A DNA stretch of 64,000 nt from Kofleriaceae bacterium (GTDB lineage: Bacteria > Myxococcota_A > Polyangia > Haliangiales > Haliangiaceae), in the NCBI GenBank assembly GCA_035715365.1, contig DASTLB010000022.1:144242-208241 (forward strand), written 5' to 3'. Made by a program: the position numbers and the translations under genes. Below are positions 1 through 64,000 of the stretch, in pieces (position 1 is the first letter of the stretch; the number at the start of each line of letters is the position of its first letter). Below the pieces are notes generated by a model, which made no database searches, was not told where the DNA came from, and saw only the letters and a program-made list of their open reading frames with translations.

Positions 1-40
1 GCGGCGCCGGTGATTGCACGGCGCCGATCGCGCTCGAGCT

Positions 41-967
41 CTAGCGCACGAGTCGCAGTGGCTCGCCGAGCCGTGGAATCCACAGCCGGTCGCGCGCGTA
101 CGGCCGCTCCTGCCACCACGCCTCGAGCCGCGCGACCGGCTCGCCGACCGCCTCGTCGGTGAGCCGGAACGTGCCCCAGTGCATCGCGAGCAGGTGCTTC
201 GCGCCGAGCGCCTCGAACGCCTGGCCCGCCTCCTCGGGGCCGATGTGCTGCGGCTCCATGAACCAGCGCGGCGCGTAACCGCCGATCGGCAGCATCGCCC
301 AGTCGATCGCCGGGACGCGCGCGCGGATCTCGCCGAAGTGGTCCGCCCACGCGGTGTCGCCCGCGTGATAGACGACGCCGTCGCGGCTCGCGATCACGAA
401 GCCGCCCCACAGCGTGTCGTTGCGATTCCACGGCATCCGCATCGACCAGTGGCGCGCGGGCACGAGCGTGATCGCGACGCCGGCCTCGTCGTGGGTCTGC
501 CACCAGTCGAGCTCGACGACGCGCTCGTGGCCGAGCTTGCGCAGGCGCTCGCCGTTGCCGAGCCCCGTGAGGTAGAGCGCGGTGTGCGGCAGCTTCGCGA
601 GCGTCGGCAGATCCATGTGGTCGCGGTGATCGTGCGTGACGAGCACGATGTCGATCGATGGCATCGCGTCGAGCTCGACACCCGGCTCGACGAGCCGCCG
701 CGCGACGCCGGACAGCGAGCGCGACCACACCGGATCGGTGACGATCAGCTGGCCGCCGAGCCGGACCGCCCACGTCGCGTGGCCGATCCACACCGCGCAC
801 GGATCCGGCTGCGCGAGCGCCTCGGCGCCGCCGGGTACGAGCTCGGGACGCACGCGATCGAGCGCGTCATGATCGGGATGCAGCGGATCGCCTTTGCCGA
901 ACCGCCAGCGCAGCAGATCCTTCGGGCCTCGCGACGGCTTCGTCGCGCGATCTTCGAACCGGCCCAT
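41..967 (-). CDS. MBL-fold metallo-hydrolase (NAPE-PLD-like)
   Basis: Motif LVTHDHRDHMD (HxHxDH); start chosen at MGRFEDR (aa 47 of listed ORF), immediately after the stop of the upstream gene at 970. Confidence 0.7.
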   Translation of the reverse strand: MGRFEDRATKPSRGPKDLLRWRFGKGDPLHPDHDALDRVRPELVPGGAEALAQPDPCAVWIGHATWAVRLGGQLIVTDPVWSRSLSGVARRLVEPGVELDAMPSIDIVLVTHDHRDHMDLPTLAKLPHTALYLTGLGNGERLRKLGHERVVELDWWQTHDEAGVAITLVPARHWSMRMPWNRNDTLWGGFVIASRDGVVYHAGDTAWADHFGEIRARVPAIDWAMLPIGGYAPRWFMEPQHIGPEEAGQAFEALGAKHLLAMHWGTFRLTDEAVGEPVARLEAWWQERPYARDRLWIPRLGEPLRLVR

Positions 968-969
968 CG

Positions 970-1899
970 TCAGTGATCCGGCAGTCCGGCGTGCGCGAGC
1001 CGCACCGCGTACAGCCCGCTGCGCGCCGTGATGTAGAGCGTCTGGTGATCGGCGTCGCCGAACGCGCAGTTCGCCGGTTGCTCGGGCACCGCGATCACGC
1101 CCCACCGCGTGCCGTCGGGCGCGAACACCTCGACGCCGGTCGACGTCGCGACGAACACGTTACCCGCAACGTCGATCGCGAGCCCGTCGGGATTGCCCGA
1201 CGTCTCCGCGTGCAGCGCGCGTGGGCCGAGCGCGCCGGTGTTCGGATCGATCGGGAACTGGTAGACGTTGCCGTCGGCGGTATCGGAGACGTAGAGCCGC
1301 GCGCCGTCGGGCGAGATCCCGATCCCGTTCGGCCGCGACGCGAGCGCGCCGCGAAACTCGGCGATCACCGCGCCGTCACCGTCGACGCGGAACACGCCCA
1401 TGAAGTCGAGCTCGCGATCGGCATCGGCGATCCCGAACGGCGGGTCGGTGAAGTAGATCCCGAGCGGCGCTGCGATCACGTCGTTCGGCGAGTTGAGCCG
1501 CTTGCCCTCGAAGCCGGAGGCGACCGTCGTGATCGTCGAGCCGGTCGTGCGCGTCACGCTGCGCGAGCCGTGCTCGGCCGCGAGGAACGTGTCGGGACCG
1601 CCGGCCGCGAGCCCGTTCGCGTGGTTGCTCGGCGTGCGGAACACGACCGGTGCGCTGCCCGGCACGTAGCGATAGATCGTGTCCGCCGGGATATCGCTGA
1701 ACAGCAGGTCGCCGGCGTCGTCCCGCCACTGCGGCCCCTCGGTGAACTGGAAGCCGCCCTGGATCTGCTCGACCGCGCCGATCCCGACGAGTGGATCCCC
1801 GGGCGCGACCGGCGCATCGCTGGCGCTGCCCGCGTCGACGCGCACCGGCGAGTCGCCGCCGCACGACGCGAGCACGACCGCGATCGCGAGCCGTTCCAT
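970..1899 (-). CDS. SMP-30/gluconolactonase/LRE-like beta-propeller lipoprotein
   Basis: Lipobox MERLAIAVVLASCGG; repeated FTDPPFG/GIGISPDG/DGNVY motifs typical of the SMP-30/LRE family. Confidence 0.65.
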   Translation of the reverse strand: MERLAIAVVLASCGGDSPVRVDAGSASDAPVAPGDPLVGIGAVEQIQGGFQFTEGPQWRDDAGDLLFSDIPADTIYRYVPGSAPVVFRTPSNHANGLAAGGPDTFLAAEHGSRSVTRTTGSTITTVASGFEGKRLNSPNDVIAAPLGIYFTDPPFGIADADRELDFMGVFRVDGDGAVIAEFRGALASRPNGIGISPDGARLYVSDTADGNVYQFPIDPNTGALGPRALHAETSGNPDGLAIDVAGNVFVATSTGVEVFAPDGTRWGVIAVPEQPANCAFGDADHQTLYITARSGLYAVRLAHAGLPDH

Positions 1900-1917
1900 C
1901 GCGCGAGCGTAGCGCGA

Positions 1918-2577
1918 TCACGGTTGTTTCGGGATCCCCGAGAGGTCCGGCTTCGCCGTGACGTCACACCGCGCCGGCTGACACAGCTGATCGGGACGCT
2001 GCTGCATCGCCGGCGGCACGTCGACGCTCTTCTTCAGGGTCTGGTCGTACGCGTACGAGAACGAGCCATCCGAGGCCTTCCACGTCCGCGAGATCCCGAC
2101 GACCGCGCCGTTCTTGAACCACGCGAGGTGCGAGACGCGTCCGTTCGGCAGGCACGTGACGCTGAGCCCGTTGTACTGGTCGTCGGCCATGTCGCTCCAG
2201 CTGTCGAGCCGGCCGTCGCGATCGAAGTTGAACACGCGGCCGTGCTTCTTGTGATCCTTGTAGTAGGCCGCGAAGCTGACGCGCTGCTTCGCCGGATCGC
2301 GCTCGTCCGCATCGCGAAGGAAGATCGCGGGCCCCTGGCGCTTGCTGCCCGACCAGTGCTCGCCGGCGCCCTGCCCGCCGTGCGGCTCGCGCGTGCGGCA
2401 CTCGGTGCCCCGGCGCTGCGCACCGGCGGGGCACGTCAGGAACGCGTCGAAGTTGCCGAGGCACGCTTGCGTCGTCGGCGCGGGATCCGCGCTCGCGGTC
2501 AGCGTGGCGAGGACGAGGGTGGCGCCGTACGCGACGCCGACAAGACCGAACGATCGCAGCTCTCTGGACACGTGCAT
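1918..2577 (-). CDS. secreted hypothetical protein
   Basis: N-terminal signal peptide (GLVGVAYGATLVLATLTASA); no recognisable catalytic motif. Confidence 0.5.
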   Translation of the reverse strand: MHVSRELRSFGLVGVAYGATLVLATLTASADPAPTTQACLGNFDAFLTCPAGAQRRGTECRTREPHGGQGAGEHWSGSKRQGPAIFLRDADERDPAKQRVSFAAYYKDHKKHGRVFNFDRDGRLDSWSDMADDQYNGLSVTCLPNGRVSHLAWFKNGAVVGISRTWKASDGSFSYAYDQTLKKSVDVPPAMQQRPDQLCQPARCDVTAKPDLSGIPKQP

Positions 2578-2736
2578 GGAAGCTCCTGATGCGCGGGGAC
2601 CATCCCCGTTCGCGCCCCCTGGAGCCGGCCCGGTCGCGTTCGTCGCACGAAATCGACACGCCGGTTTTTCTGCGACGAGCGGGCGTGCCGCGGCTCCAGG
2701 CTGCGCGCCGCTTTTCTACCGGCGGCCAGGAGAACC

Positions 2737-3309
2737 ATGCGAACGACCCTCGCTCTCGCGACCCTCACCGTTGTCACCACCCCCGCGCTCGCCGACACCG
2801 CCGGCGAACCCACCCCTGCCGTGCACGCGAAGACGCTCGGCGTCGACGGCGCCATCGCGATGCCGACCGGCGCCTGGGGCGATGCCAGCGGCGTCGGGAT
2901 CGGCGCGCTCGGCCGCTTCGAGTACGCGCTGCAGCCGAAGCTCGCGATCACGGCGCGGCTCGGGTTCGTCCAGCACCTGTCGAAGGAGGTCGATCTCGGG
3001 TTCGGCACCGCGGACTCGTCGACGAGCGAGATCCCGGTGTTCGGCGGCGTGCGCTACGCGTTCTCGCAATCGGCGACGAGCTCGATCTACGGCGCGGCCG
3101 AGCTCGGGTTCGTCGTCTACCGCGTGTCGCTCGACTCCGACGGGATGTCGAAGACCGGCAGCGACACGAACCTCGGGATGAGCCTCGGTGCCGGCTATCG
3201 CACCGGCAAGCTCGACCTGCGCGGCGCGCTGTTCTTCCCGGACGCCGGCGAGGTCGACGACGCGATGGCCGTGATGGCGACCGTCGGCTACGACCTCACG
3301 GCGCTGTAG
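2737..3309 (+). CDS. outer-membrane beta-barrel protein (OmpA-like N-terminal barrel)
   Basis: Signal peptide MRTTLALATLTVVTTPALA; alternating hydrophobic beta-strand pattern; C-terminal aromatic residue pattern. Confidence 0.55.
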   Translation: MRTTLALATLTVVTTPALADTAGEPTPAVHAKTLGVDGAIAMPTGAWGDASGVGIGALGRFEYALQPKLAITARLGFVQHLSKEVDLGFGTADSSTSEIPVFGGVRYAFSQSATSSIYGAAELGFVVYRVSLDSDGMSKTGSDTNLGMSLGAGYRTGKLDLRGALFFPDAGEVDDAMAVMATVGYDLTAL

Positions 3310-6235
3310 CCCACGGATCCGCGGAGCCGGTCGCGGATCCGGCGGGTGCGACGCCGCCGCCGAGCAGCTGATCGATCGCGGCGACCTCGGCATCGCGATG
3401 TGCAGCCTCGTAGATCGCGCGCGCCGCGATCGCGTGCTCGCGCCGCGCACGCTCGTCGTACAGCTTCGCGTTCTGCGCGAGCTGCCAGTGGACGTCCGCG
3501 ATCGCGAGCGCCGGCGCGTCGACCTCGCGATACGTCTCGAGCACGCTCTCGAGCTCGCGCACGGCGAGCATGTCGAGCTTCTGCTGGCGCGCCTGGTCGA
3601 GCCGGCCGAGCGCGAACCGCACCTTCTGCGGCGCGTGCGGATGCAGGCCGGTGACGAGCTCGTACTGACAGCCCATCGGCGTCTGGCGCGCGACCGCGAG
3701 CGTGCAATGCTCGCGCGCGACCGCGAGGCGATCGGCGAGCGCGAGCCTCGGACCGTCGGTCGCCTGGCCCGGCGCGAACGGTCGGATCGCGTAGTACGAC
3801 GGCGTCAGCACGTCGTTCGCATCGGCGAGCCGGCCGGCGCGGCGCAGGATCTCGGCGCGAGCGACATCGACGAGGATCGGCGACGCGAGGTCGGTCAGCG
3901 TCGCGCGCAGCTTGACCAGGTCGTCGAGCGCGCCGTCGGGATCGCCGGCGAGCGCGCGGAGCCTCGCGAGCCGGATCCGATCGCGGACGCCGCTCGCGCG
4001 TGACGGATCGAGCGCGTGCGCATCGGCGAGGTACGCCTTTGTCGCCGCGGCATCGTCGGCGTCGAGTGCGAGATCGGCAGCGACGACGAGCGCCTCGGCG
4101 CGGATTGGTGCGCTCGCCTTCGACGTCCCGAGCGCGGCGGCGAGCTCGCGGCGCGCGGCCTCGCGATCGAACCGCAGCACGTCGTGCGCCAGGGCGTGGC
4201 CGGTGCGCGCGACGAGCTCGGCGTCTGCCGCTGCGAGCGCCTGCGCCGCGGCGATCGCGCGATCCCACGCGGCGAGCGCGCGCGCGGCATCGCCGACGTC
4301 GGTGAACGTCGCCGCCTCCTGCAGCGCGATCGGCAGCACGTCGCGGGCGGCGTTGCCGTGGCGCGCGAGCAGCGACGCGAGCGTGTCGTCGTCGCGGACC
4401 GCGGCGGCGTGCTCGCCGTTCCAGCGCGCGACCTCGAGAAGCTGGAGCAGCGCGCGGGCGCGCACCGCGTCGTCGCCGGCACGCTCGCCGGTCGCCGCGA
4501 GCGCACGCAGCAGCCGCTCGGCGGCGACCATGTCGTGCGTCGCGACCGCGCGCGTCGCCGCGACCTCGAGCGCATCGCCGGCGAGCGCGTCGTCTCCGGC
4601 GGTGCGCGCCTGCTCGGCGAGCTGTTCCGCGCGTGCGATCGCGCGGCTCGCGTCGGGCTCGCGCGCGATCGTCTCGCGCAGCTCCCGACGCGACGTCGTC
4701 GTGGCAACCGGGGCGGCGTCGCAGCGGTCGAGCCCGCGGACGAGCGGCCACGGCGCATCGAGCGCACCCGGCAACGCCGCGATCGTCTCGCCGAGCGCGC
4801 GCTCGCGGTGCGCGAGGCATGCGTCGTCGACGGTCGGCTGGTGCTGGCAGCGCGCGACCTCGGCGGCACCGAGCGTCGTCACCGCGCGATCGAGCTCGCC
4901 GGCGATCGCCGCGCCGGTCCAGCCCGCGAACGGGCGCGGCAGGCCAAGCGCGTCCGGCGTGCCCGGCGGTGGCGGCATCGCCGCGAACGCCGCGACGAGC
5001 CGCGTCCGCGCGTCCGCCGTCCACTGCTTCGGCGCGTCGGGCACGCACGCGGGTGCGGCCTCGGTGCGCGTCACGAACCACAGCGCGATCGCGACGCCGC
5101 ACAGCGCGACGCCGCCCGCGATCGGCCACCACCGCACCTGGTGCGCCGGCGCGAGCTCGGCGAGCAGCGCGTCGAGCGTCGCGAACCGCTGCGCCGGATC
5201 CGGCTCGAGCGCGCGCACGATCGCGGCCCGCGCACGCGGCCCGAGCTTCGCTGCCTCGAGCGCGGCGGTCACGCGCGTGCGCTCGGTGACGTCGAGCGTG
5301 CGCTTCATCGGGTTCTGCCCGACGAGCGCGTCGACGAGCGCGACCGCGAACGCGTACTGGTCGCTGCGCGCGTCGACCGCGCGGCCGTCCGCCTGCTCGG
5401 GCGCCATGTACGCCGGCGTCCCGACGACCGCATCGACGTGCGTCAGCACCGTGTGGATCCCGCTGGCCCGCGGCAGCGCGAGCGTCTCGCGGCCCGGCAC
5501 CTGACCGGGATGGATGCCGCGCGACAGCCCGAAGTCGGTGACCTTGGCGACGCCATCGCCGGTGACGAGCACGTTCGCCGGCTTGAAGTCGCGGTGCACG
5601 AGCCCGGCGCGATGCGCGGCCGCGAGCCCGGCGCCGGCCTGACGGAACATCGCGAGGATGTCGTCCGCGCTGCGCGCGCGCTCGATCAGCCACGAGTCGA
5701 GCGTCGGGCCGGACACGAACTCCATCGCCAGGAACACGCGATCGCCGTGGTGGCCGATGTCGAAGATCTGGACGACGTTCGGATGCGACAGCTGCGCCAT
5801 CGCCTGCGCCTCGCGCCGCAGCCGGTGCTCGAGATCGTCGCGATCCTCGCCGGTGAACGCGTCGGGCCGCACGAGCTTGATCACGACCGCGCGCCGCAGC
5901 TCGGGATCGCGCGCGAGGTGGACGACGCCCATCCCGCCGGCGCCGAGCGGCCGCTCGATCACGTAGCGCCCGAGCTGTGCGCCGGGGGCGAGGTCGCTCG
6001 CGGACGGCTGTGACTTCGCGCGCCGCCACGCCCGCCGCGCCGAGATCGTCGGCTGCGAGCTGGTGTCCGCGCGCGCCGCGGCGGCGACCACGGCCCGGCA
6101 CCGGGCGCACACGTCGATCCGGTGCTCGACGTCGGCGCGGCGACCGGGCGCGAGCGTGCCGTCGACGAACGCGAGCGCGACGTCGACATCGAGGCACGCA
6201 TCGCCCGCGGCACAGCGGTCATCGGCCCCGGTCAC
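3296..6235 (-). CDS. Ser/Thr protein kinase fused to N-terminal zf-HC2 anti-sigma-factor domain, with C-terminal TPR-like domain
   Basis: N-terminal Hx3Cx2C (HRIDVCARCR); kinase motifs GAGGMG, VIK, HRDFKPANV, DFGLS, APE; a TM segment; long Ala/Leu-rich helical repeat C-terminus. Confidence 0.8.
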   Translation of the reverse strand: MTGADDRCAAGDACLDVDVALAFVDGTLAPGRRADVEHRIDVCARCRAVVAAAARADTSSQPTISARRAWRRAKSQPSASDLAPGAQLGRYVIERPLGAGGMGVVHLARDPELRRAVVIKLVRPDAFTGEDRDDLEHRLRREAQAMAQLSHPNVVQIFDIGHHGDRVFLAMEFVSGPTLDSWLIERARSADDILAMFRQAGAGLAAAHRAGLVHRDFKPANVLVTGDGVAKVTDFGLSRGIHPGQVPGRETLALPRASGIHTVLTHVDAVVGTPAYMAPEQADGRAVDARSDQYAFAVALVDALVGQNPMKRTLDVTERTRVTAALEAAKLGPRARAAIVRALEPDPAQRFATLDALLAELAPAHQVRWWPIAGGVALCGVAIALWFVTRTEAAPACVPDAPKQWTADARTRLVAAFAAMPPPPGTPDALGLPRPFAGWTGAAIAGELDRAVTTLGAAEVARCQHQPTVDDACLAHRERALGETIAALPGALDAPWPLVRGLDRCDAAPVATTTSRRELRETIAREPDASRAIARAEQLAEQARTAGDDALAGDALEVAATRAVATHDMVAAERLLRALAATGERAGDDAVRARALLQLLEVARWNGEHAAAVRDDDTLASLLARHGNAARDVLPIALQEAATFTDVGDAARALAAWDRAIAAAQALAAADAELVARTGHALAHDVLRFDREAARRELAAALGTSKASAPIRAEALVVAADLALDADDAAATKAYLADAHALDPSRASGVRDRIRLARLRALAGDPDGALDDLVKLRATLTDLASPILVDVARAEILRRAGRLADANDVLTPSYYAIRPFAPGQATDGPRLALADRLAVAREHCTLAVARQTPMGCQYELVTGLHPHAPQKVRFALGRLDQARQQKLDMLAVRELESVLETYREVDAPALAIADVHWQLAQNAKLYDERARREHAIAARAIYEAAHRDAEVAAIDQLLGGGVAPAGSATGSADPWATAP

Positions 6236-6274
6236 GATCAGAAGATAGCGTCATTCGCGCTATGATCGCGGCGG

Positions 6275-7081
6275 ATGATCGAGGACGAGGTCGCCGTCGC
6301 CTGGCAGCGCTGTCGCGAGGCACGACCCGACGTCGACCTCCCGCTCGCGACGTTCCGCGCGTACCTCGACCGCCACCGCCCCGAGGACGTCACGCCGGCC
6401 GAGCAGCTGACGTGGTGCCTCGAGGATCTGTACCTCGCGTGCGGCGTCGTCGCGCAGCTGCCGGCGGCGATCGCGGCGGCCGACCGCGAGCTCGTGCCGA
6501 TCATCGACGCCGCGCTCGCGACCTGGGATCGCGCGGTCGTCGACGAGACGCGCCAGCGACTGCGCGCGATGGTGCTCGTCGATCACGCCGGGCGCGGCCC
6601 ATTGATCGCGCAGTACAGCGGCCGCGGCGCGCTGTCGCGGTGGCTGCGCGTCGTCGCCGCGCGCGAGGCCGGCAAGGTGCGGCGCAGCGATCTCGCGCAG
6701 ACGCCGGTCGACGACGAGCGGCTGTTCGACGTGCTCGCGCCCGCGACCGATCCCGCGCTGTCCGCGATCAAGAACGACGCCGCGCGCGCGTTCAAGCAGG
6801 CGTTCGTCGCCGCGCTCGCCGAGCTCGATCGCCGCGAGCGCACCGCGCTTCGTCTCCACCTGCTCGACGGCCTCACGATCGACGCGATCGCGCCGCTCTA
6901 CGACGTTCACCGAGCGACGGTCGCGCGCTGGATCGCGAACGCGAAGCAGGCCGTCCTCGATCGCACGCGCAAGCGGCTGATGCACGAGCTGCGGCTCGAG
7001 CGCGACGAGGTCGACAGCTTGATCCGCCTCGTCCACAGCCGGATCGAGCTCGCCGAGGACGCGCTGCGCACGAAGAAGTGA
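6275..7081 (+). CDS. ECF-type sigma-70 family factor (ECF-STK-associated type, N-terminally extended)
   Basis: Region-4 HTH (LRLHLLDGLTIDAIAPLYDVHRATVARWIANAKQAV); divergent from the kinase/anti-sigma gene. Confidence 0.65.
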   Translation: MIEDEVAVAWQRCREARPDVDLPLATFRAYLDRHRPEDVTPAEQLTWCLEDLYLACGVVAQLPAAIAAADRELVPIIDAALATWDRAVVDETRQRLRAMVLVDHAGRGPLIAQYSGRGALSRWLRVVAAREAGKVRRSDLAQTPVDDERLFDVLAPATDPALSAIKNDAARAFKQAFVAALAELDRRERTALRLHLLDGLTIDAIAPLYDVHRATVARWIANAKQAVLDRTRKRLMHELRLERDEVDSLIRLVHSRIELAEDALRTKK

Positions 7082-7093
7082 CAAGCTGCGCGC

Positions 7094-8182
7094 ATGTGGC
7101 GCCTCGTGATGAGCCTCGTCCTGCTCGCTGGCTGCAAGAACAACGATAGCGTCCTCGATCCGGTGCACGGGTCCGCGACCTCGACGCCGTCGCCGACGAC
7201 GACCGCGTACTGCCGGCGCGGCATGAAGTTCACGCGCACGACCGGCGTGCTCGCGCCCGCGGCCGGCTCGAACCTGCGGCCCGCGAACACGTTCTCGATC
7301 GTCGCGCGCGATCCCGCGACCGGTGATCTCGGCGTCGCCGTGCAGTCGCACTGGTTCTCCGTCGGCGCGCTCGTGACCTGGGCCGAGCCCGGCGTCGGCG
7401 CTGTCGCGACGCAGTCGTTCGTCGAGCCGGCGTATGGCCCGAAGGGGCTCGCGCTGATGCGTGACGGCATGGCCGCGCCCGACGCGATGGCGAAGCTCGT
7501 CGCTGCCGATCCGCAATCCGCGGTGCGCCAGCTCGGATTCGTCGACGCGCAGGGCCGCGCGTCCGCGCACACCGGCGAGCGCTGCATCCGCTCCGCCGGC
7601 CACCACGTCGGCAACGGCTACACCGTGCAGGCGAACCTGATGAGCAACGACGAGGTCGTGCCGGCGATGGCGAAGGCGTACGAGGCCGCGACCGGGGACC
7701 TCGCCGATCGCATGCTCGCGGCGCTCGATGCCGCGCAGGGGGTCGGCGGCGACATCCGCGGCTGTCAGTCCGCGGCGATCCTGGTCGTCAGCGGCAAGCG
7801 CAGCGACACGCCGTGGGCCGAGAAGAAGCTCGATCTGCGCGTCGAGGATTCCGGAGCGCCGCTCGTCGAGCTGCGCCGGCTCGTCACGCTCGCGCGCGCG
7901 TACGATCACATGAACCAGGGCGATGCCGCCGTCGAGAAGGGCGACATGAAGGGCGCGGTCGATCACTACGGCGCCGCGACGACGATGGTCCCGGACAGCG
8001 TCGAGATGATCTACTGGTACGGGGTCGCGCTCGCGAACCACGACGACATGAAGGGTGCGATGCCGCTGCTGCAGAAGGCATTCGCCATCGATCCCGCATG
8101 GATCGAGCTGACGCGCCGCCTCCCCGCCGCCGGCCTGATGCCCGCGCCGACCGCCGAGGCGATCGTGCGCGACGCACGCTGA
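7094..8182 (+). CDS. DUF1028 family lipoprotein (Ntn-hydrolase-like) with C-terminal TPR-like tail
   Basis: Lipobox LLAGC; motif FSIVARDPATGDLGVAVQS characteristic of DUF1028. Confidence 0.6.
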   Translation: MWRLVMSLVLLAGCKNNDSVLDPVHGSATSTPSPTTTAYCRRGMKFTRTTGVLAPAAGSNLRPANTFSIVARDPATGDLGVAVQSHWFSVGALVTWAEPGVGAVATQSFVEPAYGPKGLALMRDGMAAPDAMAKLVAADPQSAVRQLGFVDAQGRASAHTGERCIRSAGHHVGNGYTVQANLMSNDEVVPAMAKAYEAATGDLADRMLAALDAAQGVGGDIRGCQSAAILVVSGKRSDTPWAEKKLDLRVEDSGAPLVELRRLVTLARAYDHMNQGDAAVEKGDMKGAVDHYGAATTMVPDSVEMIYWYGVALANHDDMKGAMPLLQKAFAIDPAWIELTRRLPAAGLMPAPTAEAIVRDAR

Positions 8183-8217
8183 CTGGCCAGCCCCGCGCGC
8201 GCGGGCCAAGCTGTTGC

Positions 8218-8997
8218 GTGGTCATCGACGAGGAGGCGATCGCCGGAGAGCTGCACGTGGCGGCCGCGCCGCGCGCCTCGACGTGGGGTCCGCACGCGCG
8301 TGCCGTGCTCGCGATCGGCGTGCGCGCGGGCCTCGTGCCGTCGCTGATCGTGTTCGCGCTCTACTTCCTCACGAACCGCGACGCCGAGCTGCCGTGGGTG
8401 CGCGTCGCGACGCTCGTCGCCGCGTACGGTCCCGCGGTCGGCGTGCTGCTCGCCGGCTCGATCGCGCTCGTCGTCGCGGTGACCGATCGGATCGCGCGAC
8501 TCGGCCACGGGCTCGTCGTGATCGCGAACCCGATCACGGCCGGCGCGGTCGCGGGCCTCGTCGCCGGGATCGCCCCCGGCGCGATCGGCGTGTCGATGTT
8601 CGGCGCGTATCACGGACCGTTCGTCGGCACCGCGCTGATCGCGTTCGGCATGATCGCCGGCTCGGTGCTCGTCGCGGCGCCGCTCGCGCTGCGGGCCCGG
8701 CGCGCACGCGCGTCGGTCGCCGACAAGCGCGCGGTCGCGCTCGCGACGGTGTTCGCGACGCTGATCCTGTGCGCGGTCGCGGCGGTGCTCGCGCCGGTGA
8801 TCGTCGGCAACGCGTTCGAGGAAGCGCGCGGCGGGCTCGACGAGTACGGCGCGATCGTCGGCGCGGTCGCCGGTGCGGCCGGCGGCGCCGTGATCGGCGT
8901 GTTCATCGGTCTCGTGATCGCGCTCGGCCGATCGATCGGGATCACTGCACCGGGCGCGCCGACAGCGCGTACGGGTGGATCACGCGTGCATCGCTGA
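8218..8997 (+). CDS. polytopic membrane protein (hypothetical)
   Basis: Putative GTG start; at least 6 Gly/Ala/Val-rich hydrophobic helices; very high GC3; competing antisense ORFs are Arg-rich artefacts. Confidence 0.45.
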   Translation: MVIDEEAIAGELHVAAAPRASTWGPHARAVLAIGVRAGLVPSLIVFALYFLTNRDAELPWVRVATLVAAYGPAVGVLLAGSIALVVAVTDRIARLGHGLVVIANPITAGAVAGLVAGIAPGAIGVSMFGAYHGPFVGTALIAFGMIAGSVLVAAPLALRARRARASVADKRAVALATVFATLILCAVAAVLAPVIVGNAFEEARGGLDEYGAIVGAVAGAAGGAVIGVFIGLVIALGRSIGITAPGAPTARTGGSRVHR

Positions 8998-10816
8998 AGC
9001 CGGCGGCGCGCGCACGCTCGAACGCCGTCACGACATCGCGGTACGTCACCTCGTCCTCGCCGGCGAGCTCGACGTCGCTGCGGTCGACGAAGAACGCCGA
9101 CGCCTTGTGCGCGGCGAGCGCCTTCGCGAGCGCGTCCCACTCGCTGCCATCGCGGCGGATCTCCTGGAATTCGTTGACGCGCGACAGGCCGATCCAGACC
9201 GTGGTCTTCGTGACGAGGATCGACAGGTTGACGCGCTCGTCGTCGGCCACCGCGGCGCTCGGATCGCGCGCGAGCGCGGGTGCATTCCACCGGCCTCCGG
9301 TCCCGACCGGCACCGGGATCACCGGCAGCTTCGCGCCGAACGCGCGCAGCGGCTGCCACGTCGCTGGCTGGCCGGGTCGCGCGGTCGTCAGCGCCGCGAG
9401 CGAATAATCGGCGGCCGCCACGGCGACCGAGCCGAGCACGACGTTCACGATCTTCATCGGCGTCGCGTCGACGGGGCGGATCACGCCGGGCCCGCGGATC
9501 GCGACGACCGGCGCATCGGGCGCGCTCCACGCCTTGCGCTCGCCGTCGAGCGCCTCGTAGAGCAGTCCGATCTTGAAGCCGTCCTCGTGCATCGCCGCGT
9601 CGAGCGTCGCCATCGGCTTGCCGCCGAACACGACCGCGGAGCTCGTGATGTCGATCGCCGGCAGCGTGTCGAGCGGCATGTCGCCGAACGCGAGCGAGCA
9701 GCGCTGCGCGCCGCTGCCCGGGGTCGCGCGCTTCACGCCCTTCGCGGCTTTCGCGATGCATTCCGCCACCGCCCGGTCGACGCCGTGCACGGTCGCCTGC
9801 GTCGCGCTGCCGGACCCGTCGTAGTCGAGCTGCACGACGACCGCGCCGTACGGCCGCGGGTTCTTGCGCAGACACTCCTCGATCTCCGCGCGCCGGGCGA
9901 CGAGCGGATCGTGCGCGTCGGGCTGGTACGGCTTCGTCGGCGCGGGTTTCGGCGGATCCGCTGGCTTCGCTGGCTCGTCGGGCGGCGGTGGATCCGCGCT
10001 CGCGGGTGCGGGTGCTGGATCGGTGCTCCCGGCCGGACGGAACGTGAACGGATACTTCACGATCACGACGCCGGCGCCCTTCGGCTTCGGAAACTCGATG
10101 TCCTTGATCACGCCGGCGACGCAGCTCGCGACCTCCGGATCGAGGCCGGACGCCTTCGAATCGACGACGCTGCCGTTCGCGCCGATCGTGAACTGCGCGT
10201 TGACCGTGCCGGCTAGCTTCGGCTTCACGAGCAGCTGCTTCTCGTAGCAGTACGTCAGCTTCTGGAGGTTGCGCTTGATGTAGCGGCGGATGATCGCCTT
10301 GTCGAGATCACCCTGGGCGGCCGGTTGACCGATCGACGTCGTCGGTACGTTCGCGCTGCGACCTCGCAGACCGGTGCCCGCGCCGTGACCGATCGTCCCG
10401 TACTTGCCGGTGCCGATCGTGCCCCAGCCGGTGCCGCCGCCGCCCGGCCCGAACCCGGCGCGCCCGTAGCCGAAGCCGCCCTGCATCTCGCCGACTTCGT
10501 TGCCGAGCAGGCCGCCGTAGATGTTCTGGTCGTCGAACCCCGAGCCGATATCGCCGGTGCCGGTCAGCGACGCGAAGGCACCGCCGTTCGTGTCGGCGGG
10601 TTGCGGGTGCGGCTCGGCGGCGGGATCTGCGGCCGCGACCTTCCCCGAGTCGGCCTGCTCGGCGGTGAACGCCTCGGGCCGCGGCCCCGAGACCCAGCGG
10701 ACCTGCGCGCTCGCGCAATCGCCGAAGTCGACGCGCAGCGGTCCCTCGAACCGCGGCTCCTTCTTCTCGCAGCCGGTCGCGGCGACCAGCGCGACTGCAA
10801 CCACCCATCTCGACAT
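8942..10816 (-). CDS. lipoprotein with Gly-rich region, AgmX/PglI C-terminal (TonB-C-like) domain and ExbD/TolR-like C-terminus
   Basis: Lipobox LVAATGC; motif IRRYIKRNLQKLTYCYEKQL...VVIVKYPFTF (AgmX/PglI_C); Pro/Ala-rich linker; C-terminal ExbD-like segment. Confidence 0.6.
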   Translation of the reverse strand: MSRWVVAVALVAATGCEKKEPRFEGPLRVDFGDCASAQVRWVSGPRPEAFTAEQADSGKVAAADPAAEPHPQPADTNGGAFASLTGTGDIGSGFDDQNIYGGLLGNEVGEMQGGFGYGRAGFGPGGGGTGWGTIGTGKYGTIGHGAGTGLRGRSANVPTTSIGQPAAQGDLDKAIIRRYIKRNLQKLTYCYEKQLLVKPKLAGTVNAQFTIGANGSVVDSKASGLDPEVASCVAGVIKDIEFPKPKGAGVVIVKYPFTFRPAGSTDPAPAPASADPPPPDEPAKPADPPKPAPTKPYQPDAHDPLVARRAEIEECLRKNPRPYGAVVVQLDYDGSGSATQATVHGVDRAVAECIAKAAKGVKRATPGSGAQRCSLAFGDMPLDTLPAIDITSSAVVFGGKPMATLDAAMHEDGFKIGLLYEALDGERKAWSAPDAPVVAIRGPGVIRPVDATPMKIVNVVLGSVAVAAADYSLAALTTARPGQPATWQPLRAFGAKLPVIPVPVGTGGRWNAPALARDPSAAVADDERVNLSILVTKTTVWIGLSRVNEFQEIRRDGSEWDALAKALAAHKASAFFVDRSDVELAGEDEVTYRDVVTAFERARAAGFSDARVIHPYALSARPVQ

Positions 10817-10845
10817 CGCGCGATGCTACTGGATCGGACGACGCG

Positions 10846-11208
10846 ATGGCGAAGCAGAAGCCAGCCGACGAGACCGCACCGACCTCGACCGACGAGCCCG
10901 ACGCGCCCGACGAGGCGTTGCGCTGCACGCGGTGCGAGCACCGGATCACCGACCGCGCGTACCGCGTCGAGCGCGGCGGCGCGCACGAGCACACGTTCGT
11001 CAACCCGGGCGGCTTCGTGCACCACATCGGCTGCTTCGTCGCCGCGCCGGGCTGCGTCCACGCCGGCACGACCGAGACCGCGTTCTCGTGGTTCCCGGGC
11101 TGGTCATGGCAGATCGCGCTCTGCGCTCGCTGTCACGCGCACCTCGGCTGGGTGTTTCGCTGCGCGGGCGAACAGTTTCACGGCCTGATCCTCGCGATGC
11201 TGCGCTGA
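10846..11208 (+). CDS. CULT (cereblon-like thalidomide-binding) domain protein
   Basis: Two CxxC pairs (CTRC, CARC) and a tri-Trp pocket region (FSWFPGWSWQ...HLGW), as in bacterial cereblon isoform 4-like proteins. Confidence 0.65.
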   Translation: MAKQKPADETAPTSTDEPDAPDEALRCTRCEHRITDRAYRVERGGAHEHTFVNPGGFVHHIGCFVAAPGCVHAGTTETAFSWFPGWSWQIALCARCHAHLGWVFRCAGEQFHGLILAMLR

Positions 11209-11303
11209 CGCTTACGAATCCGCGTGCCGCCGTAGATCGCTCTCGCGTCAGGCGACCGTGAGCTGACCGCAGCGCGGGGTCGCCGGCTGCCTACGATGGT
11301 GCG

Positions 11304-11576
11304 ATGTCCAGCGACGACGCGCGTCCGACGACGCAGCTGAGTCCGGTCGAGCTGAGCGCGCTCGTGCGCGATGTCCAGCGGGTGACGGAGAGCCTCGAGG
11401 TCGAGGTGATCGTGGAGCGCGAGACCGCGGTGGCGCCGGCGGTGCGACCGCCACAGCCAGAGCCCGTCGTCGAGGCGATCGCAGCGCCGCGGCGCGGGCG
11501 GGCGTGGCTGGTGGTGGGATTTGTCGTCTGCGTCGCGCTCGGCGCGTTCGGCGCGTGGCTCGCGACGCGCGTGTGA
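11304..11576 (+). CDS. small membrane-anchored hypothetical protein
   Basis: High GC3; C-terminal TM segment (WLVVGFVVCVALGAFGAWLA). Confidence 0.4.
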   Translation: MSSDDARPTTQLSPVELSALVRDVQRVTESLEVEVIVERETAVAPAVRPPQPEPVVEAIAAPRRGRAWLVVGFVVCVALGAFGAWLATRV

Positions 11577-11599
11577 CCCCATCTGTTAGCCTGCAGATC

Positions 11600-13036
11600 A
11601 TGGAGCTGGACATGGTCGCGGTCGCGCGCCGCGTGCTCGTCGAGAACGGCTTCGAGCCCGAGGCGCCGCCCGGCATCGAGCACACGATCCCTCGCGATCC
11701 GCACGAGGACGCCGAGGACCTGACGCACCTCCCGTGGTCGTCGATCGACAACGAGGAGTCGCGCGATCTCGACCAGGTCGAGGCCGCCGAGTCCCTCGAC
11801 GACGGCGCGATCCGGATCTTTCTCGGGATCGCCGACGTCGACGTGTTCGTGCCGAAGGGCTCGCCGGTCGATCGCTTCGCGCACGCGAACACGACGTCGC
11901 TCTACACCGGCGTTCGCGTGTTTCCGATGCTGCCGGAGGAGCTGTCGACCGAGCGCACGTCGCTGCTCGAGGGAGGCGAGCGGTTCGCCGTCATCACCGA
12001 GATGGTGGTGCGCCGCGACGGCTCGCTCGACGATCGCGCATCGCGCGTCTACCCGGGGCGGATCCGCAACCACGCGAAGCTCGTGTACGAGCACGTCGGT
12101 GCGTGGCTCGAAGGCGACGATCGAGCGCGCCCGCGCGACGAGCGCATCGCCGAGCAGCTGAAGCTGCAGGACGAGGCGGCCCAGCGCCTGCGCCGCCGGC
12201 GCTGCGAGCTCGGCGCGCTCGAGCTCGAGACGATCGAGGCGCGGCCGATCGCGCGCGATGGCCGGATCGTCGATCTCGCGGTCGTCCACAAGAACCGCGC
12301 GCGCGAGCTCGTCGAGGATCTGATGATCGCGGCGAACGGCGTGACCGCGCGGTTCCTCGAGCAGCGCGGCTCGTCGTCGATCCGCCGCGTCGTGCGCGCG
12401 CCGAAGCGCTGGCCGCGCATCGTCGAGCTCGCGCGCTCGCTGCACCACGAGCTGCCCGAGGCGCCGAACGCGGTCGCGCTGTCCGACTTCCTGAGCGCGC
12501 GCCGCAAGGCCGATCCCGAGCACTTCGCGGATCTGTCGCTGTCGATCGTCAAGCTGCTCGGTCCCGGCGAGTACGCGCTGCAGCGCGCGACCGATCCGGA
12601 CCAGGGCCATTTCGGCCTCGCGGTCGACGACTACACGCACTCGACGGCACCGAACCGGCGCTATCCCGACCTCGTGACCCAGCGCCTGCTGAAGGCGGTC
12701 GCCGGCAAGCGGCCCGCGGCCTACTCCGACGACGAGCTGCTCGCGATCGCCGCGCACTGCACCGAGCGCGAGAACGCCGCGCGCAAGGTCGAGCGCACGA
12801 TCCGCAAGATCGCCGCCGCCGTGCTGCTGACGCCGCGGATCGGCGACACGTTCGACGCGATCGTCACCGGCGTCGCCCCGAAGGGCACGTTCGCGCGGCT
12901 GCTGCGGCCGCCCGCCGAGGGTCGCATCGTGCACGGCGAGCACGGGCTCGACGTCGGTGATGCGATCCGCGTCCGGCTCGTCGACACCGAGCCGATGCGC
13001 GGCTTCATCGACTTCGTCGCGCTCGGCCGTCGCTGA
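11600..13036 (+). CDS. RNB-domain exoribonuclease (RNase II/R family) with C-terminal S1 domain
   Basis: Motif SSIDNEESRDLDQVE (RNB active-site region); C-terminal S1-like fold; start at MELDM. Confidence 0.7.
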   Translation: MELDMVAVARRVLVENGFEPEAPPGIEHTIPRDPHEDAEDLTHLPWSSIDNEESRDLDQVEAAESLDDGAIRIFLGIADVDVFVPKGSPVDRFAHANTTSLYTGVRVFPMLPEELSTERTSLLEGGERFAVITEMVVRRDGSLDDRASRVYPGRIRNHAKLVYEHVGAWLEGDDRARPRDERIAEQLKLQDEAAQRLRRRRCELGALELETIEARPIARDGRIVDLAVVHKNRARELVEDLMIAANGVTARFLEQRGSSSIRRVVRAPKRWPRIVELARSLHHELPEAPNAVALSDFLSARRKADPEHFADLSLSIVKLLGPGEYALQRATDPDQGHFGLAVDDYTHSTAPNRRYPDLVTQRLLKAVAGKRPAAYSDDELLAIAAHCTERENAARKVERTIRKIAAAVLLTPRIGDTFDAIVTGVAPKGTFARLLRPPAEGRIVHGEHGLDVGDAIRVRLVDTEPMRGFIDFVALGRR

Positions 13037-13042
13037 CGCGGA

Positions 13043-13447
13043 TTACTCGGTGATCGCGGCGATCCGCTTCGTCAGCTGCTGCTGCGGCACGCTCGGCTCG
13101 ACGGTCTGCATCGCGACGATCTTCGCGAGGTCGCCCTCGACCTGCATCTCGCCGGCGAGGAACGCCTGCACGCCGGCGGCGGCGTCGGCCTCGAGGAAGA
13201 TCTTGCGCGCGAGCGCTTCGGTCAGCGTCAGCGTCGCGTCCGCGGTTGCCTGGTGCCCGGGATGAAACAGCCCGTCGACGAGGTGGATCGGCCGCGTGCC
13301 GGCCGGCGACGTGACGTTGATGTTCACGCGCGCCGCCTTCATCGCGTCGGGGATCTTCAGATCGCCGGCCGCCGCGACGAGCTTGTCGACTTCTGCAAAC
13401 CACAGGTCGGAGAGGAACGCATACGCCATGCGCCACCGTAGCGGCAT
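13043..13447 (-). CDS. SCP2 sterol-binding domain protein
   Basis: SCP-2 like pattern (WFAEV...HLVDGLF...LAGEMQVEGD); start ambiguous (13480, 13447 or 13429). Confidence 0.55.
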   Translation of the reverse strand: MPLRWRMAYAFLSDLWFAEVDKLVAAAGDLKIPDAMKAARVNINVTSPAGTRPIHLVDGLFHPGHQATADATLTLTEALARKIFLEADAAAGVQAFLAGEMQVEGDLAKIVAMQTVEPSVPQQQLTKRIAAITE

Positions 13448-13530
13448 GCGGGCGAGCCGCGCAACGTCGCGTGCCGGCACAACTTACACGCGGGATCGTG
13501 ATGGATCTTCGACGGCAGTCGTGCGTCGAG

Positions 13531-14217
13531 ATGGCCATGTCGAAACTGACCCATATCCTCGCTTCGCTCCTGCTCGCCGGCGCCGCCGGTGCCTGCGCTC
13601 CCTCGTTGACCTCGAACCACGCGGCGACCAAGCCGGTCCCGGTGCAGCCGGCCGTCCAGCTCGATCGCGCGAAGCTGCGCGCGAAGCTCGCCGCGCGCCG
13701 CGAGGTCGTCGTCCAGCGCTTCCTCGCGTATCGCGAGGGCCGCGTCTACCCGATCAACAACCTGCCCGGCGGCGGCTTCCGCCACGTCTGGATCGACGAC
13801 ACCGGCAACCTGTGCGCCGCCGCAACGCTCGTCAGCCGTGACTGGGGACGCGACGCCGCGATCGAGGCGATGCAGGGCAACCGCGAGATCAAGCTCGCCG
13901 ACGTCAAGTCCGGTCCGCTCGCCGACTGGATCCTGACCTCGGGCCTCACGCATGCCGAGATCGTGTCGATCCAGGTGCCGGGTTTCGACCCGTGCGATGG
14001 CGGCCGCTGCCGCCAGGACGAGACCGACCCGCGCCGCCAGGAGGTCGATCGGCTGTACGGCATCTACATCGACGTCGAGCGCCAGATCCGCTCGCTGTGG
14101 GACGAGAACCTCGACGCCGCGACCGACGCGCTGATGAAGCGCCCCGACCTCGCGCGCGCGGTGCTGAACGACCGCGTCGCCGGCCCCGGCCGCTTCGCGA
14201 AGTCGCCCGTCGGCTGA
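13531..14217 (+). CDS. hypothetical lipoprotein
   Basis: Signal/lipobox MAMSKLTHILASLLLAGAAGAC. Confidence 0.5.
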   Translation: MAMSKLTHILASLLLAGAAGACAPSLTSNHAATKPVPVQPAVQLDRAKLRAKLAARREVVVQRFLAYREGRVYPINNLPGGGFRHVWIDDTGNLCAAATLVSRDWGRDAAIEAMQGNREIKLADVKSGPLADWILTSGLTHAEIVSIQVPGFDPCDGGRCRQDETDPRRQEVDRLYGIYIDVERQIRSLWDENLDAATDALMKRPDLARAVLNDRVAGPGRFAKSPVG

Positions 14218-14237
14218 AGCTGGGGCATGCTCGCCGC

Positions 14238-15140
14238 GTGAGCCTCGAGTACATCTTCGACGACATCACGATCGCGTGCACGAACGTCGATCGCGTGATG
14301 TGGCCGGACGAGGGCATCACGAAGGCCGAGCTGATCGGCTACTACCACTACGTCGCCGACTACATGCTGCCCGAGCTTCGCGAGCGGCCACTCTCCGTCG
14401 AGCGTTACACGAAGGGCGTCGATCGCGGCGGCTTCTTCCAGAAGCACTATCAGAAGCACTACCCGGCGTGGCTCGACAAGGTCGAGGCCGGGACGAAGAC
14501 GCGCGTCGTCTATCCGATCGTCAACACGACCGCGGGCCTCGTCTACATGGCGAACCAGGGCTCGATCGCGTTCCACGTCTGGACGAGCCGCCGCGAGACC
14601 CTCGAGTACCCGGACCTGATCGTCTTCGATCTCGATCCGCCCGAGGGCAAGCTCGATCTCGTCCGCCAGACCGCGCTGATCTTGCGCGAGCTGTTCGAGC
14701 AGCTCGAGCTGCCCGCGTTCGTCAAGACCACCGGCGGCAAGGGCCTGCACGTCGTCGCGCCGACCGATGGCCGCGCCAGCTACGGCGAGGTCATGGCGTT
14801 CTGCAACCGCGTCGCGAAGCTGCTGTGCGATCGCTACCCCGACCTCATGACGATCGAGTTCTACAAGAAGGACCGCAAGGGCCGGCTCTACCTCGACACC
14901 ATGCGCAACGCGCTCGGCGCGACGATCATCGCGCCGTACTCGGTGCGCGGCCGGCCGGGTGCGCCGATCGCGATGCCGATCGAGTGGGCCGAGGTCGAGG
15001 ACCCGGCGATGGCGCCGAACGGGTTCCGGCTGCGCGACATCCGCAAGCGGATCGGCGAGCGCGGCGATCCGTGGGCGACGCTGCGCGATCGCGTCGGCTC
15101 GCTCGACGACGCCGAGGCCGCGCTCGAGCGGCTGCGCTAG
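14238..15140 (+). CDS. LigD polymerase (primase-polymerase) domain protein, stand-alone
   Basis: Strong similarity pattern to the NHEJ LigD Pol domain (FQKHYQKHYPAW, MVFDLDP, GGKGLHV, APYSVRGRPGAPIAMP); GTG start. Confidence 0.7.
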   Translation: MSLEYIFDDITIACTNVDRVMWPDEGITKAELIGYYHYVADYMLPELRERPLSVERYTKGVDRGGFFQKHYQKHYPAWLDKVEAGTKTRVVYPIVNTTAGLVYMANQGSIAFHVWTSRRETLEYPDLIVFDLDPPEGKLDLVRQTALILRELFEQLELPAFVKTTGGKGLHVVAPTDGRASYGEVMAFCNRVAKLLCDRYPDLMTIEFYKKDRKGRLYLDTMRNALGATIIAPYSVRGRPGAPIAMPIEWAEVEDPAMAPNGFRLRDIRKRIGERGDPWATLRDRVGSLDDAEAALERLR

Positions 15141-15146
15141 TTGTTG

Positions 15147-15632
15147 CTAATTGTTGCGTGCGGTCGCCGCCGCCCGCAGGGTGTCGAACACGAAGCGCTC
15201 GAAGCCTTCCTCGTCGGTCGGCGCGAACGTCGCGCCCCAGTTGCGATGCTTGCCGCCCTGCTCGCTCTCGCACACGATCGCGGTCGGCGCACCGCCGAGC
15301 TCGGTCGCGTACTCGCTGTGCTCGAGCAGGAACATCCGGGCGTACGCGCCGTCCTTGACGACGAACCGGATCGACCACGGCTCGCCGGTCTTCGTGACCT
15401 CGCGAAAGCTCATGTAGACGAGCGAGCCGTTGCCGAGCTTCTGGATCCCGTAGCTCAGCGGCGGGCGCGCGGGCGCGGTCGCGCCGGTGGTCGACAGCGA
15501 CCACGTCCACATCTGCTCGAGGAACGCGGGAGCAGCGTTGCCGTCGAGCCTCGTGAGGAAGCGCGCCGGATCCTGGTGGAACATCGGCGACAGCGCACGA
15601 TGGGCGAACGTCCAGAGCGTGGAGGGCGCCAT
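15147..15632 (-). CDS. hypothetical protein (about 160 aa)
   Basis: Clean ATG start MAPSTLWTF, diverging from the kinase-like gene; normal amino-acid composition, unlike the rest of the 995-aa antisense ORF it sits in. Confidence 0.45.
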   Translation of the reverse strand: MAPSTLWTFAHRALSPMFHQDPARFLTRLDGNAAPAFLEQMWTWSLSTTGATAPARPPLSYGIQKLGNGSLVYMSFREVTKTGEPWSIRFVVKDGAYARMFLLEHSEYATELGGAPTAIVCESEQGGKHRNWGATFAPTDEEGFERFVFDTLRAAATARNN

Positions 15633-15716
15633 ACCCGATCCTACAGCGTGATCGCGCACGATCGGAGGTCGTTGTCGCGCCGGGTTCGGGGCCGACGTGC
15701 TAGCGTCGCGGTGTAC

Positions 15717-16559
15717 ATGCTCGGCGCGGCCATCGGGAGGTTCCGCATCCAAGCTCGCCTGGGACGGGGCGGGTTCGGCGAGGTCTGGCTCGCGCAGCAC
15801 GAGGAAGCGCGCACGAAGGTCGCGATCAAGCTGTTCAACACCGAGGTCGCGGCGCACCCCGCGATCCAGCTGTGCTTCGACGAGGCGCGCCTGATCTCGC
15901 GCGTCGCGGCGTCGGGCATCGCGAAGGTGTACGACGCGAACGTGCTGTCGAACGGCGTCGCGTACCTGATCACCGAGTACGTCGAGGGCGAGGCGCTCGA
16001 CCGCCGGATCGCGCGCGGCCGCCACTCGGCGACCCAGCTCGCCGACATCATCGAGCAGACCGCGACCGCGCTCGTCACCGCCGCAAATGTCGGCGTGACG
16101 CACGCGAACCTCAAGCCGTCGAACATCTTCGTCGTGCCCGATCTCGATCGCGCGAGCGGCGAGCGCGTCGTCGTCGTCGACTTCGCGCACGCGAAGCTGA
16201 TGTCGGCGATGCCGGATCACGGCAACCCGACGTACATGGCGCCGGAGCAGATCGCCGGCGCGAAGTACGACTGGCGCGTCGACGCGTACTCGCTCGGCTG
16301 CGTCGCGTTCGAGCTCGGCTGCCAGCGCCCGGTGTTCACCGGCGACAGCTGGGACAAGCTGCGCTCGAAGCACCAGAAGGAAAAGCCGCCGAACCTGCGC
16401 TCGTTCGTGCCCGACGCCAGCGCCGCGCTCGATCGCCTGATCGCGCGCATGCTCGAGAAGAATCCCGCCGAGCGCCCGAAGTCGATGAAGGACATCGCGA
16501 AGCTGTTCCAGCTGATGGTCGGCCTCGAGGCGCCGCTCGGCGAGACCGTCAAGGACTGA
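15717..16559 (+). CDS. Hanks-type protein kinase-like protein, probable pseudokinase
   Basis: GRGGFGEVW, VAIK and APE motifs present; catalytic loop reads HANLKPSN instead of HRDLKPxN; DFA instead of DFG. Confidence 0.6.
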   Translation: MLGAAIGRFRIQARLGRGGFGEVWLAQHEEARTKVAIKLFNTEVAAHPAIQLCFDEARLISRVAASGIAKVYDANVLSNGVAYLITEYVEGEALDRRIARGRHSATQLADIIEQTATALVTAANVGVTHANLKPSNIFVVPDLDRASGERVVVVDFAHAKLMSAMPDHGNPTYMAPEQIAGAKYDWRVDAYSLGCVAFELGCQRPVFTGDSWDKLRSKHQKEKPPNLRSFVPDASAALDRLIARMLEKNPAERPKSMKDIAKLFQLMVGLEAPLGETVKD

Positions 16560-16580
16560 CGCGCGCGCTATCCTGACCCG

Positions 16581-18176
16581 GTGTCCGGCGCGCCGCTCGT
16601 GACGTACTTCGACCCGCAGCCCGCGCGCGCGGAGCTGCCGGACGTGCTCGCGAGCCCGTTCGCGCACGGCGAGCCGCATCCCCTCGCGCGCCGCGCCGCC
16701 GACGAGACGTTCGCGATCGTGCAGCGGCTCGACGTCGGCCTCGAGCGCGACGGCAAGATGTTCGGCGTGCTCGTCGTCGCGGATCGCGACGGTCGCATCG
16801 GCTACCTGCGCGCGTTCTCGGGGATGCTCGCCGGGAGCTGGCTCGTCGACGGCTTCGCGCCGCCGGTGTTCGATCGCGAGGTGCGCGATGCCGTCTGGCT
16901 CGCCGGCGAGCGCGAGCTCGATGCGCTCACCGCGGAGCTCGCCGCGCACGACCACGAGGCCGAGCCGCGGCGTCGCGCACGCGCGGCGCTGCAAGCCCGA
17001 CATGCCGCGGAGCTCGACGAGCTGCGCGCGCGACACCGCGCGAATCGCGAGGCGCGCAGCCAGCAGCGCGCACACGCCGCCGACGCGCACGCGCTCGATC
17101 AGCTGAGCCGCGGCGACAAGGCGGAGCGCCGCCGGCTGCTCGCGCGCCACGCCGACGAGCTGCGTCCGATGACAGACGAGGTCGCTCGGCTCGACGCCGA
17201 AGCGCGCCGCCTCGTCGACGAGCGGACGGCGCGATCGCAGGCGCTGTTCGATCACGTGATCGACAGCTACGTGCTCGCGAACGCGCGTGGCGAGCGGGCG
17301 CGGCTGCGCGACGTGTTCGCACCCGAGCTTCCGCCCGGTGGTGCGGGCGACTGCGCGGCGCCGAAGCTGCTCGCGGCGGCGTATCGCGAACGGCTGCGAC
17401 CGCTCGCGCTCGCCGAGATCTGGTGGGGCGCATCGCCGGCCACCGGTGGCCGCCATCACGGCCGGTGCTATCCCGCGTGCCGAGGCAAGTGCGGCCCGGT
17501 GCTCGGGTTCATGCTGCAAGGCCTCGCGGTCGAGCGCGCGCCGGTGTTCGCGACGGCGCACGACACCGAGCTGCGCGTCGTGCACGAGGATCCGTGGCTC
17601 GTCGTCGTCGACAAGCCGGCCGGCATGCTGTCGGTGCCGGGCCGCGACGCCGCGCTTGCCGACTCGGTGCAATCGCGGCTGCGCGCGCGCGACGGGGACG
17701 TTCGGCTCGTCCACCGGCTCGACCTCGACACCTCGGGGCTGCTCGTCGCCGCGAAGGATGCCGCGAGCCACGCCGTGCTGCAGGCGCAGTTCGCGCGCCG
17801 CGAGGTCGGCAAGCGCTACGTCGCGTGGGTCGACGGCGCGGTCACCGGCGATCACGGCACGATCGAGCTCGCGCTGCGCGTCGATCTCGACGATCGCCCG
17901 CGCCAGATCCACGACCCGGTGCACGGCAAGCCTGCGATCACCGAGTGGCGCGTCCTCGCGCGCACGCCGACGCGGACGAAGCTCGCGCTGTGTCCGCGCA
18001 CCGGACGCACGCACCAGCTGCGCGTCCATACCGCGCTCGGGCTCGGCGCGCCGATCGTCGGCGATCGGCTGTACGGCCACGCGGCCGAGCGCCTGCTGTT
18101 GCATGCCGAGGCGCTGACATTCACGCACCCGCACACCGGCGAGCGCGTCGAGCTCGAGTCGCCAGCGCCGTTCTGA
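16581..18176 (+). CDS. RluA-family pseudouridine synthase with about 300-aa N-terminal extension
   Basis: HRLDLDTSGLLV catalytic motif; GTG start. Confidence 0.7.
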   Translation: MSGAPLVTYFDPQPARAELPDVLASPFAHGEPHPLARRAADETFAIVQRLDVGLERDGKMFGVLVVADRDGRIGYLRAFSGMLAGSWLVDGFAPPVFDREVRDAVWLAGERELDALTAELAAHDHEAEPRRRARAALQARHAAELDELRARHRANREARSQQRAHAADAHALDQLSRGDKAERRRLLARHADELRPMTDEVARLDAEARRLVDERTARSQALFDHVIDSYVLANARGERARLRDVFAPELPPGGAGDCAAPKLLAAAYRERLRPLALAEIWWGASPATGGRHHGRCYPACRGKCGPVLGFMLQGLAVERAPVFATAHDTELRVVHEDPWLVVVDKPAGMLSVPGRDAALADSVQSRLRARDGDVRLVHRLDLDTSGLLVAAKDAASHAVLQAQFARREVGKRYVAWVDGAVTGDHGTIELALRVDLDDRPRQIHDPVHGKPAITEWRVLARTPTRTKLALCPRTGRTHQLRVHTALGLGAPIVGDRLYGHAAERLLLHAEALTFTHPHTGERVELESPAPF

Positions 18177-18182
18177 GCGGTG

Positions 18183-18446
18183 TTACGCGCGCTCGACCGG
18201 ACCGGCGCCCGCCTTCGCGGCGAGCTCGTCGACGAGCGCCTGGCGCGTCTGCTTGCCGACGATGCCGTCGATCTGGATCGTCGCGTGCGCCTGGAACTCG
18301 CGGACGGCCTTCTGCGTGTTCGGGCCGTCCTTGCCGTCGATCTTGCCCGGATCGAAGCCGAGCTTCGAGAGCGCCTTCTGCACGCCCTCCAGCTCGTCGA
18401 GGTTGATGTAGCCGAACTTGTCGGAGTTGTGCTCGAACTTGGCCAT
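18183..18446 (-). CDS. peptidoglycan-binding domain (PG_binding_1) protein
   Basis: Motif GKIDGKDGPNTQKAVREFQ...IDGIVG. Confidence 0.6.
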   Translation of the reverse strand: MAKFEHNSDKFGYINLDELEGVQKALSKLGFDPGKIDGKDGPNTQKAVREFQAHATIQIDGIVGKQTRQALVDELAAKAGAGPVERA

Positions 18447-18457
18447 GGCGTTCGCTC

Positions 18458-18949
18458 CTACTTCTTCAGCGTCTTCTCGAAGTTGTCGACCGCCTTGTTG
18501 AGCGCGGCGATGTCGGCCTCGGCCGCGGTCTTGATGCCGGCGAGGTCCGCCGATGCCGCCGCATCGATCTTCGCCATGTCGGCGTTGACCGCCTCGCGAC
18601 GCTTCTGCACCTCGGCGTACGCGGCGTCGGCGTTCTTCTTCGCGGCGCCCTTCGCCTTGTCGAGCCGGCCCTTGAGGTCCTCGATCTTGCGGTCCGCGGC
18701 GTCGACGTCCTTCTTCAGCGCGTCGCGCACGTCGGTGCGGTCCTTCGCGATCTTGTCGTCGGCTTCCTTCTTCGCGGCGGCCTCGGCTTCGGCCTTCTTC
18801 TTGTCGGCCTCGGCTTGCGCCTTCGCCGCCTCGGCCTTCTCTTCGTCGGCCTTCTTCTGCGCCTTCTCGGCTTCTTCCTTCTTGTTCTTGCAGCCGGCCG
18901 CGCCAGCGAGCAGGCCGACGGACACGAGTCCCACGATGATCGAGCGCAT
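18458..18949 (-). CDS. Lys/Ala/Glu-rich coiled-coil lipoprotein
   Basis: Lipobox LLAGAAGC; K/A/E low-complexity helix. Confidence 0.55.
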   Translation of the reverse strand: MRSIIVGLVSVGLLAGAAGCKNKKEEAEKAQKKADEEKAEAAKAQAEADKKKAEAEAAAKKEADDKIAKDRTDVRDALKKDVDAADRKIEDLKGRLDKAKGAAKKNADAAYAEVQKRREAVNADMAKIDAAASADLAGIKTAAEADIAALNKAVDNFEKTLKK

Positions 18950-19017
18950 GAGGTCTCCTTTGGTCCCCCGAAATTACCGGAGTGGCCGCGGGAGCCGCGC
19001 GCCGCGAGCGTGAAGTC

Positions 19018-21129
19018 TCAGTGATGAGCAGGCGGCGGGGGCGGCTCGCCCGGCGCCTCGCGCGGCGGGATGAAGAACTCGAGCGGCCGCTTGACGAACC
19101 GCTTGAGCACCGCGACCGGGAGCATCCGGCGCTCGCCGCGTGGCACGTCGCGTGCGCGCAGGGCGATCACGAGCGCGAGCGCGAAGCTGACGCCGAAATT
19201 CATGAGCCCGATGATCGCGATGCCGATCGCGGCGGCCACGAACAGCCCGATCCCGATGTGATCGATGCCGACCGACGAGATCGCCAGCGTCAGCGAGCCC
19301 GTCGAGAGCGTGATGTGGCGGACGTCGAGCGGCAGGCCGAAGAACTTCGCGAACACCGGCAGCATGCCGAGCAAGAAGCCGAGCGACACCGAGCCGCCGA
19401 AGCCGGCCGCCTCGTGCTCGAGGAAGCGCGCAGCCTTCGCCATGCGTTGCTTGCCGAACCGCTTGCCCCAGCGATGATGCTCGATCGCCTCCGGGATGCG
19501 CCGGTACACGATCCAGTTCTCGAACCAGCCCGCGAACAAGCTGGACAGCCACAGCAGCACGCCGGTGAGCGCGGCGAAGAAGATCGTGCCCGAGCCGAGC
19601 GGATCGAACGATTGCACGGTCTTCATCGCGCCGTGCTCGTCGAGGAACGGATGGCCGACGACGCGCTGGTACAAGAAGTCGAACGCGAGCGCGGTCACGA
19701 TCACCGCGGACACGTTGCCGAGCGCGGCAGCGAACTGCGAGCGCGCGATGCGGGCGATCAGCGACACGAGCTCGTCCATGCGGTGCGGCCCGGACTTCTC
19801 GCGGATCGTGCCGGCGAGCGACGCCGCGGTCATCGACGGCTGCTTCGTCGCGAGCGTGAACCCGACGAGCTGCATGACGACGAAGCTCGCGGCGTAGTCG
19901 ATCGACGACAGCAGGCCATCGAGGAACGGCGCGAACTCGCCCCACTTGACGAGGAACTTGCCGATCGCGGTACCGCACGTCAGCACGCCGCCGCCGGCCG
20001 CCGACAGATACATCTTCCAGTACTCGCGCCGCGACGACGTCACGTAGTGCTCGCCGGTGCGGCCGGCGCGCTCGATCACCTTGCGCGCGAGCAGGCGCAG
20101 GTTGTCGTTGAGCAGCTGCTTGAAGCTGCGCCCACCGACGAGGCCGCGGCCGACCGACGCGATCAGCGCGCGGACCTCGTACGTCGGCTCGAGGGTGTCG
20201 GTGCCGTCGACGAATGGCAGCAAGATCTCGATCCGCGACAAACCCTGCTCGATCGAGTCGAGCGCGTACACGACGTCGATCGACACGCCGGTCTCTTCGA
20301 GCGCGACCTTGACGTGCTCGAGGTGCTTGCGGCACGCCTCGATCAGCGCCGGCATCTCCTGCGGGCGTGCGCGTGTCAGGTGATAGAGCGGCGAGTCGCG
20401 GATCGTCGTGCCGAGACCGCGGGTGCGAAACGCCTCGCTCATCCCGGCAGCCGCGATCCGCGTCGAGATCAGGCTGATCGCGTCGAGGATCGACGTGCGC
20501 AGCGGCTCCCACGAGTCACCGCCGGCGACCGCGAGCCGGTGCAGCAGCGGATCGGCGGCCGGGCCGAGCCACTCGAGATCGTCGAGCTTGCGCACGATCT
20601 GGTTCGCGAGGCGCCACAGCTCGTGCTGCGCAGGTGGCTCGGGCAGGAACTTGCGCGCGAGCCGGTCGGTGGTCTCGGCGAGCAGGCCGCGATCGTTCGG
20701 CAGGCCGATCTCGCCGAACAGCCGGATGCCGCGCGTCTGCGTCAGCACCGCATGCAGCGTGCCCTGGAACCGGCGGCGCGCCTGCGGGATGCGCTCGAGC
20801 GCGACGACGAGCATCTCGAGGCGCGACAGCGCCGGGTGCTGCGGCGAGCCGGGCACGCTCGGGCCCGCGATGATGAAGCGGCCGAGCTGCTCGATCGCGA
20901 GCAGCTGCTCGGGCAGCGGCGCGTCGGGCTTGCACTTCGCGAGCAAGATCCGCAGCAGCGGGCTCGCCTTCGCGTCGACGGCACCGATGATGCGGAGGAA
21001 TTCTTCACGAGGCGGAACCTCGTCGTTGCTCGCGCCCACGCGGTACGGGTCTTCGGTCAAAGCCTCGGGATGCGCCACCGCCAAAAATGCTAACACCGCC
21101 TCGATCGAGGCCGGGCGCATCCGGACCAA
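19018..21129 (-). CDS. large membrane protein (PF10136 putative-site-specific-recombinase-like family?)
   Basis: 703 aa; soluble N-terminal half plus multiple C-terminal TM helices; family assignment is from memory and uncertain. Confidence 0.4.
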   Translation of the reverse strand: MVRMRPASIEAVLAFLAVAHPEALTEDPYRVGASNDEVPPREEFLRIIGAVDAKASPLLRILLAKCKPDAPLPEQLLAIEQLGRFIIAGPSVPGSPQHPALSRLEMLVVALERIPQARRRFQGTLHAVLTQTRGIRLFGEIGLPNDRGLLAETTDRLARKFLPEPPAQHELWRLANQIVRKLDDLEWLGPAADPLLHRLAVAGGDSWEPLRTSILDAISLISTRIAAAGMSEAFRTRGLGTTIRDSPLYHLTRARPQEMPALIEACRKHLEHVKVALEETGVSIDVVYALDSIEQGLSRIEILLPFVDGTDTLEPTYEVRALIASVGRGLVGGRSFKQLLNDNLRLLARKVIERAGRTGEHYVTSSRREYWKMYLSAAGGGVLTCGTAIGKFLVKWGEFAPFLDGLLSSIDYAASFVVMQLVGFTLATKQPSMTAASLAGTIREKSGPHRMDELVSLIARIARSQFAAALGNVSAVIVTALAFDFLYQRVVGHPFLDEHGAMKTVQSFDPLGSGTIFFAALTGVLLWLSSLFAGWFENWIVYRRIPEAIEHHRWGKRFGKQRMAKAARFLEHEAAGFGGSVSLGFLLGMLPVFAKFFGLPLDVRHITLSTGSLTLAISSVGIDHIGIGLFVAAAIGIAIIGLMNFGVSFALALVIALRARDVPRGERRMLPVAVLKRFVKRPLEFFIPPREAPGEPPPPPAHH

Positions 21130-21157
21130 AGCTCGCGGTAGGCAGGACTCCGACTGG

Positions 21158-23461
21158 TCAGCGGATCGTCCACGTCGTCGGCGGCACGAAGAACTTCGTC
21201 GTGCCAGCCTCGATCATCGACGCGCCCGTGTGCAGCGTTCCGGCGAGCGTCGCGATCACCTTGACCTTCGCGGTGAACGTCTGGCCCGGCGCGAGCGGCG
21301 CCAAGTGCAGATCGATCTTGCCGTCGGCAATCTCGAACCGCTGCACCGCACCGGACGCGACGAGCGCCTCGAGGCTGGGGCGATCGACCTGCACGCCCGC
21401 AGGGAGTGCGTGCTGCACGTGCACGGGAATTCCCGAGGGCGCGATCGCGGTGATCGCGATCTCGGTCGCCTTGCCGACGCTCGCGTCGACCTTCGCCGGC
21501 AGCGCGAGCTCGAGGCCCTGCTGCGTCGACTGCTTCTCCCACGGCACCCACGCCTGCAGCGCGAGCGAATATCCGAGGCCGGGCACCGCGGGCTCGGCGG
21601 CGATCGACCACGCCTGCTTGCCGGCGAAGCCGCGCGCCGGACCGTCGAGCACGAGCACGTCCTTGAGCTGCGCGGCATCGAACTGTCCGCTCGCGACCGG
21701 TTGACCGTCCATCTGCAGCGTGATCTTCACGCTGCCCGGCAGGCGATCCTTGAACAGCGCGAGCACCGCGCGCATGCATGCGAGGTTCGCGACACCATCG
21801 CCCCAGCCGTACGCCGGCGCGTACGAGCCGAGCAGCGTCGTGCCGAGATCGGCGAGCACCGGCGCTGCCTTCGGATCGCCCGCGAGTGCGAGCACCGCGA
21901 GCGCGGTCGCCTCGGCGCGCGACGGCGTGGTGCCATCGGCGCGCACGACGCCCTCGTCGACGCGCAGGTAGCTCGCGCCGTCGTCGGCCTTCGTGACCGC
22001 GGCGAGCACGCGCGCGCGCAGCTTGTCGGCGAGCTCGCCCTTGACCGCACCGCTCGCGAGGATCGCGGCCGCGGTGTAGCCGTCGGTGATCTGATCGGCG
22101 GTGCGCGCGAACGCACCCGCGGCCTTCGCCTGCACCGCCATCGCGCGCTGCCGGGCCGTCGTCGTCGACAGGTTCGCACCCGCGGCGCGCGTCGCGTCCG
22201 CGGTCGTGACGAGCACGCGCTGCAGTGTCCAGCCGCTCGGCGCGCCGGCGAACGTCCCGTCGGGCCGCTGCTGCTGCGCGAGATAGGCCGCGGCGCGCTC
22301 GCCGAGCCGCGCGACGACCGGCTTGTCGAGATGCGTGAATGCCGCCTCTGCGAGCAGCGTCGCGCTCGTGACGTCGAGCGTGCGGCCATCGCGGATCGCG
22401 CGCTGCGAGGTCACGATCGACAGCGTGCGCAGCGCCTCGGGATCGGGCTTGTCGCCGAGCGACTGCAGGAGATCGGTCGCGCGGCCGGCGAGCAGCAGCG
22501 CGTACGCGTCCTCGGCGATGCCGGCACGCGCGCTCGACACCGCGAGCTCGGAGCGCAGGATCGCGAGCGCGCCCGGGAACACGAGCAGCCGCACGCGATC
22601 GGCGGCGGGATCGGAGCCCGTGGGGCCGTCGATCGTGACGGTACGCGGCGCCGCGAGCGTCCCGGTGCGCGTGACGACGACCGGCTTGCCCGCGGGCACG
22701 ACGTCGATCGTGTGCGCGACCGCGTCGGTGGCGCCGAGGCCGACGCGCAGCTTGATCGTGCCGGGCCGCTTCGCGCGCAGCGTGATGTGATCGACGAGGC
22801 TGCCCTGCGCCGGGATCGTGCGCGTGCCGCCGCCGCCGCCGAGCTCGCCACCCTCGATCTGCAGCGCGAGCTTGTCCGTGACCGCGGCCTGCGTCGTGTT
22901 GACCATCTGGATCGGCAACCGGATCTCGTCGCCCGCGATCAGGAAGGGCGGCACGACCGGATCGACGTACGCCGACAGCGTGCCGAGGAAGCTCGTCGTC
23001 GCGCCTGCCTGCGCGCCGGTGCGCGAGTGCGCGAGCGCGAGCACGCGCCACGTCGTCAGTCGATCCGGCACGTGCACGGGCACCGTCGCTTCGCCGCGAT
23101 CGTTCGTCACGACGAGCGGCTCGAACAGGAACGTCTCGGGGAACCACGCGCGTGTCGGTGCTTCGTTCGCCGGAGTGCTCGGGTCCGGAGACTTCGCGCG
23201 GTGCTTGCCGTCGTTGTCCTTTTCGGCGTCCTGCTTCGCCTCGCTCTTCATCGTCAGCTTCGTGTCGGCGAGCTCGGCGCCCGGCGGCGCGGGCTTGTCG
23301 GCTTCCTGCTCGGTCGCCGCGAACGTCTGGCCAGCGGCCGACCCCGCGACGCGATTCGCCGCGGGCTCCTTGGAGACATCCCCGGATCGCGAGGCGCTCT
23401 TCTCGCCACCCTTGCACGCGAGCGCGAGCAGCAGCACCGCGAGCCACTTGTGATTGCGCAT
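21158..23461 (-). CDS. alpha-2-macroglobulin family lipoprotein, C-terminal half (A2M / TED-like / receptor-binding domains)
   Basis: Lipobox LLLALAC; low-complexity linker; A2M hallmark WFPETFLFEP...LTTWRVLA; no CxEQ thioester seen. Confidence 0.7.
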   Translation of the reverse strand: MRNHKWLAVLLLALACKGGEKSASRSGDVSKEPAANRVAGSAAGQTFAATEQEADKPAPPGAELADTKLTMKSEAKQDAEKDNDGKHRAKSPDPSTPANEAPTRAWFPETFLFEPLVVTNDRGEATVPVHVPDRLTTWRVLALAHSRTGAQAGATTSFLGTLSAYVDPVVPPFLIAGDEIRLPIQMVNTTQAAVTDKLALQIEGGELGGGGGTRTIPAQGSLVDHITLRAKRPGTIKLRVGLGATDAVAHTIDVVPAGKPVVVTRTGTLAAPRTVTIDGPTGSDPAADRVRLLVFPGALAILRSELAVSSARAGIAEDAYALLLAGRATDLLQSLGDKPDPEALRTLSIVTSQRAIRDGRTLDVTSATLLAEAAFTHLDKPVVARLGERAAAYLAQQQRPDGTFAGAPSGWTLQRVLVTTADATRAAGANLSTTTARQRAMAVQAKAAGAFARTADQITDGYTAAAILASGAVKGELADKLRARVLAAVTKADDGASYLRVDEGVVRADGTTPSRAEATALAVLALAGDPKAAPVLADLGTTLLGSYAPAYGWGDGVANLACMRAVLALFKDRLPGSVKITLQMDGQPVASGQFDAAQLKDVLVLDGPARGFAGKQAWSIAAEPAVPGLGYSLALQAWVPWEKQSTQQGLELALPAKVDASVGKATEIAITAIAPSGIPVHVQHALPAGVQVDRPSLEALVASGAVQRFEIADGKIDLHLAPLAPGQTFTAKVKVIATLAGTLHTGASMIEAGTTKFFVPPTTWTIR

Positions 23462-23463
23462 GT

Positions 23464-26400
23464 TCAAGGCCTCTCCCGGGCGACCCACTGGGCCCAGTTC
23501 TCGACGTCCTCGGGCAACCGCGTACCGACGACGATCACCGCACGCGGATCGGTGAGCGACAGTAGATCCGGCGGCAACCGCGACAGCCGCAACGTGCGGC
23601 CATACGCGTCGGTCACCGGCTGGCCGCGCGACTTGCACGCCGCGATCGCCTTGCTCCACAGGCTCGCCATCGTCACCGGGCGCATCTTCTCGCCGGCGGG
23701 AGCCTTCGCTTCCCACACCCGGGCCTGCGCGTGAAGCTCGGCGAGCACGACGTAGAAGTGATCGGTCAGATCCTCGACCGGATCGAACGCACTGCGCGCC
23801 GACGTGCTGACCACGGCATCGAGCTCCGGCGGCTTCGGGATCGCGGTCACGCGCAGCACGGTCGCCGCCGCCGCGTTCGCGCCGCGGATCCGGCCGAGCG
23901 CGAGCGCCTGACCGTCGAGCGCGCCGAACGCCGGCGCGCTGGTCTCGACCTGCGGCCGGACGCGGCCCATCGCGTCCGGTCCCGGCAGCGGGACGAGCTG
24001 ACCGAGGCTGTCGTCGACGCCGAACAGCCCGACCGCTGCCTTGCCGCCTTGCTTGCCGACGCGCGTCTGGATCACGAGCTCGGCGCGCTGGCCGGGCGCG
24101 TACTGCGGCTGCTTCGGCTGGACCGTGACCTCGAGCTCGGCCTTCGGCTGCACGTAGACGAGCGCGCGCACGCCGCCGCCGGTGACCTCGCACCAGCCCT
24201 CGACGTTCGCGGCGAGCGGCAGCACCGCCTTGCGCTCGGCGTCGAGGTCGACCTTCTTCTCGTACGCGAGACAGTGCACCTCGAGCTGCTTTGGCAATTG
24301 CCCGGTGAACTCCGGGCCGCGGATCAGCTGCGCGGTGATCGACTCGCCGGGCTTCGCGATCACCGGCGTGACGCGCAGCCGCAGGTTCGGGACCTCGCCC
24401 GGCGTGATCCGCAGCTTCGTCGATGCCGGCTTGCCGTCGATCGTCGTCTCGACGTCGAGCTCGTAGCCGAGCATCGTCGTCGGCTGCGGCTTCTGCTGCG
24501 CGAGCCGCGCCGGCAGCTCGAGCGAGAACCGCACGAAGCCGAGCGCGTCCGCCGTGGCCTTGTCCGCGAGCTCGACGCGGCCGCCGAGCCGCGACTGCAC
24601 GCACGCCATCGCCGACGCCGCCGGCCGCTCCGCCTTCGGATCGTTCGCCCAGCCGGCGAGCTCGACGACCTTGTCGCCGGCGCGCACGCGCCACGCGAGC
24701 AGCTGCGGCAGATCGCCGTCGATCGTCGGCAGGCAGTCGCGGGCGCCCCGCGCGCGCTCCGCGATCTCGGCCGCGAAGCCCGGGGGCACGTCGAGCGCGC
24801 TCTCGATCGACGGCACGAGCGTCGGCAGATCCGGATCGGTGAGCTGGAACTCGATCTTGTAGAGCCGCTCGCTGCCGGCCGGCAGCCGCTTGCCGCGGAC
24901 GATGCCGACGACACAGCGATCGAGTGCGGTCGTGCCGCCGCCCGCGGTCACGATCGTGCCGCGCGCGTCGACGCGCAACCCGACCGTCGACGACGTCGCG
25001 TCGCCGACCCACTTCGCGCACGGCGCGAGCGCGGGCAGCCACCTGTCGAGCTCGACCTGATCCGCGAGCGGCGCGCCCTCGTCTCCGATCAGCTCCTCGG
25101 CCTCACCGCGGGTGACCAGCGCCGCGCGTGGCGCCGGCCGGAACGGCAGCGCCGGGATCACGATGTTGACCGGTGCGCCGGGATCGATCTGCAGGCTCGC
25201 GACGCCGTCCTCGTCGAGCTCGGCCTCGACGCCCGGATCGCCGGGCTGCCACGTGCGCTTGACCTTGATCTTCTGCTTGCCGACGACGCGGCCGTCCGGC
25301 GTCGTGACGCGCACGAACAGCCGGTTGTTGAAGCTCTGGACCAGCCCGTTGCCGAGCTCGGTCACCGCGGTCGCCGCGATGCCGTCCTGCGCGAGCAGCA
25401 CCTGCGCCGCGCCCGCGACGCGATCGCCCGCCGGATCGATCGCCGAGATCCGCGCGGTCAGCGTGACGCTGCCCTGCAGATCGTCGGGCACCTTCGGCAG
25501 CGCGAGCTCGAACCGCCCGTTCGCGCCGGTGACCGCCTGCTTCGGCAGCAGCCGGTCCTGCCACTCGGTCGGCGGCGGCCATGCGCCCGCGACCTCCCAC
25601 TGGATCTCGAGGTTCGCGCGCGCGACCGGCGCGCCCGAGCTGTACACGACGCTGCCCTGGATCGCCGGCGCGTCGCCGGGACGATAGAACGCACGCCCCG
25701 CGGTCGCCTCGACGCGAAACCGCGGCAGCGTGAATGGCTCGACGGTGAACGCGACCTCGTCGACCGCATCCGCCGATACCCAGGCGACGTGCCACGTCCC
25801 GGTCGCCGCGCCCTTGTCGAGCGGGAACGAGCCCGCGACCACGCCCCAGTCGCCGGCCGGCGCCTTCTCCTCGAGCAGCACCTCGCCCGACGGATCCTTG
25901 ATCGTCCACATCCCCGGCCGACCATCGATCGGCGCGAGGTCGCGCGCGCGCAGCACGACGGCGCGAAACTTCACGACGTTGCCGGGCTCGTAGAGCGGGC
26001 GGTCGGTGATCACGTGGATCCGCGCCGGCGTGTACAGCGGCAGCGGCGCGTCGAGCTCGCCCTTGCCGAGCCGGGTCTCGTACGCGACGTGCAGCTTGTA
26101 GTCACCGTCGGGGACGTCGGGCAGCTTCAGCGTACCGCGCTGCTGATCGCCGGAGCGCTCCCAGTCGATCGCGAGCGGCGTCGCCTTCTGCTTCGCGTCG
26201 ACGAGCGTCGTCGTGATCGACGAGAACCGCGGCACCGGCGCGGTTCGATCGAGGTCCGCCTCGTCGGTCGTGTAGTGCGCGATCGCGCCGAGATACACGT
26301 AGCCCTCGGCGCCGCGCCGCAGCCCCGCGAGCTGGAGCTCGGCGGTCTGGCGGACGTCGCCGTCGGGACACTCCGGGATCGCGATCCCGTACTTCTCGAA

Positions 26401-26484
26401 CGCGTGGCGACAGATGTTCGACGGGATCAGGATCCCGATCAGAAAGAACGCCGCCGCGAGCGAGATCCACGCTTCACGCTTCAT
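23464..26484 (-). CDS. alpha-2-macroglobulin family protein, N-terminal MG-domain half
   Basis: N-terminal signal anchor; MG-domain signatures ITDRPLYEPGNVVKFRAVV and FTVEPFTLPRFRV; stop is 2 nt before the next gene's ATG. Confidence 0.7.
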   Translation of the reverse strand: MKREAWISLAAAFFLIGILIPSNICRHAFEKYGIAIPECPDGDVRQTAELQLAGLRRGAEGYVYLGAIAHYTTDEADLDRTAPVPRFSSITTTLVDAKQKATPLAIDWERSGDQQRGTLKLPDVPDGDYKLHVAYETRLGKGELDAPLPLYTPARIHVITDRPLYEPGNVVKFRAVVLRARDLAPIDGRPGMWTIKDPSGEVLLEEKAPAGDWGVVAGSFPLDKGAATGTWHVAWVSADAVDEVAFTVEPFTLPRFRVEATAGRAFYRPGDAPAIQGSVVYSSGAPVARANLEIQWEVAGAWPPPTEWQDRLLPKQAVTGANGRFELALPKVPDDLQGSVTLTARISAIDPAGDRVAGAAQVLLAQDGIAATAVTELGNGLVQSFNNRLFVRVTTPDGRVVGKQKIKVKRTWQPGDPGVEAELDEDGVASLQIDPGAPVNIVIPALPFRPAPRAALVTRGEAEELIGDEGAPLADQVELDRWLPALAPCAKWVGDATSSTVGLRVDARGTIVTAGGGTTALDRCVVGIVRGKRLPAGSERLYKIEFQLTDPDLPTLVPSIESALDVPPGFAAEIAERARGARDCLPTIDGDLPQLLAWRVRAGDKVVELAGWANDPKAERPAASAMACVQSRLGGRVELADKATADALGFVRFSLELPARLAQQKPQPTTMLGYELDVETTIDGKPASTKLRITPGEVPNLRLRVTPVIAKPGESITAQLIRGPEFTGQLPKQLEVHCLAYEKKVDLDAERKAVLPLAANVEGWCEVTGGGVRALVYVQPKAELEVTVQPKQPQYAPGQRAELVIQTRVGKQGGKAAVGLFGVDDSLGQLVPLPGPDAMGRVRPQVETSAPAFGALDGQALALGRIRGANAAAATVLRVTAIPKPPELDAVVSTSARSAFDPVEDLTDHFYVVLAELHAQARVWEAKAPAGEKMRPVTMASLWSKAIAACKSRGQPVTDAYGRTLRLSRLPPDLLSLTDPRAVIVVGTRLPEDVENWAQWVARERP

Positions 26485-26722
26485 GAGTCATCCGCCCCCT
26501 CCAGCAGGGTATCAGCCCGTGCACACGCGCGAAGGTGACGCGGCGGTCTACGCCGCGCCCGCGATCGATCGTCGTCAATTGTCACGAGCCTCGATCACCT
26601 GATCGAACCGAGCGCGCTCTCGATCGAAGTGATCGACGGCCGGGCTCGCTAACCCGGCGCACGGCCTCGGATCGCCCGTGGCACCGCGCTTGCTGAACCT
26701 GGCGGCGATGTGGAGCTCCCCA

Positions 26723-27106
26723 ATGAAGCGGTACGTCCTGGTGTTCTCGGCACTCGGGCTCGTCGGCTGTTTCCTGCCGCTCGTGACGTGGCGCGGCACC
26801 TCGATCAGCGTGTTCGACCTGCGGTACGCGTCGTGGCGGCCGTACGTCACGATGCTCGCGTTCGCGCTGCCCGCCTTGATCGCGTGGCGCGGCACGAGCC
26901 GCGCGACCGCGAAGGCCGGGTTCGTGTGCTTCGGCTACCTCGCGCTGAAGCTCGGGCCGAAGGCGCTCGATCTCGTGCTGCGCGCCGGGCTCGGCGGCAA
27001 GCTGATCGGCATCGCGGTCGTCGGCGGCGTGCTCGCGACGATCGGCCTCGCGCTCGAACCGGTCACGCGCGGATCTTCTTGTTCTCCGGATCGTACAGAG
27101 GCTTGA
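26723..27106 (+). CDS. small polytopic membrane protein (hypothetical)
   Basis: MKRYVLVFSALGLVGCFLPLV...; 3-4 hydrophobic helices. Confidence 0.35.
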   Translation: MKRYVLVFSALGLVGCFLPLVTWRGTSISVFDLRYASWRPYVTMLAFALPALIAWRGTSRATAKAGFVCFGYLALKLGPKALDLVLRAGLGGKLIGIAVVGGVLATIGLALEPVTRGSSCSPDRTEA

Positions 27107-29531
27107 GCGACGCGGTCGCGGGATGGCGCTTGCCCGCGATGTCGACCTCCCAGGTGCCGCGCTCGATCCAGCCCGGATCGATCGCACCGCCCTGCGGCGC
27201 CTGGATCATCGCGAGCCCGACCGCGCCCCCGAGCGTGTGACCGTACGACGCCGCGCGCACGTAGCCGACCGGCACGCCATCGCGATGCACGATCTCGGCG
27301 TGGAACATCAGCGGCTCCGGATCGCGGACGAGGATCTGCAGCAGCCGCTGGCGCAGTGGTCCCGCCGCCTTCTGCGCGACGACCGCCTCCTTGCCGAGGA
27401 AGCCGCCCGGCTTCTTGAGATCGACGGCGAACCCGAGCCCGGCCTCGAGCACGGTGTCGGTGTTGTCGATGTCGTGGCCGTAATCGCGATAGCCCTTCTC
27501 CATCCGCAGGCTCGCGAGCGACTTGAGCCCCGCGTGCTTGAGCCCGAAGCCCTCGCCGGCGGCGACGAGCCGATCGTAGACGTGTGCGGTCTGCTCCGCC
27601 GGAATGTAGAGCTCGTATCCCAGCTCGCCGAGATACGTGATCCGGATACACAGCACGCGCGCGAAGCCAATATCGATCATCCGCGCGGCACGAAACGGCA
27701 TTGCCTCGTTCGACAGATCGGCAGTCGTGATCGATTGCAGCAGCGCACGCGAGCGTGGACCCTGGATGTTGATCTGCCCGTGCGCCCCGGTGACGTCGGT
27801 GACGAACGCGTGCGCGGCCGCGTCCTCGAAGTGCCGCCGCATCCAGGTCTCGACGTGGCGATGCACGGTGTCCGACGCGACGACCCAGTACTGCTCGTCG
27901 TCGAGCTTCGTAACCGTGAGATCCGCTTGCAGCTTGCCCGCGGCGTCGAGCCACTGCGTGTACGTGATCGTGCCGGCGTCTCCGTCGACGTTGTTCGCCG
28001 AGATGAAGTTGAGCAGGCGGCCCGCATCGCGTCCCTGGACGAGGAACTTCGACATGAACGACATGTCCATCAGGATCACACCCTCGCGACACGCGCGATG
28101 CTCGGCCTCCCAGGACGGAAACCAGCTCTCGCGGCCCCACGACAGCCGCTCGACCTTCGGCTCGACACCGGGCGGCGCGTACCAGTCGGCGCCTTCCCAG
28201 CCACTGACGTCGCGGAAGTACGCGCCTCTCGCGACGAGCCGATCGTGGAGCGGCGACAGCTTCGCACCGCGCGCGGTCTGCATCGTGTGGTTCGGGTAAT
28301 GGCACTTGTACACCATGCCGAGTGACTCGACGGTTCGCGTCCGCCGGTACTCCGGTGTCGATTGATACGGATGCAGTCGATCGATGTGCATCGCGGTGAC
28401 ATCGACATCGGGACTGCCGTTCAAGATCCAGTGCGCGAGCACGCGGCCCATGCCGCCGCCGGTCAGGATCCCGATCGAGTTGAGGCCGGCGGCGACGAAG
28501 TAGTTCCGCAGCTCGGGCGACTCGCCGACGATCGGCCGGAGGTCGGGCGTGAAGCTCTCCGGACCGCAGAAGAACTTGCGAACCCCGACGGACATCGCGA
28601 TCGGGACGCGCTGCATCGCGGTCTCGACATACGGCCCCATGCGATCCCAGTCCGGCTGGATCTCGCCGAACGAGAAGTCGTCCGGGATGCCACGCACGTT
28701 CCACGGCGCGCACACCGGCTCGAACAGCCCGATCATCAGGCCGCCAACCTCCTCGCGAAAGTACACGTACGATGCCGGATCCTCGAGCACCGGCCAGTCC
28801 TTCGACAGCTCGGGAATCCGCTCGGTGATCAAGTAATAGTGTTCCGCGGCCTGATTGGGAATCGACACGCCCGCGAGCGCGCCGAGCTGCCGCGCCCACA
28901 TGCCTGCGCAGTTGACGACGTACTCGGCCTCGATGTCGCCGTACGCGGTGCGGACGCCCGTCACGCGGCCGCGCTTCGATAGAAATCCGATCACCGGCAC
29001 GCCTTCGATCAGGTTCGCGCCCTGCATCCGCGCGCCCTTCGCGAGCGCCATCGTGACGCCGACCGGATCGGCGCGGCCGTCCTCCTTGACGTAGAACCCG
29101 GCGAGCAGGTCGTCGGTCTTCGCGAGCGGGAACAGCTCGCGCACCTGCGCCGGCGAGATCTCGTGGACGTCGATCCCGAGGTGGCGATTGAACGCCGACA
29201 CGCGCCGGTACTCCTCGAGGCGATCGCGATCGGCCGCGACCTCGATGAAGCCGGTGCGGCGAAATCCCGTCGATTGCCCGGTCTCCTGCTCGAGCCGCGC
29301 GTAGAGATCGCACGAGTACTTGCGCATCTCCGTCGAGGTCTCCGACGTCGAGCCGAACGTCACCATCAGCCCGGCCGCGTGCCACGTGGTGCCCGACGTC
29401 AGCCGGTCGCGCTCGAGCAGCACGACGTCCTGGCAGCCCATGTGGGCGAGGTGATACGCGACGGAGCATCCGATGATGCCGCCGCCGACGATGACGACGC
29501 GGGCGCGCGACGGTAGCTGGGGCACGGTCAT
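27063..29531 (-). CDS. dimethylglycine/sarcosine dehydrogenase family (FAD oxidoreductase fused to GcvT folate-binding domain)
   Basis: FAD dinucleotide motif VVIVGGGIIGCSVAYHLA; C-terminal aminomethyltransferase-like domain; start at MTVPQL. Confidence 0.75.
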   Translation of the reverse strand: MTVPQLPSRARVVIVGGGIIGCSVAYHLAHMGCQDVVLLERDRLTSGTTWHAAGLMVTFGSTSETSTEMRKYSCDLYARLEQETGQSTGFRRTGFIEVAADRDRLEEYRRVSAFNRHLGIDVHEISPAQVRELFPLAKTDDLLAGFYVKEDGRADPVGVTMALAKGARMQGANLIEGVPVIGFLSKRGRVTGVRTAYGDIEAEYVVNCAGMWARQLGALAGVSIPNQAAEHYYLITERIPELSKDWPVLEDPASYVYFREEVGGLMIGLFEPVCAPWNVRGIPDDFSFGEIQPDWDRMGPYVETAMQRVPIAMSVGVRKFFCGPESFTPDLRPIVGESPELRNYFVAAGLNSIGILTGGGMGRVLAHWILNGSPDVDVTAMHIDRLHPYQSTPEYRRTRTVESLGMVYKCHYPNHTMQTARGAKLSPLHDRLVARGAYFRDVSGWEGADWYAPPGVEPKVERLSWGRESWFPSWEAEHRACREGVILMDMSFMSKFLVQGRDAGRLLNFISANNVDGDAGTITYTQWLDAAGKLQADLTVTKLDDEQYWVVASDTVHRHVETWMRRHFEDAAAHAFVTDVTGAHGQINIQGPRSRALLQSITTADLSNEAMPFRAARMIDIGFARVLCIRITYLGELGYELYIPAEQTAHVYDRLVAAGEGFGLKHAGLKSLASLRMEKGYRDYGHDIDNTDTVLEAGLGFAVDLKKPGGFLGKEAVVAQKAAGPLRQRLLQILVRDPEPLMFHAEIVHRDGVPVGYVRAASYGHTLGGAVGLAMIQAPQGGAIDPGWIERGTWEVDIAGKRHPATASLKPLYDPENKKIRA

Positions 29532-29627
29532 GAGCGGCGCAGCGTACCGCAGCCCGCCGGCTGGCCGAAAATGACAAAGCTCGTCGTGGCCCCCCGCCAC
29601 GACGAGCTTCGGTGTTAGCTCGGAAAT

Positions 29628-30452
29628 TTAGGGATACAGGCTCGACGCGCCGGTCTTGTCGAGGTTCGTCAGCACGAGGTCACCCTTCTGGGTGCCGTTG
29701 CACTGCGGGTAGTGCATCACCGACGACGAATCGTACGCCGTCAGCGCGCGCCAGCTGTTGTCCTCGAAGCACGTGCCCGACTCCGGCCGCGTGTGCTCGT
29801 GGCGGAAGCCGATCGTGTGGCCGAGCTCGTGACGCAGCACGCCGGTCAGCGTCCACGGGCTGATGTTGCCGAACGACGACGTCGAGACGAGGACCTCGCG
29901 GCTGCGCCGGCTCGAGCTCGGGAAGAACGCGCGCGCGAGGTACTGCGTCGTGCCGACCTCGCGAACGTCGAACACGACGTTGCTGTTGCGCGCGTTGCAG
30001 TTGTTGTCCTGCGACGCGTCGTGGATGAAGTTGACGCGCGCGGTCGCTTCCCACGCGCCGGTCGCCGAGTCCATCGCCGAGACGACCGCGCTGTAGCGGC
30101 TGCCGAAGCTCTTCGCGTCGACGCAGTACGTGAGGTTCTGCGCCTGGCTCGCCGACCACTTGTCATCCTGGTTGTTGACGCGGTTGACGATCAGGCCCTG
30201 CTCGATCGTCGTCACCCCCTCGGCACGATCCTGCGCGTCGGCGACCGACTGTAGATAGGAGTCGTAAAGCGAATGCATGGCATCTTCGCTGTCGACGAGC
30301 TCGTCACCGTTCAGGATGTAGTTGCCGGTATCGGCCTCCTGATACGCCTGCGCCTTGAACTCGTCGTAGGTCAGGACGCCGTCGTCCGAACCGCAGCCAG
30401 CCACGAACCCAAGAGCGAGGATGAAACCCGTCGAGAACCGCTTTGCGCTCAC
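29628..30452 (-). CDS. astacin-like (M12A) zinc metalloprotease lipoprotein
   Basis: Lipobox LGFVAGC; HELGHTIGFRHEHTRPE (HExxHxxGxxHE) plus Met-turn SVMHY. Confidence 0.7.
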   Translation of the reverse strand: MSAKRFSTGFILALGFVAGCGSDDGVLTYDEFKAQAYQEADTGNYILNGDELVDSEDAMHSLYDSYLQSVADAQDRAEGVTTIEQGLIVNRVNNQDDKWSASQAQNLTYCVDAKSFGSRYSAVVSAMDSATGAWEATARVNFIHDASQDNNCNARNSNVVFDVREVGTTQYLARAFFPSSSRRSREVLVSTSSFGNISPWTLTGVLRHELGHTIGFRHEHTRPESGTCFEDNSWRALTAYDSSSVMHYPQCNGTQKGDLVLTNLDKTGASSLYP

Positions 30453-30806
30453 TGAAACCTCCAGGTGACTACGTAGGAAGGGGTGTGGAACGCGGCGTAC
30501 GTTAGCGGCGGCTCATGTGTAGGCTTCAAGGGTGTTGGGGTACGAGTGACTCCTACTCAAATCTCTCGTCTTGGCGCGTCAAGCTGGTGCGATCTTTCGA
30601 GAACGACACCACCCGACACGCGCTGACACCCGAAACTTTTTTCGTGCGCTGCCGCACGTTCTGTAGGTGTCGTGATCTGAAGCAGGGTTGCTTCGTCTCG
30701 GATCGCCGGCTGCGCCAGATCGCAACAGCGCTTCGCAACGCGGTGCCGATCTCCGCGCATCTCCGTAGAGCACGCCGTGGAGTGCCGCGTGCAGAAGAGA
30801 GGGTGG

Positions 30807-33212
30807 ATGGACGATCGCAACAGCAAGCGCGACCTCGTGCTCGCGCCGAGCGAGTACGCGTACATGCAGGACGTCACGAAGGGGATCGTGAAGACGTACA
30901 CCGGCCCGACGGTGATCAACCCGACCGCACAGGAGCGGCCGGTCGTGTTCGATCCGCGGTCGAAGCAATTCTCCGCGTGCACGCTCGAGCAAGCGGTGCA
31001 GCAGATCGCGATCGCCCCCGAGGGCTACTACGTGATCCTGAAGAATCCGTCGCAGAAGAACGATCATCCGCCTTCGGGCGGCGTGTATCCGAGTCCGGAT
31101 CTCGAGATCGGACGCAAGATCAACATCACCGGTCCGTGCGCGTTCGCGCTGTGGCCCGGTCAGATGGTCAAGCTCGTCCAGGGTCATCACCTGCGCTCGA
31201 ACCAGTACCTGCTCGTCCGCGTCTACAACGAGGACGAGGCGCGCCGAAACTGGGGACAGGCGGTGATCAAGCCGGCGATCACCGACGGTCCGGCGCAGCC
31301 GATCAGCGTTCCGTCGGAGCTCACCGTCGGCAAGCTGCTCGTGATCCGCGGCACCGACGTCTCGTTCTACATCCCGCCGACCGGGCTCGGCGTCGTGCCC
31401 GAGGCGAGCGGTTCGTACGTGCGCGACGCGCTGACGCTCGAGCGCCTCGAGTACTGCATCCTCGTCGACGAGAACGGCAAGAAGCGCTACGAGCGCGGCC
31501 CGCAGGTCGTGTTCCCCGAGCCGACCGAGACGTTCATCACCCGCGACGGCCAGCGCAAGTTCCGTGCGATCGAGCTGTCCGAGATCCAGGGCCTGCACAT
31601 CAAGGTGATCGCGCCGTACACCGAGGACGGCCGCAACTATCGCGAGGGCGACGAGCTGTTCATCACCGGCGCGCAGACCGCGATCTACTTCCCGCGCGAG
31701 GAGCACTCGATCATCCGCTACGACGGGCGCGAGAAGCACTTCGCGGTCGCGGTGCCCGCGGGCGAGGCGCGCTACGTCATGCAGCGCAAGACCGGCGAGA
31801 TCCGCATGGTGCGCGGGCCGGCGATGCTGCTCCCCGATCCGGTGCAGGACGTGATCGTCCGCCGCGTGCTCACCGATCGCGAGTGCCTGACGTGGTACCC
31901 CGGCAACGCCGCGGTGCTCGCGTACAACCGCCAGCTGCGCCAGCTCGACGAGGGCGCGCCGGAGCCCGAGACCGCGAAGCCGGCACGCGCCGCGCGCCCG
32001 CAGCCCGCGCCCGACGAGCGGTTCGCGAAGCCGCGCACGCTCGTGTTCAACACGCGCTACGAGGGCGTGCCGTCGATCGCGGTGTGGGTCGGCTACGCGG
32101 TGCTCGTCGTCGACAAGCGCGGCAACCGGCGCGTCGAGCAGGGCCCGCAGAACCTGCTGCTCGCGTACGACGAGACGCTCGAGGTGCTGCAGCTGTCGAC
32201 CGGCACGCCGAAGACCGACGACACGCTGATCGAGACCGTGTTCCTGCGCGTGCTGAACAACAAGGTCAGCGATGCGTGCATCGTCGAGACCGCCGACCAC
32301 GCGCGGATCACGGTGCGCTACTCGCTGCGGGTCAGCTTCGACGGCGAGCCGGCGCGGTGGTTCGAGGTCGAGAACTACGTCAAGTTCCTGTGCGACCACG
32401 TGCGCTCGGTGCTGAAGGGCAGCGTCAAGAAGCACTCGATCGAGGCGTTCCACGCGCGCTCGGTCGAGATCATCCGCGACACGCTGCTCGGCACGCCGGA
32501 TCCCGCGACGTCGAAGCGGCCGGGGATGCGGTTCGCCGAGAACGGGATGCACGTGACCGATGTCGAGGTGCTCGACGTGACGATCGATGACGAGGCGATC
32601 GCATCGCTGCTCGCCGAGGCGCAGCACGAGGCGGTCGAGTCGAACATCACCGTGCTGCGGGCGCGGCGCGGGCTCGAGCTGACCGAGCAGCGCGAGTCGA
32701 TCGCGCGTGCCGAGGCCGCGGCGCGTGCTGCGACCGCGCACGAGCTCGCCGAGCTCGAGGTCGCCGCGACCGCGGACCGGCTACGCGTCGCGCTCGCGGC
32801 CGTCCGCGCCGAGCTCGAGCAGGCCGAGGCGCAGCGCGCCGCCACGGTCGCGCGCAACGCGATCGCGGACACCGAGCACGCCGCGTCGCTCGCCCGCCAG
32901 CGCGCCGCCGCGACGCTCGATACCGAGACCCGCGCCGCGCACCAGGCGCTCGTGCTGCAGGCACTGCAGGCCGAGGTCGAGGCTGCGGTCGCGCGGTTCG
33001 GCGCCGCGCAGGGCGGCTTCAGCGAGGCGCTGCTCGCGCTGTCGAACCAGGAGACGCTCGCGAAGATCGCCGAGGCGATGTCGGTGCAGTCGTTCGTCGG
33101 TGGCAAGACGTTGACCGACGTGATCGACAAGGTGTTCGCCGGCACGCCGCTCGCCGGGCTACTCGATCGCGTGAAGACGCGCGCGACGAACGGCCACGCG
33201 CTGACGCCGTGA
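30807..33212 (+). CDS. Major Vault Protein (MVP) homologue
   Basis: N-terminus aligns to eukaryotic MVP repeat 1; conserved ETADHAR motif; repeated about 55-aa MVP-repeat pattern; shoulder-like domain; Ala/Glu/Leu-rich cap-helix C-terminus. Confidence 0.7.
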   Translation: MDDRNSKRDLVLAPSEYAYMQDVTKGIVKTYTGPTVINPTAQERPVVFDPRSKQFSACTLEQAVQQIAIAPEGYYVILKNPSQKNDHPPSGGVYPSPDLEIGRKINITGPCAFALWPGQMVKLVQGHHLRSNQYLLVRVYNEDEARRNWGQAVIKPAITDGPAQPISVPSELTVGKLLVIRGTDVSFYIPPTGLGVVPEASGSYVRDALTLERLEYCILVDENGKKRYERGPQVVFPEPTETFITRDGQRKFRAIELSEIQGLHIKVIAPYTEDGRNYREGDELFITGAQTAIYFPREEHSIIRYDGREKHFAVAVPAGEARYVMQRKTGEIRMVRGPAMLLPDPVQDVIVRRVLTDRECLTWYPGNAAVLAYNRQLRQLDEGAPEPETAKPARAARPQPAPDERFAKPRTLVFNTRYEGVPSIAVWVGYAVLVVDKRGNRRVEQGPQNLLLAYDETLEVLQLSTGTPKTDDTLIETVFLRVLNNKVSDACIVETADHARITVRYSLRVSFDGEPARWFEVENYVKFLCDHVRSVLKGSVKKHSIEAFHARSVEIIRDTLLGTPDPATSKRPGMRFAENGMHVTDVEVLDVTIDDEAIASLLAEAQHEAVESNITVLRARRGLELTEQRESIARAEAAARAATAHELAELEVAATADRLRVALAAVRAELEQAEAQRAATVARNAIADTEHAASLARQRAAATLDTETRAAHQALVLQALQAEVEAAVARFGAAQGGFSEALLALSNQETLAKIAEAMSVQSFVGGKTLTDVIDKVFAGTPLAGLLDRVKTRATNGHALTP

Positions 33213-33215
33213 CGA

Positions 33216-35060
33216 TCAGCGACCGACGAGCTTCGCGATGCTGTCGCGCACGATCGGGTGATACAGCGGCTTCGCGCGCTCGAACGTCTTCTTCGCGAGC
33301 GTTCGCCACGGCTCGCCCTTGTCGACCATCGCCTCGTAGAGCGGCGTGATCATGCGGCGGCGGCCGACGTGTGCGAGGTAGCGCTCGACCGTCGGCGCCG
33401 CATCCCGCGCATCGGCGCGCACGAGCAGTGGTAGCCAGTACATCGCGATCTCGGCGTTCGGCGACGCGGTCAGGTGGTGGCGCTCGTCGAGCGTGCGCAG
33501 CCGCGCCGGCGCGATGTCGGCCGGCAGCGAGCGCAGGAAGATCACCCACTCGAGCGTCTGCCAGCCGTCGGTCGAGAACGTGCTGGCGTTCTTCGCGAAG
33601 TCGGTCGCGATCGCCTCGAGCTCGGCGACGCGGCGCGACGTCGTGGCCGGCGTCGATGGCGGCAGGCCGGGCTCGTGGATCCACGCGGCGAGCGCGCGCT
33701 CGGACCACTTGCCCGGGAGCCGCGCCATCAGATCGCTGCGCAGATCGGTCTCGAACGCAGCGGTGTCGGTCGACTGGAACGCGCGGCGATCGAACCGCCG
33801 GCGCAAGAACGCGTCGAACGCGGTGCGGCCGAACGCCTGCTCGAGCGTGCGCAGCAGCAGCGCGCCCTTCTCGTACGCGGCATCGCTCGGGACATCGTCC
33901 GGATCGCGGTCGGCGGTGAGCTCGAGCGCGAGCCGGGTATCGCGATCGGCTCCGGACTTCGCGAACGCCTGCTCGAGATCCTTGCGCCCGAGGTACCACA
34001 GGATGTCGGCGGCCTCGCGGCCACGCAGCGCCTCCATGATCCGGCGCTCGACGTACGTCGTGAAGCCTTCGTTGAGCCAGAAGTCGCTCCACGTCGAGTT
34101 CGTGACGAGGTTGCCCGACCACGAGTGCGCGAGCTCGTGCGCGATCAGCGACACCAGCGTGCGATCGCCGGTGATCACGGTCGGCGTCAGGAACGTCAGC
34201 CGCGGGTTCTCCATCCCGCCGTACGGAAAGCTCGGCGGCAGCACGAGCAGGTCGTAGCGGTCCCAGCGATACGGGCCGTACAGCTGCTCGGCGGTCTTCA
34301 TCATCGCCTCGACCTCGACGAACTCGTTCGCCGCCGCGTCGAGCATCGCCGGCTCGGCGTAGACGCCGGTGCGCGGACCGAGCGCGCGAAACCCGAGCTC
34401 GCCGACCGCGAGCGCCATCAGGTACGACGGGATCGGCTGCGCCATGTGAAACCGCCAGACGTGATCCGCCGGCGGGCTCTGCGGGTTCGTCGCGGACATC
34501 ACCGCCCACAGGCCGTCGGGGATGTGGATCGTCGCGTCGTAGGTGAACCGCACGCCGGGCGTGTCCTGCAGCGGGATCCAGCTGCGCGCGCGGATCGCCT
34601 GCGACTGCGTGAACAGCATCGGGTGCTTCTTGCCGACCGTGCCGGCCGGCTCGACCCACAGCAGCGCGCTCGCATCCGGCCCGGTGCGGTACGCGATCTC
34701 GACGCACGCCGTCGCCGGTGCGAGCGCGATCGACAGCGCCTGACCGAGCACCGGCTTCTTCGGCGCGTGCTGGAACACGAGCGCCGCGTGGGTGGCGCAG
34801 TCGCGGACGCTCGCGATCGCGAGGCCGTCGACGTCGAGCACGAGGTTCGCGCTGCGATCGTGACGCGCGAGCGCGAGCTGGGCGGTCCCGTGCAGCACGC
34901 GCTGGTCGAAGTCGACGGTCAGATCGAGCCCGACGTGACGGACCGAGACCCGCGAGGGCTCGGAGAACGAGTGCGGGTCGCGCTTGATCGGCTCGGGCGC
35001 CGGGTGCTTGCTGCCGCGACACGCGACGAGCACGAAGACCAGCAGCACGGCGCGGCGCAT
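33216..35060 (-). CDS. M1-family aminopeptidase (LTA4 hydrolase-like) lipoprotein
   Basis: GGMENP (GAMEN) motif; HELAHSW...WLNEGFTTY (HExxH-X18-E); lipobox LVAC. Confidence 0.8.
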   Translation of the reverse strand: MRRAVLLVFVLVACRGSKHPAPEPIKRDPHSFSEPSRVSVRHVGLDLTVDFDQRVLHGTAQLALARHDRSANLVLDVDGLAIASVRDCATHAALVFQHAPKKPVLGQALSIALAPATACVEIAYRTGPDASALLWVEPAGTVGKKHPMLFTQSQAIRARSWIPLQDTPGVRFTYDATIHIPDGLWAVMSATNPQSPPADHVWRFHMAQPIPSYLMALAVGELGFRALGPRTGVYAEPAMLDAAANEFVEVEAMMKTAEQLYGPYRWDRYDLLVLPPSFPYGGMENPRLTFLTPTVITGDRTLVSLIAHELAHSWSGNLVTNSTWSDFWLNEGFTTYVERRIMEALRGREAADILWYLGRKDLEQAFAKSGADRDTRLALELTADRDPDDVPSDAAYEKGALLLRTLEQAFGRTAFDAFLRRRFDRRAFQSTDTAAFETDLRSDLMARLPGKWSERALAAWIHEPGLPPSTPATTSRRVAELEAIATDFAKNASTFSTDGWQTLEWVIFLRSLPADIAPARLRTLDERHHLTASPNAEIAMYWLPLLVRADARDAAPTVERYLAHVGRRRMITPLYEAMVDKGEPWRTLAKKTFERAKPLYHPIVRDSIAKLVGR

Positions 35061-35139
35061 GAGCCCGGAGGGTAGCGCGATCTTCGGCGCGTCCGGCCGC
35101 TTGTCACCCGCCGCGTTCCGTGGAACGAACGTCACAACG

Positions 35140-35397
35140 ATGAGCGATCACCCCACGGACTTCGTCGGATCGGTCGAAGACGCGATCTCGTCCTCGGTCA
35201 AAGCCAAGATCCCGGACGCGGTGGTCCAGGTCTCGGGTGGCGGCGGCCACTATCGGATCGATGTGGTCTCCACCGCATTTGCGGGCAAGAGCATGCTGGA
35301 GAATCAGCGGCTCGTGCTGTCCGCGATCAAGCACCTGATCAACGGCGAACGGCCTCCGGTCCACGCCGTCGATTCGTTGACGACGCGGACGCCCTGA
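35140..35397 (+). CDS. bolA: BolA family protein
   Basis: VSGGGGHYRIDVVSTAFAGKSMLENQRLV. Confidence 0.7.
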   Translation: MSDHPTDFVGSVEDAISSSVKAKIPDAVVQVSGGGGHYRIDVVSTAFAGKSMLENQRLVLSAIKHLINGERPPVHAVDSLTTRTP

Positions 35398-35420
35398 GGC
35401 CGCGCGCGACGGGCAACCGA

Positions 35421-35473
35421 CGGTGATCGCGGGTGATCGATCGAGAGACCCGATCGATCGCCGACGATCACCG
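35421..35473. terminator. imperfect GC-rich hairpin between convergent genes (possible bidirectional terminator)
   Basis: Arms cggtgatcgcgggtgatcgatcg / cgatcgatcgccgacgatcaccg, 7-nt loop; no U-tract. Confidence 0.3.
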
Positions 35474-35484
35474 ACGGGTGACGA

Positions 35485-35763
35485 CTAATCCTTGTCGCCG
35501 TCGGAGTCGCCTTCACCCGCTGCGGGCGAAGCGCCTCCCTTGCCTTCGTTCTTGATGGCGGTCACCTCGTTGCGGATCATCTGCGCGAACGCCTTGAGCT
35601 CCTGCATGGCGTTGCGGACGCGCGTACCCGCGGCCTTGTTACCGCCGTTGTAGAATTTCTCGAAGTCGGCCGCCATGCCCGCGACGAGAGCCTGGAGCTC
35701 GGCAAAACGGGCCACCTGGGCACGCGTTGCAGGCGAGGTCTCGGATTCGTTCTGGTCGGTCAT
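35485..35763 (-). CDS. small basic protein, possibly histone H1-like nucleoid-associated protein
   Basis: Start MTDQNESE preceded by GGAG at -12; helical KAAGTRVRNAMQELKAFAQMIRNEV segment resembling bacterial H1-like N-domains; Gly/Asp/Lys tail. Confidence 0.4.
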   Translation of the reverse strand: MTDQNESETSPATRAQVARFAELQALVAGMAADFEKFYNGGNKAAGTRVRNAMQELKAFAQMIRNEVTAIKNEGKGGASPAAGEGDSDGDKD

Positions 35764-35891
35764 TTGGTTGGTCTCCATGGGAGGCGAAACATGCCCCACG
35801 ACTCTGACATCTGCACGCGGTGCATGCTTAACATCGAGACATAACGAAGATCGACATTCCGGACACATGCTTGCGATAAGTTCCGCAATCC

Positions 35892-37842
35892 ATGTCGTCT
35901 GGGACCGAGCCGCCCGCACCGCAAGCTCGTGATGATCGCCGGTTACGACTGCAGGTCGATCCCGCCGACGCGGCCTCGATCGATCCGGAAGAAACCTGGC
36001 TCCGCGAGGTCTATCAACCCAACGAGGCGAACCTCACGGTGCGCGCCGTGCTCGCGGGGATCGGGATCGGCGCGGTCATGTGCCTGTCGAACCTCTACGT
36101 CTTCTTCAAGACCGGGTGGAGCCTTGGCGTCACGCTGACCGCGTGCATCCTCGCGTTCGCGCTGTTCCGCGGGCTGCAAGGCGTCGGCCTCGTCAAGCGC
36201 CCGCTCGGCGCGCTCGAGAACAACGCACTGACGACCGTCGCATCGGGCGCCGGGTACATGACCGCGGGCGGCAACATGGCAGCGTACGGCGCGCTGCTGA
36301 TGGTGCTGACGCCACCGCTCTTGATCCCCGAGCTGTGGGACGGCCTGGAGTCGACGTTCCTGCTGTCGCGCGGCGCCAAGCCGTCGCCCGCGATCTGGCA
36401 GATGATGATGTGGTTCGCCGTGATCGCGGCGATGGGCGTGTTCGTCGCGATCCCGATCAAGCGTCAGCTGATCAACAAGGAGGGCCTCGCGTTCCCGACC
36501 GGCACCGCGACCGCAGCCACGATCCGCTCGCTGCACGACGCCGGGGGCGAAGGCGGCGGCGGCAAGCTCGCGGCGCTCGGCATCGGGTTCGCCGTGGGCG
36601 GCCTGATCAAGGCACTCGTCAGCATCTTCAAGCTGCTGCCGGATCACGTCGCGCTGCCGCTCCACATCGGCGGCTACCAGCTGATGAGCTGGTCGATCTA
36701 TCTCAAGACCGAGGTCGTGCTGATCGGTGCCGGCGCGCTGATGAGCTTTCGCACCGGCTGGTCGCTGCTGCTCGGCGGGCTGCTGACGTACGGCGTGCTC
36801 GCGCCGTGGCTGCACGCGAACGGCTACATCCCGGAGATCTTCGCCGACAAGGACAGCTACAAGCTGATCGTCCAGTGGACGCTGTGGCCGGGCGCCGCGA
36901 TCCTCGTCAGCGCGGGCCTCGTGTCGTTCGCGCTCGACTACAAGGCACTCGCGCTCGTTCTCCGGGCTGACGCGCGTGTTCGGCAAGCGCGCGCCCGTCG
37001 CCGAGCACGGCATCGCCGCGGTCGAGGCACCGGGCTGGTGGTTCCCGGCCGGGTTTCTCGTGCTCGCGCCGATCGTCATCGTCTTCATGGCGTGGTTGTT
37101 CTCGATCCCGGCGTGGGCCGGCGTCATCGCGGTCGTGCTCGCGGTCCTGATGGGCTTTGTCGCGTCGCGCGTCACCGGCGAGACCGACATCACGCCGACG
37201 AAGGCGCTCGGCCCGGTCACCCAGATGACGTTCGGCGTGATGACGCCCGGCAACCTGACCGGCAACATCATGTCGGCGAACGTCACCGGCGGCATCGGCC
37301 TGCACGCCGCGGATCTGCTGACGACGCTGAAGACCGGCTGGCTGCTCGGCGCGAAGCCGCGGCACCAGCTCTACGCGCAGCTGTTCGGCGTGATCGCGGG
37401 CGCGGTGTTCATCGTGCCGGCGTTCCGGATCCTGATCCCCGATCCGGCCGTGCTCGGTGACACCGAGTGGCCGGCGCCGTCGTGCCTCGTCTGGGAGGGC
37501 GTGTCGCGCGCGTTCGCGAACGGCCTCGGCTCGCTCGACGACTCGGTCAAGGTCGCGATGGCGATCGGCGTCGTGCTCGGCTCGGTGCTCGCGGTCGTCG
37601 AGAAGTACGCGCCGAAGCGGATCAAGCCGTACGTGCCCTCGGCGAACGGCCTCGGCATCGCGATGGTCGTGCCGGCGGCGAACTGCGTCGCGATGTTCCT
37701 CGGCGCGCTCGTCGCCGAGCTGCTGCGCCGCCGCAAGCAGGACGGCCTCGTCATCCCGGTCGCGTCGGGCCTGATCGCCGGCGAGAGCATCCTCGGGATC
37801 GTGTACGCGCTGCTCGTGGTCGGCGGCGTGATCGCGAAGTAG
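35892..37842 (+). pseudogene. OPT-family oligopeptide transporter, apparently frameshifted (or sequencing-error indel)
   Basis: N-terminal about 355 aa in frame 0 (35892 to about 36965); C-terminal about 288 aa in frame +1 (36976..37842); both TM-rich OPT-like; no stop between them in the second frame. Confidence 0.6.
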
Positions 37843-38952
37843 TCACTCCGAGATCGCGACGTAGCGCCAGTCGTCGTCGGGCGTCTCCATGTCCGCGAGG
37901 ATCACCTGCGGCCCCTTCAGCCGGGATAGCTTCGAGACCAGCTCGGGGCTGATGAACGAGCGCGTCAGGTCGAGCTTCTCGAGGTGCGCGAACGCGTCCG
38001 CGTGATCGAGGATCGTCTGCGCGCCGGCGTCGCCGAGCGTGCCGTGCGAGAGGTCGAGCGTGCGGAGCTGGCGCAGGATCTTCGAGCTCACGATGTGCTG
38101 CGCGATCTCGTCGGCGAGGCTCGAGTTCGCGAGCCCGAGGTGCTTGACGCCGGCCAGCCCCTCGCCGGCGAAGATCCACATCAGGTCATCGAGCTCGACG
38201 GTGCAGCCGTGGTCACCATCGGTCTCGCCGATGTACAAGGTCAGCGTCTCGAGCTTCGGCAGCTTCCCGGTGCGGATCGACGTCAGGTTCTCGCTCTGCA
38301 GGCTGCCCGTGATGATCTCGAGCTTGCGCAGCTCGGGCAGATCGATCGTGCCGAGCGCGATCCCGGCACCGTGCAGCCGGAGCTCGCGCAGTCCACGCAG
38401 CTGCGGGTACAGCGGAGACACGTCGCCGAGCTCGGTCCACGAGATGTCCCAGTAGCCGCCGGTATCGATCACCAATCGCCGCAGCCCCGCCGGCACGCCA
38501 TGGTTCGCGAGCGCGTCGATCTCGTCCTGCCACGACGGCTGATCGTCGGCCTCCTTGCTGCCGATCACGAGCTCGTGCAGCAGCGCGATGTTCGGCAGCC
38601 GCACGAGCTTCGTCAGCGCGTCGACGAGATCGAGCTCGCCGGTCTCGTAGTCCTCGGTCGGCGGGCCGACGCGAACGCTGTGCAAGAAGCCGTACCGCCA
38701 GGTCACGGCGAATTCCTTGCCGGCCTGCAGCGGCGCGAGCTCGCCGAGCCAGTCGCCCGCGTGATCCGCGAGCAGCTTCGCCTCGCGCTCGCGGAGCGCG
38801 GCGTCGTCGGACTCGGCGAGTCGCAGCTGGACCGCGACGAGCTCGCCGCGCGGATCGCCGCGCTCGCTCAGCCAGTCGCCGTAGACGGCGTACGCGGCCT
38901 TGTCGTCGGGGTTGGACAGAATGCGGGCTTCGAGCTCGGGATTGGTCGCCAC
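37843..38952 (-). CDS. TIGR02996 (repeat-companion) domain protein with leucine-rich repeats
   Basis: N-terminus ILSNPDDKAAYAVYGDWLSERGDPRGE (TIGR02996 signature); LRR-like LxxLxLxxN units. Confidence 0.7.
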   Translation of the reverse strand: MATNPELEARILSNPDDKAAYAVYGDWLSERGDPRGELVAVQLRLAESDDAALREREAKLLADHAGDWLGELAPLQAGKEFAVTWRYGFLHSVRVGPPTEDYETGELDLVDALTKLVRLPNIALLHELVIGSKEADDQPSWQDEIDALANHGVPAGLRRLVIDTGGYWDISWTELGDVSPLYPQLRGLRELRLHGAGIALGTIDLPELRKLEIITGSLQSENLTSIRTGKLPKLETLTLYIGETDGDHGCTVELDDLMWIFAGEGLAGVKHLGLANSSLADEIAQHIVSSKILRQLRTLDLSHGTLGDAGAQTILDHADAFAHLEKLDLTRSFISPELVSKLSRLKGPQVILADMETPDDDWRYVAISE

Positions 38953-38977
38953 GAGCCAACGCTAGTCCGGATGTCGC

Positions 38978-39922
38978 TCACGGATCGAGCGACTTCTGGC
39001 CGTTCTGCAACACCCACTGATCGTAGTACTGCGACTTCGACGTGCCCTGCTGGATCCGCTGGTTCGCCTTCGCGAGCTCCTCGTCGATCAGCACGGTGAA
39101 CGAGTCGATCGGCATCGCGCCGGACATGAAGCGGCCGTTGATGAAGAACGTCGGGGTCGCGGCGATGCCGAGGGTCTGGAGCTCGCGCATGCTCTCCTGC
39201 AGCACCTGCTGGCACGACTGCATGTCGGCGCGGAACTTCTTGACGTCGAGCCCGAGCGACTTCGCGAAGCCCTCGACGATCGGACATCCCGTCGACGACG
39301 TCAGGCAGGCCGCACCGCCGGTGTCGAACTGCCGCGCCTTGAAGCCCTGCTCCCACAGCAGGCGATCCATCTGCAGGAACTTGTGCTGGCGATCCGCGGC
39401 GCACGCGGCGAGCGAGCTCGCGGTCGCGTTCTGCGGATGGACGACGAACGGCTTGAACACGATGCGCAGGTCATTGCCGTACTTCGCGTGCAGCTGATCG
39501 ATCGTGTCGCGGTTCTTCTCGCAGTACGGACACGCGTACTCGTAGTTCTTGACGAGCGTGACCTTCGCGTCCGCAGGCCCGATCGACGGCAATCCCGCGA
39601 TCGGCACCGAGTACGTCTTGCTGCGATCCGGCTCGCGACGCGCGGTCGGCGGCGTGTACGTCGGCCGCGCGAGGCCCTGCGCCTTCAGCGACTGGACCTC
39701 TCGGCTCAGCGCATCGAGGCTCTTCTCGAGGTACTTCGCCTGGGTCGTCTGGGTCTGGATCTCGTCCATGCGCTGATCGAGCTCCTTGCGCGTGTTCGCG
39801 AGCTCGGTCTGCAGATCAGCCACCTTCTTCTCGAGCTCCGCGTTCTGCGAGCAGGCCGCGACACAGAGCAGGACCACGACCGGGATCTTCACCGTCGCCA
39901 TAAGCTGACGCGAAGTTGTCAT
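38978..39922 (-). CDS. DsbA-family thiol:disulfide oxidoreductase lipoprotein with N-terminal coiled coil
   Basis: Lipobox LLCVAAC; CPYC active site; thioredoxin-fold pattern. Confidence 0.7.
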   Translation of the reverse strand: MTTSRQLMATVKIPVVVLLCVAACSQNAELEKKVADLQTELANTRKELDQRMDEIQTQTTQAKYLEKSLDALSREVQSLKAQGLARPTYTPPTARREPDRSKTYSVPIAGLPSIGPADAKVTLVKNYEYACPYCEKNRDTIDQLHAKYGNDLRIVFKPFVVHPQNATASSLAACAADRQHKFLQMDRLLWEQGFKARQFDTGGAACLTSSTGCPIVEGFAKSLGLDVKKFRADMQSCQQVLQESMRELQTLGIAATPTFFINGRFMSGAMPIDSFTVLIDEELAKANQRIQQGTSKSQYYDQWVLQNGQKSLDP

Positions 39923-40000
39923 GTTTGCGCGGGCGCTGCCATCACTCCCGCTGGATCGCGATCGCGCGCGGCGTAGGGTGCGAAGCGAAGGAGACATCCC

Positions 40001-40447
40001 ATGGCAAAGTACAAGCGTCCCGAAGGTCACCACACGATCACCCCCGGCTTCTCGTGCCAGAACGCGGCGAAGGTGATCACGTTTCTCGAGCAGGCGTTCG
40101 GCGGCAAGGTCGTCGACAAGTACGAGGGCCCCGGCGGCTCGATCATGCACGTCGAGGTCATGATCGGAGACTCGGTCGTCATGTTCGGCGAGCCGATGCC
40201 CGGCACCCAGACGATGCCCGGCATGCTGTCGTTCTACGTCGACGACGGCGATGCGGTCGACGCGACCTACAAGCGCGCACTCGCCGCCGGCGCGACGACG
40301 CAGGCCGAGCCGAAGAACCAGTTCTACGGCTATCGCAGCGCGACGGTTCGCGATGCCGGCGGCAACGCGTGGACGATCTGCGCGATCGTCGAGCAGCTCA
40401 CGGTCGAGGAGATGCACCGTCGCGCCGCCGACATGATGAAGGGCTGA
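40001..40447 (+). CDS. VOC (glyoxalase/PhnB-like) family protein
   Basis: PhnB-like pattern HHTITPGFSC...MHVEVMIGDSVVMF...NQFYGYR. Confidence 0.65.
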   Translation: MAKYKRPEGHHTITPGFSCQNAAKVITFLEQAFGGKVVDKYEGPGGSIMHVEVMIGDSVVMFGEPMPGTQTMPGMLSFYVDDGDAVDATYKRALAAGATTQAEPKNQFYGYRSATVRDAGGNAWTICAIVEQLTVEEMHRRAADMMKG

Positions 40448-40510
40448 CCTGTCATCGCTTGTCGGCGATCGGTGTAGCGGGCCGGCAACGGGTTTGGCTA
40501 CCCTGGAGGC

Positions 40511-41413
40511 GTGCGTGCGCTCTGGCTGTTCGTGCTCGCAGGCTGTCGGTTCCACGCCGCGGACAGCGTCGACGATGGTGGCCGCGACACGCCACCGCCG
40601 CCGATCGACGCGATCGACGCCGACGTCGACATCGATGCCGCGCCGCTCGGACCGTGGGGCGCGCCGCAGCTCGTCACCGAGCTGAGCTCGATCGCGAACG
40701 ACGACGATCCGACGCTGACCGGCGATCTGCTCGAGATCTACTTCGCATCGGATCGCGTCGTCGCGAACAGCGAGGACATCTACGTCGCGACGCGGCCATC
40801 CGCAAGCGCGGCGTTCGGCGCGCCGACGCTCGTCGCCGAGCTGTCGTCCGCCGCGTTCGACTCGAACGTCGACGTGTCGGCGGACGGGCTCACGATCACG
40901 CTGACGAGCAACCGCGACGGCAACTTCGATCTCTACATCGCGACCCGGCCCGACCGGCAGAGCGCGTGGAGCACGCCGGTGCTCGTGCCCGGCGTCAACT
41001 CGAACGCGGGCGAGTTCGGCATGGTGCTGTCCGACGATCTGAAGACTGCGGTGCTGTGCTCGAACCGCGGCTCGAGCGAGGCGCTGTTTCGCGCGACCCG
41101 CAGCGCGGCAACCGCCTCGTTCCCGACGCCGACGAAGCTCACCGAGCTCGAGACGTCCGCGAACGAGTGCGACGCGATGCTGCCGGATCCGCGCACGATC
41201 TACTTCACGCGCGACAGCGTGCAGACCGGCATCGATCTGTTCGTCGCGACCTCGACCGATGGCACGACGTTCGACGCGGCTCAGCCGATCACCGAGCTGA
41301 ACACGGTCGGGCGCGATGGCGACCCGTGGGTTGCGGCCGATCAGCGCACGATGGTGTTTGCGAGCAATCGGGCTGGGACGCCGCTCGACGACATCTATAT
41401 TTCGACCCGCTGA
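40511..41413 (+). CDS. TolB-like (PD40 beta-propeller repeat) lipoprotein
   Basis: Lipobox FVLAGC; repeated SxDGLTITLTSNRDGNFDLYIATR / ASNRAGTPLDDIYIS PD40 motifs. Confidence 0.6.
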   Translation: MRALWLFVLAGCRFHAADSVDDGGRDTPPPPIDAIDADVDIDAAPLGPWGAPQLVTELSSIANDDDPTLTGDLLEIYFASDRVVANSEDIYVATRPSASAAFGAPTLVAELSSAAFDSNVDVSADGLTITLTSNRDGNFDLYIATRPDRQSAWSTPVLVPGVNSNAGEFGMVLSDDLKTAVLCSNRGSSEALFRATRSAATASFPTPTKLTELETSANECDAMLPDPRTIYFTRDSVQTGIDLFVATSTDGTTFDAAQPITELNTVGRDGDPWVAADQRTMVFASNRAGTPLDDIYISTR

Positions 41414-41817
41414 TGTCCAAGCCTGGTGACGAGACTCCGTTCGCGCTGCTCGGCGGCGCGGACAAGGTGCGCGCGATCGTCGAGCGCTTCTACGACGCGA
41501 TGTCGGATCACGAGCCCGATCTCGCACAGCTGCATCCGTGCGATCCCGACGGCAAGGTCTCGCGCGGCTCGCGCGATCGGTTCGCGATGTTCCTGATCGG
41601 CTGGCTCGGCGGGCCGCAGGACTACATCGCGCAGCACGGCCACCCGCGGCTGCGCATGCGCCACGGTCACGTGCCGGTCGATCTGCGGATGCGCGATGCG
41701 TGGATCCGCTGCATGGCGATCGCGCTCGATGCCGAGGGCGTCGACGGGCCGGTGCGCGCGTTTCTCGACGCGCGGTTCGCGGATGTCGCGGACTTCATGC
41801 GCAACGTCGAGGGCTGA
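41413..41817 (+). CDS. group II truncated haemoglobin (trHbO)
   Basis: HPRLRMRHGHVPVDLRMRDAWIRCM matches the trHbO signature; ATG overlaps the upstream stop (TGATG). Confidence 0.7.
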   Translation: MSKPGDETPFALLGGADKVRAIVERFYDAMSDHEPDLAQLHPCDPDGKVSRGSRDRFAMFLIGWLGGPQDYIAQHGHPRLRMRHGHVPVDLRMRDAWIRCMAIALDAEGVDGPVRAFLDARFADVADFMRNVEG

Positions 41818-41844
41818 GCCGCCGCGTTATCGGGGTGATGTCGG

Positions 41845-41863
41845 AGCGCGCGGGGACGCGCTC
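41845..41863 (+). terminator. short GC hairpin after the trHb gene (weak terminator candidate)
   Basis: gagcgcg-gggga-cgcgctc; no U-tract. Confidence 0.2.
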
Positions 41864-41888
41864 GTAGCATGGGTCGCCGTCCACCGGA

Positions 41889-42284
41889 GTGTCCATGCGC
41901 CCGAGCCCCCGCTCTCTCGTCCCCCGTGCCCTCCTGCTCGCCTTCACCTTGCTCGTCGCATGTGCGGGCAACGACGGCGTCTGCCAGGGCGGCGACTGCG
42001 CCTGCACCGGCGCGAGCTGCAACGTCGACTGCCCGCAAGGCAACTGCGACCAGCACTGCCTCGACGGCCGCTGCGACTTCGCGTGCGAAGGCGGCAACTG
42101 CAACCAGCAGTGCGCCGCCGGCACGACGTGCAACCTCAGCTGCAGCGGCGCGAACTGCGACCAGCAATGCGACGACGCCGCCACGTGCACGCTGACGTGC
42201 TCGGGCGGCGGTTGTGATCAGTTCTGCGGCGGAAACCCGAGCTGCACGCGGTCGTGCTCGGGTGGCCAGTGTGACTCGTTCTGA
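41889..42284 (+). CDS. Cys-rich tandem-repeat lipoprotein
   Basis: Lipobox LLVAC; about 20-aa periodic GxxCxxxCxxGNCDQxC units (26 Cys in 131 aa); uniform TGC codons. Confidence 0.5.
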   Translation: MSMRPSPRSLVPRALLLAFTLLVACAGNDGVCQGGDCACTGASCNVDCPQGNCDQHCLDGRCDFACEGGNCNQQCAAGTTCNLSCSGANCDQQCDDAATCTLTCSGGGCDQFCGGNPSCTRSCSGGQCDSF

Positions 42285-42293
42285 GGCAGTCGC

Positions 42294-44543
42294 TTAGAAG
42301 CTGCCGATCAGCGTCACACCCGAGTAGCTCGTGTAGCCGCGGATCATGACGTAGTAGTCACCCGACTGCGTGTTGCTCGTCGTGCACGTCTCGTTGTTGC
42401 CGTTGAGGTACGGGCGGCAGCTGTACGTGCTCGTCGTCGGCCGCGAGCCGAACCGCGTGTAGAGGTCGGCGTCGCCCGAGCCGCCGCTGATCTTGATCGT
42501 CAGCGTCTTGCCGGCCGGCGTCGCGATGCGGAAGTACTTGTTCGAGCCCGACGAGCCCGACAGGTTCGACACCGGCACGCCGTTCGTCAGGTACGGATCG
42601 CCGCCGCTCGTCGCCGAGTACGTGCCGGTCAGCGACACGCCCGAGTACGACGTGTAGCCGCGCAGCATGACGTAGTACGTCCCGGCCTGCGGCGGCGTGA
42701 ACGTGCACGTCTCGGAGTTGCCGTTGAGGTACGGCCGGCACTGGTACGAGGTCGTCGTCGGCTTCGTACCAAACTGGACGTACATGTCCGCGTCGCCGGT
42801 GCCGCCGCTGATCGTGAACGTCAGCTGCGTCTGACCCGACGGCACCTGCAGCGACCAGAACTGCTCGCTGCCCGTCGCGCCGCTGATGCCGGTCACCGGC
42901 ACGCCGTTCGACAGCACGCCATCACCCGGCGGCGGCGGCGGCGGCGAGCCACCGCACGTCGTCGGCGCCGTGCCGACGTTGACCGCCGCGAACGCGCAGC
43001 CGACCGCGTCCTTCGTCGCCTGATCGTAGCCGAGCGCGGTCGCCGCCTGCTCCATCGCCGTGCGGAGGTTCGCGTACTTCGCCGTCGAGGTCAGGATGTC
43101 GACCTGCGCCTTGTAGACGATGCGGATCGCCTTATCCATCCCGATCGCCGGCACGTTGACGCTCGACTTGCCGCGCGGATGCGTGCCGCCCTTGCTGAGC
43201 AGACAGAACATCAGGTTGCCGATGCCCGAGCTGTAGTGAACGTCGACGTTGCCGGCCGACGTCGACCAGAAGTCGAGCGACACGCCGTCCTGCGCGGGAT
43301 CGCACATGTAGCGGAGTGCCGGCGGCAGGACCTCGTCGCCGATCAGCCACACGTCGCTCGCCGTCGACAGGTTGCCGTTCTTGCCGCCGTCGGTCCACGC
43401 CTCGATGAACGCGCCGAAGATGTCCGAGAACGACTCGTTGATACCGCCCGGCTCGCCGCTGTAGACGAGGCCGGACTCGCGCTCGGTCACCGCGTGCGTC
43501 ATCTCGTGCGCCGTGACGTCGAGCGACTGCGCGAGGTTGCCGCAGCCCTGCGCGGAGTTGCCGTCGCCGTACACCATCTGCGTCCCGTTCCAGAACGCGT
43601 TGCAGTAGTTCGTCGAGTAGTGGACGGTGTTGATCAGCGTCGCGCCCGCGTTGTCGTACGAGTCGCGGTTGAAGAACGCGAGGTAGCCGTCGTACGTGTT
43701 GCCCGCGTTGTCGTACGACAGGTTGACCGTCGTGTCGGTGCTCGCGGCCTGGCCCTCGCTGCGCTTCAGCGTGCCGGGCAGCGACGTGCCGTTGTTCGCG
43801 CTGTAGATCTGGCGGTTCTTCGCGAAGTGGATCTGCGGGTAGTCCGCGACGATCGCGCCGCTGTCGACATCGACGTAGACCTTGTCGCGCGCCGGGTTGG
43901 CGCCGCGATAGCCCTCGACCGTCGCCTCGTACGCCTTGAACGTGCCCTCGTCGGTCTGGATGTAGACGAGGCGCGACGACGTCGTCGTCATGTTCGCGAA
44001 CCGCGCGTCCGCGCTGATCCGCGACATCGCCGCGGCCTGCGTCATCGCGTTTGCGCCGAGCGTCGGCGAGATGTCACCGCGCGCGGTGCCGTTGACACCG
44101 ACGACCGCGCCCTTGACGTCGACGTGGACCACGAGGTCCGAGCCGATCACCGGCAGGCCGTTGAACTGCTGGGTGTAGCGGAAGTGACGGCCGCCTTCCT
44201 CGTCGACCGTCATGCGGCGCAGCTGCAGATCGTCGTTCGTCAGGCGCATCACCGCGAGCACCGGCGGCAGCATCGGCCGCAGTGCCTGGTCGGCGGCGGC
44301 CGGATCGTCGGTCTGCATCGCGCCGACCTTCGTCATCTCGCCGACGACATATCGAGGCATGCCGTCCGGCGCGTACTCGAGGACGGTCGCCTCCGGGAGC
44401 GCGGCGAGCGCGTCCGCGACGTCCTGCATGTTGGCGGGATCGTCCTTGGGAGCTCCGACATCGGGCTGGTTGCAGCCCAGCAGAGATCCCGAGAGCGAGC
44501 CGGCAAGAACGAGAAATTTCGCGGGTACTGATCGGCGACGCAT
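42294..44543 (-). CDS. M4 (thermolysin-like) metalloprotease with two C-terminal PPC domains
   Basis: Lipobox LLGC; VTAHEMTHAV (HExxH); GGINESFSDIFG; duplicated PPC-like modules (GDADMYV / GDADLYT). Confidence 0.8.
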   Translation of the reverse strand: MRRRSVPAKFLVLAGSLSGSLLGCNQPDVGAPKDDPANMQDVADALAALPEATVLEYAPDGMPRYVVGEMTKVGAMQTDDPAAADQALRPMLPPVLAVMRLTNDDLQLRRMTVDEEGGRHFRYTQQFNGLPVIGSDLVVHVDVKGAVVGVNGTARGDISPTLGANAMTQAAAMSRISADARFANMTTTSSRLVYIQTDEGTFKAYEATVEGYRGANPARDKVYVDVDSGAIVADYPQIHFAKNRQIYSANNGTSLPGTLKRSEGQAASTDTTVNLSYDNAGNTYDGYLAFFNRDSYDNAGATLINTVHYSTNYCNAFWNGTQMVYGDGNSAQGCGNLAQSLDVTAHEMTHAVTERESGLVYSGEPGGINESFSDIFGAFIEAWTDGGKNGNLSTASDVWLIGDEVLPPALRYMCDPAQDGVSLDFWSTSAGNVDVHYSSGIGNLMFCLLSKGGTHPRGKSSVNVPAIGMDKAIRIVYKAQVDILTSTAKYANLRTAMEQAATALGYDQATKDAVGCAFAAVNVGTAPTTCGGSPPPPPPGDGVLSNGVPVTGISGATGSEQFWSLQVPSGQTQLTFTISGGTGDADMYVQFGTKPTTTSYQCRPYLNGNSETCTFTPPQAGTYYVMLRGYTSYSGVSLTGTYSATSGGDPYLTNGVPVSNLSGSSGSNKYFRIATPAGKTLTIKISGGSGDADLYTRFGSRPTTSTYSCRPYLNGNNETCTTSNTQSGDYYVMIRGYTSYSGVTLIGSF

Positions 44544-44992
44544 GGTGCCGTCGCGCTCTTCATTCGCGGTGCCACACGCGTTGCACAACCTGCGCACGCG
44601 CAGTTCGCAGGCTGTCAGTAATCGCGATTCAGTACGATCCGCGAACGCTTGGCTGCACTCCGTCGAGCACGCTCGTAAGCGGCGCCACGTTCGAGGTCGG
44701 TCGGTGTGGCGCGCACGGAGGTGGAGGTAGGACTCCGCCGGACGTTCGCGAGCCACTCATACGCTTCGTACCGGACAGCAGGTGTCATCTCGCGCGGCGC
44801 GTGAGAACTGCGGTATCTGCAATTTGATTGCATGTCGCTGAGACAGCACGTCACGCTGTCCCATGCTCCCGCGTACTTCTGACACTGCGGTCGAGTCGTC
44901 GTCGGGAATAGCCGCGCCTACACGCGCGCAGATCGCAGCTGACTTCGAGTCAACGCGGCGCGGCAGCGGACGTGCGGCCGCGCACGCGGCGG

Positions 44993-45688
44993 TTACATGT
45001 GTTTCGTCGTCGGTGATGCGTCGCGGCGGGAGCCGACGGCGAGCAACATCGGGAACGCGGGCATACCGGCGCTCCATAGCTGGAACGGCTCGACGCGATC
45101 GAACGCGAAGCCGTGGCGCTCGAGCGCGGGCAGCGGGTTGCGATTCATGTGACAGCCCTGGCCGTTGAGCCGGAGCCAGAGCGGATCGAGCGCGTTCATC
45201 AGCGCACCGGCGACGCGATGCTCGCTCTTGACGTGCTCGACGAGCCGCAGCGCACCGCCCGGCCGGACGACGCGCGCGAGCTCGCGAGCGACCGCATCGA
45301 CGTCGGGCACCGAGCACAGCACGAGCGCGACGACCGCGGCATCGACCGACGCATCCGGCAGCGGGATCGCTTCGCCGCGACCCTCGAGCACCTCGATCGC
45401 GACGCTCGCCGACTGCGCGGCCTCGTGCGCGTGCTTCGCGAACGCGGCATCGGGCTCGATCGCGACGACGTCGACGTCGCGGTAGTGGCGGAACATCGAT
45501 CCGGTCCCGCAGCCGAGCTCGAGCACGCGACCGGACAGGCCGGCGACGAGCTCGGCGCGCTTCGCGGCGAGACCGGCGGCATCGGCGCGCGCGATCAGCG
45601 TCGCGTAGAGCTCGTCCTGCGGCAGCCTGTACTTCAGCGCGAGCGTGGCGGGAGCGTGGCGGCACAGATGCGCGATCTCGGCGAGCAT
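44993..45688 (-). CDS. class I SAM-dependent methyltransferase
   Basis: Motif [10 protein letters not shown]; post-I acidic residue; start at MLAEIAHL. Confidence 0.6.
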
Positions 45689-45741
45689 GCCTACGTATAG
45701 CCGGTTGGACGGTCTATGCTCGCGCACTCGCAACTGGGGAG

Positions 45742-47304
45742 ATGAAGACAATGGCGTTGACGAAACCCGCTCCGAGCTCGGCGGACATCGGCCTCGTGGG
45801 CCTGGCCGTGATGGGCCAGAACCTCGTGCTCAACATGGCGGACCATGGATTTCAGGTCGCGGTCTACAACCGCACGACGGCCACGACCGAGAAGTTCGTC
45901 GCGGATCACCCGCCGGGCGTGTTCGGGAGCGCCGGTGGCGGGCTCGTGCCGGCCGCGGAGCTGCGCGACTTCGTGCAGTCGATCAAGCGACCGCGCCGGA
46001 TCGTCATCCTCGTCAAGGCGGGCGGGCCAACCGACGCGGTGATCGACTCGCTCGTCCCGCTCCTCGAGAAGGGCGACGTCGTGATCGACGGCGGCAACGC
46101 GCTCTACACCGATACGATCCGGCGCGAGAAGGCGCTCAACGACAAGGGCCTGCTGTTCGTCGGCTCGGGCGTCAGCGGCGGCGAGGAAGGCGCGCGCTTT
46201 GGCCCCTCGCTGATGCCGGGCGGCAAGCCCGAGGCGTGGGAGATCCTCAAGCCGGTGTGGATGGCGATCGCGGCGAAGGTCGACGAGAAGACCGGCAAGC
46301 CGCTCGAGGGCGCCGCGCCCGGCAAGCCGATCCAGGGCGGCGTGCCGTGCACGACGTACATCGGTCCGGATGGCGCCGGCCACTACGTCAAGATGGTGCA
46401 CAACGGCATCGAGTACGGCGACATGCAGCTGATCTGCGAGGCGTACTCGATCCTGCGCTACAGCCTCGGCAAGACGCCGGCGGAGTGCTCGGCGATCTTC
46501 AAGGAGTGGAACCAGGGCGACCTCGACTCGTTCCTGATCGAGATCAGCGCGGACGTCCTGCAGCAGAAGGATCCGGTCACCGGCAAGCCGTTCGTCGACG
46601 TCGTCCTCGATAGCGCCGGCCAGAAGGGCACCGGCAAGTGGACGAGCGTGAACGCGCTCGATCTCGGGATCCCGGCGGCGTCGCTCGCGGACGCGGTGTT
46701 CGCGCGCCTGATCTCGGCGCAGAAGGACGAGCGCGTCCGCGCGTCGAAGATCCTGAAGGGCGGCTCGGCGAATCTCGGCAAGGGCCTCGAGGTCACCGTC
46801 GAGGCGGTGCGCGACGCGCTGTACTGCAGCAAGCTGTGCTGCTACGCGCAGGGCTTCGAGCTCTACGCGCAGGCGTCGATCGAGTACAAGTGGAACCTCG
46901 ACCTCGCCGCGATCGCGCAGATCTTCCGCGGCGGCTGCATCATCCGCGCGCGGTTCCTGCAAAAGATCACCGAGGCGTTCGCGAACAACCCGAAGCTCGA
47001 CAACCTGCTCGTCGATCCGTACTTCGTCGACCAGGTGACGCGCGCGCAGGACAACTGGCGCAAGGTCGTCGCGCGGGCCGCGCTCGACGGCACGCCGGTC
47101 CCCGTGTTCGCGAGCGCGCTGTCGTATTACGACAGCTATCGCGCGGACACGCTGCCCGCGAGCCTGCTGCAGGCGCAGCGCGATTACTTCGGTGCCCACA
47201 CGTACGAGCGCGTCGATGCGCCGCGCGGCGAGTTCTTCCACATCGACTGGCCGGATCCGAAGCGACCGCAGCTCAAGGCGAGCGAGCTCGGCATGTCGCG
47301 CTGA
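45742..47304 (+). CDS. gnd: 6-phosphogluconate dehydrogenase (NADP+, decarboxylating)
   Basis: [19 protein letters not shown]-binding motif; full-length conserved Gnd pattern ([16 protein letters not shown]). Confidence 0.9.
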
Positions 47305-47307
47305 CCG

Positions 47308-48129
47308 TTGAGATACAATGCGCCCATGCGCTGGGTGCATCGCGGGCTGGTGCTCGCCTCGTTGTGTGTCGTCGCCTGTGGCTCTGGCAAGAAGCAGGTG
47401 GCGCAGCCGAAACAAGATGATCGCGTCAAGCAGCTCGAGGACGAGCTGGCGAAGACGAAGCAGGACCTCGACAAGGAGCGCGCCGAGGCGGACGAGCTGC
47501 GCAAGAGCGACTCCCAGAAGGCCGACGAGAACAAGGCGCTGCAGGACAAGCTGTCCGCCGCGGTCGGCCAGGCCGGCGAGGTCACGACCGCCGACGGCGC
47601 GGTGAAGCTGCAGCTCGTCGACCAGATCCTGTTCCCCGTCGGCGAAGCCGATCTGACGCCGCGCGGGAAAGAGGTGCTCGCGAAGGTCGGCAGCGCGCTC
47701 AAGGAGGTCGACAAGCAGATCTGGGTGCAGGGTCACACCGACGATCAGCCGATCATCCTCAAGAAGAAGCCGGACAAGCCCGAGAAACCGGACAAGGCCG
47801 ACAAGCCGGATCCCAAGGCGAAGCCGGGCAAGCCGGGCAAGGGCGGCAAGGACGGCAAGGACGGCAAGGATGCGAAGGACAAGGTCGCCGTGAAGCCGGC
47901 GGAGCCGGAGCCGAAGAATGACGCGGTGCTGCCGTTCGTGACGAACTGGGAGCTGTCCGCGGCGCGCGCGCTCACGGTCGTCCACTACCTCCAGGACGAG
48001 GCGAAGATCGACCCGACTCGGCTCGCGGCGGTCGCGTTCAGCCAGTACCGCCCGGTCAGCAAGCAGCGCGCGAAGAACCGCCGGATCGAGATCGTGCTCT
48101 ATCCCAAGGTCGCCATCTCGCCAAAGTGA
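47308..48129 (+). CDS. OmpA/MotB-domain lipoprotein with coiled coil and K/P/D-rich linker
   Basis: Lipobox LCVVAC; C-terminal OmpA motif NWELSAARALTVVHYL...NRRIEI; start could be 47326. Confidence 0.7.
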   Translation: MRYNAPMRWVHRGLVLASLCVVACGSGKKQVAQPKQDDRVKQLEDELAKTKQDLDKERAEADELRKSDSQKADENKALQDKLSAAVGQAGEVTTADGAVKLQLVDQILFPVGEADLTPRGKEVLAKVGSALKEVDKQIWVQGHTDDQPIILKKKPDKPEKPDKADKPDPKAKPGKPGKGGKDGKDGKDAKDKVAVKPAEPEPKNDAVLPFVTNWELSAARALTVVHYLQDEAKIDPTRLAAVAFSQYRPVSKQRAKNRRIEIVLYPKVAISPK

Positions 48130-48195
48130 GAATCCAGTTCCCCCGGCGCGGCATCGAGTTGTAGGCTCGCCACGTCTTTCGCTTGGGGGGTATTC

Positions 48196-49134
48196 ATGCG
48201 TCGCGCACTGATTCTCGGGCTCGTCACGTCTATCGCCGCGTGCGGCAGTGATCCGTCGGAGGGGGATGACGATCCGATCGTCGTCGGCGACACGCCGGCG
48301 TTCACGATCACCAGCGCCGACATCACGCTGCAGCCCGGCGAGGAGAACACCTACTGCTTCTACTTCCACACGCCGAACACGACGACGGCGGCGGTCGGCA
48401 AGTGGGTGTCGGACATGACGGCCGGCAGCCATCACATGATCTACTTCTCGAACCTGACCGGCGATCAGCCGGCGGACGGCACGGTCGACGACTGCAACCT
48501 GGGCGGCAGCGCGGTGCCGCTGCCGGTGTACGGCACGCAGATCGCGCACGAGGAGGTCGTGTTCCCGACCGACGACGGACAGGGCAACCCGCTCGGCCAG
48601 GAGATCTCGCCGAACACGGCGGGGTTCTTCCAGATGCACTACCTGAACGCGACCGACCAGCCGCTGACCGCGCACGTCACGCTCGAGGCGTACGCGCTGC
48701 CCGAGACCGCGACGTACACGAAGACCGATCTGTTCGCGACGTACAACAGCGACATCGCGATCCCGCCGGGTGCGACGAACTTCGTCGTCAGCGCGACGTG
48801 CGATGTCGTCAACGGCAAGTTCTGGTCGATGTCGTCGCACTCGCACAAGCAGTCGATCGCGACCTCGATCAGCGACGGCGCCGCGACCGTGTTCTCGAGC
48901 ACGGACTGGGAGCACCCGGGCACGCTGCGGTTCGACCCGGACTTCTATCAGTTCTCGTCGCAGATCACGTGGTCGTGCACGTACAACAACACCGGCGACA
49001 ATGCGGCGCAGACCGTGTACGCGGGCCAGAGCGCACAGACGAACGAGATGTGCATGGCGACCGGCTATTACTTCCCGGCGCGCGGCCCGAAGGGTTGCTT
49101 CTTCTCCGACGGCGCGTGCCAGTGCCTGCTGTAA
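48196..49134 (+). CDS. PHM/DBH-like copper type-II monooxygenase-like lipoprotein
   Basis: Lipobox SIAAC; CuH-like SHHMIYF plus downstream His; CuM-like HSHK plus NEMCM (compare PHM HHM...HxH...EMC). Confidence 0.45.
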   Translation: MRRALILGLVTSIAACGSDPSEGDDDPIVVGDTPAFTITSADITLQPGEENTYCFYFHTPNTTTAAVGKWVSDMTAGSHHMIYFSNLTGDQPADGTVDDCNLGGSAVPLPVYGTQIAHEEVVFPTDDGQGNPLGQEISPNTAGFFQMHYLNATDQPLTAHVTLEAYALPETATYTKTDLFATYNSDIAIPPGATNFVVSATCDVVNGKFWSMSSHSHKQSIATSISDGAATVFSSTDWEHPGTLRFDPDFYQFSSQITWSCTYNNTGDNAAQTVYAGQSAQTNEMCMATGYYFPARGPKGCFFSDGACQCLL

Positions 49135-49238
49135 CTCGTCGAGCCTGCGCTTGATGTGCAGCGCTCGTCGGCGGGTGTGAGCAGCGAGGCCGTCACGATC
49201 ATCTGGATCGTCGACGGCCTTTGTTATACGAGCGGGCG

Positions 49239-50132
49239 ATGCGCCTGGGGATCTTGCTCGTGTGGCTCGCCGGTTGTCAGTTCGCGCCGGTGCCGGTGCA
49301 ACCCGGCAGCGACGCGCCGGACGGCAGCGGCAGCGACGGCGACGTGACACCGCCGATCGACGCGTGCGCGGCATGTCCGGACAACGACGTCGCCGCCGGC
49401 GCGATCGCGATCACCGACACCCGCCACGTCAGTGGCGACTTCACGGCCGCGCACGACGATCTCGCGACCGGCTGCGGACCGACCGGCGCGCGCGATCTGT
49501 TCTACGAGCTCGTCGTGCCGTCGCCGCAGGTCGTCTACATCGACACGATCGCGACCGCGTTCGACGGCGTGCTCTCGCTGTACCCCGGCTCGTGCACCGC
49601 GGCCGGCGCGCAGCTGTCGTGCGCCGACAACCCGTGCGACGGCTCGCTGCACGCGCAGCTCGCGCGTTCGCTCGCGGCCGGCACCTACTGCCTCGTCGTC
49701 GAGGATGGCGGCAACACCGCGACGACGTTCGATCTCGACGTCGAGTTTGCGGGCCGCGATGGCATCGAGCTCGCGGGCGCCGGGCCGTGGAACCTGTCGG
49801 GCAACACGTGCGATGGCATCGACGGCGCGGACCCGAGCTGCGAGTCCGGCGCGTCCGCGGCCGGCACCGGCAAGGACGTCATGTACTGGATGACCGTGTG
49901 CCAGGGCTCGCACGCGGTGCGCGCGTCGACGTGCGCGAGCACCGGCTTCGACTCGATCGTGTACATGCGCAGCCAGTTCGAGGAGCTCGCGTGCCGCGAC
50001 GATGGCTGCACGCCGGCGTCGAACCACGGCTCGCTGATGACCTCGTCGACGACCGGCAACGGCCTGATGATGATCATCGTCGATGGCTACGACGGCGCGT
50101 GCGGCAGCTACACGCTCAACGTCCAGCCGTGA
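49239..50132 (+). CDS. Cys-rich secreted lipoprotein (hypothetical)
   Basis: Lipobox LVWLAGC; 20 Cys; no catalytic motif recognised. Confidence 0.5.
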   Translation: MRLGILLVWLAGCQFAPVPVQPGSDAPDGSGSDGDVTPPIDACAACPDNDVAAGAIAITDTRHVSGDFTAAHDDLATGCGPTGARDLFYELVVPSPQVVYIDTIATAFDGVLSLYPGSCTAAGAQLSCADNPCDGSLHAQLARSLAAGTYCLVVEDGGNTATTFDLDVEFAGRDGIELAGAGPWNLSGNTCDGIDGADPSCESGASAAGTGKDVMYWMTVCQGSHAVRASTCASTGFDSIVYMRSQFEELACRDDGCTPASNHGSLMTSSTTGNGLMMIIVDGYDGACGSYTLNVQP

Positions 50133-50135
50133 CCG

Positions 50136-51134
50136 TCAGCGTGCCCTGGGGTGCGCGGCGAAGAAGTCGAGGATCACCTCGCTGCCGAAGTCGCGCGTGA
50201 CGTTTCCCGACCGCGCGAGGTACGGCCAGCCGGACGGCCAGGTGTGGCCGCCACCGTCGACGACGATCAGCTCGGTCGCCGCGGTGCAGCCGGTCCAGGT
50301 GCGCCGGATCGACGTCGCGTGATCCGTCGGATCGCGATCCGGGATCGCGGCGGTCTCGTACGCGGGCCGGCAGCCGTTGCGCTTCGCCCAGCCGGCCATC
50401 GTGGTCTCGACGTCGGCCTTGACGCCCTCCTGCTCGAGGCAGCCCTGCGCGCCGCCGGCGTACGGCCAGCACGGATCCGTCGAGCCGTGGATCGCGAGCA
50501 CCGGCACCGCGCCGCACGCGCCGCCGTCGTCCGCGTGCTGGTTTGCACCGCCGACCGGCGCGATCGCCGCGATCACGCCCGGGCGCTCGCAGCCGATCCG
50601 GTGCGCCATCGCGGCGCCGTTCGACAGCCCGGTCGCGTAGATCCGGCGGTCGTCGATCGGCGCGAGCGCGCGCACCGCCGCGAGCAGGTCGTCGGTGAAC
50701 TTGACGTCGTCGACATGCTCGGCGCACGCGCGCCCGCTCGCGCAGTACCTGCCGGCCTTGCCGCCACCGGCGTTCCACGTCCGCATCTCGCGCGCGAGCT
50801 TCGCCGGCGTGCCGTCGGGTGACACCACCGCGAACCCGCGCGCGGTCGCGAGCGCGACGAGGCATTTCGGATCGCGCTCGTCCCCGGCCGGGCACGTCAC
50901 GCGGCGCGCCGCCTCGCGATTGCCGCCACCGCCGTGATACGCGATCACGAGCGGCAGCGGCGTCTTGCCATCCCACGTCGACGGCACGGCGAGGTCGAAG
51001 CCGCGATCCGGCCAGCCCGCGACGCTGCACGCGATGTGGTCGCCGGGGCGCGCGTGCTTGCCGGTGCACGCGTCGTCGGCCGGGTGCGAGCGACACGCGG
51101 CGATCATGGCGACGAGCACGACGCCGCGGATCAC
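50136..51134 (-). CDS. PHB-depolymerase-family esterase (alpha/beta hydrolase, LpqC-like) lipoprotein
   Basis: GTG start preceded by GGAG; lipobox VAMIAAC; nucleophile elbow GLSNGAAMA; HGGGG oxyanion region. Confidence 0.65.
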   Translation of the reverse strand: MIRGVVLVAMIAACRSHPADDACTGKHARPGDHIACSVAGWPDRGFDLAVPSTWDGKTPLPLVIAYHGGGGNREAARRVTCPAGDERDPKCLVALATARGFAVVSPDGTPAKLAREMRTWNAGGGKAGRYCASGRACAEHVDDVKFTDDLLAAVRALAPIDDRRIYATGLSNGAAMAHRIGCERPGVIAAIAPVGGANQHADDGGACGAVPVLAIHGSTDPCWPYAGGAQGCLEQEGVKADVETTMAGWAKRNGCRPAYETAAIPDRDPTDHATSIRRTWTGCTAATELIVVDGGGHTWPSGWPYLARSGNVTRDFGSEVILDFFAAHPRAR

Positions 51135-51622
51135 GGCGTCGGCTCCGGTCCGGCGACGAGCCCGGTGCGTACCGCCGCGAGCGCGAGTGCGAACCGCGCG
51201 GCACGTCCGAGATCGCCATCGAACGGGACGAGCGCGCGATCGAGCCAGTACTCGACCTCCGCCGACGACTGGCCGACCGTGCCCGGCGCGCCGAGATCCG
51301 CGAGCTTGATCGGGCCGTCCGCCGCCGCGCGGCCGAGCCCGAGATCGAGCAGGCACAGATCGCGGTGCGCCGCGAGCCCGCGATCCTCGACGTGCGCCGG
51401 CAGCGAGCGCTCGCCATGCAGGCACACGATCAGCGCGAGCGGCGTCGCGCCCGAGTCGCCCATGATCATCGCGACGGTCGCCCACGCCGCGCTCGCCTCG
51501 AGCCCGGTCGCGCCGCGCGTCAGCACCGCATGCGCGGGCCGCAGCGTGTCCGCCCAGTTTCCCGGGCGCCAGCGCGCCGCGCACGCCAGCAGGTCCCACG
51601 ACTCGACGACCGCCTCGGCCAT
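51131..51622 (-). CDS. hypothetical protein with degenerate kinase-like catalytic-loop motifs
   Basis: LHGERSLPAHV...DLGLGR reminiscent of small atypical kinases; stop overlaps downstream GTG (GTGA). Confidence 0.3.
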   Translation of the reverse strand: MAEAVVESWDLLACAARWRPGNWADTLRPAHAVLTRGATGLEASAAWATVAMIMGDSGATPLALIVCLHGERSLPAHVEDRGLAAHRDLCLLDLGLGRAAADGPIKLADLGAPGTVGQSSAEVEYWLDRALVPFDGDLGRAARFALALAAVRTGLVAGPEPTP

Positions 51623-51631
51623 GGCTCGATG

Positions 51632-52267
51632 CTACTCGACGCGCAGCTTGCGCGCTCGCTCGACGCGGCGGCGCGACAGCTCGACCCCGATCGCATCGAG
51701 GCCGTGCGCGTTCGCGACCGCGAGCACGCTGCCCATCCCGCAGAACGGATCGACGACACCGCGCAGGCCGATCGATGCGACGAACGCGACCGCGGCCTCG
51801 CACGCGGCCTTGCCCATCGCGCGCGACCACGTCATGTGACCGAGCGCGGGCAGCACGTCGGCCGTCGACGCACCGGGCTCGACGCGCCGCGCGCGGCTCG
51901 TGCACACGAGGTGCGCGTACGCGGGCCGCCCCATCGTGATCGTGCCCGGTGGCACGCGGCACACGATCTTGTGCCAGAGCACGTGGCTGCCCGCCTGCTC
52001 CGCGCCGCGCATCACGAGGTACGCTTTGTCGATCCAGCGGCCGTCGTGCTTGACGTCGGTCTGGTAGAAGATCGCGACCGCGTCGTCGGCGACGGCCCGG
52101 CACAGCGTCGCGGTGGTCTCGACGAACCACGCCTTCCAGCGCTCGACGCCGAGCTCGGGCAGCTCGGAGTGATCCGGCAGCGAGGTGATGATCGCGTGAT
52201 CGGGCGCGAGCGGATGCTCGGCGAGATACGCGAGGCCATCGCCGTGGTGGATCACGCGAGCGGTCAC
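51632..52267 (-). CDS. N6_N4 DNA-methyltransferase-like small protein with degenerate motif IV
   Basis: Beta-class order: motif IV region AIITSLPD (expected DPPY/F) then motif I VVDPFCGMGSVLAVA...GVELSRRRVERARKL. Confidence 0.45.
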   Translation of the reverse strand: MTARVIHHGDGLAYLAEHPLAPDHAIITSLPDHSELPELGVERWKAWFVETTATLCRAVADDAVAIFYQTDVKHDGRWIDKAYLVMRGAEQAGSHVLWHKIVCRVPPGTITMGRPAYAHLVCTSRARRVEPGASTADVLPALGHMTWSRAMGKAACEAAVAFVASIGLRGVVDPFCGMGSVLAVANAHGLDAIGVELSRRRVERARKLRVE

Positions 52268-52276
52268 GCCGTGACG

Positions 52277-54076
52277 TTACCGCGCGGCCGCGAGCTCGGG
52301 CTCGCTCGCCGACGGCTTCACAAACTCGTCTTCCTCATCAACGAGCCCGCTCGGCTTGTCCGCCGGCAGCGTGTAGCGGCGCTCGATCGCCTCGCGGACC
52401 TCGGCGCGCGTGCCTTCACGCTGCTCGATCAGCGCGACCTCGTCGGCGAGCTCGTCGTCCTTGACCTCGACGCGCAGCCACTTCGAGTAGTCGTGGTTGC
52501 GCAGGTGATAGATCCACGTCTCGTCGTCGACGCCGTCGGCGAGGTGCACGAACAGCTGCAGGTTGTGCGCCTTGAGGTTCAGCTTCGCGTCGGGTCCGCG
52601 GAAGTAGAAGCTGCGCGTCTTGCCGAGGTTGCCTTCCATGTACTTGCGCTTGTGGCGCTTGCGCTCCATCTTCGGCGGCTCGGTCTGCAAGATCGTCGTC
52701 TCGGTGTTCGCGATGTTCCAGTACAGCGCCTGACCGGTGCCGAGCTTGCCGCCGTTCGGGATCGCCGCGAGCCGCGGACACGGTACCTCCGCGAGCTGGC
52801 TCAGCTCGTAGACCGAGTCCGTCGGCTGCTCGCCGACCGCGACGAGCGTATCGAGCGTCTTGATGATCGCGGGCGCGACGCTCGTCGGGTGCACGGTGAC
52901 GTAGAGCGTGCCGTGCGGGCGCAGCGCCATCTCGGCCGCGGGCTCCCACGACGCCGGCAGCAGGTGGTGCGCCTCGTCGACGACGAGCCAGTGCGGCCGC
53001 CCGGTCCGCGTGCGCAGCTCGGCGAGCACCGGCAGCAGCTCGGCGAAGAACTCCGGGCGGTGCTCGACCGCGATGCCGAGCAGGTTGACGACGACGTTGC
53101 GCGACGGATCCTTCAGCACGTCGAGCACCTCGGACGCGAGCGGCGCGCGCGTCGGCGAGCCGAGCACGACCGCGAGCTCGACGTTCGCGTAGTCGCCTTC
53201 TGGATCGATGATCGCGAACTGGTAGTTGCGCTGCGACAGCCGCTCGAGCACGCCGGTCGTCAGCGTCGACTTGCCGCTGCCCGACGTGCCGCACACCATC
53301 ATGTTCGTCGCGTACGGATCGATCGAGAGCGCGCGGTCGCCGTCCTTGCCGAGCAGGACATGGTGGCGCGTCAGCTTCGGCGCGGCGATCGCGAGATCGT
53401 CGGCGAGCAGGTGCTCGATCAGCTCGCTGACCCCGGCGCCGTGGTCGGCGGTCGTGACGACATCGGCGTGCGCCTTGAGCGAGGGCAGCGCGTTCGCGAC
53501 CGCGACGCCGGCCTCGCAGCACGTCAGCAGCGCGTGGTCGTTCTCGGCATCACCGACGCCGACCACGTTGTGGCGCGACAGCCCGAGCTCGAACAGCGCC
53601 TGCGCGAGCCCGGTCGCCTTGTTGACGCCGGACGGCAGCACCATGACGGCGCCCTTGTTGAAGATCACCTGGAGCTCGAGCCCGAGGTCGTGGATCACGT
53701 GCAGCACGGTGTCCTGGTGCGGCTCCCACGTCGCGACGATCGCGTGACCGACCGCGATCCGATCGACGCCGCGCCGCCGCAGCTCGTCGACAAACTCCGG
53801 TGGCGGCGGCTCGCACGACGACCGGATCTCCTTCGTCGCGGGCTCGTACACGAGCGCGCCGTTCTCGGCGACGATCCGGTCGAACAGCTCGGGATGATCG
53901 AGCAGGCCGAGCAGCTCCTCGAGCTGCCGCCCGGTCACCATGATCAGCTTGCGTCCGGACTCGCGCAGCCGCCGCAACGCACTCCACGTGTCGTCGTCGA
54001 TCCGCCCGTGGTGCGCGAGCGTCCCGTCGTAATCCGCCGCCAGAGCGTGGTACCGCACCCAGCGATCTCGCTGCAC
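52277..54076 (-). CDS. HAD-IIB phosphatase domain fused to HerA/FtsK-like (DUF87) P-loop ATPase
   Basis: HAD motifs ADYDGTL, VTGRQ, GDAENDHALL; Walker A CGTSGSGKST; IIDPEGDY; Walker B LVVDEAHHL. Confidence 0.65.
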   Translation of the reverse strand: MQRDRWVRYHALAADYDGTLAHHGRIDDDTWSALRRLRESGRKLIMVTGRQLEELLGLLDHPELFDRIVAENGALVYEPATKEIRSSCEPPPPEFVDELRRRGVDRIAVGHAIVATWEPHQDTVLHVIHDLGLELQVIFNKGAVMVLPSGVNKATGLAQALFELGLSRHNVVGVGDAENDHALLTCCEAGVAVANALPSLKAHADVVTTADHGAGVSELIEHLLADDLAIAAPKLTRHHVLLGKDGDRALSIDPYATNMMVCGTSGSGKSTLTTGVLERLSQRNYQFAIIDPEGDYANVELAVVLGSPTRAPLASEVLDVLKDPSRNVVVNLLGIAVEHRPEFFAELLPVLAELRTRTGRPHWLVVDEAHHLLPASWEPAAEMALRPHGTLYVTVHPTSVAPAIIKTLDTLVAVGEQPTDSVYELSQLAEVPCPRLAAIPNGGKLGTGQALYWNIANTETTILQTEPPKMERKRHKRKYMEGNLGKTRSFYFRGPDAKLNLKAHNLQLFVHLADGVDDETWIYHLRNHDYSKWLRVEVKDDELADEVALIEQREGTRAEVREAIERRYTLPADKPSGLVDEEDEFVKPSASEPELAAAR

Positions 54077-54169
54077 GACACGTGCCGCGGCGTGCCGGCT
54101 GCCCCGCCTGCGGGCTTCTCCGAGCAGCGATGCACCACGCGCGCGCGCCGGGCGAGCGCCAGTGCTCGC

Positions 54170-55105
54170 TCAGCACTCGAGGTCGTGGAACAGATCGGTC
54201 GAAAAGTACCGCTCCATGCGATCGCACAGCACGGTCGCGATCGTCTTGTCCGGACCGATGCGCTTCGCGAGCACGCGTGCCGCCGCGAAGTTCAACCCGC
54301 TCGACGGACCGACCGGCAGACCGCGCGTGATCAGCTCGCGCGCCGCGCACATCGCGTCGTGCTCGTCGATCCGGATGTCCTCGGACAGCCCGATCTCCGC
54401 TGGATTCAAGATCGTCGATAGCCCCTCGACGATGCCCGGGATGCCACCGCACACCTCGGGCTGGCCCTCGAAGCACGTCGAGCCGTGCGTCGGGACCGCG
54501 CGCGCGAACACCGTCGGATGCCCGGCCTCGCGCAGTGCGCGGGCGATGCCCATCAGCGTCCCCCCCGTACCGACACCGGCGACGAAGCCATGGATCGTGG
54601 TGCCGATCTGCTGGATCAGCTCCGGGCCGGTCTCGCGCTGGTGTGCACGCGCGTTGAGCTCGTTCTCGAACTGCCGCGTGAGGAAGACCTTCGGATTGTC
54701 GGCCGCCATGCTCCGCGTGCGCTCGATCGCGCCGAGGATGCCGCCCTGCTTCGGGGTCAGGACGCACTCACCACCGTAGCGCTTGATGATCAGCATGCGC
54801 TCGCGGCTCACGTTCTCCGGCATCACCGCACAGAACCGAACACCGAGCACCGCGCACGCCATCGCCAGCGCGATCGACGTCGAGCCGCTCGACGCCTCGA
54901 CGACGATCGTGTCCTCGTCGATCGCGCCGGTCTCGACGCCGTGGCCGAGGATGAACGCGGCGACGCGGTCCTTCGTCGAGCCCGACGGCAGCAGGTACTC
55001 GAGCTTGAGCCAGATGACGCACCGGCTCTCCTCGTCACGCAGCGGGATCGCCATCGTGCGCGCCGCCATGCGGATCAGCGTCGCCTTGCGCTCGGCGAGA
55101 GACAT
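54170..55105 (-). CDS. cysteine synthase / CBS-like PLP-dependent enzyme
   Basis: PLP lysine motif SGSTKDR; Gly-rich loop GVGTGGT. Confidence 0.7.
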   Translation of the reverse strand: MSLAERKATLIRMAARTMAIPLRDEESRCVIWLKLEYLLPSGSTKDRVAAFILGHGVETGAIDEDTIVVEASSGSTSIALAMACAVLGVRFCAVMPENVSRERMLIIKRYGGECVLTPKQGGILGAIERTRSMAADNPKVFLTRQFENELNARAHQRETGPELIQQIGTTIHGFVAGVGTGGTLMGIARALREAGHPTVFARAVPTHGSTCFEGQPEVCGGIPGIVEGLSTILNPAEIGLSEDIRIDEHDAMCAARELITRGLPVGPSSGLNFAAARVLAKRIGPDKTIATVLCDRMERYFSTDLFHDLEC

Positions 55106-55138
55106 CGACTGGAGGATCACGCGCCTACCGTAGACGGC

Positions 55139-56050
55139 ATGGTCGCCGACGAGCAAGGGCGTCGCTCCGACAGACCGCCGAGAGACTCGCCAGGTCGTTG
55201 GCGGTCCAACGGTCAACCCGGCTATGATGCGGTGATCACCGTGAAAGCCGCCACGGTTCCTCCACCGAGCTTCGCGATCCGGCGGGTCGTCGACAACCGC
55301 GAAGTCCGCATCGTCTACCAGCCGCTCGTCGATCTGAGGAGCCGCAAGGTCTTCGCCTACGAGGCTCTCGTGCGCTCGAAGGCGCCCGAGTTCACGAACC
55401 CGCTGCAGCTGTTCGCCGCGGCGGTCGATCACTCGTGTGTCGGCGAGCTCGGACGCGTGCTGCGCCAGCTCTCGGTCGAGAACTGTCCTCACTTCCCGCT
55501 GTTCCTGAACGTCCACCCCGCGGAGCTCAACGAGCAGTACCTCGTCCGCACCGACGATCCGATCTTCGACCACGGCCACGACGTCTACCTCGAGATCACC
55601 GAGGGCGTGCCGCTCTCGCACTTCCAGCTCTGCCAGTCGATCCTGTCCGAGGTGCGCGGCCGCGGCATCTCGCTCGTCGTCGACGATCTCGGCGCTGGCT
55701 ACTCGAACCTCAAGTACATCGCCGACCTCCACCCGCGCATGGTGAAGCTCGACCGCGACCTGATCGCGGGCCTCGTCCACGACTCGCGGATGTTCAAGCT
55801 GGTGTCCGCGATCGTCGTGCTGTGCAAGGAGCTCGAGGCGCAGGTCGTCGCCGAGGGGATCGAGACCGTCGAGGAGCTCGACGCCGTCATCGACTCGGGC
55901 GCGCGCTACGGCCAGGGCTACCTGCTCGCGCGCCCGAACTTTCCGCTGCCCGACGTCCAGTGGCCCGCGGAGCTCGCCGGTCCGCGCGAGCGCCCCACGG
56001 TCCGGCGAGAGCGACTGGCAGCGCAGAAGAAACCCGCACGCCGGCGCTGA
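55139..56050 (+). CDS. stand-alone EAL-domain c-di-GMP phosphodiesterase
   Basis: YQPLVDL, YEALVR, EITE, DDLGAGYSNL, KLDRDLI, EGIET motifs; alternative GTG start at 55232. Confidence 0.7.
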   Translation: MVADEQGRRSDRPPRDSPGRWRSNGQPGYDAVITVKAATVPPPSFAIRRVVDNREVRIVYQPLVDLRSRKVFAYEALVRSKAPEFTNPLQLFAAAVDHSCVGELGRVLRQLSVENCPHFPLFLNVHPAELNEQYLVRTDDPIFDHGHDVYLEITEGVPLSHFQLCQSILSEVRGRGISLVVDDLGAGYSNLKYIADLHPRMVKLDRDLIAGLVHDSRMFKLVSAIVVLCKELEAQVVAEGIETVEELDAVIDSGARYGQGYLLARPNFPLPDVQWPAELAGPRERPTVRRERLAAQKKPARRR

Positions 56051-56101
56051 TTCCGCGTGCCGCGACAAACCGCTTGCGTTCCGCCGCCGCATGGGTCAAT
56101 A

Positions 56102-56119
56102 CTGAACCAGATGGTTCAG
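56102..56119 (+). promoter_or_regulatory. perfect 8-2-8 palindrome overlapping the ArsR start codon (candidate ArsR/SmtB operator)
   Basis: CTGAACCA-GA-TGGTTCAG. Confidence 0.45.
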
Positions 56120-56470
56120 TTTTCGAGAGCCGCGCAACTCGACGCCGCGTTCGCCGCATTGGCCGATGCGACGCGCCGGGGCGTGCTGGAGCAGCTCGGG
56201 CGGGCGGACGCGTCGATCACGGATCTCGCCGAGAAGTTCGACATGACGTTGACCGGCATGAAGAAGCACGTCGGCGTGCTCGAGGATGCCGGGCTCGTCG
56301 CGACATCGAAGGTCGGTCGCGTCCGGACGTGCAGGCTCGGCCCGCGCCAGCTCGACGAGGTCACGGCGTGGATCGACCGCTATCGCCGGATGTGGAGCGC
56401 GCGCTTCGACGAGCTCGACCAGGTGATCGAGGACATGAAGCAGAACGAGAAAGCGAGAACACAGCGATGA
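56111..56470 (+). CDS. ArsR/SmtB-family transcriptional regulator
   Basis: HTH LADATRRGVLEQL...SITDLAEKFDMTLTGMKKHVGVLEDAGLV. Confidence 0.75.
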   Translation: MVQFSRAAQLDAAFAALADATRRGVLEQLGRADASITDLAEKFDMTLTGMKKHVGVLEDAGLVATSKVGRVRTCRLGPRQLDEVTAWIDRYRRMWSARFDELDQVIEDMKQNEKARTQR

Positions 56471-56925
56471 AGAACGAGACGAGAGTGGAACGCAAGTCGG
56501 AGCGCGAGATGGTCATCACGCGCACGTTCAACGCACCCCCGCGCATCGTGTTCGAGGCGTGGACGAAGGCCGAGCTCATGCGGCGCTGGTGGGTCCCGAA
56601 GTCGAGCGGGATCACGCTGCTGTCGTGCGAGATGGATGTTCGGACCGGCGGTAGCTATCGCTTCGTGTTCGCACACGAGCCCGAGCCGATGGCGTTCTTC
56701 GGCCGTTATCTCGAGGTGACGCCGCACACGCGACTGGTGTGGACGAACGACGAGAGCGGCGACGCTGGGCAGCTCAGCACGCTGACGCTCGAGGACCACG
56801 GCGACACGTCGCGGATCGTCTTGCACGAGGTGTACCCGTCGGCCGAAGCGCTCGAGGCGGCGAAGGGCTCGTACGACGGCATGGCCGAGTCGTTCGACCA
56901 GCTGGATGCGCTGCTCGCCGGATAG
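56467..56925 (+). CDS. SRPBCC/AHSA1-domain protein
   Basis: Aha1-like pattern ITRTFNAPPRIVFEAWTKAELMRRW; ATGA overlap with the arsR stop. Confidence 0.7.
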   Translation: MKNETRVERKSEREMVITRTFNAPPRIVFEAWTKAELMRRWWVPKSSGITLLSCEMDVRTGGSYRFVFAHEPEPMAFFGRYLEVTPHTRLVWTNDESGDAGQLSTLTLEDHGDTSRIVLHEVYPSAEALEAAKGSYDGMAESFDQLDALLAG

Positions 56926-56929
56926 CGAG

Positions 56930-57526
56930 CTACTCGCGGATCAACTTCTCGATGATCGCGTAATCCGACTCGAGCACGCCGCCGGCTCGCACGCAGCGCA
57001 CGCGGCTCTGATCGTCGACGATGATGTGGATCGGGATCGGCGGCGCGCCCGGCAGGCCGAGCTGCGCGATCCACGCTTCCTGCGCCTTCGTGTCCGCGAT
57101 CCGCAGCGATGCCGGCGTGCCCGGGTGCTCCTTGCGGAACGCGGCGATCGCGTCGTCGGAGTCATCGACCGAGACGAACGCGAGGTCGATGCCGAGCTTG
57201 TCGCGCCACTTCGCGAGCCGCGGCATCTCCTCGACACACGGCTTGCACCAGGTCGCCCAGACGTTGATCCAGCGCCACGTCTTCGCCGCGGCCGGCGGTG
57301 CGCCACTCGCGAGCGCAGGCCACGCGAGCGGCTTCGCGTCCGCGGCCTTCGCGTAGACGTCGCAGAACGCCTCGGTGGTCGCGCCCTGGTTCGCGGTCAC
57401 CTTCGCGGCGTTGACGCGCGATGGCGGCGGCTCCGAGGACGCCTTCTTGTCCTCGCAGCCGCCGACCGCGCACGCGAGCGCGAGCGTGCCGAGCGCGACG
57501 CGGATCAGAGCTGGCAGTCGATCCAT
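56930..57526 (-). CDS. TlpA/ResA-like thioredoxin-fold lipoprotein
   Basis: Lipobox LALACAVGGC; WATWCKPC active site. Confidence 0.7.
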   Translation of the reverse strand: MDRLPALIRVALGTLALACAVGGCEDKKASSEPPPSRVNAAKVTANQGATTEAFCDVYAKAADAKPLAWPALASGAPPAAAKTWRWINVWATWCKPCVEEMPRLAKWRDKLGIDLAFVSVDDSDDAIAAFRKEHPGTPASLRIADTKAQEAWIAQLGLPGAPPIPIHIIVDDQSRVRCVRAGGVLESDYAIIEKLIRE

Positions 57527-58188
57527 GCGATGAATGCACTCCGGTTGAGCTCGTTGTTCTTGCAGTCGCCGGTCGCGCTGCGCTGCCACGTGCAGAATTC
57601 ATCCTCGAGCTGCGCGAACTCCTCGCCGAGCCACAGCAGGCCGACCTCCTTCTCGAGGTCGGGATCCTTGAACTGCTGCTTGAGGTGGTTCATCACCGCC
57701 TCGGCGCGACCCTTCGACAGATCGCGGTTGTGCTCGACCGAGCCTTCCGGCGACGCGCGCGACACGACGAAGAACCAGCTCGCGCCCTTCTGATCGGCGA
57801 ACACCTTGTCGATCAGCGCGAGGTCCTGCGCGTCGAGATCCGACTTGTCGAGGTCGAACTGGATGATGCCGCCGCGCGCCTTCATCGGCCGGAACAGCGC
57901 GTTGAAGTCGGTGCCGCTCATCGTCGCGACGTTCTTCGCCTGCACCGGCTGACAGCCGCGTCCGCCGTCGGCGCCCATGAGGCCGCAGCTCATGAGCACG
58001 CGGCGCAGGATCTTCTTGAGCTCCGGGTTGCAGTACGCGACATCGGACGCCGACGCGACCGCGGCTTGCTCGGTCGGCTTTGCCGTGGCCTCCGCGAGCC
58101 GGGTCTCGGCGGAGCCGATCCACTTGACGGTGGTCGCCACGGGTACCGCGGCGAGCGCGACGAGAACGACCGCACGCGTGATCATCAT
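57505..58188 (-). CDS. secreted OmpA-like-domain protein
   Basis: Signal peptide; SWFFVVSRASPEGSVEHNRDLSKGRAEAVMNHL (OmpA C-like). Confidence 0.5.
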   Translation of the reverse strand: MMITRAVVLVALAAVPVATTVKWIGSAETRLAEATAKPTEQAAVASASDVAYCNPELKKILRRVLMSCGLMGADGGRGCQPVQAKNVATMSGTDFNALFRPMKARGGIIQFDLDKSDLDAQDLALIDKVFADQKGASWFFVVSRASPEGSVEHNRDLSKGRAEAVMNHLKQQFKDPDLEKEVGLLWLGEEFAQLEDEFCTWQRSATGDCKNNELNRSAFIAWIDCQL

Positions 58189-60068
58189 GGCACACCTCCG
58201 TTGTCACCTTCCGAGGGTGTGGTGACGGGCTTGTCGGCGGGCTTGTCCGCCGGCTTGTCTGCCGGTTTGTCCGCCGGCTTGTCCGCCGGCTTGTCCCCAC
58301 CGGACGCCGGCTTGTCCGTCGCCGTGTCACCGGCGGGCTTGTCGCCGCCCGCCTTGTCCGGGTTCGTCCCGGACGTGCCGGACGGCTGCGTCCCGGACGT
58401 GCTCGCCGAGCCTGTCCCGGACGTGCCGGACGGCTGGGTCCCGGACGCGGCGTTCGTCGCCGTGCCCGACGTCCCGGACGCAGCGTTGTTCGGCGTCCCG
58501 GACGCAGCGTTGTTCGGTGTCCCGGACGCGGCGCTCGAGCCTGTCCCGGACGTGGCGGACGATCCCGTCCCGGACGGCGTCGTGCTGGCCGCGGCCGCGG
58601 AGCCGGGTGCGCCGGGCGGGGGCTCGATCGGCTTCGCGGTCCCGGGGGCGGGCTCGAGCGGCTGCGCCGTGAGCGTCCGGTTCGCGTGGCGGTCGAGCAT
58701 GATCCGCAGCGAGTACTCGAGGCCGAGGTCGACGTCCTCGTCGCACAGCTTGACGTTGTCGACGAACAGCTGCGGCGTCAGCACGCGGATGTTGTTCGAG
58801 ACCGCCCAGCGCAGGCTCTTGTTGAGCCGGCTCTTCGCGTCCGGCGAGCCGACGCACGCGGCGAGCTCGGGGAACCGCTGCTTCACGATCTTCTCGGCCG
58901 CGGTCGGATCCGTGCGAGCGGCATCGCGGATGCGATCTTGCTCGGAGAACGCCCACGCGATCACCTCGGGCGAGCGCTCGCCGGCGCACAGCACCGCCTC
59001 GCTGACCGTGCACGCACCCGGGTGCGTCGCCTCGGTGACCATCCAGTTGCACGTGTTATCGAGCGGGAACAGGATCGCGCGGCGATCGAGCTCGGACGCC
59101 ATCCCCGACGAGGCGAGCCGGCCTTCGAACGCGCGGCACGCCGGGCACAGCGGATCGAGGATCTCGATCGCGGGGGCGCCACCGGGCGCGCTGCGATCGA
59201 CGCGGACCATCACGCCGTAGGTGTCCTCGGGCTTGGCGAGTGCGTCGCACGTGCCGACGAACCGGCCGTGATCCGGCGCGACCGCGAGATAGATCAGCAC
59301 CGGGACGACGACGAACAGCACGCCGATGCCGAATGCACCGGCGAGGAACCGGGTCGACGTCGGCGGCGCATCGACCTCGCGCTCGACGACGAGCGGATGC
59401 GACTCCGTCTCCTCGCGGACCGCATCGATCTTGTCGCTGAGCGCGGGCTCGGTCGCGGCGGTCCACGCCGGCTCGCTCGGGCGCTCGCCGGCCGGCTTCG
59501 CCGGCTTCGTCGCCGGACGCTTGGGACGGATGATCGAGTCACCGCCGGCCTGATGCAGCGCGACCGCTCGCCGCCACAGCGCGACCGCACCGACGAGGCA
59601 GAGCGCGCTCGACGCGTAGATGCAGACGCACAGCTTGCACGTGGTGCCGAGCTTCGTCAGCGAGATGATCAGCATGACGACCGACGTCGCGGCGGGCAGC
59701 ACGGTCGCGAGCGCGAGGAAGCCGGTCGCGCGCGGGTCGTCCTTGCGACGCGTCAGCAGGAGGTCGACCGAGAAGAACGCGATGAACGCGAACACGGCCA
59801 TCGCCGGCAGCGAGATCGGGATGCCGCCCCACACGTGCGATCGAAACACCGACGAGTACGGGCTCATCATCGCGACGTGGCATCCGGACTCGGCGGTCGA
59901 TTGCCCCATGCCCGGAATGAACGAGCAGTGAATGCTGTGCACCTGCCGATCGAGATGCTGAACGAAGTCGTACGTCGACACGCCGGCGAACACGAGTCCG
60001 ACGAACGCGCCGACGAGTACCACCACGAGCCATGGATGTGGTCTCACGCAAGATCCTCCCGTGACCAT
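58185..60068 (-). CDS. VKOR (vitamin K epoxide reductase) domain fused to thioredoxin-like domain, with long S/T/G/P/K low-complexity tail
   Basis: VKOR loop Cys pair (CSF...GC) and TM CxxC (KLCVC); Trx-like CPAC; tail has SGT repeats and (PADK)n. Confidence 0.65.
   Translation of the reverse strand: MVTGGSCVRPHPWLVVVLVGAFVGLVFAGVSTYDFVQHLDRQVHSIHCSFIPGMGQSTAESGCHVAMMSPYSSVFRSHVWGGIPISLPAMAVFAFIAFFSVDLLLTRRKDDPRATGFLALATVLPAATSVVMLIISLTKLGTTCKLCVCIYASSALCLVGAVALWRRAVALHQAGGDSIIRPKRPATKPAKPAGERPSEPAWTAATEPALSDKIDAVREETESHPLVVEREVDAPPTSTRFLAGAFGIGVLFVVVPVLIYLAVAPDHGRFVGTCDALAKPEDTYGVMVRVDRSAPGGAPAIEILDPLCPACRAFEGRLASSGMASELDRRAILFPLDNTCNWMVTEATHPGACTVSEAVLCAGERSPEVIAWAFSEQDRIRDAARTDPTAAEKIVKQRFPELAACVGSPDAKSRLNKSLRWAVSNNIRVLTPQLFVDNVKLCDEDVDLGLEYSLRIMLDRHANRTLTAQPLEPAPGTAKPIEPPPGAPGSAAAASTTPSGTGSSATSGTGSSAASGTPNNAASGTPNNAASGTSGTATNAASGTQPSGTSGTGSASTSGTQPSGTSGTNPDKAGGDKPAGDTATDKPASGGDKPADKPADKPADKPADKPADKPVTTPSEGDNGGVP
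58196..58330 (-). repeat. tandem 12/15-nt coding repeats ((PADK)n) at the 3' end of the VKOR gene
   Basis: Repeating ccggcttgtccg units. Confidence 0.6.
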
Positions 60069-60238
60069 CGTCCCACGGAGTGGCGCGCGGCCCAACCCGC
60101 TCGCGCCGCGTAAGGCGCAGAACGCTCGCGCGCTTGCTACTAACGTGCGCGCGTATCGCACTTCGTTTGTACAGAAACGATGACATCTGTACCGCTCGTC
60201 GACTTCTCGACGACGAACGCGAGCGCTAACGTGCGGGC

Positions 60239-61075
60239 ATGGCCGAGCACGACTGGAATCCGCAAGCGAAGGAGATGGCGGACGAATCGATGGTGCGGAA
60301 TCTGATCGCGCAAGCCGAGGCGATCTGGCCGCAGGAAGCACCGATCGTCGCGAGCTACGGACTTGGGGATTCTTCGCAGGGGGCAGCAGCGCCCGAGGTG
60401 CTCGATGTGGGTTGTGGGATCGGCGAGATCGCGTTCCGGATCGCCGAGCTGTGGCCGACCGCGCGGATCACCGGGATCGATCTCGTCGCGTCGCATCTCG
60501 AGCGCGCGCGCGCCCGCACCGCGAGCTTTGGCGATCGCGTGACGTTTCGCGAGGCCGACGCGCGCGAGCTGCCGCTGCCCGACGCGCAGTTCGATCTCGT
60601 GATCTGCCGCCACGTGCTGCAGGCGGTGCTGCGTCCCGATCTCGCGCTGCGCGAGATGATCCGCGTCGCGAAGCCGGGCGCGCGGCTGCACCTGCTCGTC
60701 GAGGACTACGGGATGATCCACATCTCCGGTGATCCCGCGATCGACGAGTTCTGGCACCACGGCCCGCACGTCTACAGCGCGGCGACCGGCTGCGATCTGT
60801 TCGTCGGCCGCAATTGCCACCAGCTGCTGCACTCGCTCGGCATCACCGACCTCGCGTATCACTACGTCGCGGTCGACACCGAGCGCGTGCCGCGCGAGAC
60901 CTTCGCACGCATCTTCGAGGCCTGGCGCGATGGCTACACCGAGGCGCTTGCGAAGCACCTCCGCCGGCCCGAGCCGGAGATCCGCCGGATGTTCGACGCC
61001 ACGGTCGAATGCATCCGCGATCCCGAGAGGTTCGCGCTCTGGCTGGTCCCGATCGTGACCGCCCGCATGCCGTGA
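60239..61075 (+). CDS. class I SAM-dependent methyltransferase
   Basis: Motif I VLDVGCGIGE; acidic post-I residue. Confidence 0.65.
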   Translation: MAEHDWNPQAKEMADESMVRNLIAQAEAIWPQEAPIVASYGLGDSSQGAAAPEVLDVGCGIGEIAFRIAELWPTARITGIDLVASHLERARARTASFGDRVTFREADARELPLPDAQFDLVICRHVLQAVLRPDLALREMIRVAKPGARLHLLVEDYGMIHISGDPAIDEFWHHGPHVYSAATGCDLFVGRNCHQLLHSLGITDLAYHYVAVDTERVPRETFARIFEAWRDGYTEALAKHLRRPEPEIRRMFDATVECIRDPERFALWLVPIVTARMP

Positions 61076-61141
61076 CGCGGCCCGGGTTCGCAGTCGCTGC
61101 GAGGCCCTGTGTGACGAATCAAGCTGAACTTTGGGCCGGCT

Positions 61142-61567
61142 GTGCCGTATACGAGCGAGGTGAAAGCGCTCTCGGTGGTCCTCGTCCTCGGATTGTGCGG
61201 AGTTACCGCAGCCGATCCGGTCCATAAACCGTCGGCACCGGTCCAGCTGCACATGGCGTCGCAGCCGGTCGCCGGCGGCTACCGGGTCACCGTGTTCGCG
61301 ACGCCGACGCGCCAGGTCCCCGCGATCACGCTGTCGCTCGCCGGCCAGCGCGTCGCGTTTCCGGCGACTGCCGCGGGCCAGGTCCGCCAGCTGACGTTGA
61401 CCGTGCCGGTCGCGCCGGATGCGGGAGCCGACGTCGTCGGTGGCGCGTCGCTCGCCGGGCGCAGCAGCGCGATGATCCTCCACGTCGGCGTGCTCCAGCA
61501 GCCGGCCGCGAAGCGGTCGGTGACGCGGACGCTGAGCGATGGCCGTCGCGTGCGGGAGGTGCGGTGA
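61142..61567 (+). CDS. secreted hypothetical protein
   Basis: N-terminal signal peptide; stop overlaps the next ATG. Confidence 0.4.
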   Translation: MPYTSEVKALSVVLVLGLCGVTAADPVHKPSAPVQLHMASQPVAGGYRVTVFATPTRQVPAITLSLAGQRVAFPATAAGQVRQLTLTVPVAPDAGADVVGGASLAGRSSAMILHVGVLQQPAAKRSVTRTLSDGRRVREVR

Positions 61568-62754
61568 TGCGCGCGCTCGTCGCGAGCGTGCTCGCCGCAG
61601 CCCTGTTCGCCGCGTGCGGTGGCAAGGACGGTGACGACGACACGACGCCGGATGCTTCCGTCGTCGGCGTGCCCGGCACGTACACGGTCAGCGGCGTCGT
61701 CCAGTACGAGGACAAGCCGCCGCAGGAGGACGGCTCGCTCGGCGCGATCGCACCGAAGTCGGCGCGGTTCGTCTCGGTCGCGCTGATCGCGGATGCGACG
61801 GGCGCGACCGTGCAGATGGCGACGTCGGATCAGGCGGGCGCGTATAGCTTCACGTTCGACGCGGTCGGCGGTGATGCGATGCACGTGCTCGTGGTCGCGT
61901 CGAACGAATCGCCGGAGCGGCCGATCACGGTCAAGAACCTCGACGACACGATCCACGGCTTCGGCGGTGCGACGTTCTCGGCGGGCGTCGACACGACGAA
62001 CGACGTGCTCGTCACCGTCGCCTCGAAGGAGGCGCAGGCGTTCAACGTGTTCGACGAGATCGTCAACGAGATGGATCGGATCCGCACGACGATGGGCAAC
62101 CAGGCGCCGCCGCCGCTCGCGGTCTACTGGGAGGACGGCAGCGACGACGGCACGTACTACTTCGAAGGCGCGATTCACCTGCTCGGGCTCGCGTCCGACG
62201 ACGACGGCTTCGACGACACCGTGATCCTCCACGAGAGCGGCCACTACGTCGAGGATCGGATCGGACGCAGCGACAGCCCGGGCGGCTCGCACGACGGCAG
62301 CCCGACCGATCCGCGGCTCGCGTGGTCCGAAGGCTTCTCGACGTACTGGGCGATGGCCGTGCGCGGCGCGCCGATCTACATGGACTCGAACGCCGACGGC
62401 GGCTGGTCGTACGACGCGGACACCTCGCTGACGAAGGCGAGCCTGCAGAACCCGATCAGCCAGCGCGTCAGCGAGGACATGGTCACCGAGATCCTGTGGG
62501 ACATGGGCGACGGCGCCGCCGGCGACGACGACATGCTCGACGGCACGCACGACCCGGTCCTCGTCGTCCAGCCGCAGTACCTGAAGACCGCGACGCTGCG
62601 CACGACTGGCACGACCGGCGTCGATCTCGTCGACATGCTCGACGGCTGGTTCATGCTGCAGGGCCTGACGAGCTGCGCGGCCGTGAAGTCGATCGTCGTC
62701 ACGACGCACCAGTTCCCGTACGACTTCAACGGCCCGGCCGGCGCCTGCCCGTGA
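61564..62754 (+). CDS. putative zinc metalloprotease lipoprotein (HExxH)
   Basis: Lipobox LFAAC; ILHESGHYVED zincin motif; Asp-rich. Confidence 0.45.
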   Translation: MMRALVASVLAAALFAACGGKDGDDDTTPDASVVGVPGTYTVSGVVQYEDKPPQEDGSLGAIAPKSARFVSVALIADATGATVQMATSDQAGAYSFTFDAVGGDAMHVLVVASNESPERPITVKNLDDTIHGFGGATFSAGVDTTNDVLVTVASKEAQAFNVFDEIVNEMDRIRTTMGNQAPPPLAVYWEDGSDDGTYYFEGAIHLLGLASDDDGFDDTVILHESGHYVEDRIGRSDSPGGSHDGSPTDPRLAWSEGFSTYWAMAVRGAPIYMDSNADGGWSYDADTSLTKASLQNPISQRVSEDMVTEILWDMGDGAAGDDDMLDGTHDPVLVVQPQYLKTATLRTTGTTGVDLVDMLDGWFMLQGLTSCAAVKSIVVTTHQFPYDFNGPAGACP

Positions 62755-62784
62755 CCGCCTGAGCGACGACCGACACGAGGACCC

Positions 62785-62835
62785 TCCCGAGGACCGCCGA
62801 GGCGCTGAGCCGTCCCGAGGACCGCCGAGGCGCTG
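62785..62835. repeat. two about 24-bp direct repeats (partial copies of the 5' end of the large unit)
   Basis: cgaggaccgccgaggcgctgagcc x2. Confidence 0.6.
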
Positions 62836-63322
62836 AGCCCAGATCAGCACGGAGAAGCGGAGCCCGCGAAGCTCGCAGAGGATCGATGTTTGAACCCTCC
62901 CGATCTCGAGAGAACCATCGACGAGAGCTTGCGGTCGAGCGCCTCGAACGGTGAGCGGTTCGGGCTGAAGCGACCGCGTTCTCGACGGTGGGCGGTCGAG
63001 ATCGGGAGGGTTGCCCCAAAGGATCTCTCTGCGAGCTTCGCGCGCTTCGCCCCTCCGTGCTGATCTGGGCTCTCCGCCGAGGCGCTGAGCTCAGATCAGC
63101 ACGGAGAAGCGGAGCCCGCGAAGCTCGCAGAGGATCGATGTTTGAACCCTCCCGATCTCGAGCGAACCGTCGACGAGAGCTTGCGGTCGAGCGCCTCGAC
63201 GGTGAGCGGTTCGGGCTGAAGCGACCGCGTTCTCGACGGTGGGCGGTCGAGATCGGGAGGGTTGCCCCAAAGGATCTCTCTGCGAGCTTCGCGCGCTTCG
63301 CCCCTCCGTGCTGATCTGGGCT
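62821..63322. repeat. two tandem about 250-bp near-identical (about 98%) units, each an imperfect long palindrome (MITE/REP-like or structured RNA)
   Basis: Unit 1 62821..63071, unit 2 63072..63322; unit termini are reverse-complementary (cccagatcagcacggag... / ...ctccgtgctgatctggg) with internal inverted repeats (gaaccctcccgatctcga / tcgagatcgggagggttg). Confidence 0.75.
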
Positions 63323-63365
63323 TCGCGCCTCTTGTTCCGCCGCTCGGATGCGGGTAAGCGGCGGC

Positions 63366-64000
63366 TTAGCGGTCGGTGAGCGACTCGAGGAACGCGACGA
63401 TCGCGTCGATCTCGTCGTCGCTCAGGCGCGGCGTCTCGCCTGGCAACCGATCGTACGGCGGCTCGCTCTGGTTGACGTTGCCGCGATAGACCTCGGGCAC
63501 GTCGTCGAACATCACGCCGTCCGGATACCAGCGCTCCGGGTTCGTGCTGCGCGTCGCGTAGAACGCGACCACGTCGCGCAGCGAGCCGAAGTAGCCGTTG
63601 TGCATGTACGGCCCGGTCACCGCGACGTTGCGCAGCGACGGCACCTTGAACGCACCGCACGCGCCCTCGACATCGAAGCCCGCGGGCGCCTTCGCCGCGA
63701 GGCCGGGCTGCCGGCACAGGCCGAGATCGAAGTACGCCGGATCCGCGTTGTCGGGGATCGCGACGTTCCGCGGCACGCCGAGGTTGTCGTACGTGAAGTC
63801 GGTGAACAGCCACTGCTCGGGATCGCGTGACGCCTCGTTGCCGACATGACACGCGATGCAGTTGCCCTTCTCGGGATCCTTGAACAGCGCGAACCCGCGC
63901 GCCGCGCGCTCCGGCAGCGGTGCCGTGCCGCGCAGGTAGTCGTCGAACGGCGACGAGAACCGGCGGAACCGCTGGCTCGACTCGAACGCCGCGATCGCGC
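63366..64000 (-). CDS. di-haem cytochrome c peroxidase (CCP/MauG family), 3' portion; 5' end outside window
   Basis: GNCIACHVG (CxxCH), FTDFTYDNLGVPRN, FKVPSLRNVAVTGPYMHNG motifs; frame open to the window edge. Confidence 0.75.
   Translation of the reverse strand, partial: AIAAFESSQRFRRFSSPFDDYLRGTAPLPERAARGFALFKDPEKGNCIACHVGNEASRDPEQWLFTDFTYDNLGVPRNVAIPDNADPAYFDLGLCRQPGLAAKAPAGFDVEGACGAFKVPSLRNVAVTGPYMHNGYFGSLRDVVAFYATRSTNPERWYPDGVMFDDVPEVYRGNVNQSEPPYDRLPGETPRLSDDEIDAIVAFLESLTDR

Follow-up and report, generated by a model that had tools for sequence, protein, structure and literature searches.

Alpha-2-macroglobulins (A2Ms) are protease traps related to complement C3. Is an A2M-like protein that is encoded by two bacterial open reading frames the remnant of a broken gene, or is it a protein made in two pieces? 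The question is posed by a 64,000-nucleotide stretch of DNA from a Kofleriaceae bacterium (GCA_035715365.1 DASTLB010000022.1:144242-208241; hereafter, the window), in which two adjacent genes divide the domains of such a protein between them. From its ORF and translation, g1 (23464..26484) encodes an N-terminal subunit of 1006 aa (~105-108 kDa); ORF, translation, Pfam, AF2 and Foldseek together assign to g2 (21158..23461) a C-terminal subunit of 767 aa, with a mature size of ~77 kDa. Both genes, and all further features given here with coordinates, lie on the minus strand.

A junction conserved across myxobacteria

The first-pass annotation had described two ORFs in different frames with stop and start 2 nt apart, and both the coordinates and the junction sequence agree with this. 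At the coupling junction (23459..23466; ...GAG AGG CCT TGA AC ATG CGC...), the g1 stop codon TGA (23464-23466) is followed by AC and then by the g2 start codon ATG (23459-23461). A Shine-Dalgarno-like sequence for g2, GAGAGG or GAGAAG, is situated within the final codons of g1 (GAG AGG CCT in the window).

Comparison with related genomes, proposed at the outset as a check on the split, recovers the same organisation. The best 120 g2 homologues are all 712-856 aa in length and nearly all of the 120 g1 homologues listed are ~990-1100 aa, the half-size length being kept down to 30% identity among the ~240 matches listed to either half. Full-length representatives of the best 150 g2 homologues likewise measure ~710-920 aa down to 30% identity, one fused entry aside. 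Furthermore, g1 is directly upstream of g2 in all 86 myxobacterial loci having upstream DNA, among them loci from cultured Archangium, Cystobacter, Corallococcus, Myxococcus, Hyalangium and Vitiosangium. The stop-start distance falls between -4 and +2 nt in 83 of 85 scored junctions, which derive from independent assemblies, complete genomes included: 49 loci overlap by -4 nt (ATGA/GTGA), 29 by -1 (TGATG) and five lie at 0 to +2 nt. Because it is repeated at every related locus examined, this arrangement is far beyond chance.

The fused entry (database representative P0121; 1801 aa, 57% identity) is an argument for regarding the split as a frameshift, a sequencing error or a pseudogene of an ordinary single-chain A2M, and the g2 frame is indeed open well into g1 (ORF 21158..25042, 1294 aa). 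However, P0121 is read out of frame at its junction, in an R/A/G-rich stretch that retains an internal lipoprotein signal, MKRTGIASLLLIAALSPSFGC, and it is therefore P0121 itself that is the artefact. Long open alternative frames are to be expected at a GC content of ~70%. Hundreds of homologues of both halves are half-size, and 85 independent assemblies share the stop/start junction together with the g2 start codon and signal sequence. An error in a single-chain gene is thus scarcely credible; by the comparison of these loci, the split is genuine, as the first-pass annotation had supposed, and old.

A programmed -1 ribosomal frameshift late in g1, yielding one fused A2M with separate g2 as a minor product, would sit well with the g2 frame being -1 relative to g1 in 83/85 loci and open upstream of the g2 start. 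Nevertheless, offsets of -4, -1 and +2 represent one homologous ATGA/TGATG coupling junction, and the CCCGGGA near the stop is out of the slippery X_XXY_YYZ phase of g1. The g2 start codon, basic n-region, hydrophobic core and lipobox or TM helix are conserved, all of which would be pointless or harmful in a fusion. We regard such recoding as very improbable.

Domains of the two chains and the place of the break

The g1 product opens with a hydrophobic helix (residues 3-24; 26413..26478) that is devoid of a lipobox or an AxA site, both of which are also absent from the N-termini of the g1 homologues examined. The AF2 model contains a helix over residues 3-18 (H3-18), and a conserved C25...C39-PDG motif follows, C25 and C39 being nearly invariant in the homologue alignment. 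This N-terminal helix is probably an uncleaved signal anchor. The MG2 domain (residues 155-236; 25777..26022) is recognised by Pfam MG2 (PF01835) at 1.7e-18, above the gathering cut-off; its column conservation is 0.86-0.95, whereas its pLDDT in the isolated chain is 43-63. Other Pfam matches are to CarboxypepD_reg at 275-331 and, weakly, to A2M_BRD at 776-827. The secondary structure of the model delimits an alpha/beta insertion of ~215 aa (residues ~445-660; 24505..25152), which is outside the canonical A2M domain set, has no Pfam match at E <= 10 and carries four conserved cysteines, of which C489, C524 and C628 are invariant and C584 nearly so.

Towards the end of g1, conservation, pLDDT and the A2M_BRD profile, whose end aligns at 776-827, define residues 811-890 (23815..24054) as the end of the first half of MG6 (AAVGLFGVDDS) plus an extended conserved segment, with conservation of up to 0.96 and pLDDT of 30-51. 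The remaining residues, 891-1006 (23467..23814), form a helical domain with model helices including 902-927 and 936-952 (pLDDT 75-93) and a C-terminus that is conserved among homologues (...GTRLPEDVENWAQWVARERP). This domain has no Pfam match, and no homology to ANA/BRD was detected in it; topologically, its place is that of BRD regions I-II in human A2M or of LNK/ANA in C3. In Foldseek searches the g1 model (mean pLDDT 78.8) retrieves C3, A2ML1, A2Moo, CD109, C5 and ECAM at E 1e-19 to 1e-16, and 4ziq at E 4e-16, aligning to the N-terminal halves of A2M-family proteins and to C3/C5 beta chains. The domain content of g1 is MG1 through the first strands of MG6, plus a BRD-like tail.

The g2 product starts with a lipoprotein signal peptide (23414..23461), MRNHKWLAVLLLALAC16KGG, whose lipobox, LALAC16, ends in a nearly invariant cysteine. 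An anchor is always present on g2 homologues and its kind varies (lipobox, TM helix or polytopic domain), with a lipobox in Kofleriaceae/Haliangiales and a TM or signal anchor in Myxococcaceae/Archangiaceae. The original observation that each half has its own signal or lipobox therefore stands, in the form of the g2 lipobox Cys16 and the signal-anchor-like helix of g1. Residues 17-103 of g2 (23153..23413) make up an A/G/E/P/S/D/K-rich linker that pLDDT (28-47), conservation (0.12-0.53) and alignment mark as disordered and hypervariable, its length across the family being 25-155 aa (median 93). Residues 104-195 (22877..23152) match the Pfam A2M domain (PF00207, 5.4e-13), which covers the latter half of MG6 and the beginning of MG7, and bear WFPETFLFEP...VPDRLTTW motifs that are near-invariant in the homologue alignment; the pLDDT of residues 101-160 is only 47-63 against a conservation of 0.75-0.98.

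Further along g2, residues 298-570 (21752..22570) form an all-helical, TED-like alpha/alpha toroid (pLDDT ~90) without a thioester. As initially remarked, there is no CxEQ motif in g2, nor in any TED among the g2-like proteins retrieved; Cys16 and Cys561 are the only cysteines of g2, and the sequence similarity of the region is limited to weak resemblance to squalene-hopene-cyclase repeats. The beta strands of residues 571-767 (21161..21751; pLDDT 86-97) comprise the second CUB half and a C-terminal RBD/MG8-like domain. Domain HMMs run on both ORFs, as had been suggested, thus confirm MG2, CarboxypepD_reg and, weakly, A2M_BRD in g1 and A2M (PF00207) in g2, but neither Pfam nor NCBIfam matches the TED and RBD of g2, which are too divergent. 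The g2 model (mean pLDDT 81.3) is laid out as beta, helical (298-570), beta, and its best Foldseek matches are native C5/C3 alpha chains (E 4e-30, TMq 0.5, ~755-785 columns; C3b ~0.27). The order in g2 is lipoprotein signal, disordered linker, MG6 second half, MG7, CUB with inserted TED, and RBD. With an MG array including MG2 and a post-bait A2M-CUB-TED-MG8/RBD order, the pair belongs to the alpha-2-macroglobulin/C3 superfamily; the superfamily feature of one translated polypeptide is absent, there being two ORFs at every locus.

Where the chain is broken can be read from alignments to the animal proteins. Residues 85-194 of g2 align with human A2M 714-822, and profile positions 109-252 with 726-873, such that g2 R104-AWFPETF is matched to R732-KYFPETW, just past the bait; in human A2M, the BRD spans Q602-R732 and the bait P690-T728 (PMC9181621). 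Alignment to C5 alpha-chain residues 82-170 is also obtained, the g2 core beginning at the equivalent of C5 alpha residue ~82-86 and human A2M R732. On the other side, g1 ends with its A2M_BRD-matching MG6 first half followed by the tail. By these alignments, the break corresponds to the bait segment of human A2M and is topologically equivalent to the beta/alpha chain break of C3/C4/C5; the g2 linker appears to occupy the position of the bait and is a candidate for the role of tether or bait. The first-pass annotation mentioned neither the break at the bait segment nor the conservation of the pair across Myxococcota.

Genes downstream of the pair

The first-pass annotation had also placed g1 and g2 in a five-gene envelope module with g3, a 703-aa polytopic membrane protein of PF10136 ('SpecificRecomb'; 19018..21129; Pfam 5.7e-179), g4, a K/A/E-rich lipoprotein ORF of 163 aa (18458..18949), and g5, an 87-aa PG_binding_1 protein recognised by Pfam (18183..18446). 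The common strand, the short gaps (~28-37, 68 and 11 nt) and the lack of a terminator-like site between the genes on the coding strand would suit a single envelope-defence operon, as would the PF10136 gene, which is found behind the pair in the five closest relatives too. Co-occurrence over 88 related loci speaks against it: the PF10136 gene is downstream of g2 in only those five (L006, L007, L008, L009 and L011, all close relatives), and homologues of g4 and g5 are found at none. Moreover, the slot between g2 and a conserved pseudouridine synthase gene differs in content between genomes, no flanking gene family is common to more than 18 of the 88 loci, and PADLOC returns no match on the locus. 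A periplasmic role for g5 is doubtful, since this PG_binding_1 protein has no signal peptide. The five-gene module is accordingly improbable; judged by gene content, g3, g4 and g5 are local neighbours and not components, g4 and g5 being lineage-specific. Neighbours of the g1/g2 locus are DAO-GCV_T, an M10-like peptidase, the pseudouridine synthase, a kinase and LigD. Neither pbpC nor mag-like genes are among them, which upholds the view that the locus is unlike the A2M-PbpC and yfaS operons.

A proposed two-chain A2M-like protein

We consider it likely, with a probability of roughly 0.7, that g1 and g2 are subunits of one thioester-less, membrane-tethered A2M-like protein encoded by two translationally coupled Myxococcota genes. 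The lowest single-chain pLDDT values occur in the most conserved segments (g1 151-260, g1 811-890 and g2 101-160), a coincidence that could also stem from shallow alignments of 52-56 sequences at ~60% identity. That segments flanking the break are conserved yet poorly folded suggests that the MG6 domain is shared between the chains, and g1 and g2 would associate physically through this composite domain. The two chains would be exported separately and remain attached to the inner membrane on its periplasmic side, g1 by its signal-anchor helix and g2 by its lipid or, in other families, by a TM helix. Assembly would proceed by completion of the composite MG6 beta-sandwich from g1 ~763-890 and g2 ~104-160, next to MG2, with g1 811-890 folding only against g2. 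The product would be a C3-like two-chain molecule of ~105 + 77 kDa.

It might be argued that g1 and g2 are co-expressed but independent, an MG-domain envelope protein and a stand-alone TED/RBD protein that form no stable complex. Each has a separate anchor, both models fold most of their domains confidently alone, and MagA, MagB and MagF of P. aeruginosa work beside MagD as separate polypeptides (PMC5764988). Set against this are the strict adjacency and conserved translational coupling across loci, a break that is inside one beta-sandwich domain (MG6) and not between domains, and the fact that the near-invariant sequences flanking the break are the very parts without confident folding alone. 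Independence of the two proteins is, on balance, unlikely.

As subunits of one protein, g1 and g2 would most likely trap proteases that reach the periplasm, non-covalently, in the manner of thioester-less type II bacterial A2Ms such as MagD; we infer this function from family membership only. The g2 linker between anchor and MG6 would probably serve as both tether and bait, and its cleavage, like that of the bait in human A2M, would free a new N-terminus. The chain is already discontinuous at the bait, however, and the canonical bait-cleavage trigger is unusable unchanged. It is tempting, if tentative, to speculate that with MG6 completed from two chains, the anchor and hypervariable tether on the alpha-like chain replace the covalent bait, and that cleavage of the tether releases the N-terminus and springs the trap.

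The pair shares features with each known group. Like type II bacterial A2Ms (P. aeruginosa MagD, E. coli YfaS), it has the A2M fold and lacks the CxEQ thioester. MagD and YfaS are periplasmic, inner-membrane-associated and possess a bait-region equivalent, while the location and bait role of g1/g2 are proposed by analogy; here the bait position is the hypervariable, disordered N-terminus of a separate chain (g2). MagD is a single polypeptide of a six-gene mag operon that is anchored via MagB, whereas g1/g2 are two genes with their own anchors, and the type II context (magABCDEF or yfaSTAQP) is absent from the locus, with no neighbour conserved across the 88 loci. After bait cleavage, MagD yields 91 + 74 kDa fragments that stay associated and hold the protease non-covalently, and Sa-A2M yields 102 + 77 kDa fragments that also remain associated (PMC5764988); the encoded 105 + 77 kDa of g1/g2 are near these sizes. 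With type I bacterial A2Ms (E. coli ECAM/YfhM, Salmonella Sa-A2M), the pair has in common superfamily membership and a membrane-anchored lipoprotein, and g1 MG2 matches 4u48, 5a42 and 4ziq at E 5e-7 to 1e-6. In ECAM, however, one chain of ~1650 aa bears a CLEQ thioester, and pbpC (PBP1c) is the partner gene; g1/g2 have none of these three features. At E <= 1e-3 the g2 profile retrieves A2M and C5 of eukaryotes and neither ECAM nor Sa-A2M, and NCBIfam models recognise neither g1 nor g2.

The chain break between MG6 halves is shared with complement C3/C4/C5, g1 resembling the beta chain (MG1 to MG6 first half, linker) and g2 the alpha chain (MG6 second half, MG7, CUB, TED, MG8). Complement chains arise from one furin-cut precursor and are disulfide-linked, whereas g1 and g2 are two genes; complement has ANA and C345C, and a thioester in C3 and C4, while g1/g2 have none of these (ANA and C345C give no Pfam match in either, and g2 ends at RBD/MG8) and carry membrane anchors on both chains. 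The best sequence matches are human A2M, A2ML1 and CD109 (MG2 at E 1e-12 to 1e-10, the post-bait FPETW segment at E 6e-10), with the same domain order. Unlike g1/g2, each of these proteins is one continuous chain that possesses a thioester and whose BRD and bait are intact, and they are soluble or GPI-anchored.

Descriptions of bacterial A2Ms recognise two types, both of them single-chain: type I carries a thioester and is accompanied by PBP1c, and type II lacks the thioester and belongs to the mag operon. No mention of a split or two-chain bacterial A2M was found in the literature searched, including a 2026 review. The g1/g2 pair represents a third arrangement, conserved across a phylum of protease-secreting predators. 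For annotation of Myxococcota, where an 'MG2 domain-containing protein' gene precedes one for an 'alpha-2-macroglobulin family protein', the two should be read as one system and not as a broken gene. The myxobacterial break falls in the element that is normally cleaved to trigger the trap, which is also the place of the C3/C4/C5 beta/alpha cut. If the tether-triggered mechanism is true, the pair would reproduce the C3/C5 beta/alpha design in bacteria, at the level of genes, and with a different A2M trigger logic. Two questions could be addressed naturally with this pair: does the native state depend on covalent continuity at the bait, and how can a shared MG6 assemble from two exported chains?

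The two coupled genes and the conservation of their split

Within the window (GC ~70%), the A2M-like pair is encoded on the reverse strand by the N-terminal subunit gene g1 (23464..26484, 1006 aa) and the C-terminal subunit gene g2 (21158..23461, 767 aa); a homologue search found both to be identical to annotated proteins of a Kofleriaceae (Myxococcota) metagenome-assembled genome. The g1 ATG is preceded by GGAGG and lies at the end of a ~240-nt divergent intergenic region. Its ORF closes with ...GAG AGG CCT TGA and is followed, after two bases (AC), by the ATG of g2 in a different frame. Each chain carries its own export signal: a hydrophobic helix lacking a lipobox at the N-terminus of g1, and a classic lipoprotein signal (MRNHKWLAVLLLALAC16KGG) in g2. 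Pfam assigned MG2 (1.7e-18), CarboxypepD_reg and, weakly, A2M_BRD to g1, and the A2M domain PF00207 (5.4e-13) to g2, in which no CxEQ thioester motif was found. ORF calls, translation and Pfam therefore bear out the first-pass annotation in its description of the ORFs, junction, signals, domains and missing CxEQ. NCBIfam recognised neither A2M half, nor the gene downstream of them, g3, and PADLOC returned no match for g1 to g3.

That annotation had also held the split to be genuine and not a simple frameshift. The 120 best g2 homologues (57-73% identity) are 712-856 aa long and nearly all of the 120 listed g1 homologues are ~990-1100 aa; no protein of the unsplit size, ~1770 aa, occurs among either set. 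An exhaustive HMMER search over 1.84 billion cluster representatives gave 3911 matches (210 below 1e-30), and full-length members of the best 150 measure ~710-920 aa even at 30% identity. Only one representative is fused: P0121 (1801 aa), whose halves are joined by an R/A/G-rich out-of-frame stretch with an intact internal lipoprotein signal after it. This entry was consequently rejected as an unsplit orthologue, for which it could easily be mistaken, and attributed to a frameshift or assembly error.

Scanning one genome per GTDB species revealed 213 relatives, and all 80 of the loci retrieved belong to Myxococcota, several of them from complete genomes, and include Kofleriaceae, Haliangiales, Archangium, Cystobacter, Corallococcus, Myxococcus, Hyalangium and Vitiosangium. 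By tblastn across 88 loci, g1 immediately precedes g2, in the same orientation, in every locus with upstream DNA (86/86). Among the 85 junctions scored, 49 are ATGA/GTGA (4-nt overlap), 29 are TGATG (1-nt overlap) and five, including that of the window, have a spacing of 0 to +2 nt. The last g1 codons hold a Shine-Dalgarno-like GAGAGG/GAGAAG which, together with the overlapping stop and start, is a sequence signature of translational coupling. Even the most divergent members checked, P0232 (30% identity) and P0183 (whose N-terminal domain is polytopic), retain an upstream partner with a 4-nt overlap. Judged by these alignments and gene orders, the split is genuine, old and found throughout the phylum, and its junction is evidently homologous there. 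A frameshift or pseudogene of a one-chain A2M was rejected given the half-size homologues and the recurrent coupled junction. A programmed frameshift yielding a fused A2M was rejected as well, since g2 keeps a conserved start codon and anchor signal that would serve no purpose, or do harm, within one chain.

The position of the break and the architecture of the chains

Two alignments locate the break. By phmmer, g2 residues 85-194 align with human A2M 714-822, and family profile positions 109-252 align with human A2M 726-873, which places g2 R104-AWFPETF at human R732-KYFPETW. The same g2 segment also aligns with C5 alpha-chain residues 82-170, which come directly after C5a. The human bait-region domain spans Q602-R732 as an insertion within MG6, with the bait segment itself at P690-T728, and E729-R732 enters the next MG6 strand via an opening bordered by MG6, MG2 and MG3 (PMC9181621). 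On the other side of the break, g1 776-827 matches the end of the A2M_BRD profile and is followed by a 180-aa tail. Accordingly, g1 comprises MG1 to the first MG6 strands and a BRD-like tail, and g2 comprises the anchor, a linker at the bait position, the rest of the MG6 strands, MG7, CUB/TED and RBD. At ~105 kDa (g1) and ~77 kDa (g2), the encoded chains are close in mass to the bait-cleaved fragments of Sa-A2M (102 and 77 kDa) and MagD (91 and 74 kDa), which stay associated (PMC5764988).

The two chains were modelled separately with AlphaFold. The g2 model (pLDDT 81.3) is disordered over residues 1-112 and then folds into beta domains (160-295), a helical TED-like toroid (298-570) and the second CUB half with the RBD (577-767). 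In PDB it best matches the native C5 and C3 alpha chains (E 4e-30, TMq ~0.5; ~0.27 against C3b), followed by A2ML1, oocyte A2M, TEP1 and CD109; that alpha chains come first is partly an effect of chain length and does not point to any special kinship with complement. A phmmer search of the g2 TED region against PDB returned only weak squalene-hopene-cyclase repeat similarity, so that the residues equivalent to the thioester could not be placed by sequence alignment. The g1 model (pLDDT 78.8, pTM 0.43) is a series of MG-like beta-sandwiches matching A2M-family proteins and the C3/C5 beta chains (E 1e-19 to 1e-16), and it ends in a helical domain (891-1006). Between MG domains lies a confidently modelled alpha/beta insert of ~215 aa (g1 ~445-660; 24505..25152, reverse strand), resembling two helix-plus-hairpin repeats with conserved Cys489, 524, 584 and 628 and falling outside the canonical A2M domain set. 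Pfam at E <= 10 gave nothing for this insert, for the conserved 814-900 segment or for the helical tail. The most conserved segments, g1 151-260 (MG2), g1 811-890 and g2 101-160, have the lowest single-chain confidence, and their human A2M equivalents surround the bait exit; this is a hint, rather than a demonstration, that they may fold only within the complex.

An N-terminal anchor is present in every g2 homologue, its type being a lipobox in Kofleriaceae and Haliangiales, a TM or signal-anchor helix in Myxococcaceae and Archangiaceae, and a polytopic domain of ~400 aa in P0183 and P0212. This last variant, replacing the lipoprotein signal, also occurs in P0262 and P0264. In P0183 (locus L089, 8001..11270), the gene is flanked, each with a 4-nt overlap, by a g1-like gene upstream and by a downstream gene for a 582-aa protein that faintly matches CarboxypepD_reg. 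From the anchor to an invariant TR(A/S)WFPE runs a disordered, hypervariable linker of 25-155 aa (median 93), rich in A/G/E/P/S/D/K. About a quarter of g2 linkers (50/205; e.g. P0002, P0005, P0009-P0012) hold a short stretch of conserved sequence, A(L/M)ALDEGKMGKK(D/E), which could be a recognition or cleavage site; the window linker (residues 17-103) is without it. At the N-terminus, g1 homologues have a hydrophobic helix in common, and a conserved C...CPDG motif comes next.

Neighbouring genes

The pair had been placed within a five-gene envelope operon. Downstream on the same strand, 28-37 nt after g2, g3 (19018..21129) encodes a 703-aa polytopic membrane protein of PF10136 ('SpecificRecomb', 5.7e-179), a family whose name, 'site-specific recombinase', looks like a historical misnomer. 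Then come g4 (18458..18949), a K/A/E-rich lipoprotein with weak, sub-threshold NCBIfam matches, and, 11 nt further, g5 (18183..18446), an 87-aa PG_binding_1 protein. A peptidoglycan-binding domain lacking, as here, a signal peptide, TM segment or other export signal is odd. All five genes run in the same direction with short gaps and could be co-transcribed in this genome. Of 88 related loci, only the five closest (L006, L007, L008, L009 and L011) have g3 after the pair; g4 and g5 homologues occur in none, and no flanking gene family is common to more than 18. The five-gene operon was rejected on these counts: across genomes the conserved unit is the g1-g2 pair.

Gene content varies among genomes in the slot that separates g2 from a conserved, convergent pseudouridine synthase gene. 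A block (13992..18176, forward strand) comprising a LigD primase-polymerase, a Ser/Thr kinase and a pseudouridine synthase of 531 aa, whose N-terminal extension is long, converges on the A2M locus and marks this slot, here holding g3-g5; it is syntenic in L001 and L006-L008, the kinase being missing in L004. Some 3 kb upstream of the pair lies a gene for a 274-aa M10/reprolysin-like metallopeptidase (29628..30452, reverse strand), separated from it by a DAO-FAO_M-GCV_T dehydrogenase gene (27063..29600), and L008 has the same order.

Relation to known systems and a proposed mechanism

The type I bacterial A2Ms (ECAM, Sa-A2M) require a single chain, CxEQ and pbpC, none of which was found for the myxobacterial pair. 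The pair resembles type II (MagD/YfaS) in its missing thioester and predicted inner-membrane association; however, type II is a single chain encoded in the mag operon, and the pair is neither. In sequence, the conserved motifs of g1 and g2 resemble metazoan A2M, A2ML1 and CD109 more than they do ECAM. The pair has the chain topology of C3/C4/C5, in which furin processing creates the chains; g1 and g2 are instead separate genes, and they lack ANA, C345C and the thioester. The open-access literature searched on bacterial A2M describes only two single-chain types and no split form, which is no proof of novelty; a search for myxobacterial A2M found nothing relevant.

A mechanism can be proposed from what is established, namely that the two genes are coupled, that each half has the A2M fold and its own export signal, that the break falls at the bait position and that there is no thioester. 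We consider it probable (roughly 70%) that g1 and g2 form a two-subunit complex. Completion of MG6 would bring the chains together on the periplasmic side of the inner membrane, giving a C3-like two-chain A2M which, by analogy with MagD, would trap proteases non-covalently. In human A2M, the bait-to-MG6 connector must be cut before the new N-terminus moves and MG7 closes over MG6 (PMC9181621). Since that cut is needed for closure, it is tempting to speculate that the g2 anchor and linker take over the holding role of the connector and that linker cleavage is the trigger; we regard this step as tentative, and rather doubtful.

The finding is real and at once wider than the first-pass annotation supposed, being a phylum-wide, two-gene A2M broken at the bait position, and narrower, in that it concerns two genes and not five. 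Myxobacteria secrete many proteases, and on such general knowledge a role for the pair in protection against the organisms' own secreted proteases is plausible.

Follow-up and report, generated by a model that had tools for sequence, protein, structure and literature searches.

The window, by which we mean the whole 64,000-nucleotide stretch of DNA analysed here, derives from an uncultured Kofleriaceae MAG and carries the gene for a true Major Vault Protein (MVP) family member, one that belongs to a large, deeply diverged bacterial branch. With moderate confidence, we regard the encoded product as a stand-alone, probably self-assembling vault-like cage protein of this branch whose expression is under dedicated transcriptional control.

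The gene encodes a true MVP-family protein

The host is a soil myxobacterium with a ~70% GC genome, and the gene carries the NCBI label 'hypothetical protein VFQ53_08495'.

30807..33212, + strand: MVP-family gene, 801 aa plus stop

The reading frame is open from a GTG at 30777 to a stop codon that ends at 33212. The likely start is the ATG at 30807, which has GAGAGGG 5' of it and yields the 801 aa assigned in the first-pass annotation. Third-position GC is 0.95, which in a genome of this composition marks the reading frame as a real gene. The protein divides into the following parts.

30807..32255, + strand: beta-rich region of about 7-8 vault-repeat-like modules (aa 1-483)
32256..32591, + strand: shoulder of SPFH/band-7 fold, including ETADHAR (aa 484-595)
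32286-32306, + strand: ETADHAR motif (aa 494-500)
32592..32999, + strand: cap-helix equivalent, a single unbroken Ala/Glu/Arg/Leu-rich helix, from DSSP, MVP alignment and composition (aa 596-731)
33000..33209, + strand: C-terminal helical region, conserved, the likely cap-ring equivalent (aa 732-801)

Pfam profiles matched MVP_shoulder (PF11978) at aa 484-594 (E 1.6e-26; 93 bits vs a cut-off of 25) and, over its cut-off, Vault_3 at aa 438-480 (E 1.3e-8), while a further Vault repeat match at aa 257-297 was sub-threshold (E 0.007). MVP_shoulder and Vault_3 were both matched in 34/34 diverse members of the family. Using phmmer, the protein aligned to rabbit, human and rat MVP across aa 210-763 with E-values of 2.6e-14 to 1.6e-13, and a profile of the family matched rat MVP at E 1.3e-27. 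In Foldseek searches with the predicted structure, full-length MVP was the top match, >20 orders of magnitude ahead in E-value. The global TM-score to MVP was low (0.28), since the elongated chain cannot be superposed as a rigid body.

The final structure model was built from a 102-sequence alignment obtained by profile search; it replaced an earlier model based on 41 close homologues (69-80% identity), which had a pLDDT of 52.6 and an uninterpretable repeat region. The shoulder is modelled at pLDDT >90. As had been proposed for the helical tail, the model contains one long helix (DSSP H596-731; pLDDT 62-89 in 10-residue blocks), and this helix aligns to the MVP cap helix. Further helices are modelled at aa 749-794, with the last 70 residues at low model confidence; four positions of this C-terminal region (A741, M758, G765 and G766) are invariant among the 102 sequences, and the region aligns to human MVP 790-829. 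Within the repeat region, aa 210-260, 300-315 and 384-419 are weakly modelled (pLDDT below 50-60). Because internal repeat signals detected with hhalign are weak (E 0.001-0.02), the repeat count is approximate.

The first-pass annotation had the protein aligning to MVP from its N-terminus at repeat 1. At the level of sequence this did not hold, as the phmmer alignment begins at aa 210 and a profile of aa 1-215, searched against all PDB sequences, failed to retrieve any MVP chain at thresholds as permissive as E<=10. The N-terminal half is linked to the MVP repeats by predicted fold only. The core of the call was borne out: HMM search returned significant shoulder and Vault_3 matches, the ETADHAR motif aligned to the identical motif of human and rabbit MVP, and structure prediction placed the parts in MVP order, with an N-terminal beta-repeat array, a mid-chain shoulder, and a long cap helix followed by a cap-ring segment.

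Eukaryotic MVP (rat, human and rabbit; PDB 4V60, 4HL8, 9BW5 and 9Z4W) is the top match by both sequence and fold and shares this order of parts, from beta repeats to the cap-ring-like segment. The two differ in that eukaryotic MVP possesses nine repeats in 519 aa, compared to about 7-8 modules in 483 aa here, and a cap helix of ~155 rather than 136 residues; identity is 16-20%, and the first ~210 residues of the Kofleriaceae protein are unrecognisable by sequence. Its last two modules correspond to rat R8 and R9 (Vault_3), the first of the two bearing a disordered loop at aa 384-419. The loop lies in equal alignment register with residues ~417-456 of human MVP, in the penultimate repeat, the position at which rat R8 presumably bears a disordered loop as well.

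Bacterial relatives are common and argue against a eukaryotic source

MVP homologues had been described as rare in bacteria. Contrary to this, 5454 proteins among the candidates scored reached E<=1e-5, and at least 637 clusters at 50% identity, distributed over many bacterial phyla, reached E<=1e-30. Many of these homologues already carry the JGI annotation 'major vault protein'. Cultured Nannocystis species hold relatives at 48-53% identity, and three huge-phage records contain MVP copies that are 44-45% identical; a search for plasmid-borne homologues returned none. In-silico descriptions of bacterial homologues date from 2013 and 2019 (PMC3762200; bioRxiv 10.1101/872010), with occurrence in Myxococcales and other phyla (also PMC12962969) and with Corallococcus, Plesiocystis, Enhygromyxa, Microscilla, Saprospira, Flexibacter and Herpetosiphon among the reported hosts (Daly et al. 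2013, PMC3762200; Sokolskyi 2019, bioRxiv 10.1101/872010). Bacterial relatives of MVP are therefore common and already described. The Kofleriaceae protein belongs to the same chemotrophic-bacterial branch as the described proteins, shares their band-7-like shoulder, and differs by its uncultured MAG source; Myxococcota hosts are among the earliest reported, and all of these proteins are known in silico only. Our search of literature full text likewise turned up in-silico work on bacterial MVP and no characterised bacterial vault particle, in agreement with the first-pass annotation.

Prokaryotic and viral MVP folds with variable repeat number, as seen here, are also represented by Asgard archaeal proteins (PMC12962969) and phage proteins (bioRxiv 10.1101/2023.11.10.566534). 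Asgard homologues with five repeats have been reported, some of which group with eukaryotes (PMC12962969); the Kofleriaceae protein, by comparison, sits in the bacterial branch.

A recent horizontal acquisition, in which the gene would be a eukaryotic vault gene residing in a bacterium, could account for the exact ETADHAR motif common to mammalian MVP, and such transfer has been proposed for cyanobacterial MVPs (PMC3762200). We consider this very improbable. In contrast to its 16-20% identity to solved eukaryotic MVPs, the protein reaches 40-80% identity with bacterial clusters that number in the hundreds and span many phyla, and its third-position GC is host-like. The motif reads ETSDHV in the clade consensus and ETxDL in the wider family, so the exact match is partly coincidental. 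Finally, published trees (bioRxiv 10.1101/872010) separate the proteins of Myxococcales and Cytophagales from the clade that unites eukaryotes and cyanobacteria.

The MVP gene stands alone

Two metalloprotease genes adjoin the MVP gene, placed as the first-pass annotation had placed them.

29628..30452, - strand: astacin-like metzincin lipoprotein, 274 aa, divergent (translation motifs; Pfam M10, M57, Astacin)
33216..35060, - strand: M1/leukotriene-A4-hydrolase-like aminopeptidase, convergent (Pfam)

The metzincin displays an FVAGC lipobox together with HELGHTIGFRHEH and SVMHY. The M1 peptidase, separated from the MVP gene by 3 nt (33213-33215), matches Peptidase_M1 (E 8.8e-44) and Leuk-A4-hydro_C, scores 472 bits against TIGR02411 (under its cut-off), and carries the lipoprotein-type signal MRRAVLLVFVLVAC.

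We considered whether the MVP-like protein and both metalloproteases form a functional unit, in which a cage would store the proteases, regulate them or deliver them, in the manner of HflK/C with FtsH. The genes do adjoin, across a 354-nt divergent spacer and the 3-nt convergent gap, and protease-regulating SPFH cages are known, HflK/C-FtsH being itself among the fold matches. Missing synteny largely refutes the idea: the metzincin was present in 0/80 related loci and the M1 peptidase in 1/80, where it was non-adjacent, 2.4 kb away. Moreover, both proteases carry lipoprotein-type export signals and the MVP-like protein does not; the three genes, lying on opposing strands, are transcribed as separate units; and secreted proteases are frequent in the genome, e.g. 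an M4 thermolysin-like gene at 42294-44756. We accordingly give such a unit almost no credence, and flanking secreted metalloproteases do not survive as a theme of the locus.

More generally, tblastn with ten window neighbours and all-vs-all ORF clustering across the 80 loci found no conserved neighbour and no cluster common to most loci, the single recurrent neighbour cluster being a generic Ser/Thr kinase domain. Synteny of a kinase with a GST-like gene was seen in ~10 loci and was limited to a clade. The eukaryotic vault ribonucleoprotein contains vault RNA, PARP4/vPARP and TEP1, none of which was found near the Kofleriaceae gene: Rfam at the gathering threshold gave 0 matches in the 64 kb window, and PARP, TROVE, NACHT and vWA domains were absent from the 34 window ORFs scanned, as anticipated for vPARP and TEP1. 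A PADLOC search for defence systems matched neither the MVP gene nor either protease. The MVP gene is a stand-alone gene, and its protease neighbours are a local accident.

A conserved module lies upstream of MVP genes in one myxobacterial clade

The spacer upstream of the MVP gene (30453-30806) has a GC content of 0.602 vs 0.698 for the window, placing it in the lowest 0.6% of 354-nt windows; the low GC noted at first pass is thus real. It contains the following features.

30643..30658, strand not applicable: palindrome CGTGCG-CTGC-CGCACG, outside the conserved module
30689..30727, strand not applicable: two degenerate TGCTCC-N5-GGAGCA dyads with 3 mismatches each, at -118 and -96 from the ATG
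30778..30793, + strand: 16-nt element TGGAGTGCCGCGTGCA, starting 29 nt before the ATG, with sigma-54-like GG-N10-GC geometry

The palindrome singled out in the first-pass annotation exists, but we rejected it as a regulatory site: inverted repeats of its kind occur at chance level (2 in the spacer, compared to an average of 1.08 in shuffles and a window-wide rate of 3.5 per 354 nt), and it is not conserved in the alignment of relatives.

The dyad TGCTCC-N5-GGAGCA, found in 29/73 upstream sequences, occurs at 2.96 per kb upstream of MVP genes vs 0.041 per kb in the background, a 72-fold enrichment, and all 29 tandem dyad pairs in 1.14 Mb sit upstream of MVP genes. In the Kofleriaceae/Haliangiales clade the module comprises 2-3 tandem dyads at about -140 to -75, together with a 16-nt element that ends ~14 nt 5' of the ATG. 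The element, TGG-N9-TG(C/A)A, starts at -36 to -27 in 18/73 sequences, where 0.0009 are expected per locus, and 17/17 non-window loci that have it also have dyads. Within the window alone the pattern is not significant (5 matches vs 3.0 expected). The degenerate dyads of the window, whose positions agree with those of a related locus (L020; -117 and -95), are a putative regulator-binding module. Dyad position 14 alternates between A and C with no change from T at its partner, position 4; because this variation is uncompensated, an RNA hairpin was rejected, and the pattern of substitutions fits recognition of DNA by a protein rather than an RNA stem. The accessible text of PMC3762200 and bioRxiv 10.1101/872010 makes no mention of the module (dyads plus 16-nt element).

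By hand count, TGGAGTGCCGCGTGCA agrees with 8/12 positions of the sigma-54 consensus TGGCAC-N5-TTGCW and keeps the GG-N10-GC spacing; a sigma-54 reading of it is weak. Alternatively, rather than an enhancer with a sigma-54 promoter, the upstream elements may make up an operator, bound by a repressor or an activator, that serves an ordinary promoter of sigma-70 or ECF type; to this we assign only slightly less than an even chance. Half of the elements (9/18) lack the sigma-54 '-12' GC, having GA in its place (TGAA for TGCA), and the centre of the element is palindromic (ACGCGT or TCGCGA), as in operators. A sigma-54 start site would lie 2-5 nt before the ATG, giving a leader of 2-5 nt, with a conserved GGAGG-like ribosome-binding sequence in between; since this sequence lies downstream of the element, it implies that the transcript starts further upstream. 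Other clades, in addition, use a TATGCT-type -10 box. Against an operator, the TGG-N9-TG spacing is strict in 18/18 elements and GG-N10-GC fits half of them, the tandem dyads, 45-110 nt upstream, look like enhancer sites, and no consensus sigma-70 promoter was found in the spacer; no intrinsic terminator was found around the gene either. A search near MVP genes for an enhancer-binding-protein gene detected GAFTGA in 3/80 loci only, and nowhere in the window.

A proposed vault-like cage

Solved proteins that combine an SPFH domain with a long helix (MVP, HflK/C, prohibitin, flotillin, stomatin and erlin) assemble side by side. By analogy with these relatives, subunits of the MVP-like protein would probably do the same, closing into a ring with the helices bundled as a cap and so forming a dome, or a barrel of two halves, that is soluble in the cytoplasm. 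A rim or waist contact may be provided by the N-terminus, which is strongly conserved (DLVLAPxEYA..D.TKG).

The protein might instead be an ordinary SPFH/band-7 scaffold that, like stomatin or flotillin, organises a membrane patch and forms no free particle. Its shoulder does have this fold, but the SPFH cages HflK/C, prohibitin, flotillin, stomatin, erlin and QmcA are membrane-anchored and have no N-terminal repeat barrel. The Kofleriaceae protein has neither a signal peptide nor a membrane segment (the top 19-residue Kyte-Doolittle mean is 1.23 across the 801 aa), and 483 soluble residues precede the SPFH domain; MVP-type repeats of such length (~480 residues) in this position are seen in no membrane SPFH protein. 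Together with the lead of full-length MVP in the Foldseek search, these features make a membrane scaffold unlikely.

A regulator that binds DNA as a dimer at the dyads would probably switch expression of the proposed cage; it may be an enhancer-binding protein that acts on a sigma-54-type promoter. Because no cargo gene is linked, our default guess for the role of the protein is general sequestration, or a function linked to stress or development. A more elaborate version, in which soluble vault-like cages operate without RNA or enzyme partners and, in Kofleriaceae/Haliangiales, are switched on by a dedicated regulator of the enhancer type, which may depend on sigma-54 and would hence be tied to stress or to the developmental programme of myxobacteria, is one that we hold to be possible but rather doubtful.

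Vault function has been a question for four decades. The Kofleriaceae locus alone adds little to it, given that a large family has already been reported. More useful are the findings that the protease neighbourhood is meaningless and that the family is far wider than 'rare', extending to huge phages. The gene-specific upstream module, carried by one myxobacterial clade, offers a concrete experimental way to identify the regulator and, through it, the conditions that would lead to a cage being made. Bacterial homologues, some of them in cultured Nannocystis, could serve as simple genetic systems for a minimal, partner-free MVP cage; they bear on the origin of the eukaryotic particle and could become protein nanocontainers. 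If true, a partner-free bacterial cage would be a candidate for the ancestral state of that particle and, combined with a dedicated regulator, would provide a genetically tractable prokaryotic model of vault function.

Identity and distribution of the window gene

The window (GC ~70%) is part of a metagenome-assembled genome assigned to Kofleriaceae (Myxococcota), and NCBI lists the 801-aa protein, at 100% identity, as 'hypothetical protein VFQ53_08495 [Kofleriaceae bacterium]', located on a 620-kb contig. [quoted passage not shown]

The MVP gene and Pfam matches of its product
30807-33212, + strand: MVP-family gene, ATG to end of stop, 801 aa; ORF opens at GTG 30777
aa 257-297: canonical Vault repeat, sub-threshold
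aa 438-480: Vault_3, E 1.3e-8, over the curated cut-off
aa 484-594: MVP_shoulder, E 1.6e-26, over the curated cut-off

The first-pass annotation had called this gene a bacterial MVP homologue, a claim that survives: HMM matches and the arrangement of repeats, shoulder and cap helix were both found, and the Pfam shoulder and Vault_3 matches, phmmer, a family profile and Foldseek all agree. When searched against all PDB sequences, phmmer returned MVP chains only (rabbit, human and rat; E 2.6e-14 to 1.6e-13), with an alignment spanning aa 210-763, and the 102-sequence family profile improved the MVP match to E 1.3e-27. The ETADHAR motif pointed out earlier is present at 494-500, within this alignment, but that it matches exactly is in part a coincidence, as the clade has the consensus ETSDHV at this position and the wider family ETxDL. 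The window gene is a true MVP-family member.

The accompanying statement that such homologues are rare in bacteria proved wrong, as thousands of matching proteins occur in many phyla. Among 8000 candidates scored, 5454 proteins matched at E<=1e-5, and a library clustered at 50% identity held 1271 representatives at E<=1e-3 and 637 at E<=1e-30, mostly full length. Source labels include Bacteroidia, Eremiobacterota, Ozemobacteraceae, Desulfobacterales, Anaerolineae, Firmicutes and others, and many homologues are already named 'major vault protein' in JGI annotation. When species-representative genomes were scanned once with patterns of close relatives, 99 loci emerged, with Nannocystis exedens, N. 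punicea and others as cultured hosts. Daly et al. (2013; PMC3762200) describe MVP-fold proteins in Corallococcus, Plesiocystis, Microscilla, Saprospira, Flexibacter and Herpetosiphon, while the analysis of Sokolskyi (2019; 10.1101/872010) covers homologues from Myxococcales, Cytophagales and Oscillatoriales and places chemotrophic bacterial MVPs in a clade apart from eukaryotes plus cyanobacteria. Phage and Asgard homologues have been reported since. The window gene is of a known, widespread and elsewhere already annotated kind. Full-text searches, within the reach of the library, turned up no experimental work that characterises a bacterial vault particle, as first stated. Recent transfer of the gene from a eukaryote is highly improbable, given 16-20% identity to eukaryotic MVP versus 40-80% to hundreds of bacterial clusters, and a codon composition that matches the host.

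MVP-like ORFs were also seen in three 'uncultured phage' genomes of 462-735 kb (LR756500.1, 21378-23363; LR756501.1; LR756503.1, 17644-19608), sharing 44-45% identity with aa 1-632 of the window protein; PLSDB plasmids contained none. A 61%-identical homologue in a gammaproteobacterial assembly (related locus L045:8001-10502, Candidatus Achromatium palustre contig LFCU01000241.1) differs from the myxobacterial loci in its AT-rich upstream sequence and represents either horizontal transfer or assembly contamination.

Predicted structure and repeat number

An AlphaFold model built from close homologues only had a pLDDT of 52.6, and its repeat region failed. With homologues at 43-52% identity added by profile search, a second model reached pLDDT 73.

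Features of the second AlphaFold model
aa 10-210 and 420-483: confident beta modules
shoulder: pLDDT > 90
aa 596-731: single unbroken helix
C-terminus: short helices

The best 12 Foldseek matches in the PDB were all MVP (E 1e-30 to 8e-25, 810-920 aligned columns), followed by a murine R1-R7 fragment (vault repeats 1-7; E 6e-11) and then by membrane SPFH cages at ~1e-6. Global TM-scores to MVP were low (0.28), as expected of a long, flexible multi-domain chain. We also weighed whether the protein is an ordinary membrane SPFH scaffold; this is unlikely, since it is without an anchor and places 480 residues of repeats ahead of the SPFH domain. The MVP-like protein was found to lack both a signal peptide and any hydrophobic segment; it is a soluble, stand-alone chain with its parts in MVP order.

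The protein had been said to align from its N-terminus to MVP repeat 1. Instead, the phmmer alignment begins only at aa 210, and a profile of aa 1-215 retrieved no MVP chain even at E<=10; the N-terminal tie to MVP repeats, as modeled, is structural only. At the N-terminus, residues L12, D22, T24, K25, G26 and G33 do not vary in any of the 102 sequences. In the phmmer register, aa 210-483 lie opposite human R6-R9, leaving ~210 residues for the stretch that holds five repeats in mammals, and a disordered insert (aa 384-419) faces human MVP ~417-456, a region in which rat R8 has a disordered loop. Based on this register, the strand pattern of the model and the weak internal repeats, we estimate 7-8 repeat modules, not nine.

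Genomic context

Genes flanking MVP
29628-30452, - strand: astacin-like metzincin, 274 aa, divergent, upstream of MVP
33216-35060, - strand: M1/leukotriene-A4-hydrolase-like aminopeptidase, convergent, 3-nt gap from MVP, lipoprotein-type signal

The metzincin bears the lipobox FVAGC, the astacin-type zinc motif HELGHTIGFRHEH and an SVMHY Met-turn, with weak Pfam matches to M10, M57 and Astacin. Although these protease genes and their layout had been described accurately, the context is incidental, being absent or near-absent in relatives. Ten window neighbours were compared by tblastn with 80 related loci (flanks <=8 kb per side): the metzincin had no match in the 80 loci, and the M1 peptidase had one (locus L013), 2.4 kb beyond MVP with an OPT transporter alongside. 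All-against-all clustering of flank ORFs gave no cluster common to most loci, the sole recurrent one being the Ser/Thr kinase domain, of which myxobacteria have a great many. Export signals are present on both proteases and lacking from the MVP-like protein; that the three, despite their close packing, form one functional unit is scarcely credible. PADLOC gave no defence-system match and Rfam no vault RNA, and no PARP, TROVE or NACHT domain occurs in the 34 window ORFs scanned, in agreement with the reported lack of a vPARP or TEP1 partner. The MVP gene is a stand-alone unit.

In about ten loci (including L005, L011, L012, L016, L020, L025, L055 and L058), a ~380-aa Ser/Thr kinase and a GST-like gene lie directly 3' of MVP on the same strand. 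This pair, of which the window has none, is synteny of one subclade.

Other window genes
19018-21129, - strand: PF10136 'site-specific recombinase', E 5.7e-179, 9.7 kb from MVP
23464-26484, - strand: alpha-2-macroglobulin-like protein (MG2 domain)
35892-37842, + strand: OPT oligopeptide transporter, split over two frames, break near 37002-37024
42294-44756, - strand: M4 thermolysin-like protease with PPC domains

This region has many genes for exported products related to proteolysis (MG2 protein, metzincin, M1, M4), which fit a predatory/proteolytic lifestyle rather than a link to MVP. One ORF matches positions 2-330 of Pfam OPT and the other 353-623, the L013 orthologue being single-frame; the split is either a MAG assembly frameshift or a pseudogene. 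The only other locus with a PF10136 homologue (L021:1540-3393, 49% identical) has it immediately upstream of MVP.

A conserved upstream module

The 354-nt spacer upstream of MVP does have low GC (0.602 versus 0.698; lowest 0.6% of equal-size windows), as first observed, which is nothing unusual where promoters diverge; GC is 0.624 in the large spacer that comes next (35136-35891). The palindrome singled out there, CGTGCG-CTGC-CGCACG, exists at 30643-30658, but such repeats occur at chance frequency. Inverted repeats with six-base arms and 0-10-nt loops have a window-wide rate of 3.5 per 354 nt; the spacer contains 2, and the shuffle mean is 1.08. Since it is also unconserved in relatives, we rejected it as a special site; it is incidental.

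We compared the 140-250 nt before 72 related genes and the window gene (73 sequences). The dyad TGCTCC-N5-GGAGCA (<=2 mismatches) was counted 54 times in the 18.25 kb lying upstream versus 46 times in the remaining 1.12 Mb of locus sequence (2.96 versus 0.041 per kb, ~72-fold enrichment). It was present in 29/73 sequences, usually in 2-3 copies spaced 18-24 nt with the last at ~-75 to -90, and 29/29 tandem pairs in 1.14 Mb of related sequences lay upstream of an MVP gene. A 16-nt element, TGG-N9-TG(C/A)A (in fuller form TGG[A/T]CGNG[T/A][T/A]C[T/G]TG[C/A]A), starts at -36 to -27 in 18/73 sequences, against 0.0009 expected per locus; 17/17 non-window carriers have dyads too.

The module in the window
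30689 (-118) and 30711 (-96): two 3-mismatch dyads, same positions as in locus L020 (-117, -95)
30778-30793: 16-nt element

Within the window alone the 5 matches versus 3.0 expected are not significant, the evidence for the module being comparative. It is found in loci L001-L058 and L076 at ~-140 to -14 from the MVP start (window 30689-30793). The genes upstream are not the same from locus to locus, and outside the module the spacer cannot be aligned; thus, conservation of the module, as judged by alignment, reflects selection rather than common ancestry of the loci. Dyad position 14 varies (A/C) with no compensation at position 4, which points to a putative protein-bound DNA site; an RNA stem was set aside on the same grounds.

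Loci L060-L074 (Nannocystis-type) have no dyad module and instead carry another conserved box, CTATGCT / GTATGCT, ~35-45 nt before the ATG, which resembles a -10 hexamer. Promoter type thus differs between clades of the MVP family.

Discussion

With its tandem dyads placed ahead of an element of GG-N10-GC geometry, the module is reminiscent of a sigma-54 promoter and its enhancer, a mode of regulation heavily used in myxobacterial development, and it may be one, albeit with somewhat less than even likelihood. We rate this reading no higher because GA replaces the '-12' GC in half of the 16-nt elements, transcription would have to begin only 2-5 nt ahead of the ATG with a conserved GGAGG-like sequence between, the element's centre is palindromic (ACGCGT or TCGCGA) and operator-like, and no activator gene was found near MVP.

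Lateral assembly into a closed ring, capped by the helices, is common to all solved proteins in which a long helix comes after an SPFH domain, and MVP, HflK/C, prohibitin, flotillin, stomatin and erlin are all among the fold matches. By analogy, the window protein would probably do likewise, its repeat region making the wall of a dome or two-halved barrel and its strongly conserved N-terminus being a candidate rim contact. As cargo or enzyme linkage is absent, a general sequestration or stress/development-linked compartment is the default putative role. The conserved upstream module of these MVP genes is the one new, testable lead to emerge from this follow-up.

What the first reader, a model, noticed from the sequence alone, without database searches (positions are those of the whole stretch)
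51131..54076. HAD-phosphatase fused to HerA-like ATPase, beside a degenerate DNA-methyltransferase-like gene and a kinase-like stub
A single 599-aa protein carries complete HAD-IIB motifs (DYDGTL, GRQ, GDAENDHALL) followed by a HerA/FtsK-type ATPase core (GTSGSGKST, IIDPEGDY, VVDEAHHL). HerA-like ATPases are recurrent components of anti-phage systems, and I do not recall a described HAD fusion. Immediately upstream on the same strand is a 211-aa N6_N4-methylase-like protein whose motif IV reads SLPD instead of DPPY/F, so it is probably catalytically inactive. Next is a 163-aa protein with kinase-catalytic-loop-like remnants. Start/stop overlaps suggest co-transcription with the downstream esterase gene.
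Basis: partly seen in the sequence, partly recalled or inferred. Interest (0 to 1): 0.65.

Follow-up and report, generated by a model that had tools for sequence, protein, structure and literature searches.

The report
Conserved phosphatase–ATPase fusion, not phage defence
The gene really does join a sugar-phosphatase-type domain to a HerA-like ATPase, but it is a stand-alone gene kept in many bacterial phyla, usually near stress and glucan genes, and shows no sign of being an anti-phage system with its neighbours.

Summary

The interpretation does not hold. The fusion belongs to a very large family (>8000 hits; 1161 clusters at 50% identity) found in at least 10 phyla at 40-74% full-length identity and annotated only as 'HAD-IIB family hydrolase'. 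It is a stand-alone gene.

- In about 115 further loci none of the window's neighbours recurs, apart from close Kofleriaceae relatives that share local synteny.
- No defence gene recurs, and full-length copies are absent from the phage and viral collections searched.
- The methylase-like gene is itself a strongly conserved, independent Kofleriaceae gene with an invariant TSLPDH motif.
- The 163-aa ORF is lineage-specific, with no detectable kinase homology.

Recurrent neighbours elsewhere are universal stress proteins and alpha-glucan/trehalose/GT4 genes.

Best guess: an ATP-controlled small-molecule (sugar-phosphate type) phosphatase used in stress or carbohydrate physiology. Its biochemical function is uncharacterised. 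Interest is moderate to low.

The parts
52277..54076 (-). Three-domain fusion gene (599 aa from the first GTG; the likely true start is GTG at 54058, giving 593 aa)
   Evidence: ORF and translation. Identical 593-aa public protein annotated 'HAD-IIB family hydrolase [Kofleriaceae bacterium]'. AlphaFold2 model with pLDDT 91.5 and pTM 0.83.
53393..54055 (-). HAD-IIB phosphatase domain (residues ~8-228): motif I D15-x-D17-G-T, motif II T48-G-R, motif III K153, motif IV G175-D-x-x-N179-D180, with a C2B cap
   Evidence: Pfam Hydrolase_3 8e-27 and S6PP 1.5e-10. TIGR01484 above its cut-off. Foldseek to PH1421 (1wr8): E 4e-16, target TM-score 0.84. Motif residues invariant or >=90% conserved in 58 sequences.
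52742..53371 (-). HerA/FtsK-superfamily P-loop ATPase core (residues ~236-445): beta-hairpin LGxxxxG, Walker A G263-x-S-G-x-G-K269-S/T, D291-P-E-G-D-Y, Walker B hhhhD367-E368-A-H-H
52361..52741 (-). C-terminal beta/alpha domain (residues ~446-572) with the conserved RHxRKY...SFYFRG...NL...GVDDxTW..HL..GDYSxW motif; related to DUF5752 and T. tenax OrfY
   Evidence: Profile of this domain against PDB 4cso (OrfY): E 3.8e-6, both OrfY repeats matched. PF19027 hit in 11 of 58 family members. Conserved columns. In L047 and L048 this domain is a separate ORF directly after a HAD+ATPase gene.
52280..52360 (-). Low-confidence, poorly conserved C-terminal tail (residues 573-599)
   Evidence: pLDDT below 50 for residues 572-599. 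Absent from most homologues.
51632..52267 (-). Neighbour, not part of a system with the fusion: 211-aa beta-class methyltransferase-like protein with TSLPDH in place of (D/S)PP(Y/F)
   Evidence: Its position relative to the fusion varies between genomes.
51131..51622 (-). Neighbour: lineage-specific 163-aa ORF of unknown function (the 'kinase-like stub')
   Evidence: GC3 0.90. No family match. No homologue in any fetched locus except the identical contig L001.
50136..51134 (-). Neighbour: secreted PHB/PHA-depolymerase-type esterase; overlaps the 163-aa ORF by 4 nt
   Evidence: NCBIfam NF050058 at 9.5e-29 (below its cut-off) and Pfam Esterase_PHB at 1.5e-4. Gene calls in L001. Absent from the syntenic relatives L041 and L043.
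54170..55201 (-). Neighbour: cysteine-synthase-like PLP enzyme upstream on the same strand (start approximate)
   Evidence: PALP 2e-59; TIGR01136 cysKM 5.6e-69, below its cut-off. Syntenic in L041/L042 at 83% identity.

Best explanation
The gene encodes a stand-alone, mostly vertically inherited three-domain enzyme from a very large family that has not been characterised experimentally. The domains are an N-terminal HAD-IIB (Cof / sucrose-phosphate-phosphatase / phosphoglycolate-phosphatase type) phosphomonoesterase with a cap domain, a HerA/FtsK-type P-loop NTPase, and a C-terminal DUF5752/OrfY-like domain.

Shown: all catalytic motifs of both enzymatic domains are conserved. The three domains always travel together. 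The gene has no fixed partner genes. Its window neighbours (methylase-like gene, 163-aa ORF, esterase, cysK-like gene) are unrelated genes that sit beside it through local synteny.

Inferred: the capped HAD domain dephosphorylates a small phosphomonoester, most likely a sugar phosphate or a compatible-solute or glucan-pathway intermediate. ATP binding and hydrolysis by the HerA-like domain, probably as an oligomer, together with the C-terminal domain, gate or localise that activity. The protein would serve stress or carbohydrate physiology, not phage defence.
For: Family size and spread:
- More than 8000 hits; the best 120 are full-length at 64-100% identity. 1161 clusters at 50% identity with E<1e-30.
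- Full-length copies in Myxococcota, Nitrospirota, Acidobacteriota, Desulfobacterota, Planctomycetota, Actinomycetota, Chloroflexota, Alpha- and Betaproteobacteria, Bacteroidota and Cyanobacteria at 40-69% identity.
- Its divergence resembles that of its housekeeping neighbours in the syntenic relative L041: fusion 74%, cysK-like 83%, methylase-like 78%.

Domains stay together:
- All 80 metagenome loci retrieved with ATPase-only patterns carry HAD, ATPase and C-terminal domain wherever the contig allows.
- Split genes keep the pieces adjacent.

No fixed partners:
- All-against-all clustering of ORFs finds no shared neighbour beyond close relatives.
- In two Pfam censuses of 90 and 116 flanking genes, no family exceeds 5 members.

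Recurrent themes among neighbours:
- Universal stress protein: 5 of 116 genes, plus Agrobacterium and L035.
- GH13 alpha-amylase family: 4 of 116 genes, three with CBM_48, and 2 of 90.
- A TreS-maltokinase-sized GH13 gene directly upstream on the same strand in L023.
- GT4, amylo-alpha-1,6-glucosidase and trehalose-6-P synthase lying divergently in two Aminobacter strains.
- GT4-GT4-fusion on one strand in Caballeronia, with GT4 proteins ~50% identical to the Aminobacter one.
- Dps, BON, hemerythrin, Mn-catalase, CBS and PRC-barrel genes nearby.
- A perfect EcfG/RpoE2-type GGAAC-N16-CGTT motif 104 nt upstream of the S. meliloti orthologue.

Substrate type:
- The HAD domain superposes on capped HAD-IIB small-molecule phosphatases (1wr8, target TM-score 0.84).
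- From established knowledge of the HAD superfamily, not tested here: characterised C2B-capped HAD-IIB enzymes act on small phosphomonoesters.
Against: - No biochemical or genetic data exist for any member. Literature searches found nothing on the fusion or on DUF5752.
- The neighbourhood themes are weak: single-digit counts, and no formal enrichment test against genome background.
- Most loci, including the window, have no sugar or stress gene next to the fusion.
- The closest structural relatives of the ATPase are DNA or protein translocases, not metabolic regulators.
- OrfY is labelled a transcription factor in the PDB, and the C-terminal domain carries a conserved basic RHxRKY motif. Both fit nucleic-acid binding as well as they fit regulation.
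- How the ATPase would control the phosphatase is pure inference.
Confidence: 0.5

Rival explanations
1. Polymer-directed, motor-coupled phosphatase. The HerA-like ring engages DNA, RNA or another polymer. The C-terminal basic domain binds it, and the HAD domains remove terminal phosphates, for example 3'-phosphate or 3'-phosphoglycolate ends after oxidative or desiccation damage. This would be analogous in logic to polynucleotide kinase-phosphatase, acting in a stress-induced repair role.
For: - The ATPase is structurally closest to HerA, DptH, VirB4, B204 and FtsK, all of which are translocases.
- The C-terminal domain is related to OrfY, labelled 'transcription factor' in the PDB, and has a conserved RHxRKY motif.
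- The best HAD matches are archaeal phosphoglycolate-phosphatase-type enzymes.
- The genomic context is stress-related, and the S. meliloti orthologue has an RpoE2-type promoter motif.
Against: - The HAD domain keeps a C2B cap. From established HAD-superfamily knowledge, this cap usually excludes macromolecular substrates, and the PNKP phosphatase domain is capless.
- At the position I take, from memory of the FtsK/HerA motifs (not verified on a structural alignment), to be the arginine finger, the residue is variable: T-x-x-P, with Arg in only 4 of 58 sequences.
- There is no HAS-barrel domain.
- No nuclease, ligase, Ku or other repair gene recurs nearby.
Confidence: 0.15
2. Single-gene anti-phage defence. 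A HerA-like sensor or scaffold activates a fused HAD effector that depletes a phosphorylated metabolite or nucleotide during infection, possibly together with the adjacent methylase-like gene.
For: - HerA ATPases are components of Sir2-HerA and DUF4297-HerA systems, and these are among the best structural matches.
- Weak PADLOC hits: mad8 at 2e-10 and HerA models at 4e-5.
- A HAD-containing dNTP-depleting defence module has been reported (bioRxiv 10.64898/2026.01.15.699771; seen in the list, abstract only read).
- The gene sits on large plasmids in some Proteobacteria.
Against: - No core defence protein among 90 flanking genes at E<=1e-10 or among 10 window neighbours. An unrelated methyltransferase in the window hits mad2 better than the finding's gene does, so these hits are generic.
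- PADLOC HerA models match only ~40 residues around the P-loop.
- MADS is an 8-gene operon, which is not present here.
- No full-length copy was found in 50,697 phage records. A scan of 2.9 million viral contigs, seeded only with two HAD-domain peptide patterns, also found none.
- All 12 plasmid records are non-mobilizable megaplasmids or chromids.
- Identity of 40-74% across phyla with conserved local synteny is not the pattern expected of defence genes.
- The methylase-like gene is not a conserved partner.
Confidence: 0.06
3. The adjacency is functional after all in this clade. The fusion and the methylase-like protein (and perhaps the 163-aa ORF and the esterase) would form a Kofleriaceae-specific operon with a joint function.
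For: All are on the same strand with 9-nt gaps and a 4-nt overlap. No terminator-like site lies between them. The order fusion then methylase-like gene is kept in the closest relatives L041, L042 and L043.
Against: In other Kofleriaceae the methylase-like gene lies 5 kb upstream of the fusion (L006, L007) or has no fusion gene within 8 kb (L044, L045). The 163-aa ORF and the esterase are missing from L041 and L043. Co-transcription by proximity does not imply a shared function.
Confidence: 0.1

Closest known systems
Capped HAD-IIB small-molecule phosphatases (P. horikoshii PH1421 / T. acidophilum TA0175 phosphoglycolate-phosphatase type; sucrose-phosphate phosphatase and Cof/YidA/YbiV sugar phosphatases)
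   Same: All four HAD motifs and the C2B cap are present. Foldseek E 4e-16 and target TM-score 0.84 to 1wr8. TIGR01484 scores above its cut-off.
   Different: Those enzymes are ~230-270 aa single-domain proteins. Here the domain is fused to a HerA-type ATPase and a DUF5752-like domain. It scores below the cut-offs of every substrate-specific NCBIfam model, so the substrate is unknown.
HerA ATPases (S. solfataricus HerA of HerA-NurA; bacterial HerA of the Sir2-HerA/Nezha and DUF4297-HerA defence systems)
   Different: - No HAS-barrel domain; a HAD domain occupies the N-terminus.
- No C-terminal helical extension of the HerA type.
- The presumed arginine-finger position is not conserved.
- No partner nuclease or Sir2 gene.
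- The Pfam DUF87 match covers only profile positions 26-92 of 220.
STIV2 B204 genome-packaging NTPase (a minimal FtsK/HerA-superfamily ATPase)
   Different: B204 is a viral, single-domain protein. There is no sequence similarity beyond the motifs (17% identity).
Thermoproteus tenax OrfY (PDB 4cso) / Pfam DUF5752
   Same: The C-terminal helical unit (..H..DYSxW....D..LA.E...) matches both repeats of OrfY at E 3.8e-6. PF19027 is hit in 11 of 58 members.
   Different: OrfY is a 216-aa protein with two copies of the unit and no enzymatic domain. The function of DUF5752 is unknown, and no paper on it was found.
Polynucleotide kinase-phosphatase (T4 Pnkp / mammalian PNKP) - analogy only, from my own knowledge
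   Same: One polypeptide combines a DxDxT HAD phosphatase with a P-loop NTPase.
   Different: - The PNKP HAD domain is capless and acts on DNA or RNA 3'-phosphates.
- Its P-loop domain is a kinase of the adenylate-kinase type, not an ASCE HerA/FtsK ATPase with a catalytic Glu.
- No homology beyond the superfamily level was tested or found here.

Membership tests
HAD superfamily, subfamily IIB | Motif I DxDx(T/V), motif II S/T, motif III K, motif IV (G/S)Dx3-4(D/E) | tested here: met
   D15-Y-D17-G-T19, T48-G-R50, K153 and G175-D176-x-x-N179-D180 are invariant or >=90% conserved in 58 sequences.
HAD superfamily, subfamily IIB | C2B cap inserted between motifs II and III; match to the subfamily model above its cut-off | tested here: met
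   TIGR01484 scores 85.6 bits against a cut-off of 41.8. The model superposes on 1wr8 over 228 columns with target TM-score 0.84.
Specific HAD-IIB enzymes (phosphoglycolate phosphatase, SPP, MPGP, Cof, T6PP) | Score above the equivalog cut-off of the NCBIfam model | tested here: not met
   All are below their cut-offs, e.g. PRK01158 93.5 vs 198, TIGR01487 93.5 vs 122.75, TIGR01482 77.4 vs 107.
FtsK/HerA superfamily of P-loop ATPases | ASCE core fold closest to HerA, FtsK and VirB4 | tested here: met
FtsK/HerA superfamily of P-loop ATPases | Walker A, and Walker B with an adjacent catalytic Glu | tested here: met
   G263, G268-K269-S/T, D367-E368-A-H-H; each is conserved in >=52 of 58 sequences.
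FtsK/HerA superfamily of P-loop ATPases | Conserved arginine finger after the sensor-1 strand (the (T/S)QRP-type motif as I recall it from FtsK/HerA) | tested here: not met
   The corresponding segment reads T394-x-x-P397, with Arg at position 396 in only 4 of 58 sequences. The correspondence is by motif position, not by a verified structural alignment.
HerA proper (DUF87 / HerA-NurA, Sir2-HerA) | N-terminal HAS-barrel domain and a full-length DUF87 match | tested here: not met
   The N-terminus is a HAD domain, and only a two-strand hairpin precedes the P-loop strand. DUF87 is matched over profile positions 26-92 of 220 only.
HerA proper (DUF87 / HerA-NurA, Sir2-HerA) | Hexameric ring assembly | not testable with these tools
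   Only monomer models could be made.
HerA-containing anti-phage systems (Sir2-HerA/Nezha, DUF4297-HerA) | Conserved adjacent effector gene (Sir2 or DUF4297 nuclease) and a full-length match to the defence HerA models | tested here: not met
   No such neighbour in the window or in 206 flanking genes. PADLOC HerA hits cover ~40 residues at E 4e-5 or worse.
MADS (methylation-associated defence system) | Eight-gene mad1-mad8 operon including a methyltransferase | tested here: not met
   There are only weak mad8 (2e-10, partial) and mad2 (2.8e-5, residues 170-207) hits. An unrelated window methyltransferase hits mad2 at 3.8e-11. The operon definition comes from bioRxiv 10.1101/2023.03.30.534895.
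DUF5752 / OrfY-like domain | Sequence match to PF19027 or to OrfY (4cso) | tested here: inconclusive
   For the window protein alone: PF19027 E 0.031, below the cut-off; 4cso E 0.19. For the family profile: 4cso E 3.8e-6, and 11 of 58 members hit PF19027 at E<=0.01. This indicates remote homology, not curated membership.
Beta-class N6/N4 DNA methyltransferases (N6_N4_Mtase), for the 211-aa neighbour | Motif I FxGxG, catalytic motif IV (D/S)PP(Y/F/W), Pfam gathering score | tested here: not met
   Motif I is present (DPFCGMGS). Motif IV is TSLPDH, invariant in 19 homologues and aligned to the TSPP segment of 2zie, the start of its motif IV. The Pfam score is 25.7, below the 26.7 cut-off.
Protein kinase superfamily, for the 163-aa ORF | Detectable match to Pkinase or related models | tested here: not met
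   No Pfam, NCBIfam or PADLOC family at E<=0.1.

The most novel reading that the evidence does not exclude
The family is a new kind of motor-coupled phosphatase. A HerA-type ring ATPase would carry HAD domains that act on a polymer threaded or held by the ring and the basic OrfY-like domain. Candidate substrates are damaged DNA or RNA ends (3'-phosphate, 3'-phosphoglycolate) or a phosphorylated alpha-glucan. The protein would be switched on as part of general stress or desiccation responses in soil bacteria of many phyla.
Probability: 0.15. Interest if true: 0.7.

Novelty: new variant of a known kind. Interest (0 to 1): 0.33.

Why it matters
If the best explanation is right, this is one more conserved enzyme of unknown specificity. 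It is still a notable one: a three-domain architecture present in thousands of soil and sediment bacteria from at least ten phyla, hidden behind the label 'HAD-IIB family hydrolase', with no published characterisation that I could find.

It is a cheap and well-defined target. Orthologues exist in tractable organisms (Sinorhizobium meliloti, Agrobacterium, Chitinophaga, Synechococcus PCC 7502). It could reveal how a HerA-type ATPase, normally a translocase, is used to control or direct a phosphatase.

For genome scanning, the case is a caution. HerA-like P-loop hits and methylase-like neighbours produce weak PADLOC matches (mad8, mad2, HerA) that look like a defence locus but are generic.

Tried and rejected
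- MADS. Suggested by the PADLOC mad8 and mad2 hits. Rejected because it is an 8-gene operon, the hits are partial, and an unrelated methyltransferase in the window hits mad2 better.
- Sir2-HerA or DUF4297-HerA type system. Rejected because no partner gene is present.
- A conserved operon of any kind. All-against-all clustering of ORFs in 37 loci and two Pfam censuses found none.
- Literature searches. 'DUF5752', 'OrfY' with Thermoproteus or trehalose, '4CSO', and HerA with HAD or fusion found nothing relevant.
- RpoE2 regulon. I tried to confirm that the S. meliloti orthologue belongs to it, via PMC6180224, PMC3616915 (supplements) and PMC3738161. I could not map the locus tag, so nothing was found.
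- Profile search with the C-terminal domain, meant to find other architectures. It returned mainly fragments and split copies of the same family.
- ATPase-domain profile against PDB sequences. This gave only generic P-loop matches (APS kinase, ABC transporters), so superfamily placement rests on structure comparison.
- Foldseek against afdb50 was not available.
- The promoter and terminator scan of 49900-55400 found nothing.
- GT4 linkage. The GT4 gene next to the fusion in Aminobacter and Caballeronia is far more widespread (155 plasmid records) than the fusion (12 records), and it occurs without the fusion nearby in two inspected records, Phenylobacterium and an S. meliloti megaplasmid. It is an occasional neighbour, not an obligate partner.

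Full report
**What is there.**
The window is ~70% G+C. The fusion protein is identical to a public protein from a Kofleriaceae (Myxococcota) metagenome-assembled genome. On the minus strand lie five genes in a row:
- a cysteine-synthase-like gene (54170-~55201);
- the fusion gene (52277-54076);
- a 211-aa methylase-like gene (51632-52267);
- a 163-aa ORF (51131-51622);
- a PHB-depolymerase-type esterase (50136-51134).

Homologues and the public gene call begin at the GTG six codons downstream, giving 593 aa. Gaps of 9 nt separate the fusion, the methylase-like gene and the 163-aa ORF. That ORF and the esterase overlap by 4 nt.

**The fusion protein has three domains, not two.**
- Residues ~8-228 are a HAD-IIB phosphatase. 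Evidence: Hydrolase_3 8e-27 and S6PP 1.5e-10; TIGR01484 above its cut-off; nearest solved structures are the PH1421 and TA0175 phosphoglycolate-phosphatase-type enzymes and the Cof/YidA/YbiV sugar phosphatases.
- Residues ~446-572 form a small beta/alpha domain with a strongly conserved signature (RHxRKY...SFYFRG...NL...GVDDxTW..HL..GDYSxW). A profile of this domain matches both repeats of Thermoproteus tenax OrfY (PDB 4cso) at E 3.8e-6. Eleven of 58 family members hit Pfam DUF5752.

In a 58-sequence alignment spanning 35-73% identity, the following are invariant or nearly so:
- the four HAD motifs;
- Walker A;
- the HerA-like DPEGDY motif;
- Walker B with its catalytic Glu (hhhhDEAHH).

Both enzymatic domains are therefore expected to be active.

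Two HerA hallmarks are missing. There is no HAS-barrel; the HAD domain sits in its place. The position where FtsK/HerA proteins carry their arginine finger (as I recall the (T/S)QRP motif) reads T-x-x-P, with Arg in only 4 of 58 sequences.

**The family is huge, widespread and stand-alone.**
- The indexed search returned its maximum of 8000 hits; the best 120 are full-length at 64-100% identity.
- The exhaustive search counted 1161 clusters at 50% identity with E<1e-30.
- Full-length members occur in Myxococcota, Nitrospirota, Acidobacteriota, Desulfobacterota, Planctomycetota, Actinomycetota, Chloroflexota, Alpha- and Betaproteobacteria, Bacteroidota (Chitinophaga, Mucilaginibacter) and Cyanobacteria. 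Named genera include Sinorhizobium, Agrobacterium, Aminobacter, Caballeronia and Synechococcus PCC 7502. Identity runs from 40 to 69%.
- Eighty further metagenome loci were retrieved with patterns taken only from the ATPase domain. All show the complete HAD-ATPase-C-terminal arrangement wherever the contig allows.
- In two long contigs the C-terminal domain is a separate ORF immediately after a HAD+ATPase gene. So the three parts stay together even when split.

**The neighbours do not belong to it.**
- tblastn with the window's methylase-like, 163-aa, esterase and cysK-like proteins found them only in the identical contig and in close Kofleriaceae relatives. They are in none of the 80 metagenome loci.
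- In the closest relatives (L041-L043; fusion 70-74% identical) the order cysK-like, (HEAT protein), fusion, methylase-like is kept, but the 163-aa ORF and esterase are absent.
- In L006 and L007 the methylase-like gene lies 5 kb upstream of the fusion.
- In two other Kofleriaceae genomes (L044, L045) no fusion gene lies within 8 kb of the methylase-like gene.
- The methylase-like protein is itself a strongly conserved family: >3000 hits, the best 120 at 71-80% identity. TSLPDH is invariant where T. thermophilus TTHA0409 (PDB 2zie) has TSPP, the start of its motif IV. That pattern indicates a functional protein with altered chemistry or substrate, not a decaying methylase.
- The 163-aa ORF has coding-type codon bias but no homologue and no family match. 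The kinase resemblance is not supported.

**Test of the defence hypothesis.**
- PADLOC hits of the fusion are weak and partial: mad8 at 2e-10, and HerA models at 4e-5 or worse over ~40 residues.
- The mad2 hit of the methylase-like gene (2.8e-5) is weaker than that of an unrelated class-I methyltransferase 7 kb away (3.8e-11).
- MADS is an eight-gene operon, which is not present here.
- Ten genes flanking the locus in the window gave only generic hits, and the only tRNA lies 50 kb away.
- Among 90 flanking genes from 28 homologous loci, no core defence protein is matched at E<=1e-10.
- No full-length copy was found in 50,697 phage records.
- A scan of 2.9 million viral contigs, seeded only with two HAD-domain peptide patterns, also found none.
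- The 12 plasmid records that carry the fusion are all non-mobilizable megaplasmids, chromids or mislabelled chromosomes.
- Divergence of the fusion (74%) is similar to that of its neighbours cysK-like (83%) and methylase-like (78%) in the same relative.

None of this is what a defence gene looks like.

**What the contexts do suggest.**
No gene family is a fixed neighbour, but two themes recur.

*Stress proteins:*
- Universal stress protein is the commonest flanking family: 5 of 116 genes, plus Agrobacterium and L035.
- Annotated loci show CBS, PRC-barrel, Dps, BON, hemerythrin, rubredoxin, Mn-catalase and cytochrome bd genes, and cold-shock genes. Superoxide dismutase domains occur in 2 of the 116 flanking genes of the metagenome census.
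- The S. meliloti orthologue has a perfect GGAAC-N16-CGTT (EcfG/RpoE2-type) motif 104 nt upstream. A near-perfect one (GGAAC-N16-GGTT) precedes the Aminobacter orthologue. About 1.5 strict matches are expected by chance in the 96 kb scanned, so this is a lead and not proof.

*Alpha-glucan, trehalose and sugar genes:*
- GH13 alpha-amylase-family genes make up 6 of the 206 flanking genes, three of them with CBM_48.
- A TreS-maltokinase-sized GH13 gene lies directly upstream on the same strand in a Desulfobulbales locus.
- A glucan-phosphorylase-like gene lies upstream in Mucilaginibacter.
- A sugar transporter and an MscS channel are neighbours in L025 and L012 respectively.
- A GT4, amylo-alpha-1,6-glucosidase and trehalose-6-P-synthase cluster lies divergently in two Aminobacter plasmids.
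- GT4-GT4-fusion lie on one strand in Caballeronia, with GT4 proteins ~50% identical to the Aminobacter one.

The GT4 gene is much more widespread than the fusion, and it occurs without the fusion nearby in two inspected records. The link is therefore occasional.

**Mechanism proposed.**
Shown:
- a capped HAD-IIB active site;
- a hydrolysis-competent HerA-type P-loop;
- a conserved third domain;
- obligate co-occurrence of the three;
- a confidently predicted fixed arrangement (pTM 0.83).

Inferred: the HAD domain dephosphorylates a small phosphomonoester. HAD-IIB partners of GT4/GT20 glycosyltransferases typically perform the last step of compatible-solute synthesis; this is established knowledge for SPP, MPGP and T6PP, not tested here. 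The nucleotide state or oligomerisation of the ATPase, together with the OrfY-like domain, would gate the activity under stress. I put this at about 0.5.

The main rival (0.15) is that the translocase-like ATPase and the basic C-terminal domain direct the phosphatase to a polymer end (DNA, RNA or glucan). A defence role is unlikely (about 0.06).

**Novelty and verdict.**
Each domain is of a known kind, and the family is catalogued, though only as 'HAD-IIB family hydrolase'. I found no description of the fusion, of its ATPase, or of DUF5752 in the searchable literature. It is a new variant of a known kind: an uncharacterised but very common architecture.

The reading as an anti-phage locus with a dead methylase and a kinase stub is not.

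Noticed in passing
window 44993-45751 (-): An ordinary class-I SAM methyltransferase 7 kb from the finding hits the PADLOC mad2 model at 3.8e-11. That is better than the finding's methylase-like gene (2.8e-5). An OmpA/MotB-like gene (47308-48129) hits ZorB models. Single-HMM defence hits here are generic.
   Followed up: partly
L049 (S. meliloti) 6885-6909 (+) and 8993 (-): A perfect EcfG/RpoE2-type general-stress promoter motif, GGAAC-N16-CGTT, lies 104 nt upstream of the S. meliloti orthologue. A GGAAC-N17-CGTT match lies upstream of the small hypothetical gene that follows the orthologue. A GGAAC-N16-GGTT variant precedes the Aminobacter orthologue (L052, L057). I could not confirm regulon membership from the papers I could reach.
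   Followed up: partly
L052 635-5782 and L057 1666-6809 (Aminobacter plasmids); L053 3820-5994 (Caballeronia): In Aminobacter a cluster of GT4 glycosyltransferase, amylo-alpha-1,6-glucosidase and trehalose-6-phosphate synthase lies divergently next to the fusion. In Caballeronia two GT4 genes, ~50% identical to the Aminobacter one, directly precede the fusion on the same strand. The GT4-glucosidase pair is itself a widespread module, occurring in 155 plasmid records.
   Followed up: partly
L047 4677-6387; L048 4676-6381: Split versions of the family: a 416-455 aa HAD+ATPase gene immediately followed by, or overlapping, a 126-128 aa ORF that is the C-terminal domain. These could be real gene fission or frameshift errors in long-read assemblies.
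   Followed up: partly
L055 7001-7666 (Nostoc sp. C052 plasmid): A 221-aa HAD-only protein is 55% identical to the HAD domain of the fusion (query residues 7-240). It lies next to alkaline phosphatase, a PLD-type synthase and zwf. It is either a truncated copy or a free-standing form of the domain.
   Followed up: no
window 50136-51622 (-): The 163-aa ORF and the esterase, which overlap by 4 nt, are both missing downstream of the methylase-like gene in the syntenic relatives L041 and L043. The pair looks like a lineage-specific insertion into a conserved block.
   Followed up: partly
L023 4416-7886 (+): An 1156-aa GH13 protein (Alpha-amylase plus Malt_amylase_C, the size of TreS-maltokinase fusions) lies ~115 nt upstream of the fusion on the same strand, in a Desulfobulbales metagenome-assembled genome.
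   Followed up: no
window 58185-60341 (-) and 47308-48129 (+): Two proteins carry long low-complexity repeat tracts. The 718-aa membrane protein, positional counterpart of the VKOR-domain gene in L043, ends in SGT-rich and (DKPA)n repeats. The OmpA/MotB-like protein has a K/P/D/G-rich repeat linker.
   Followed up: no
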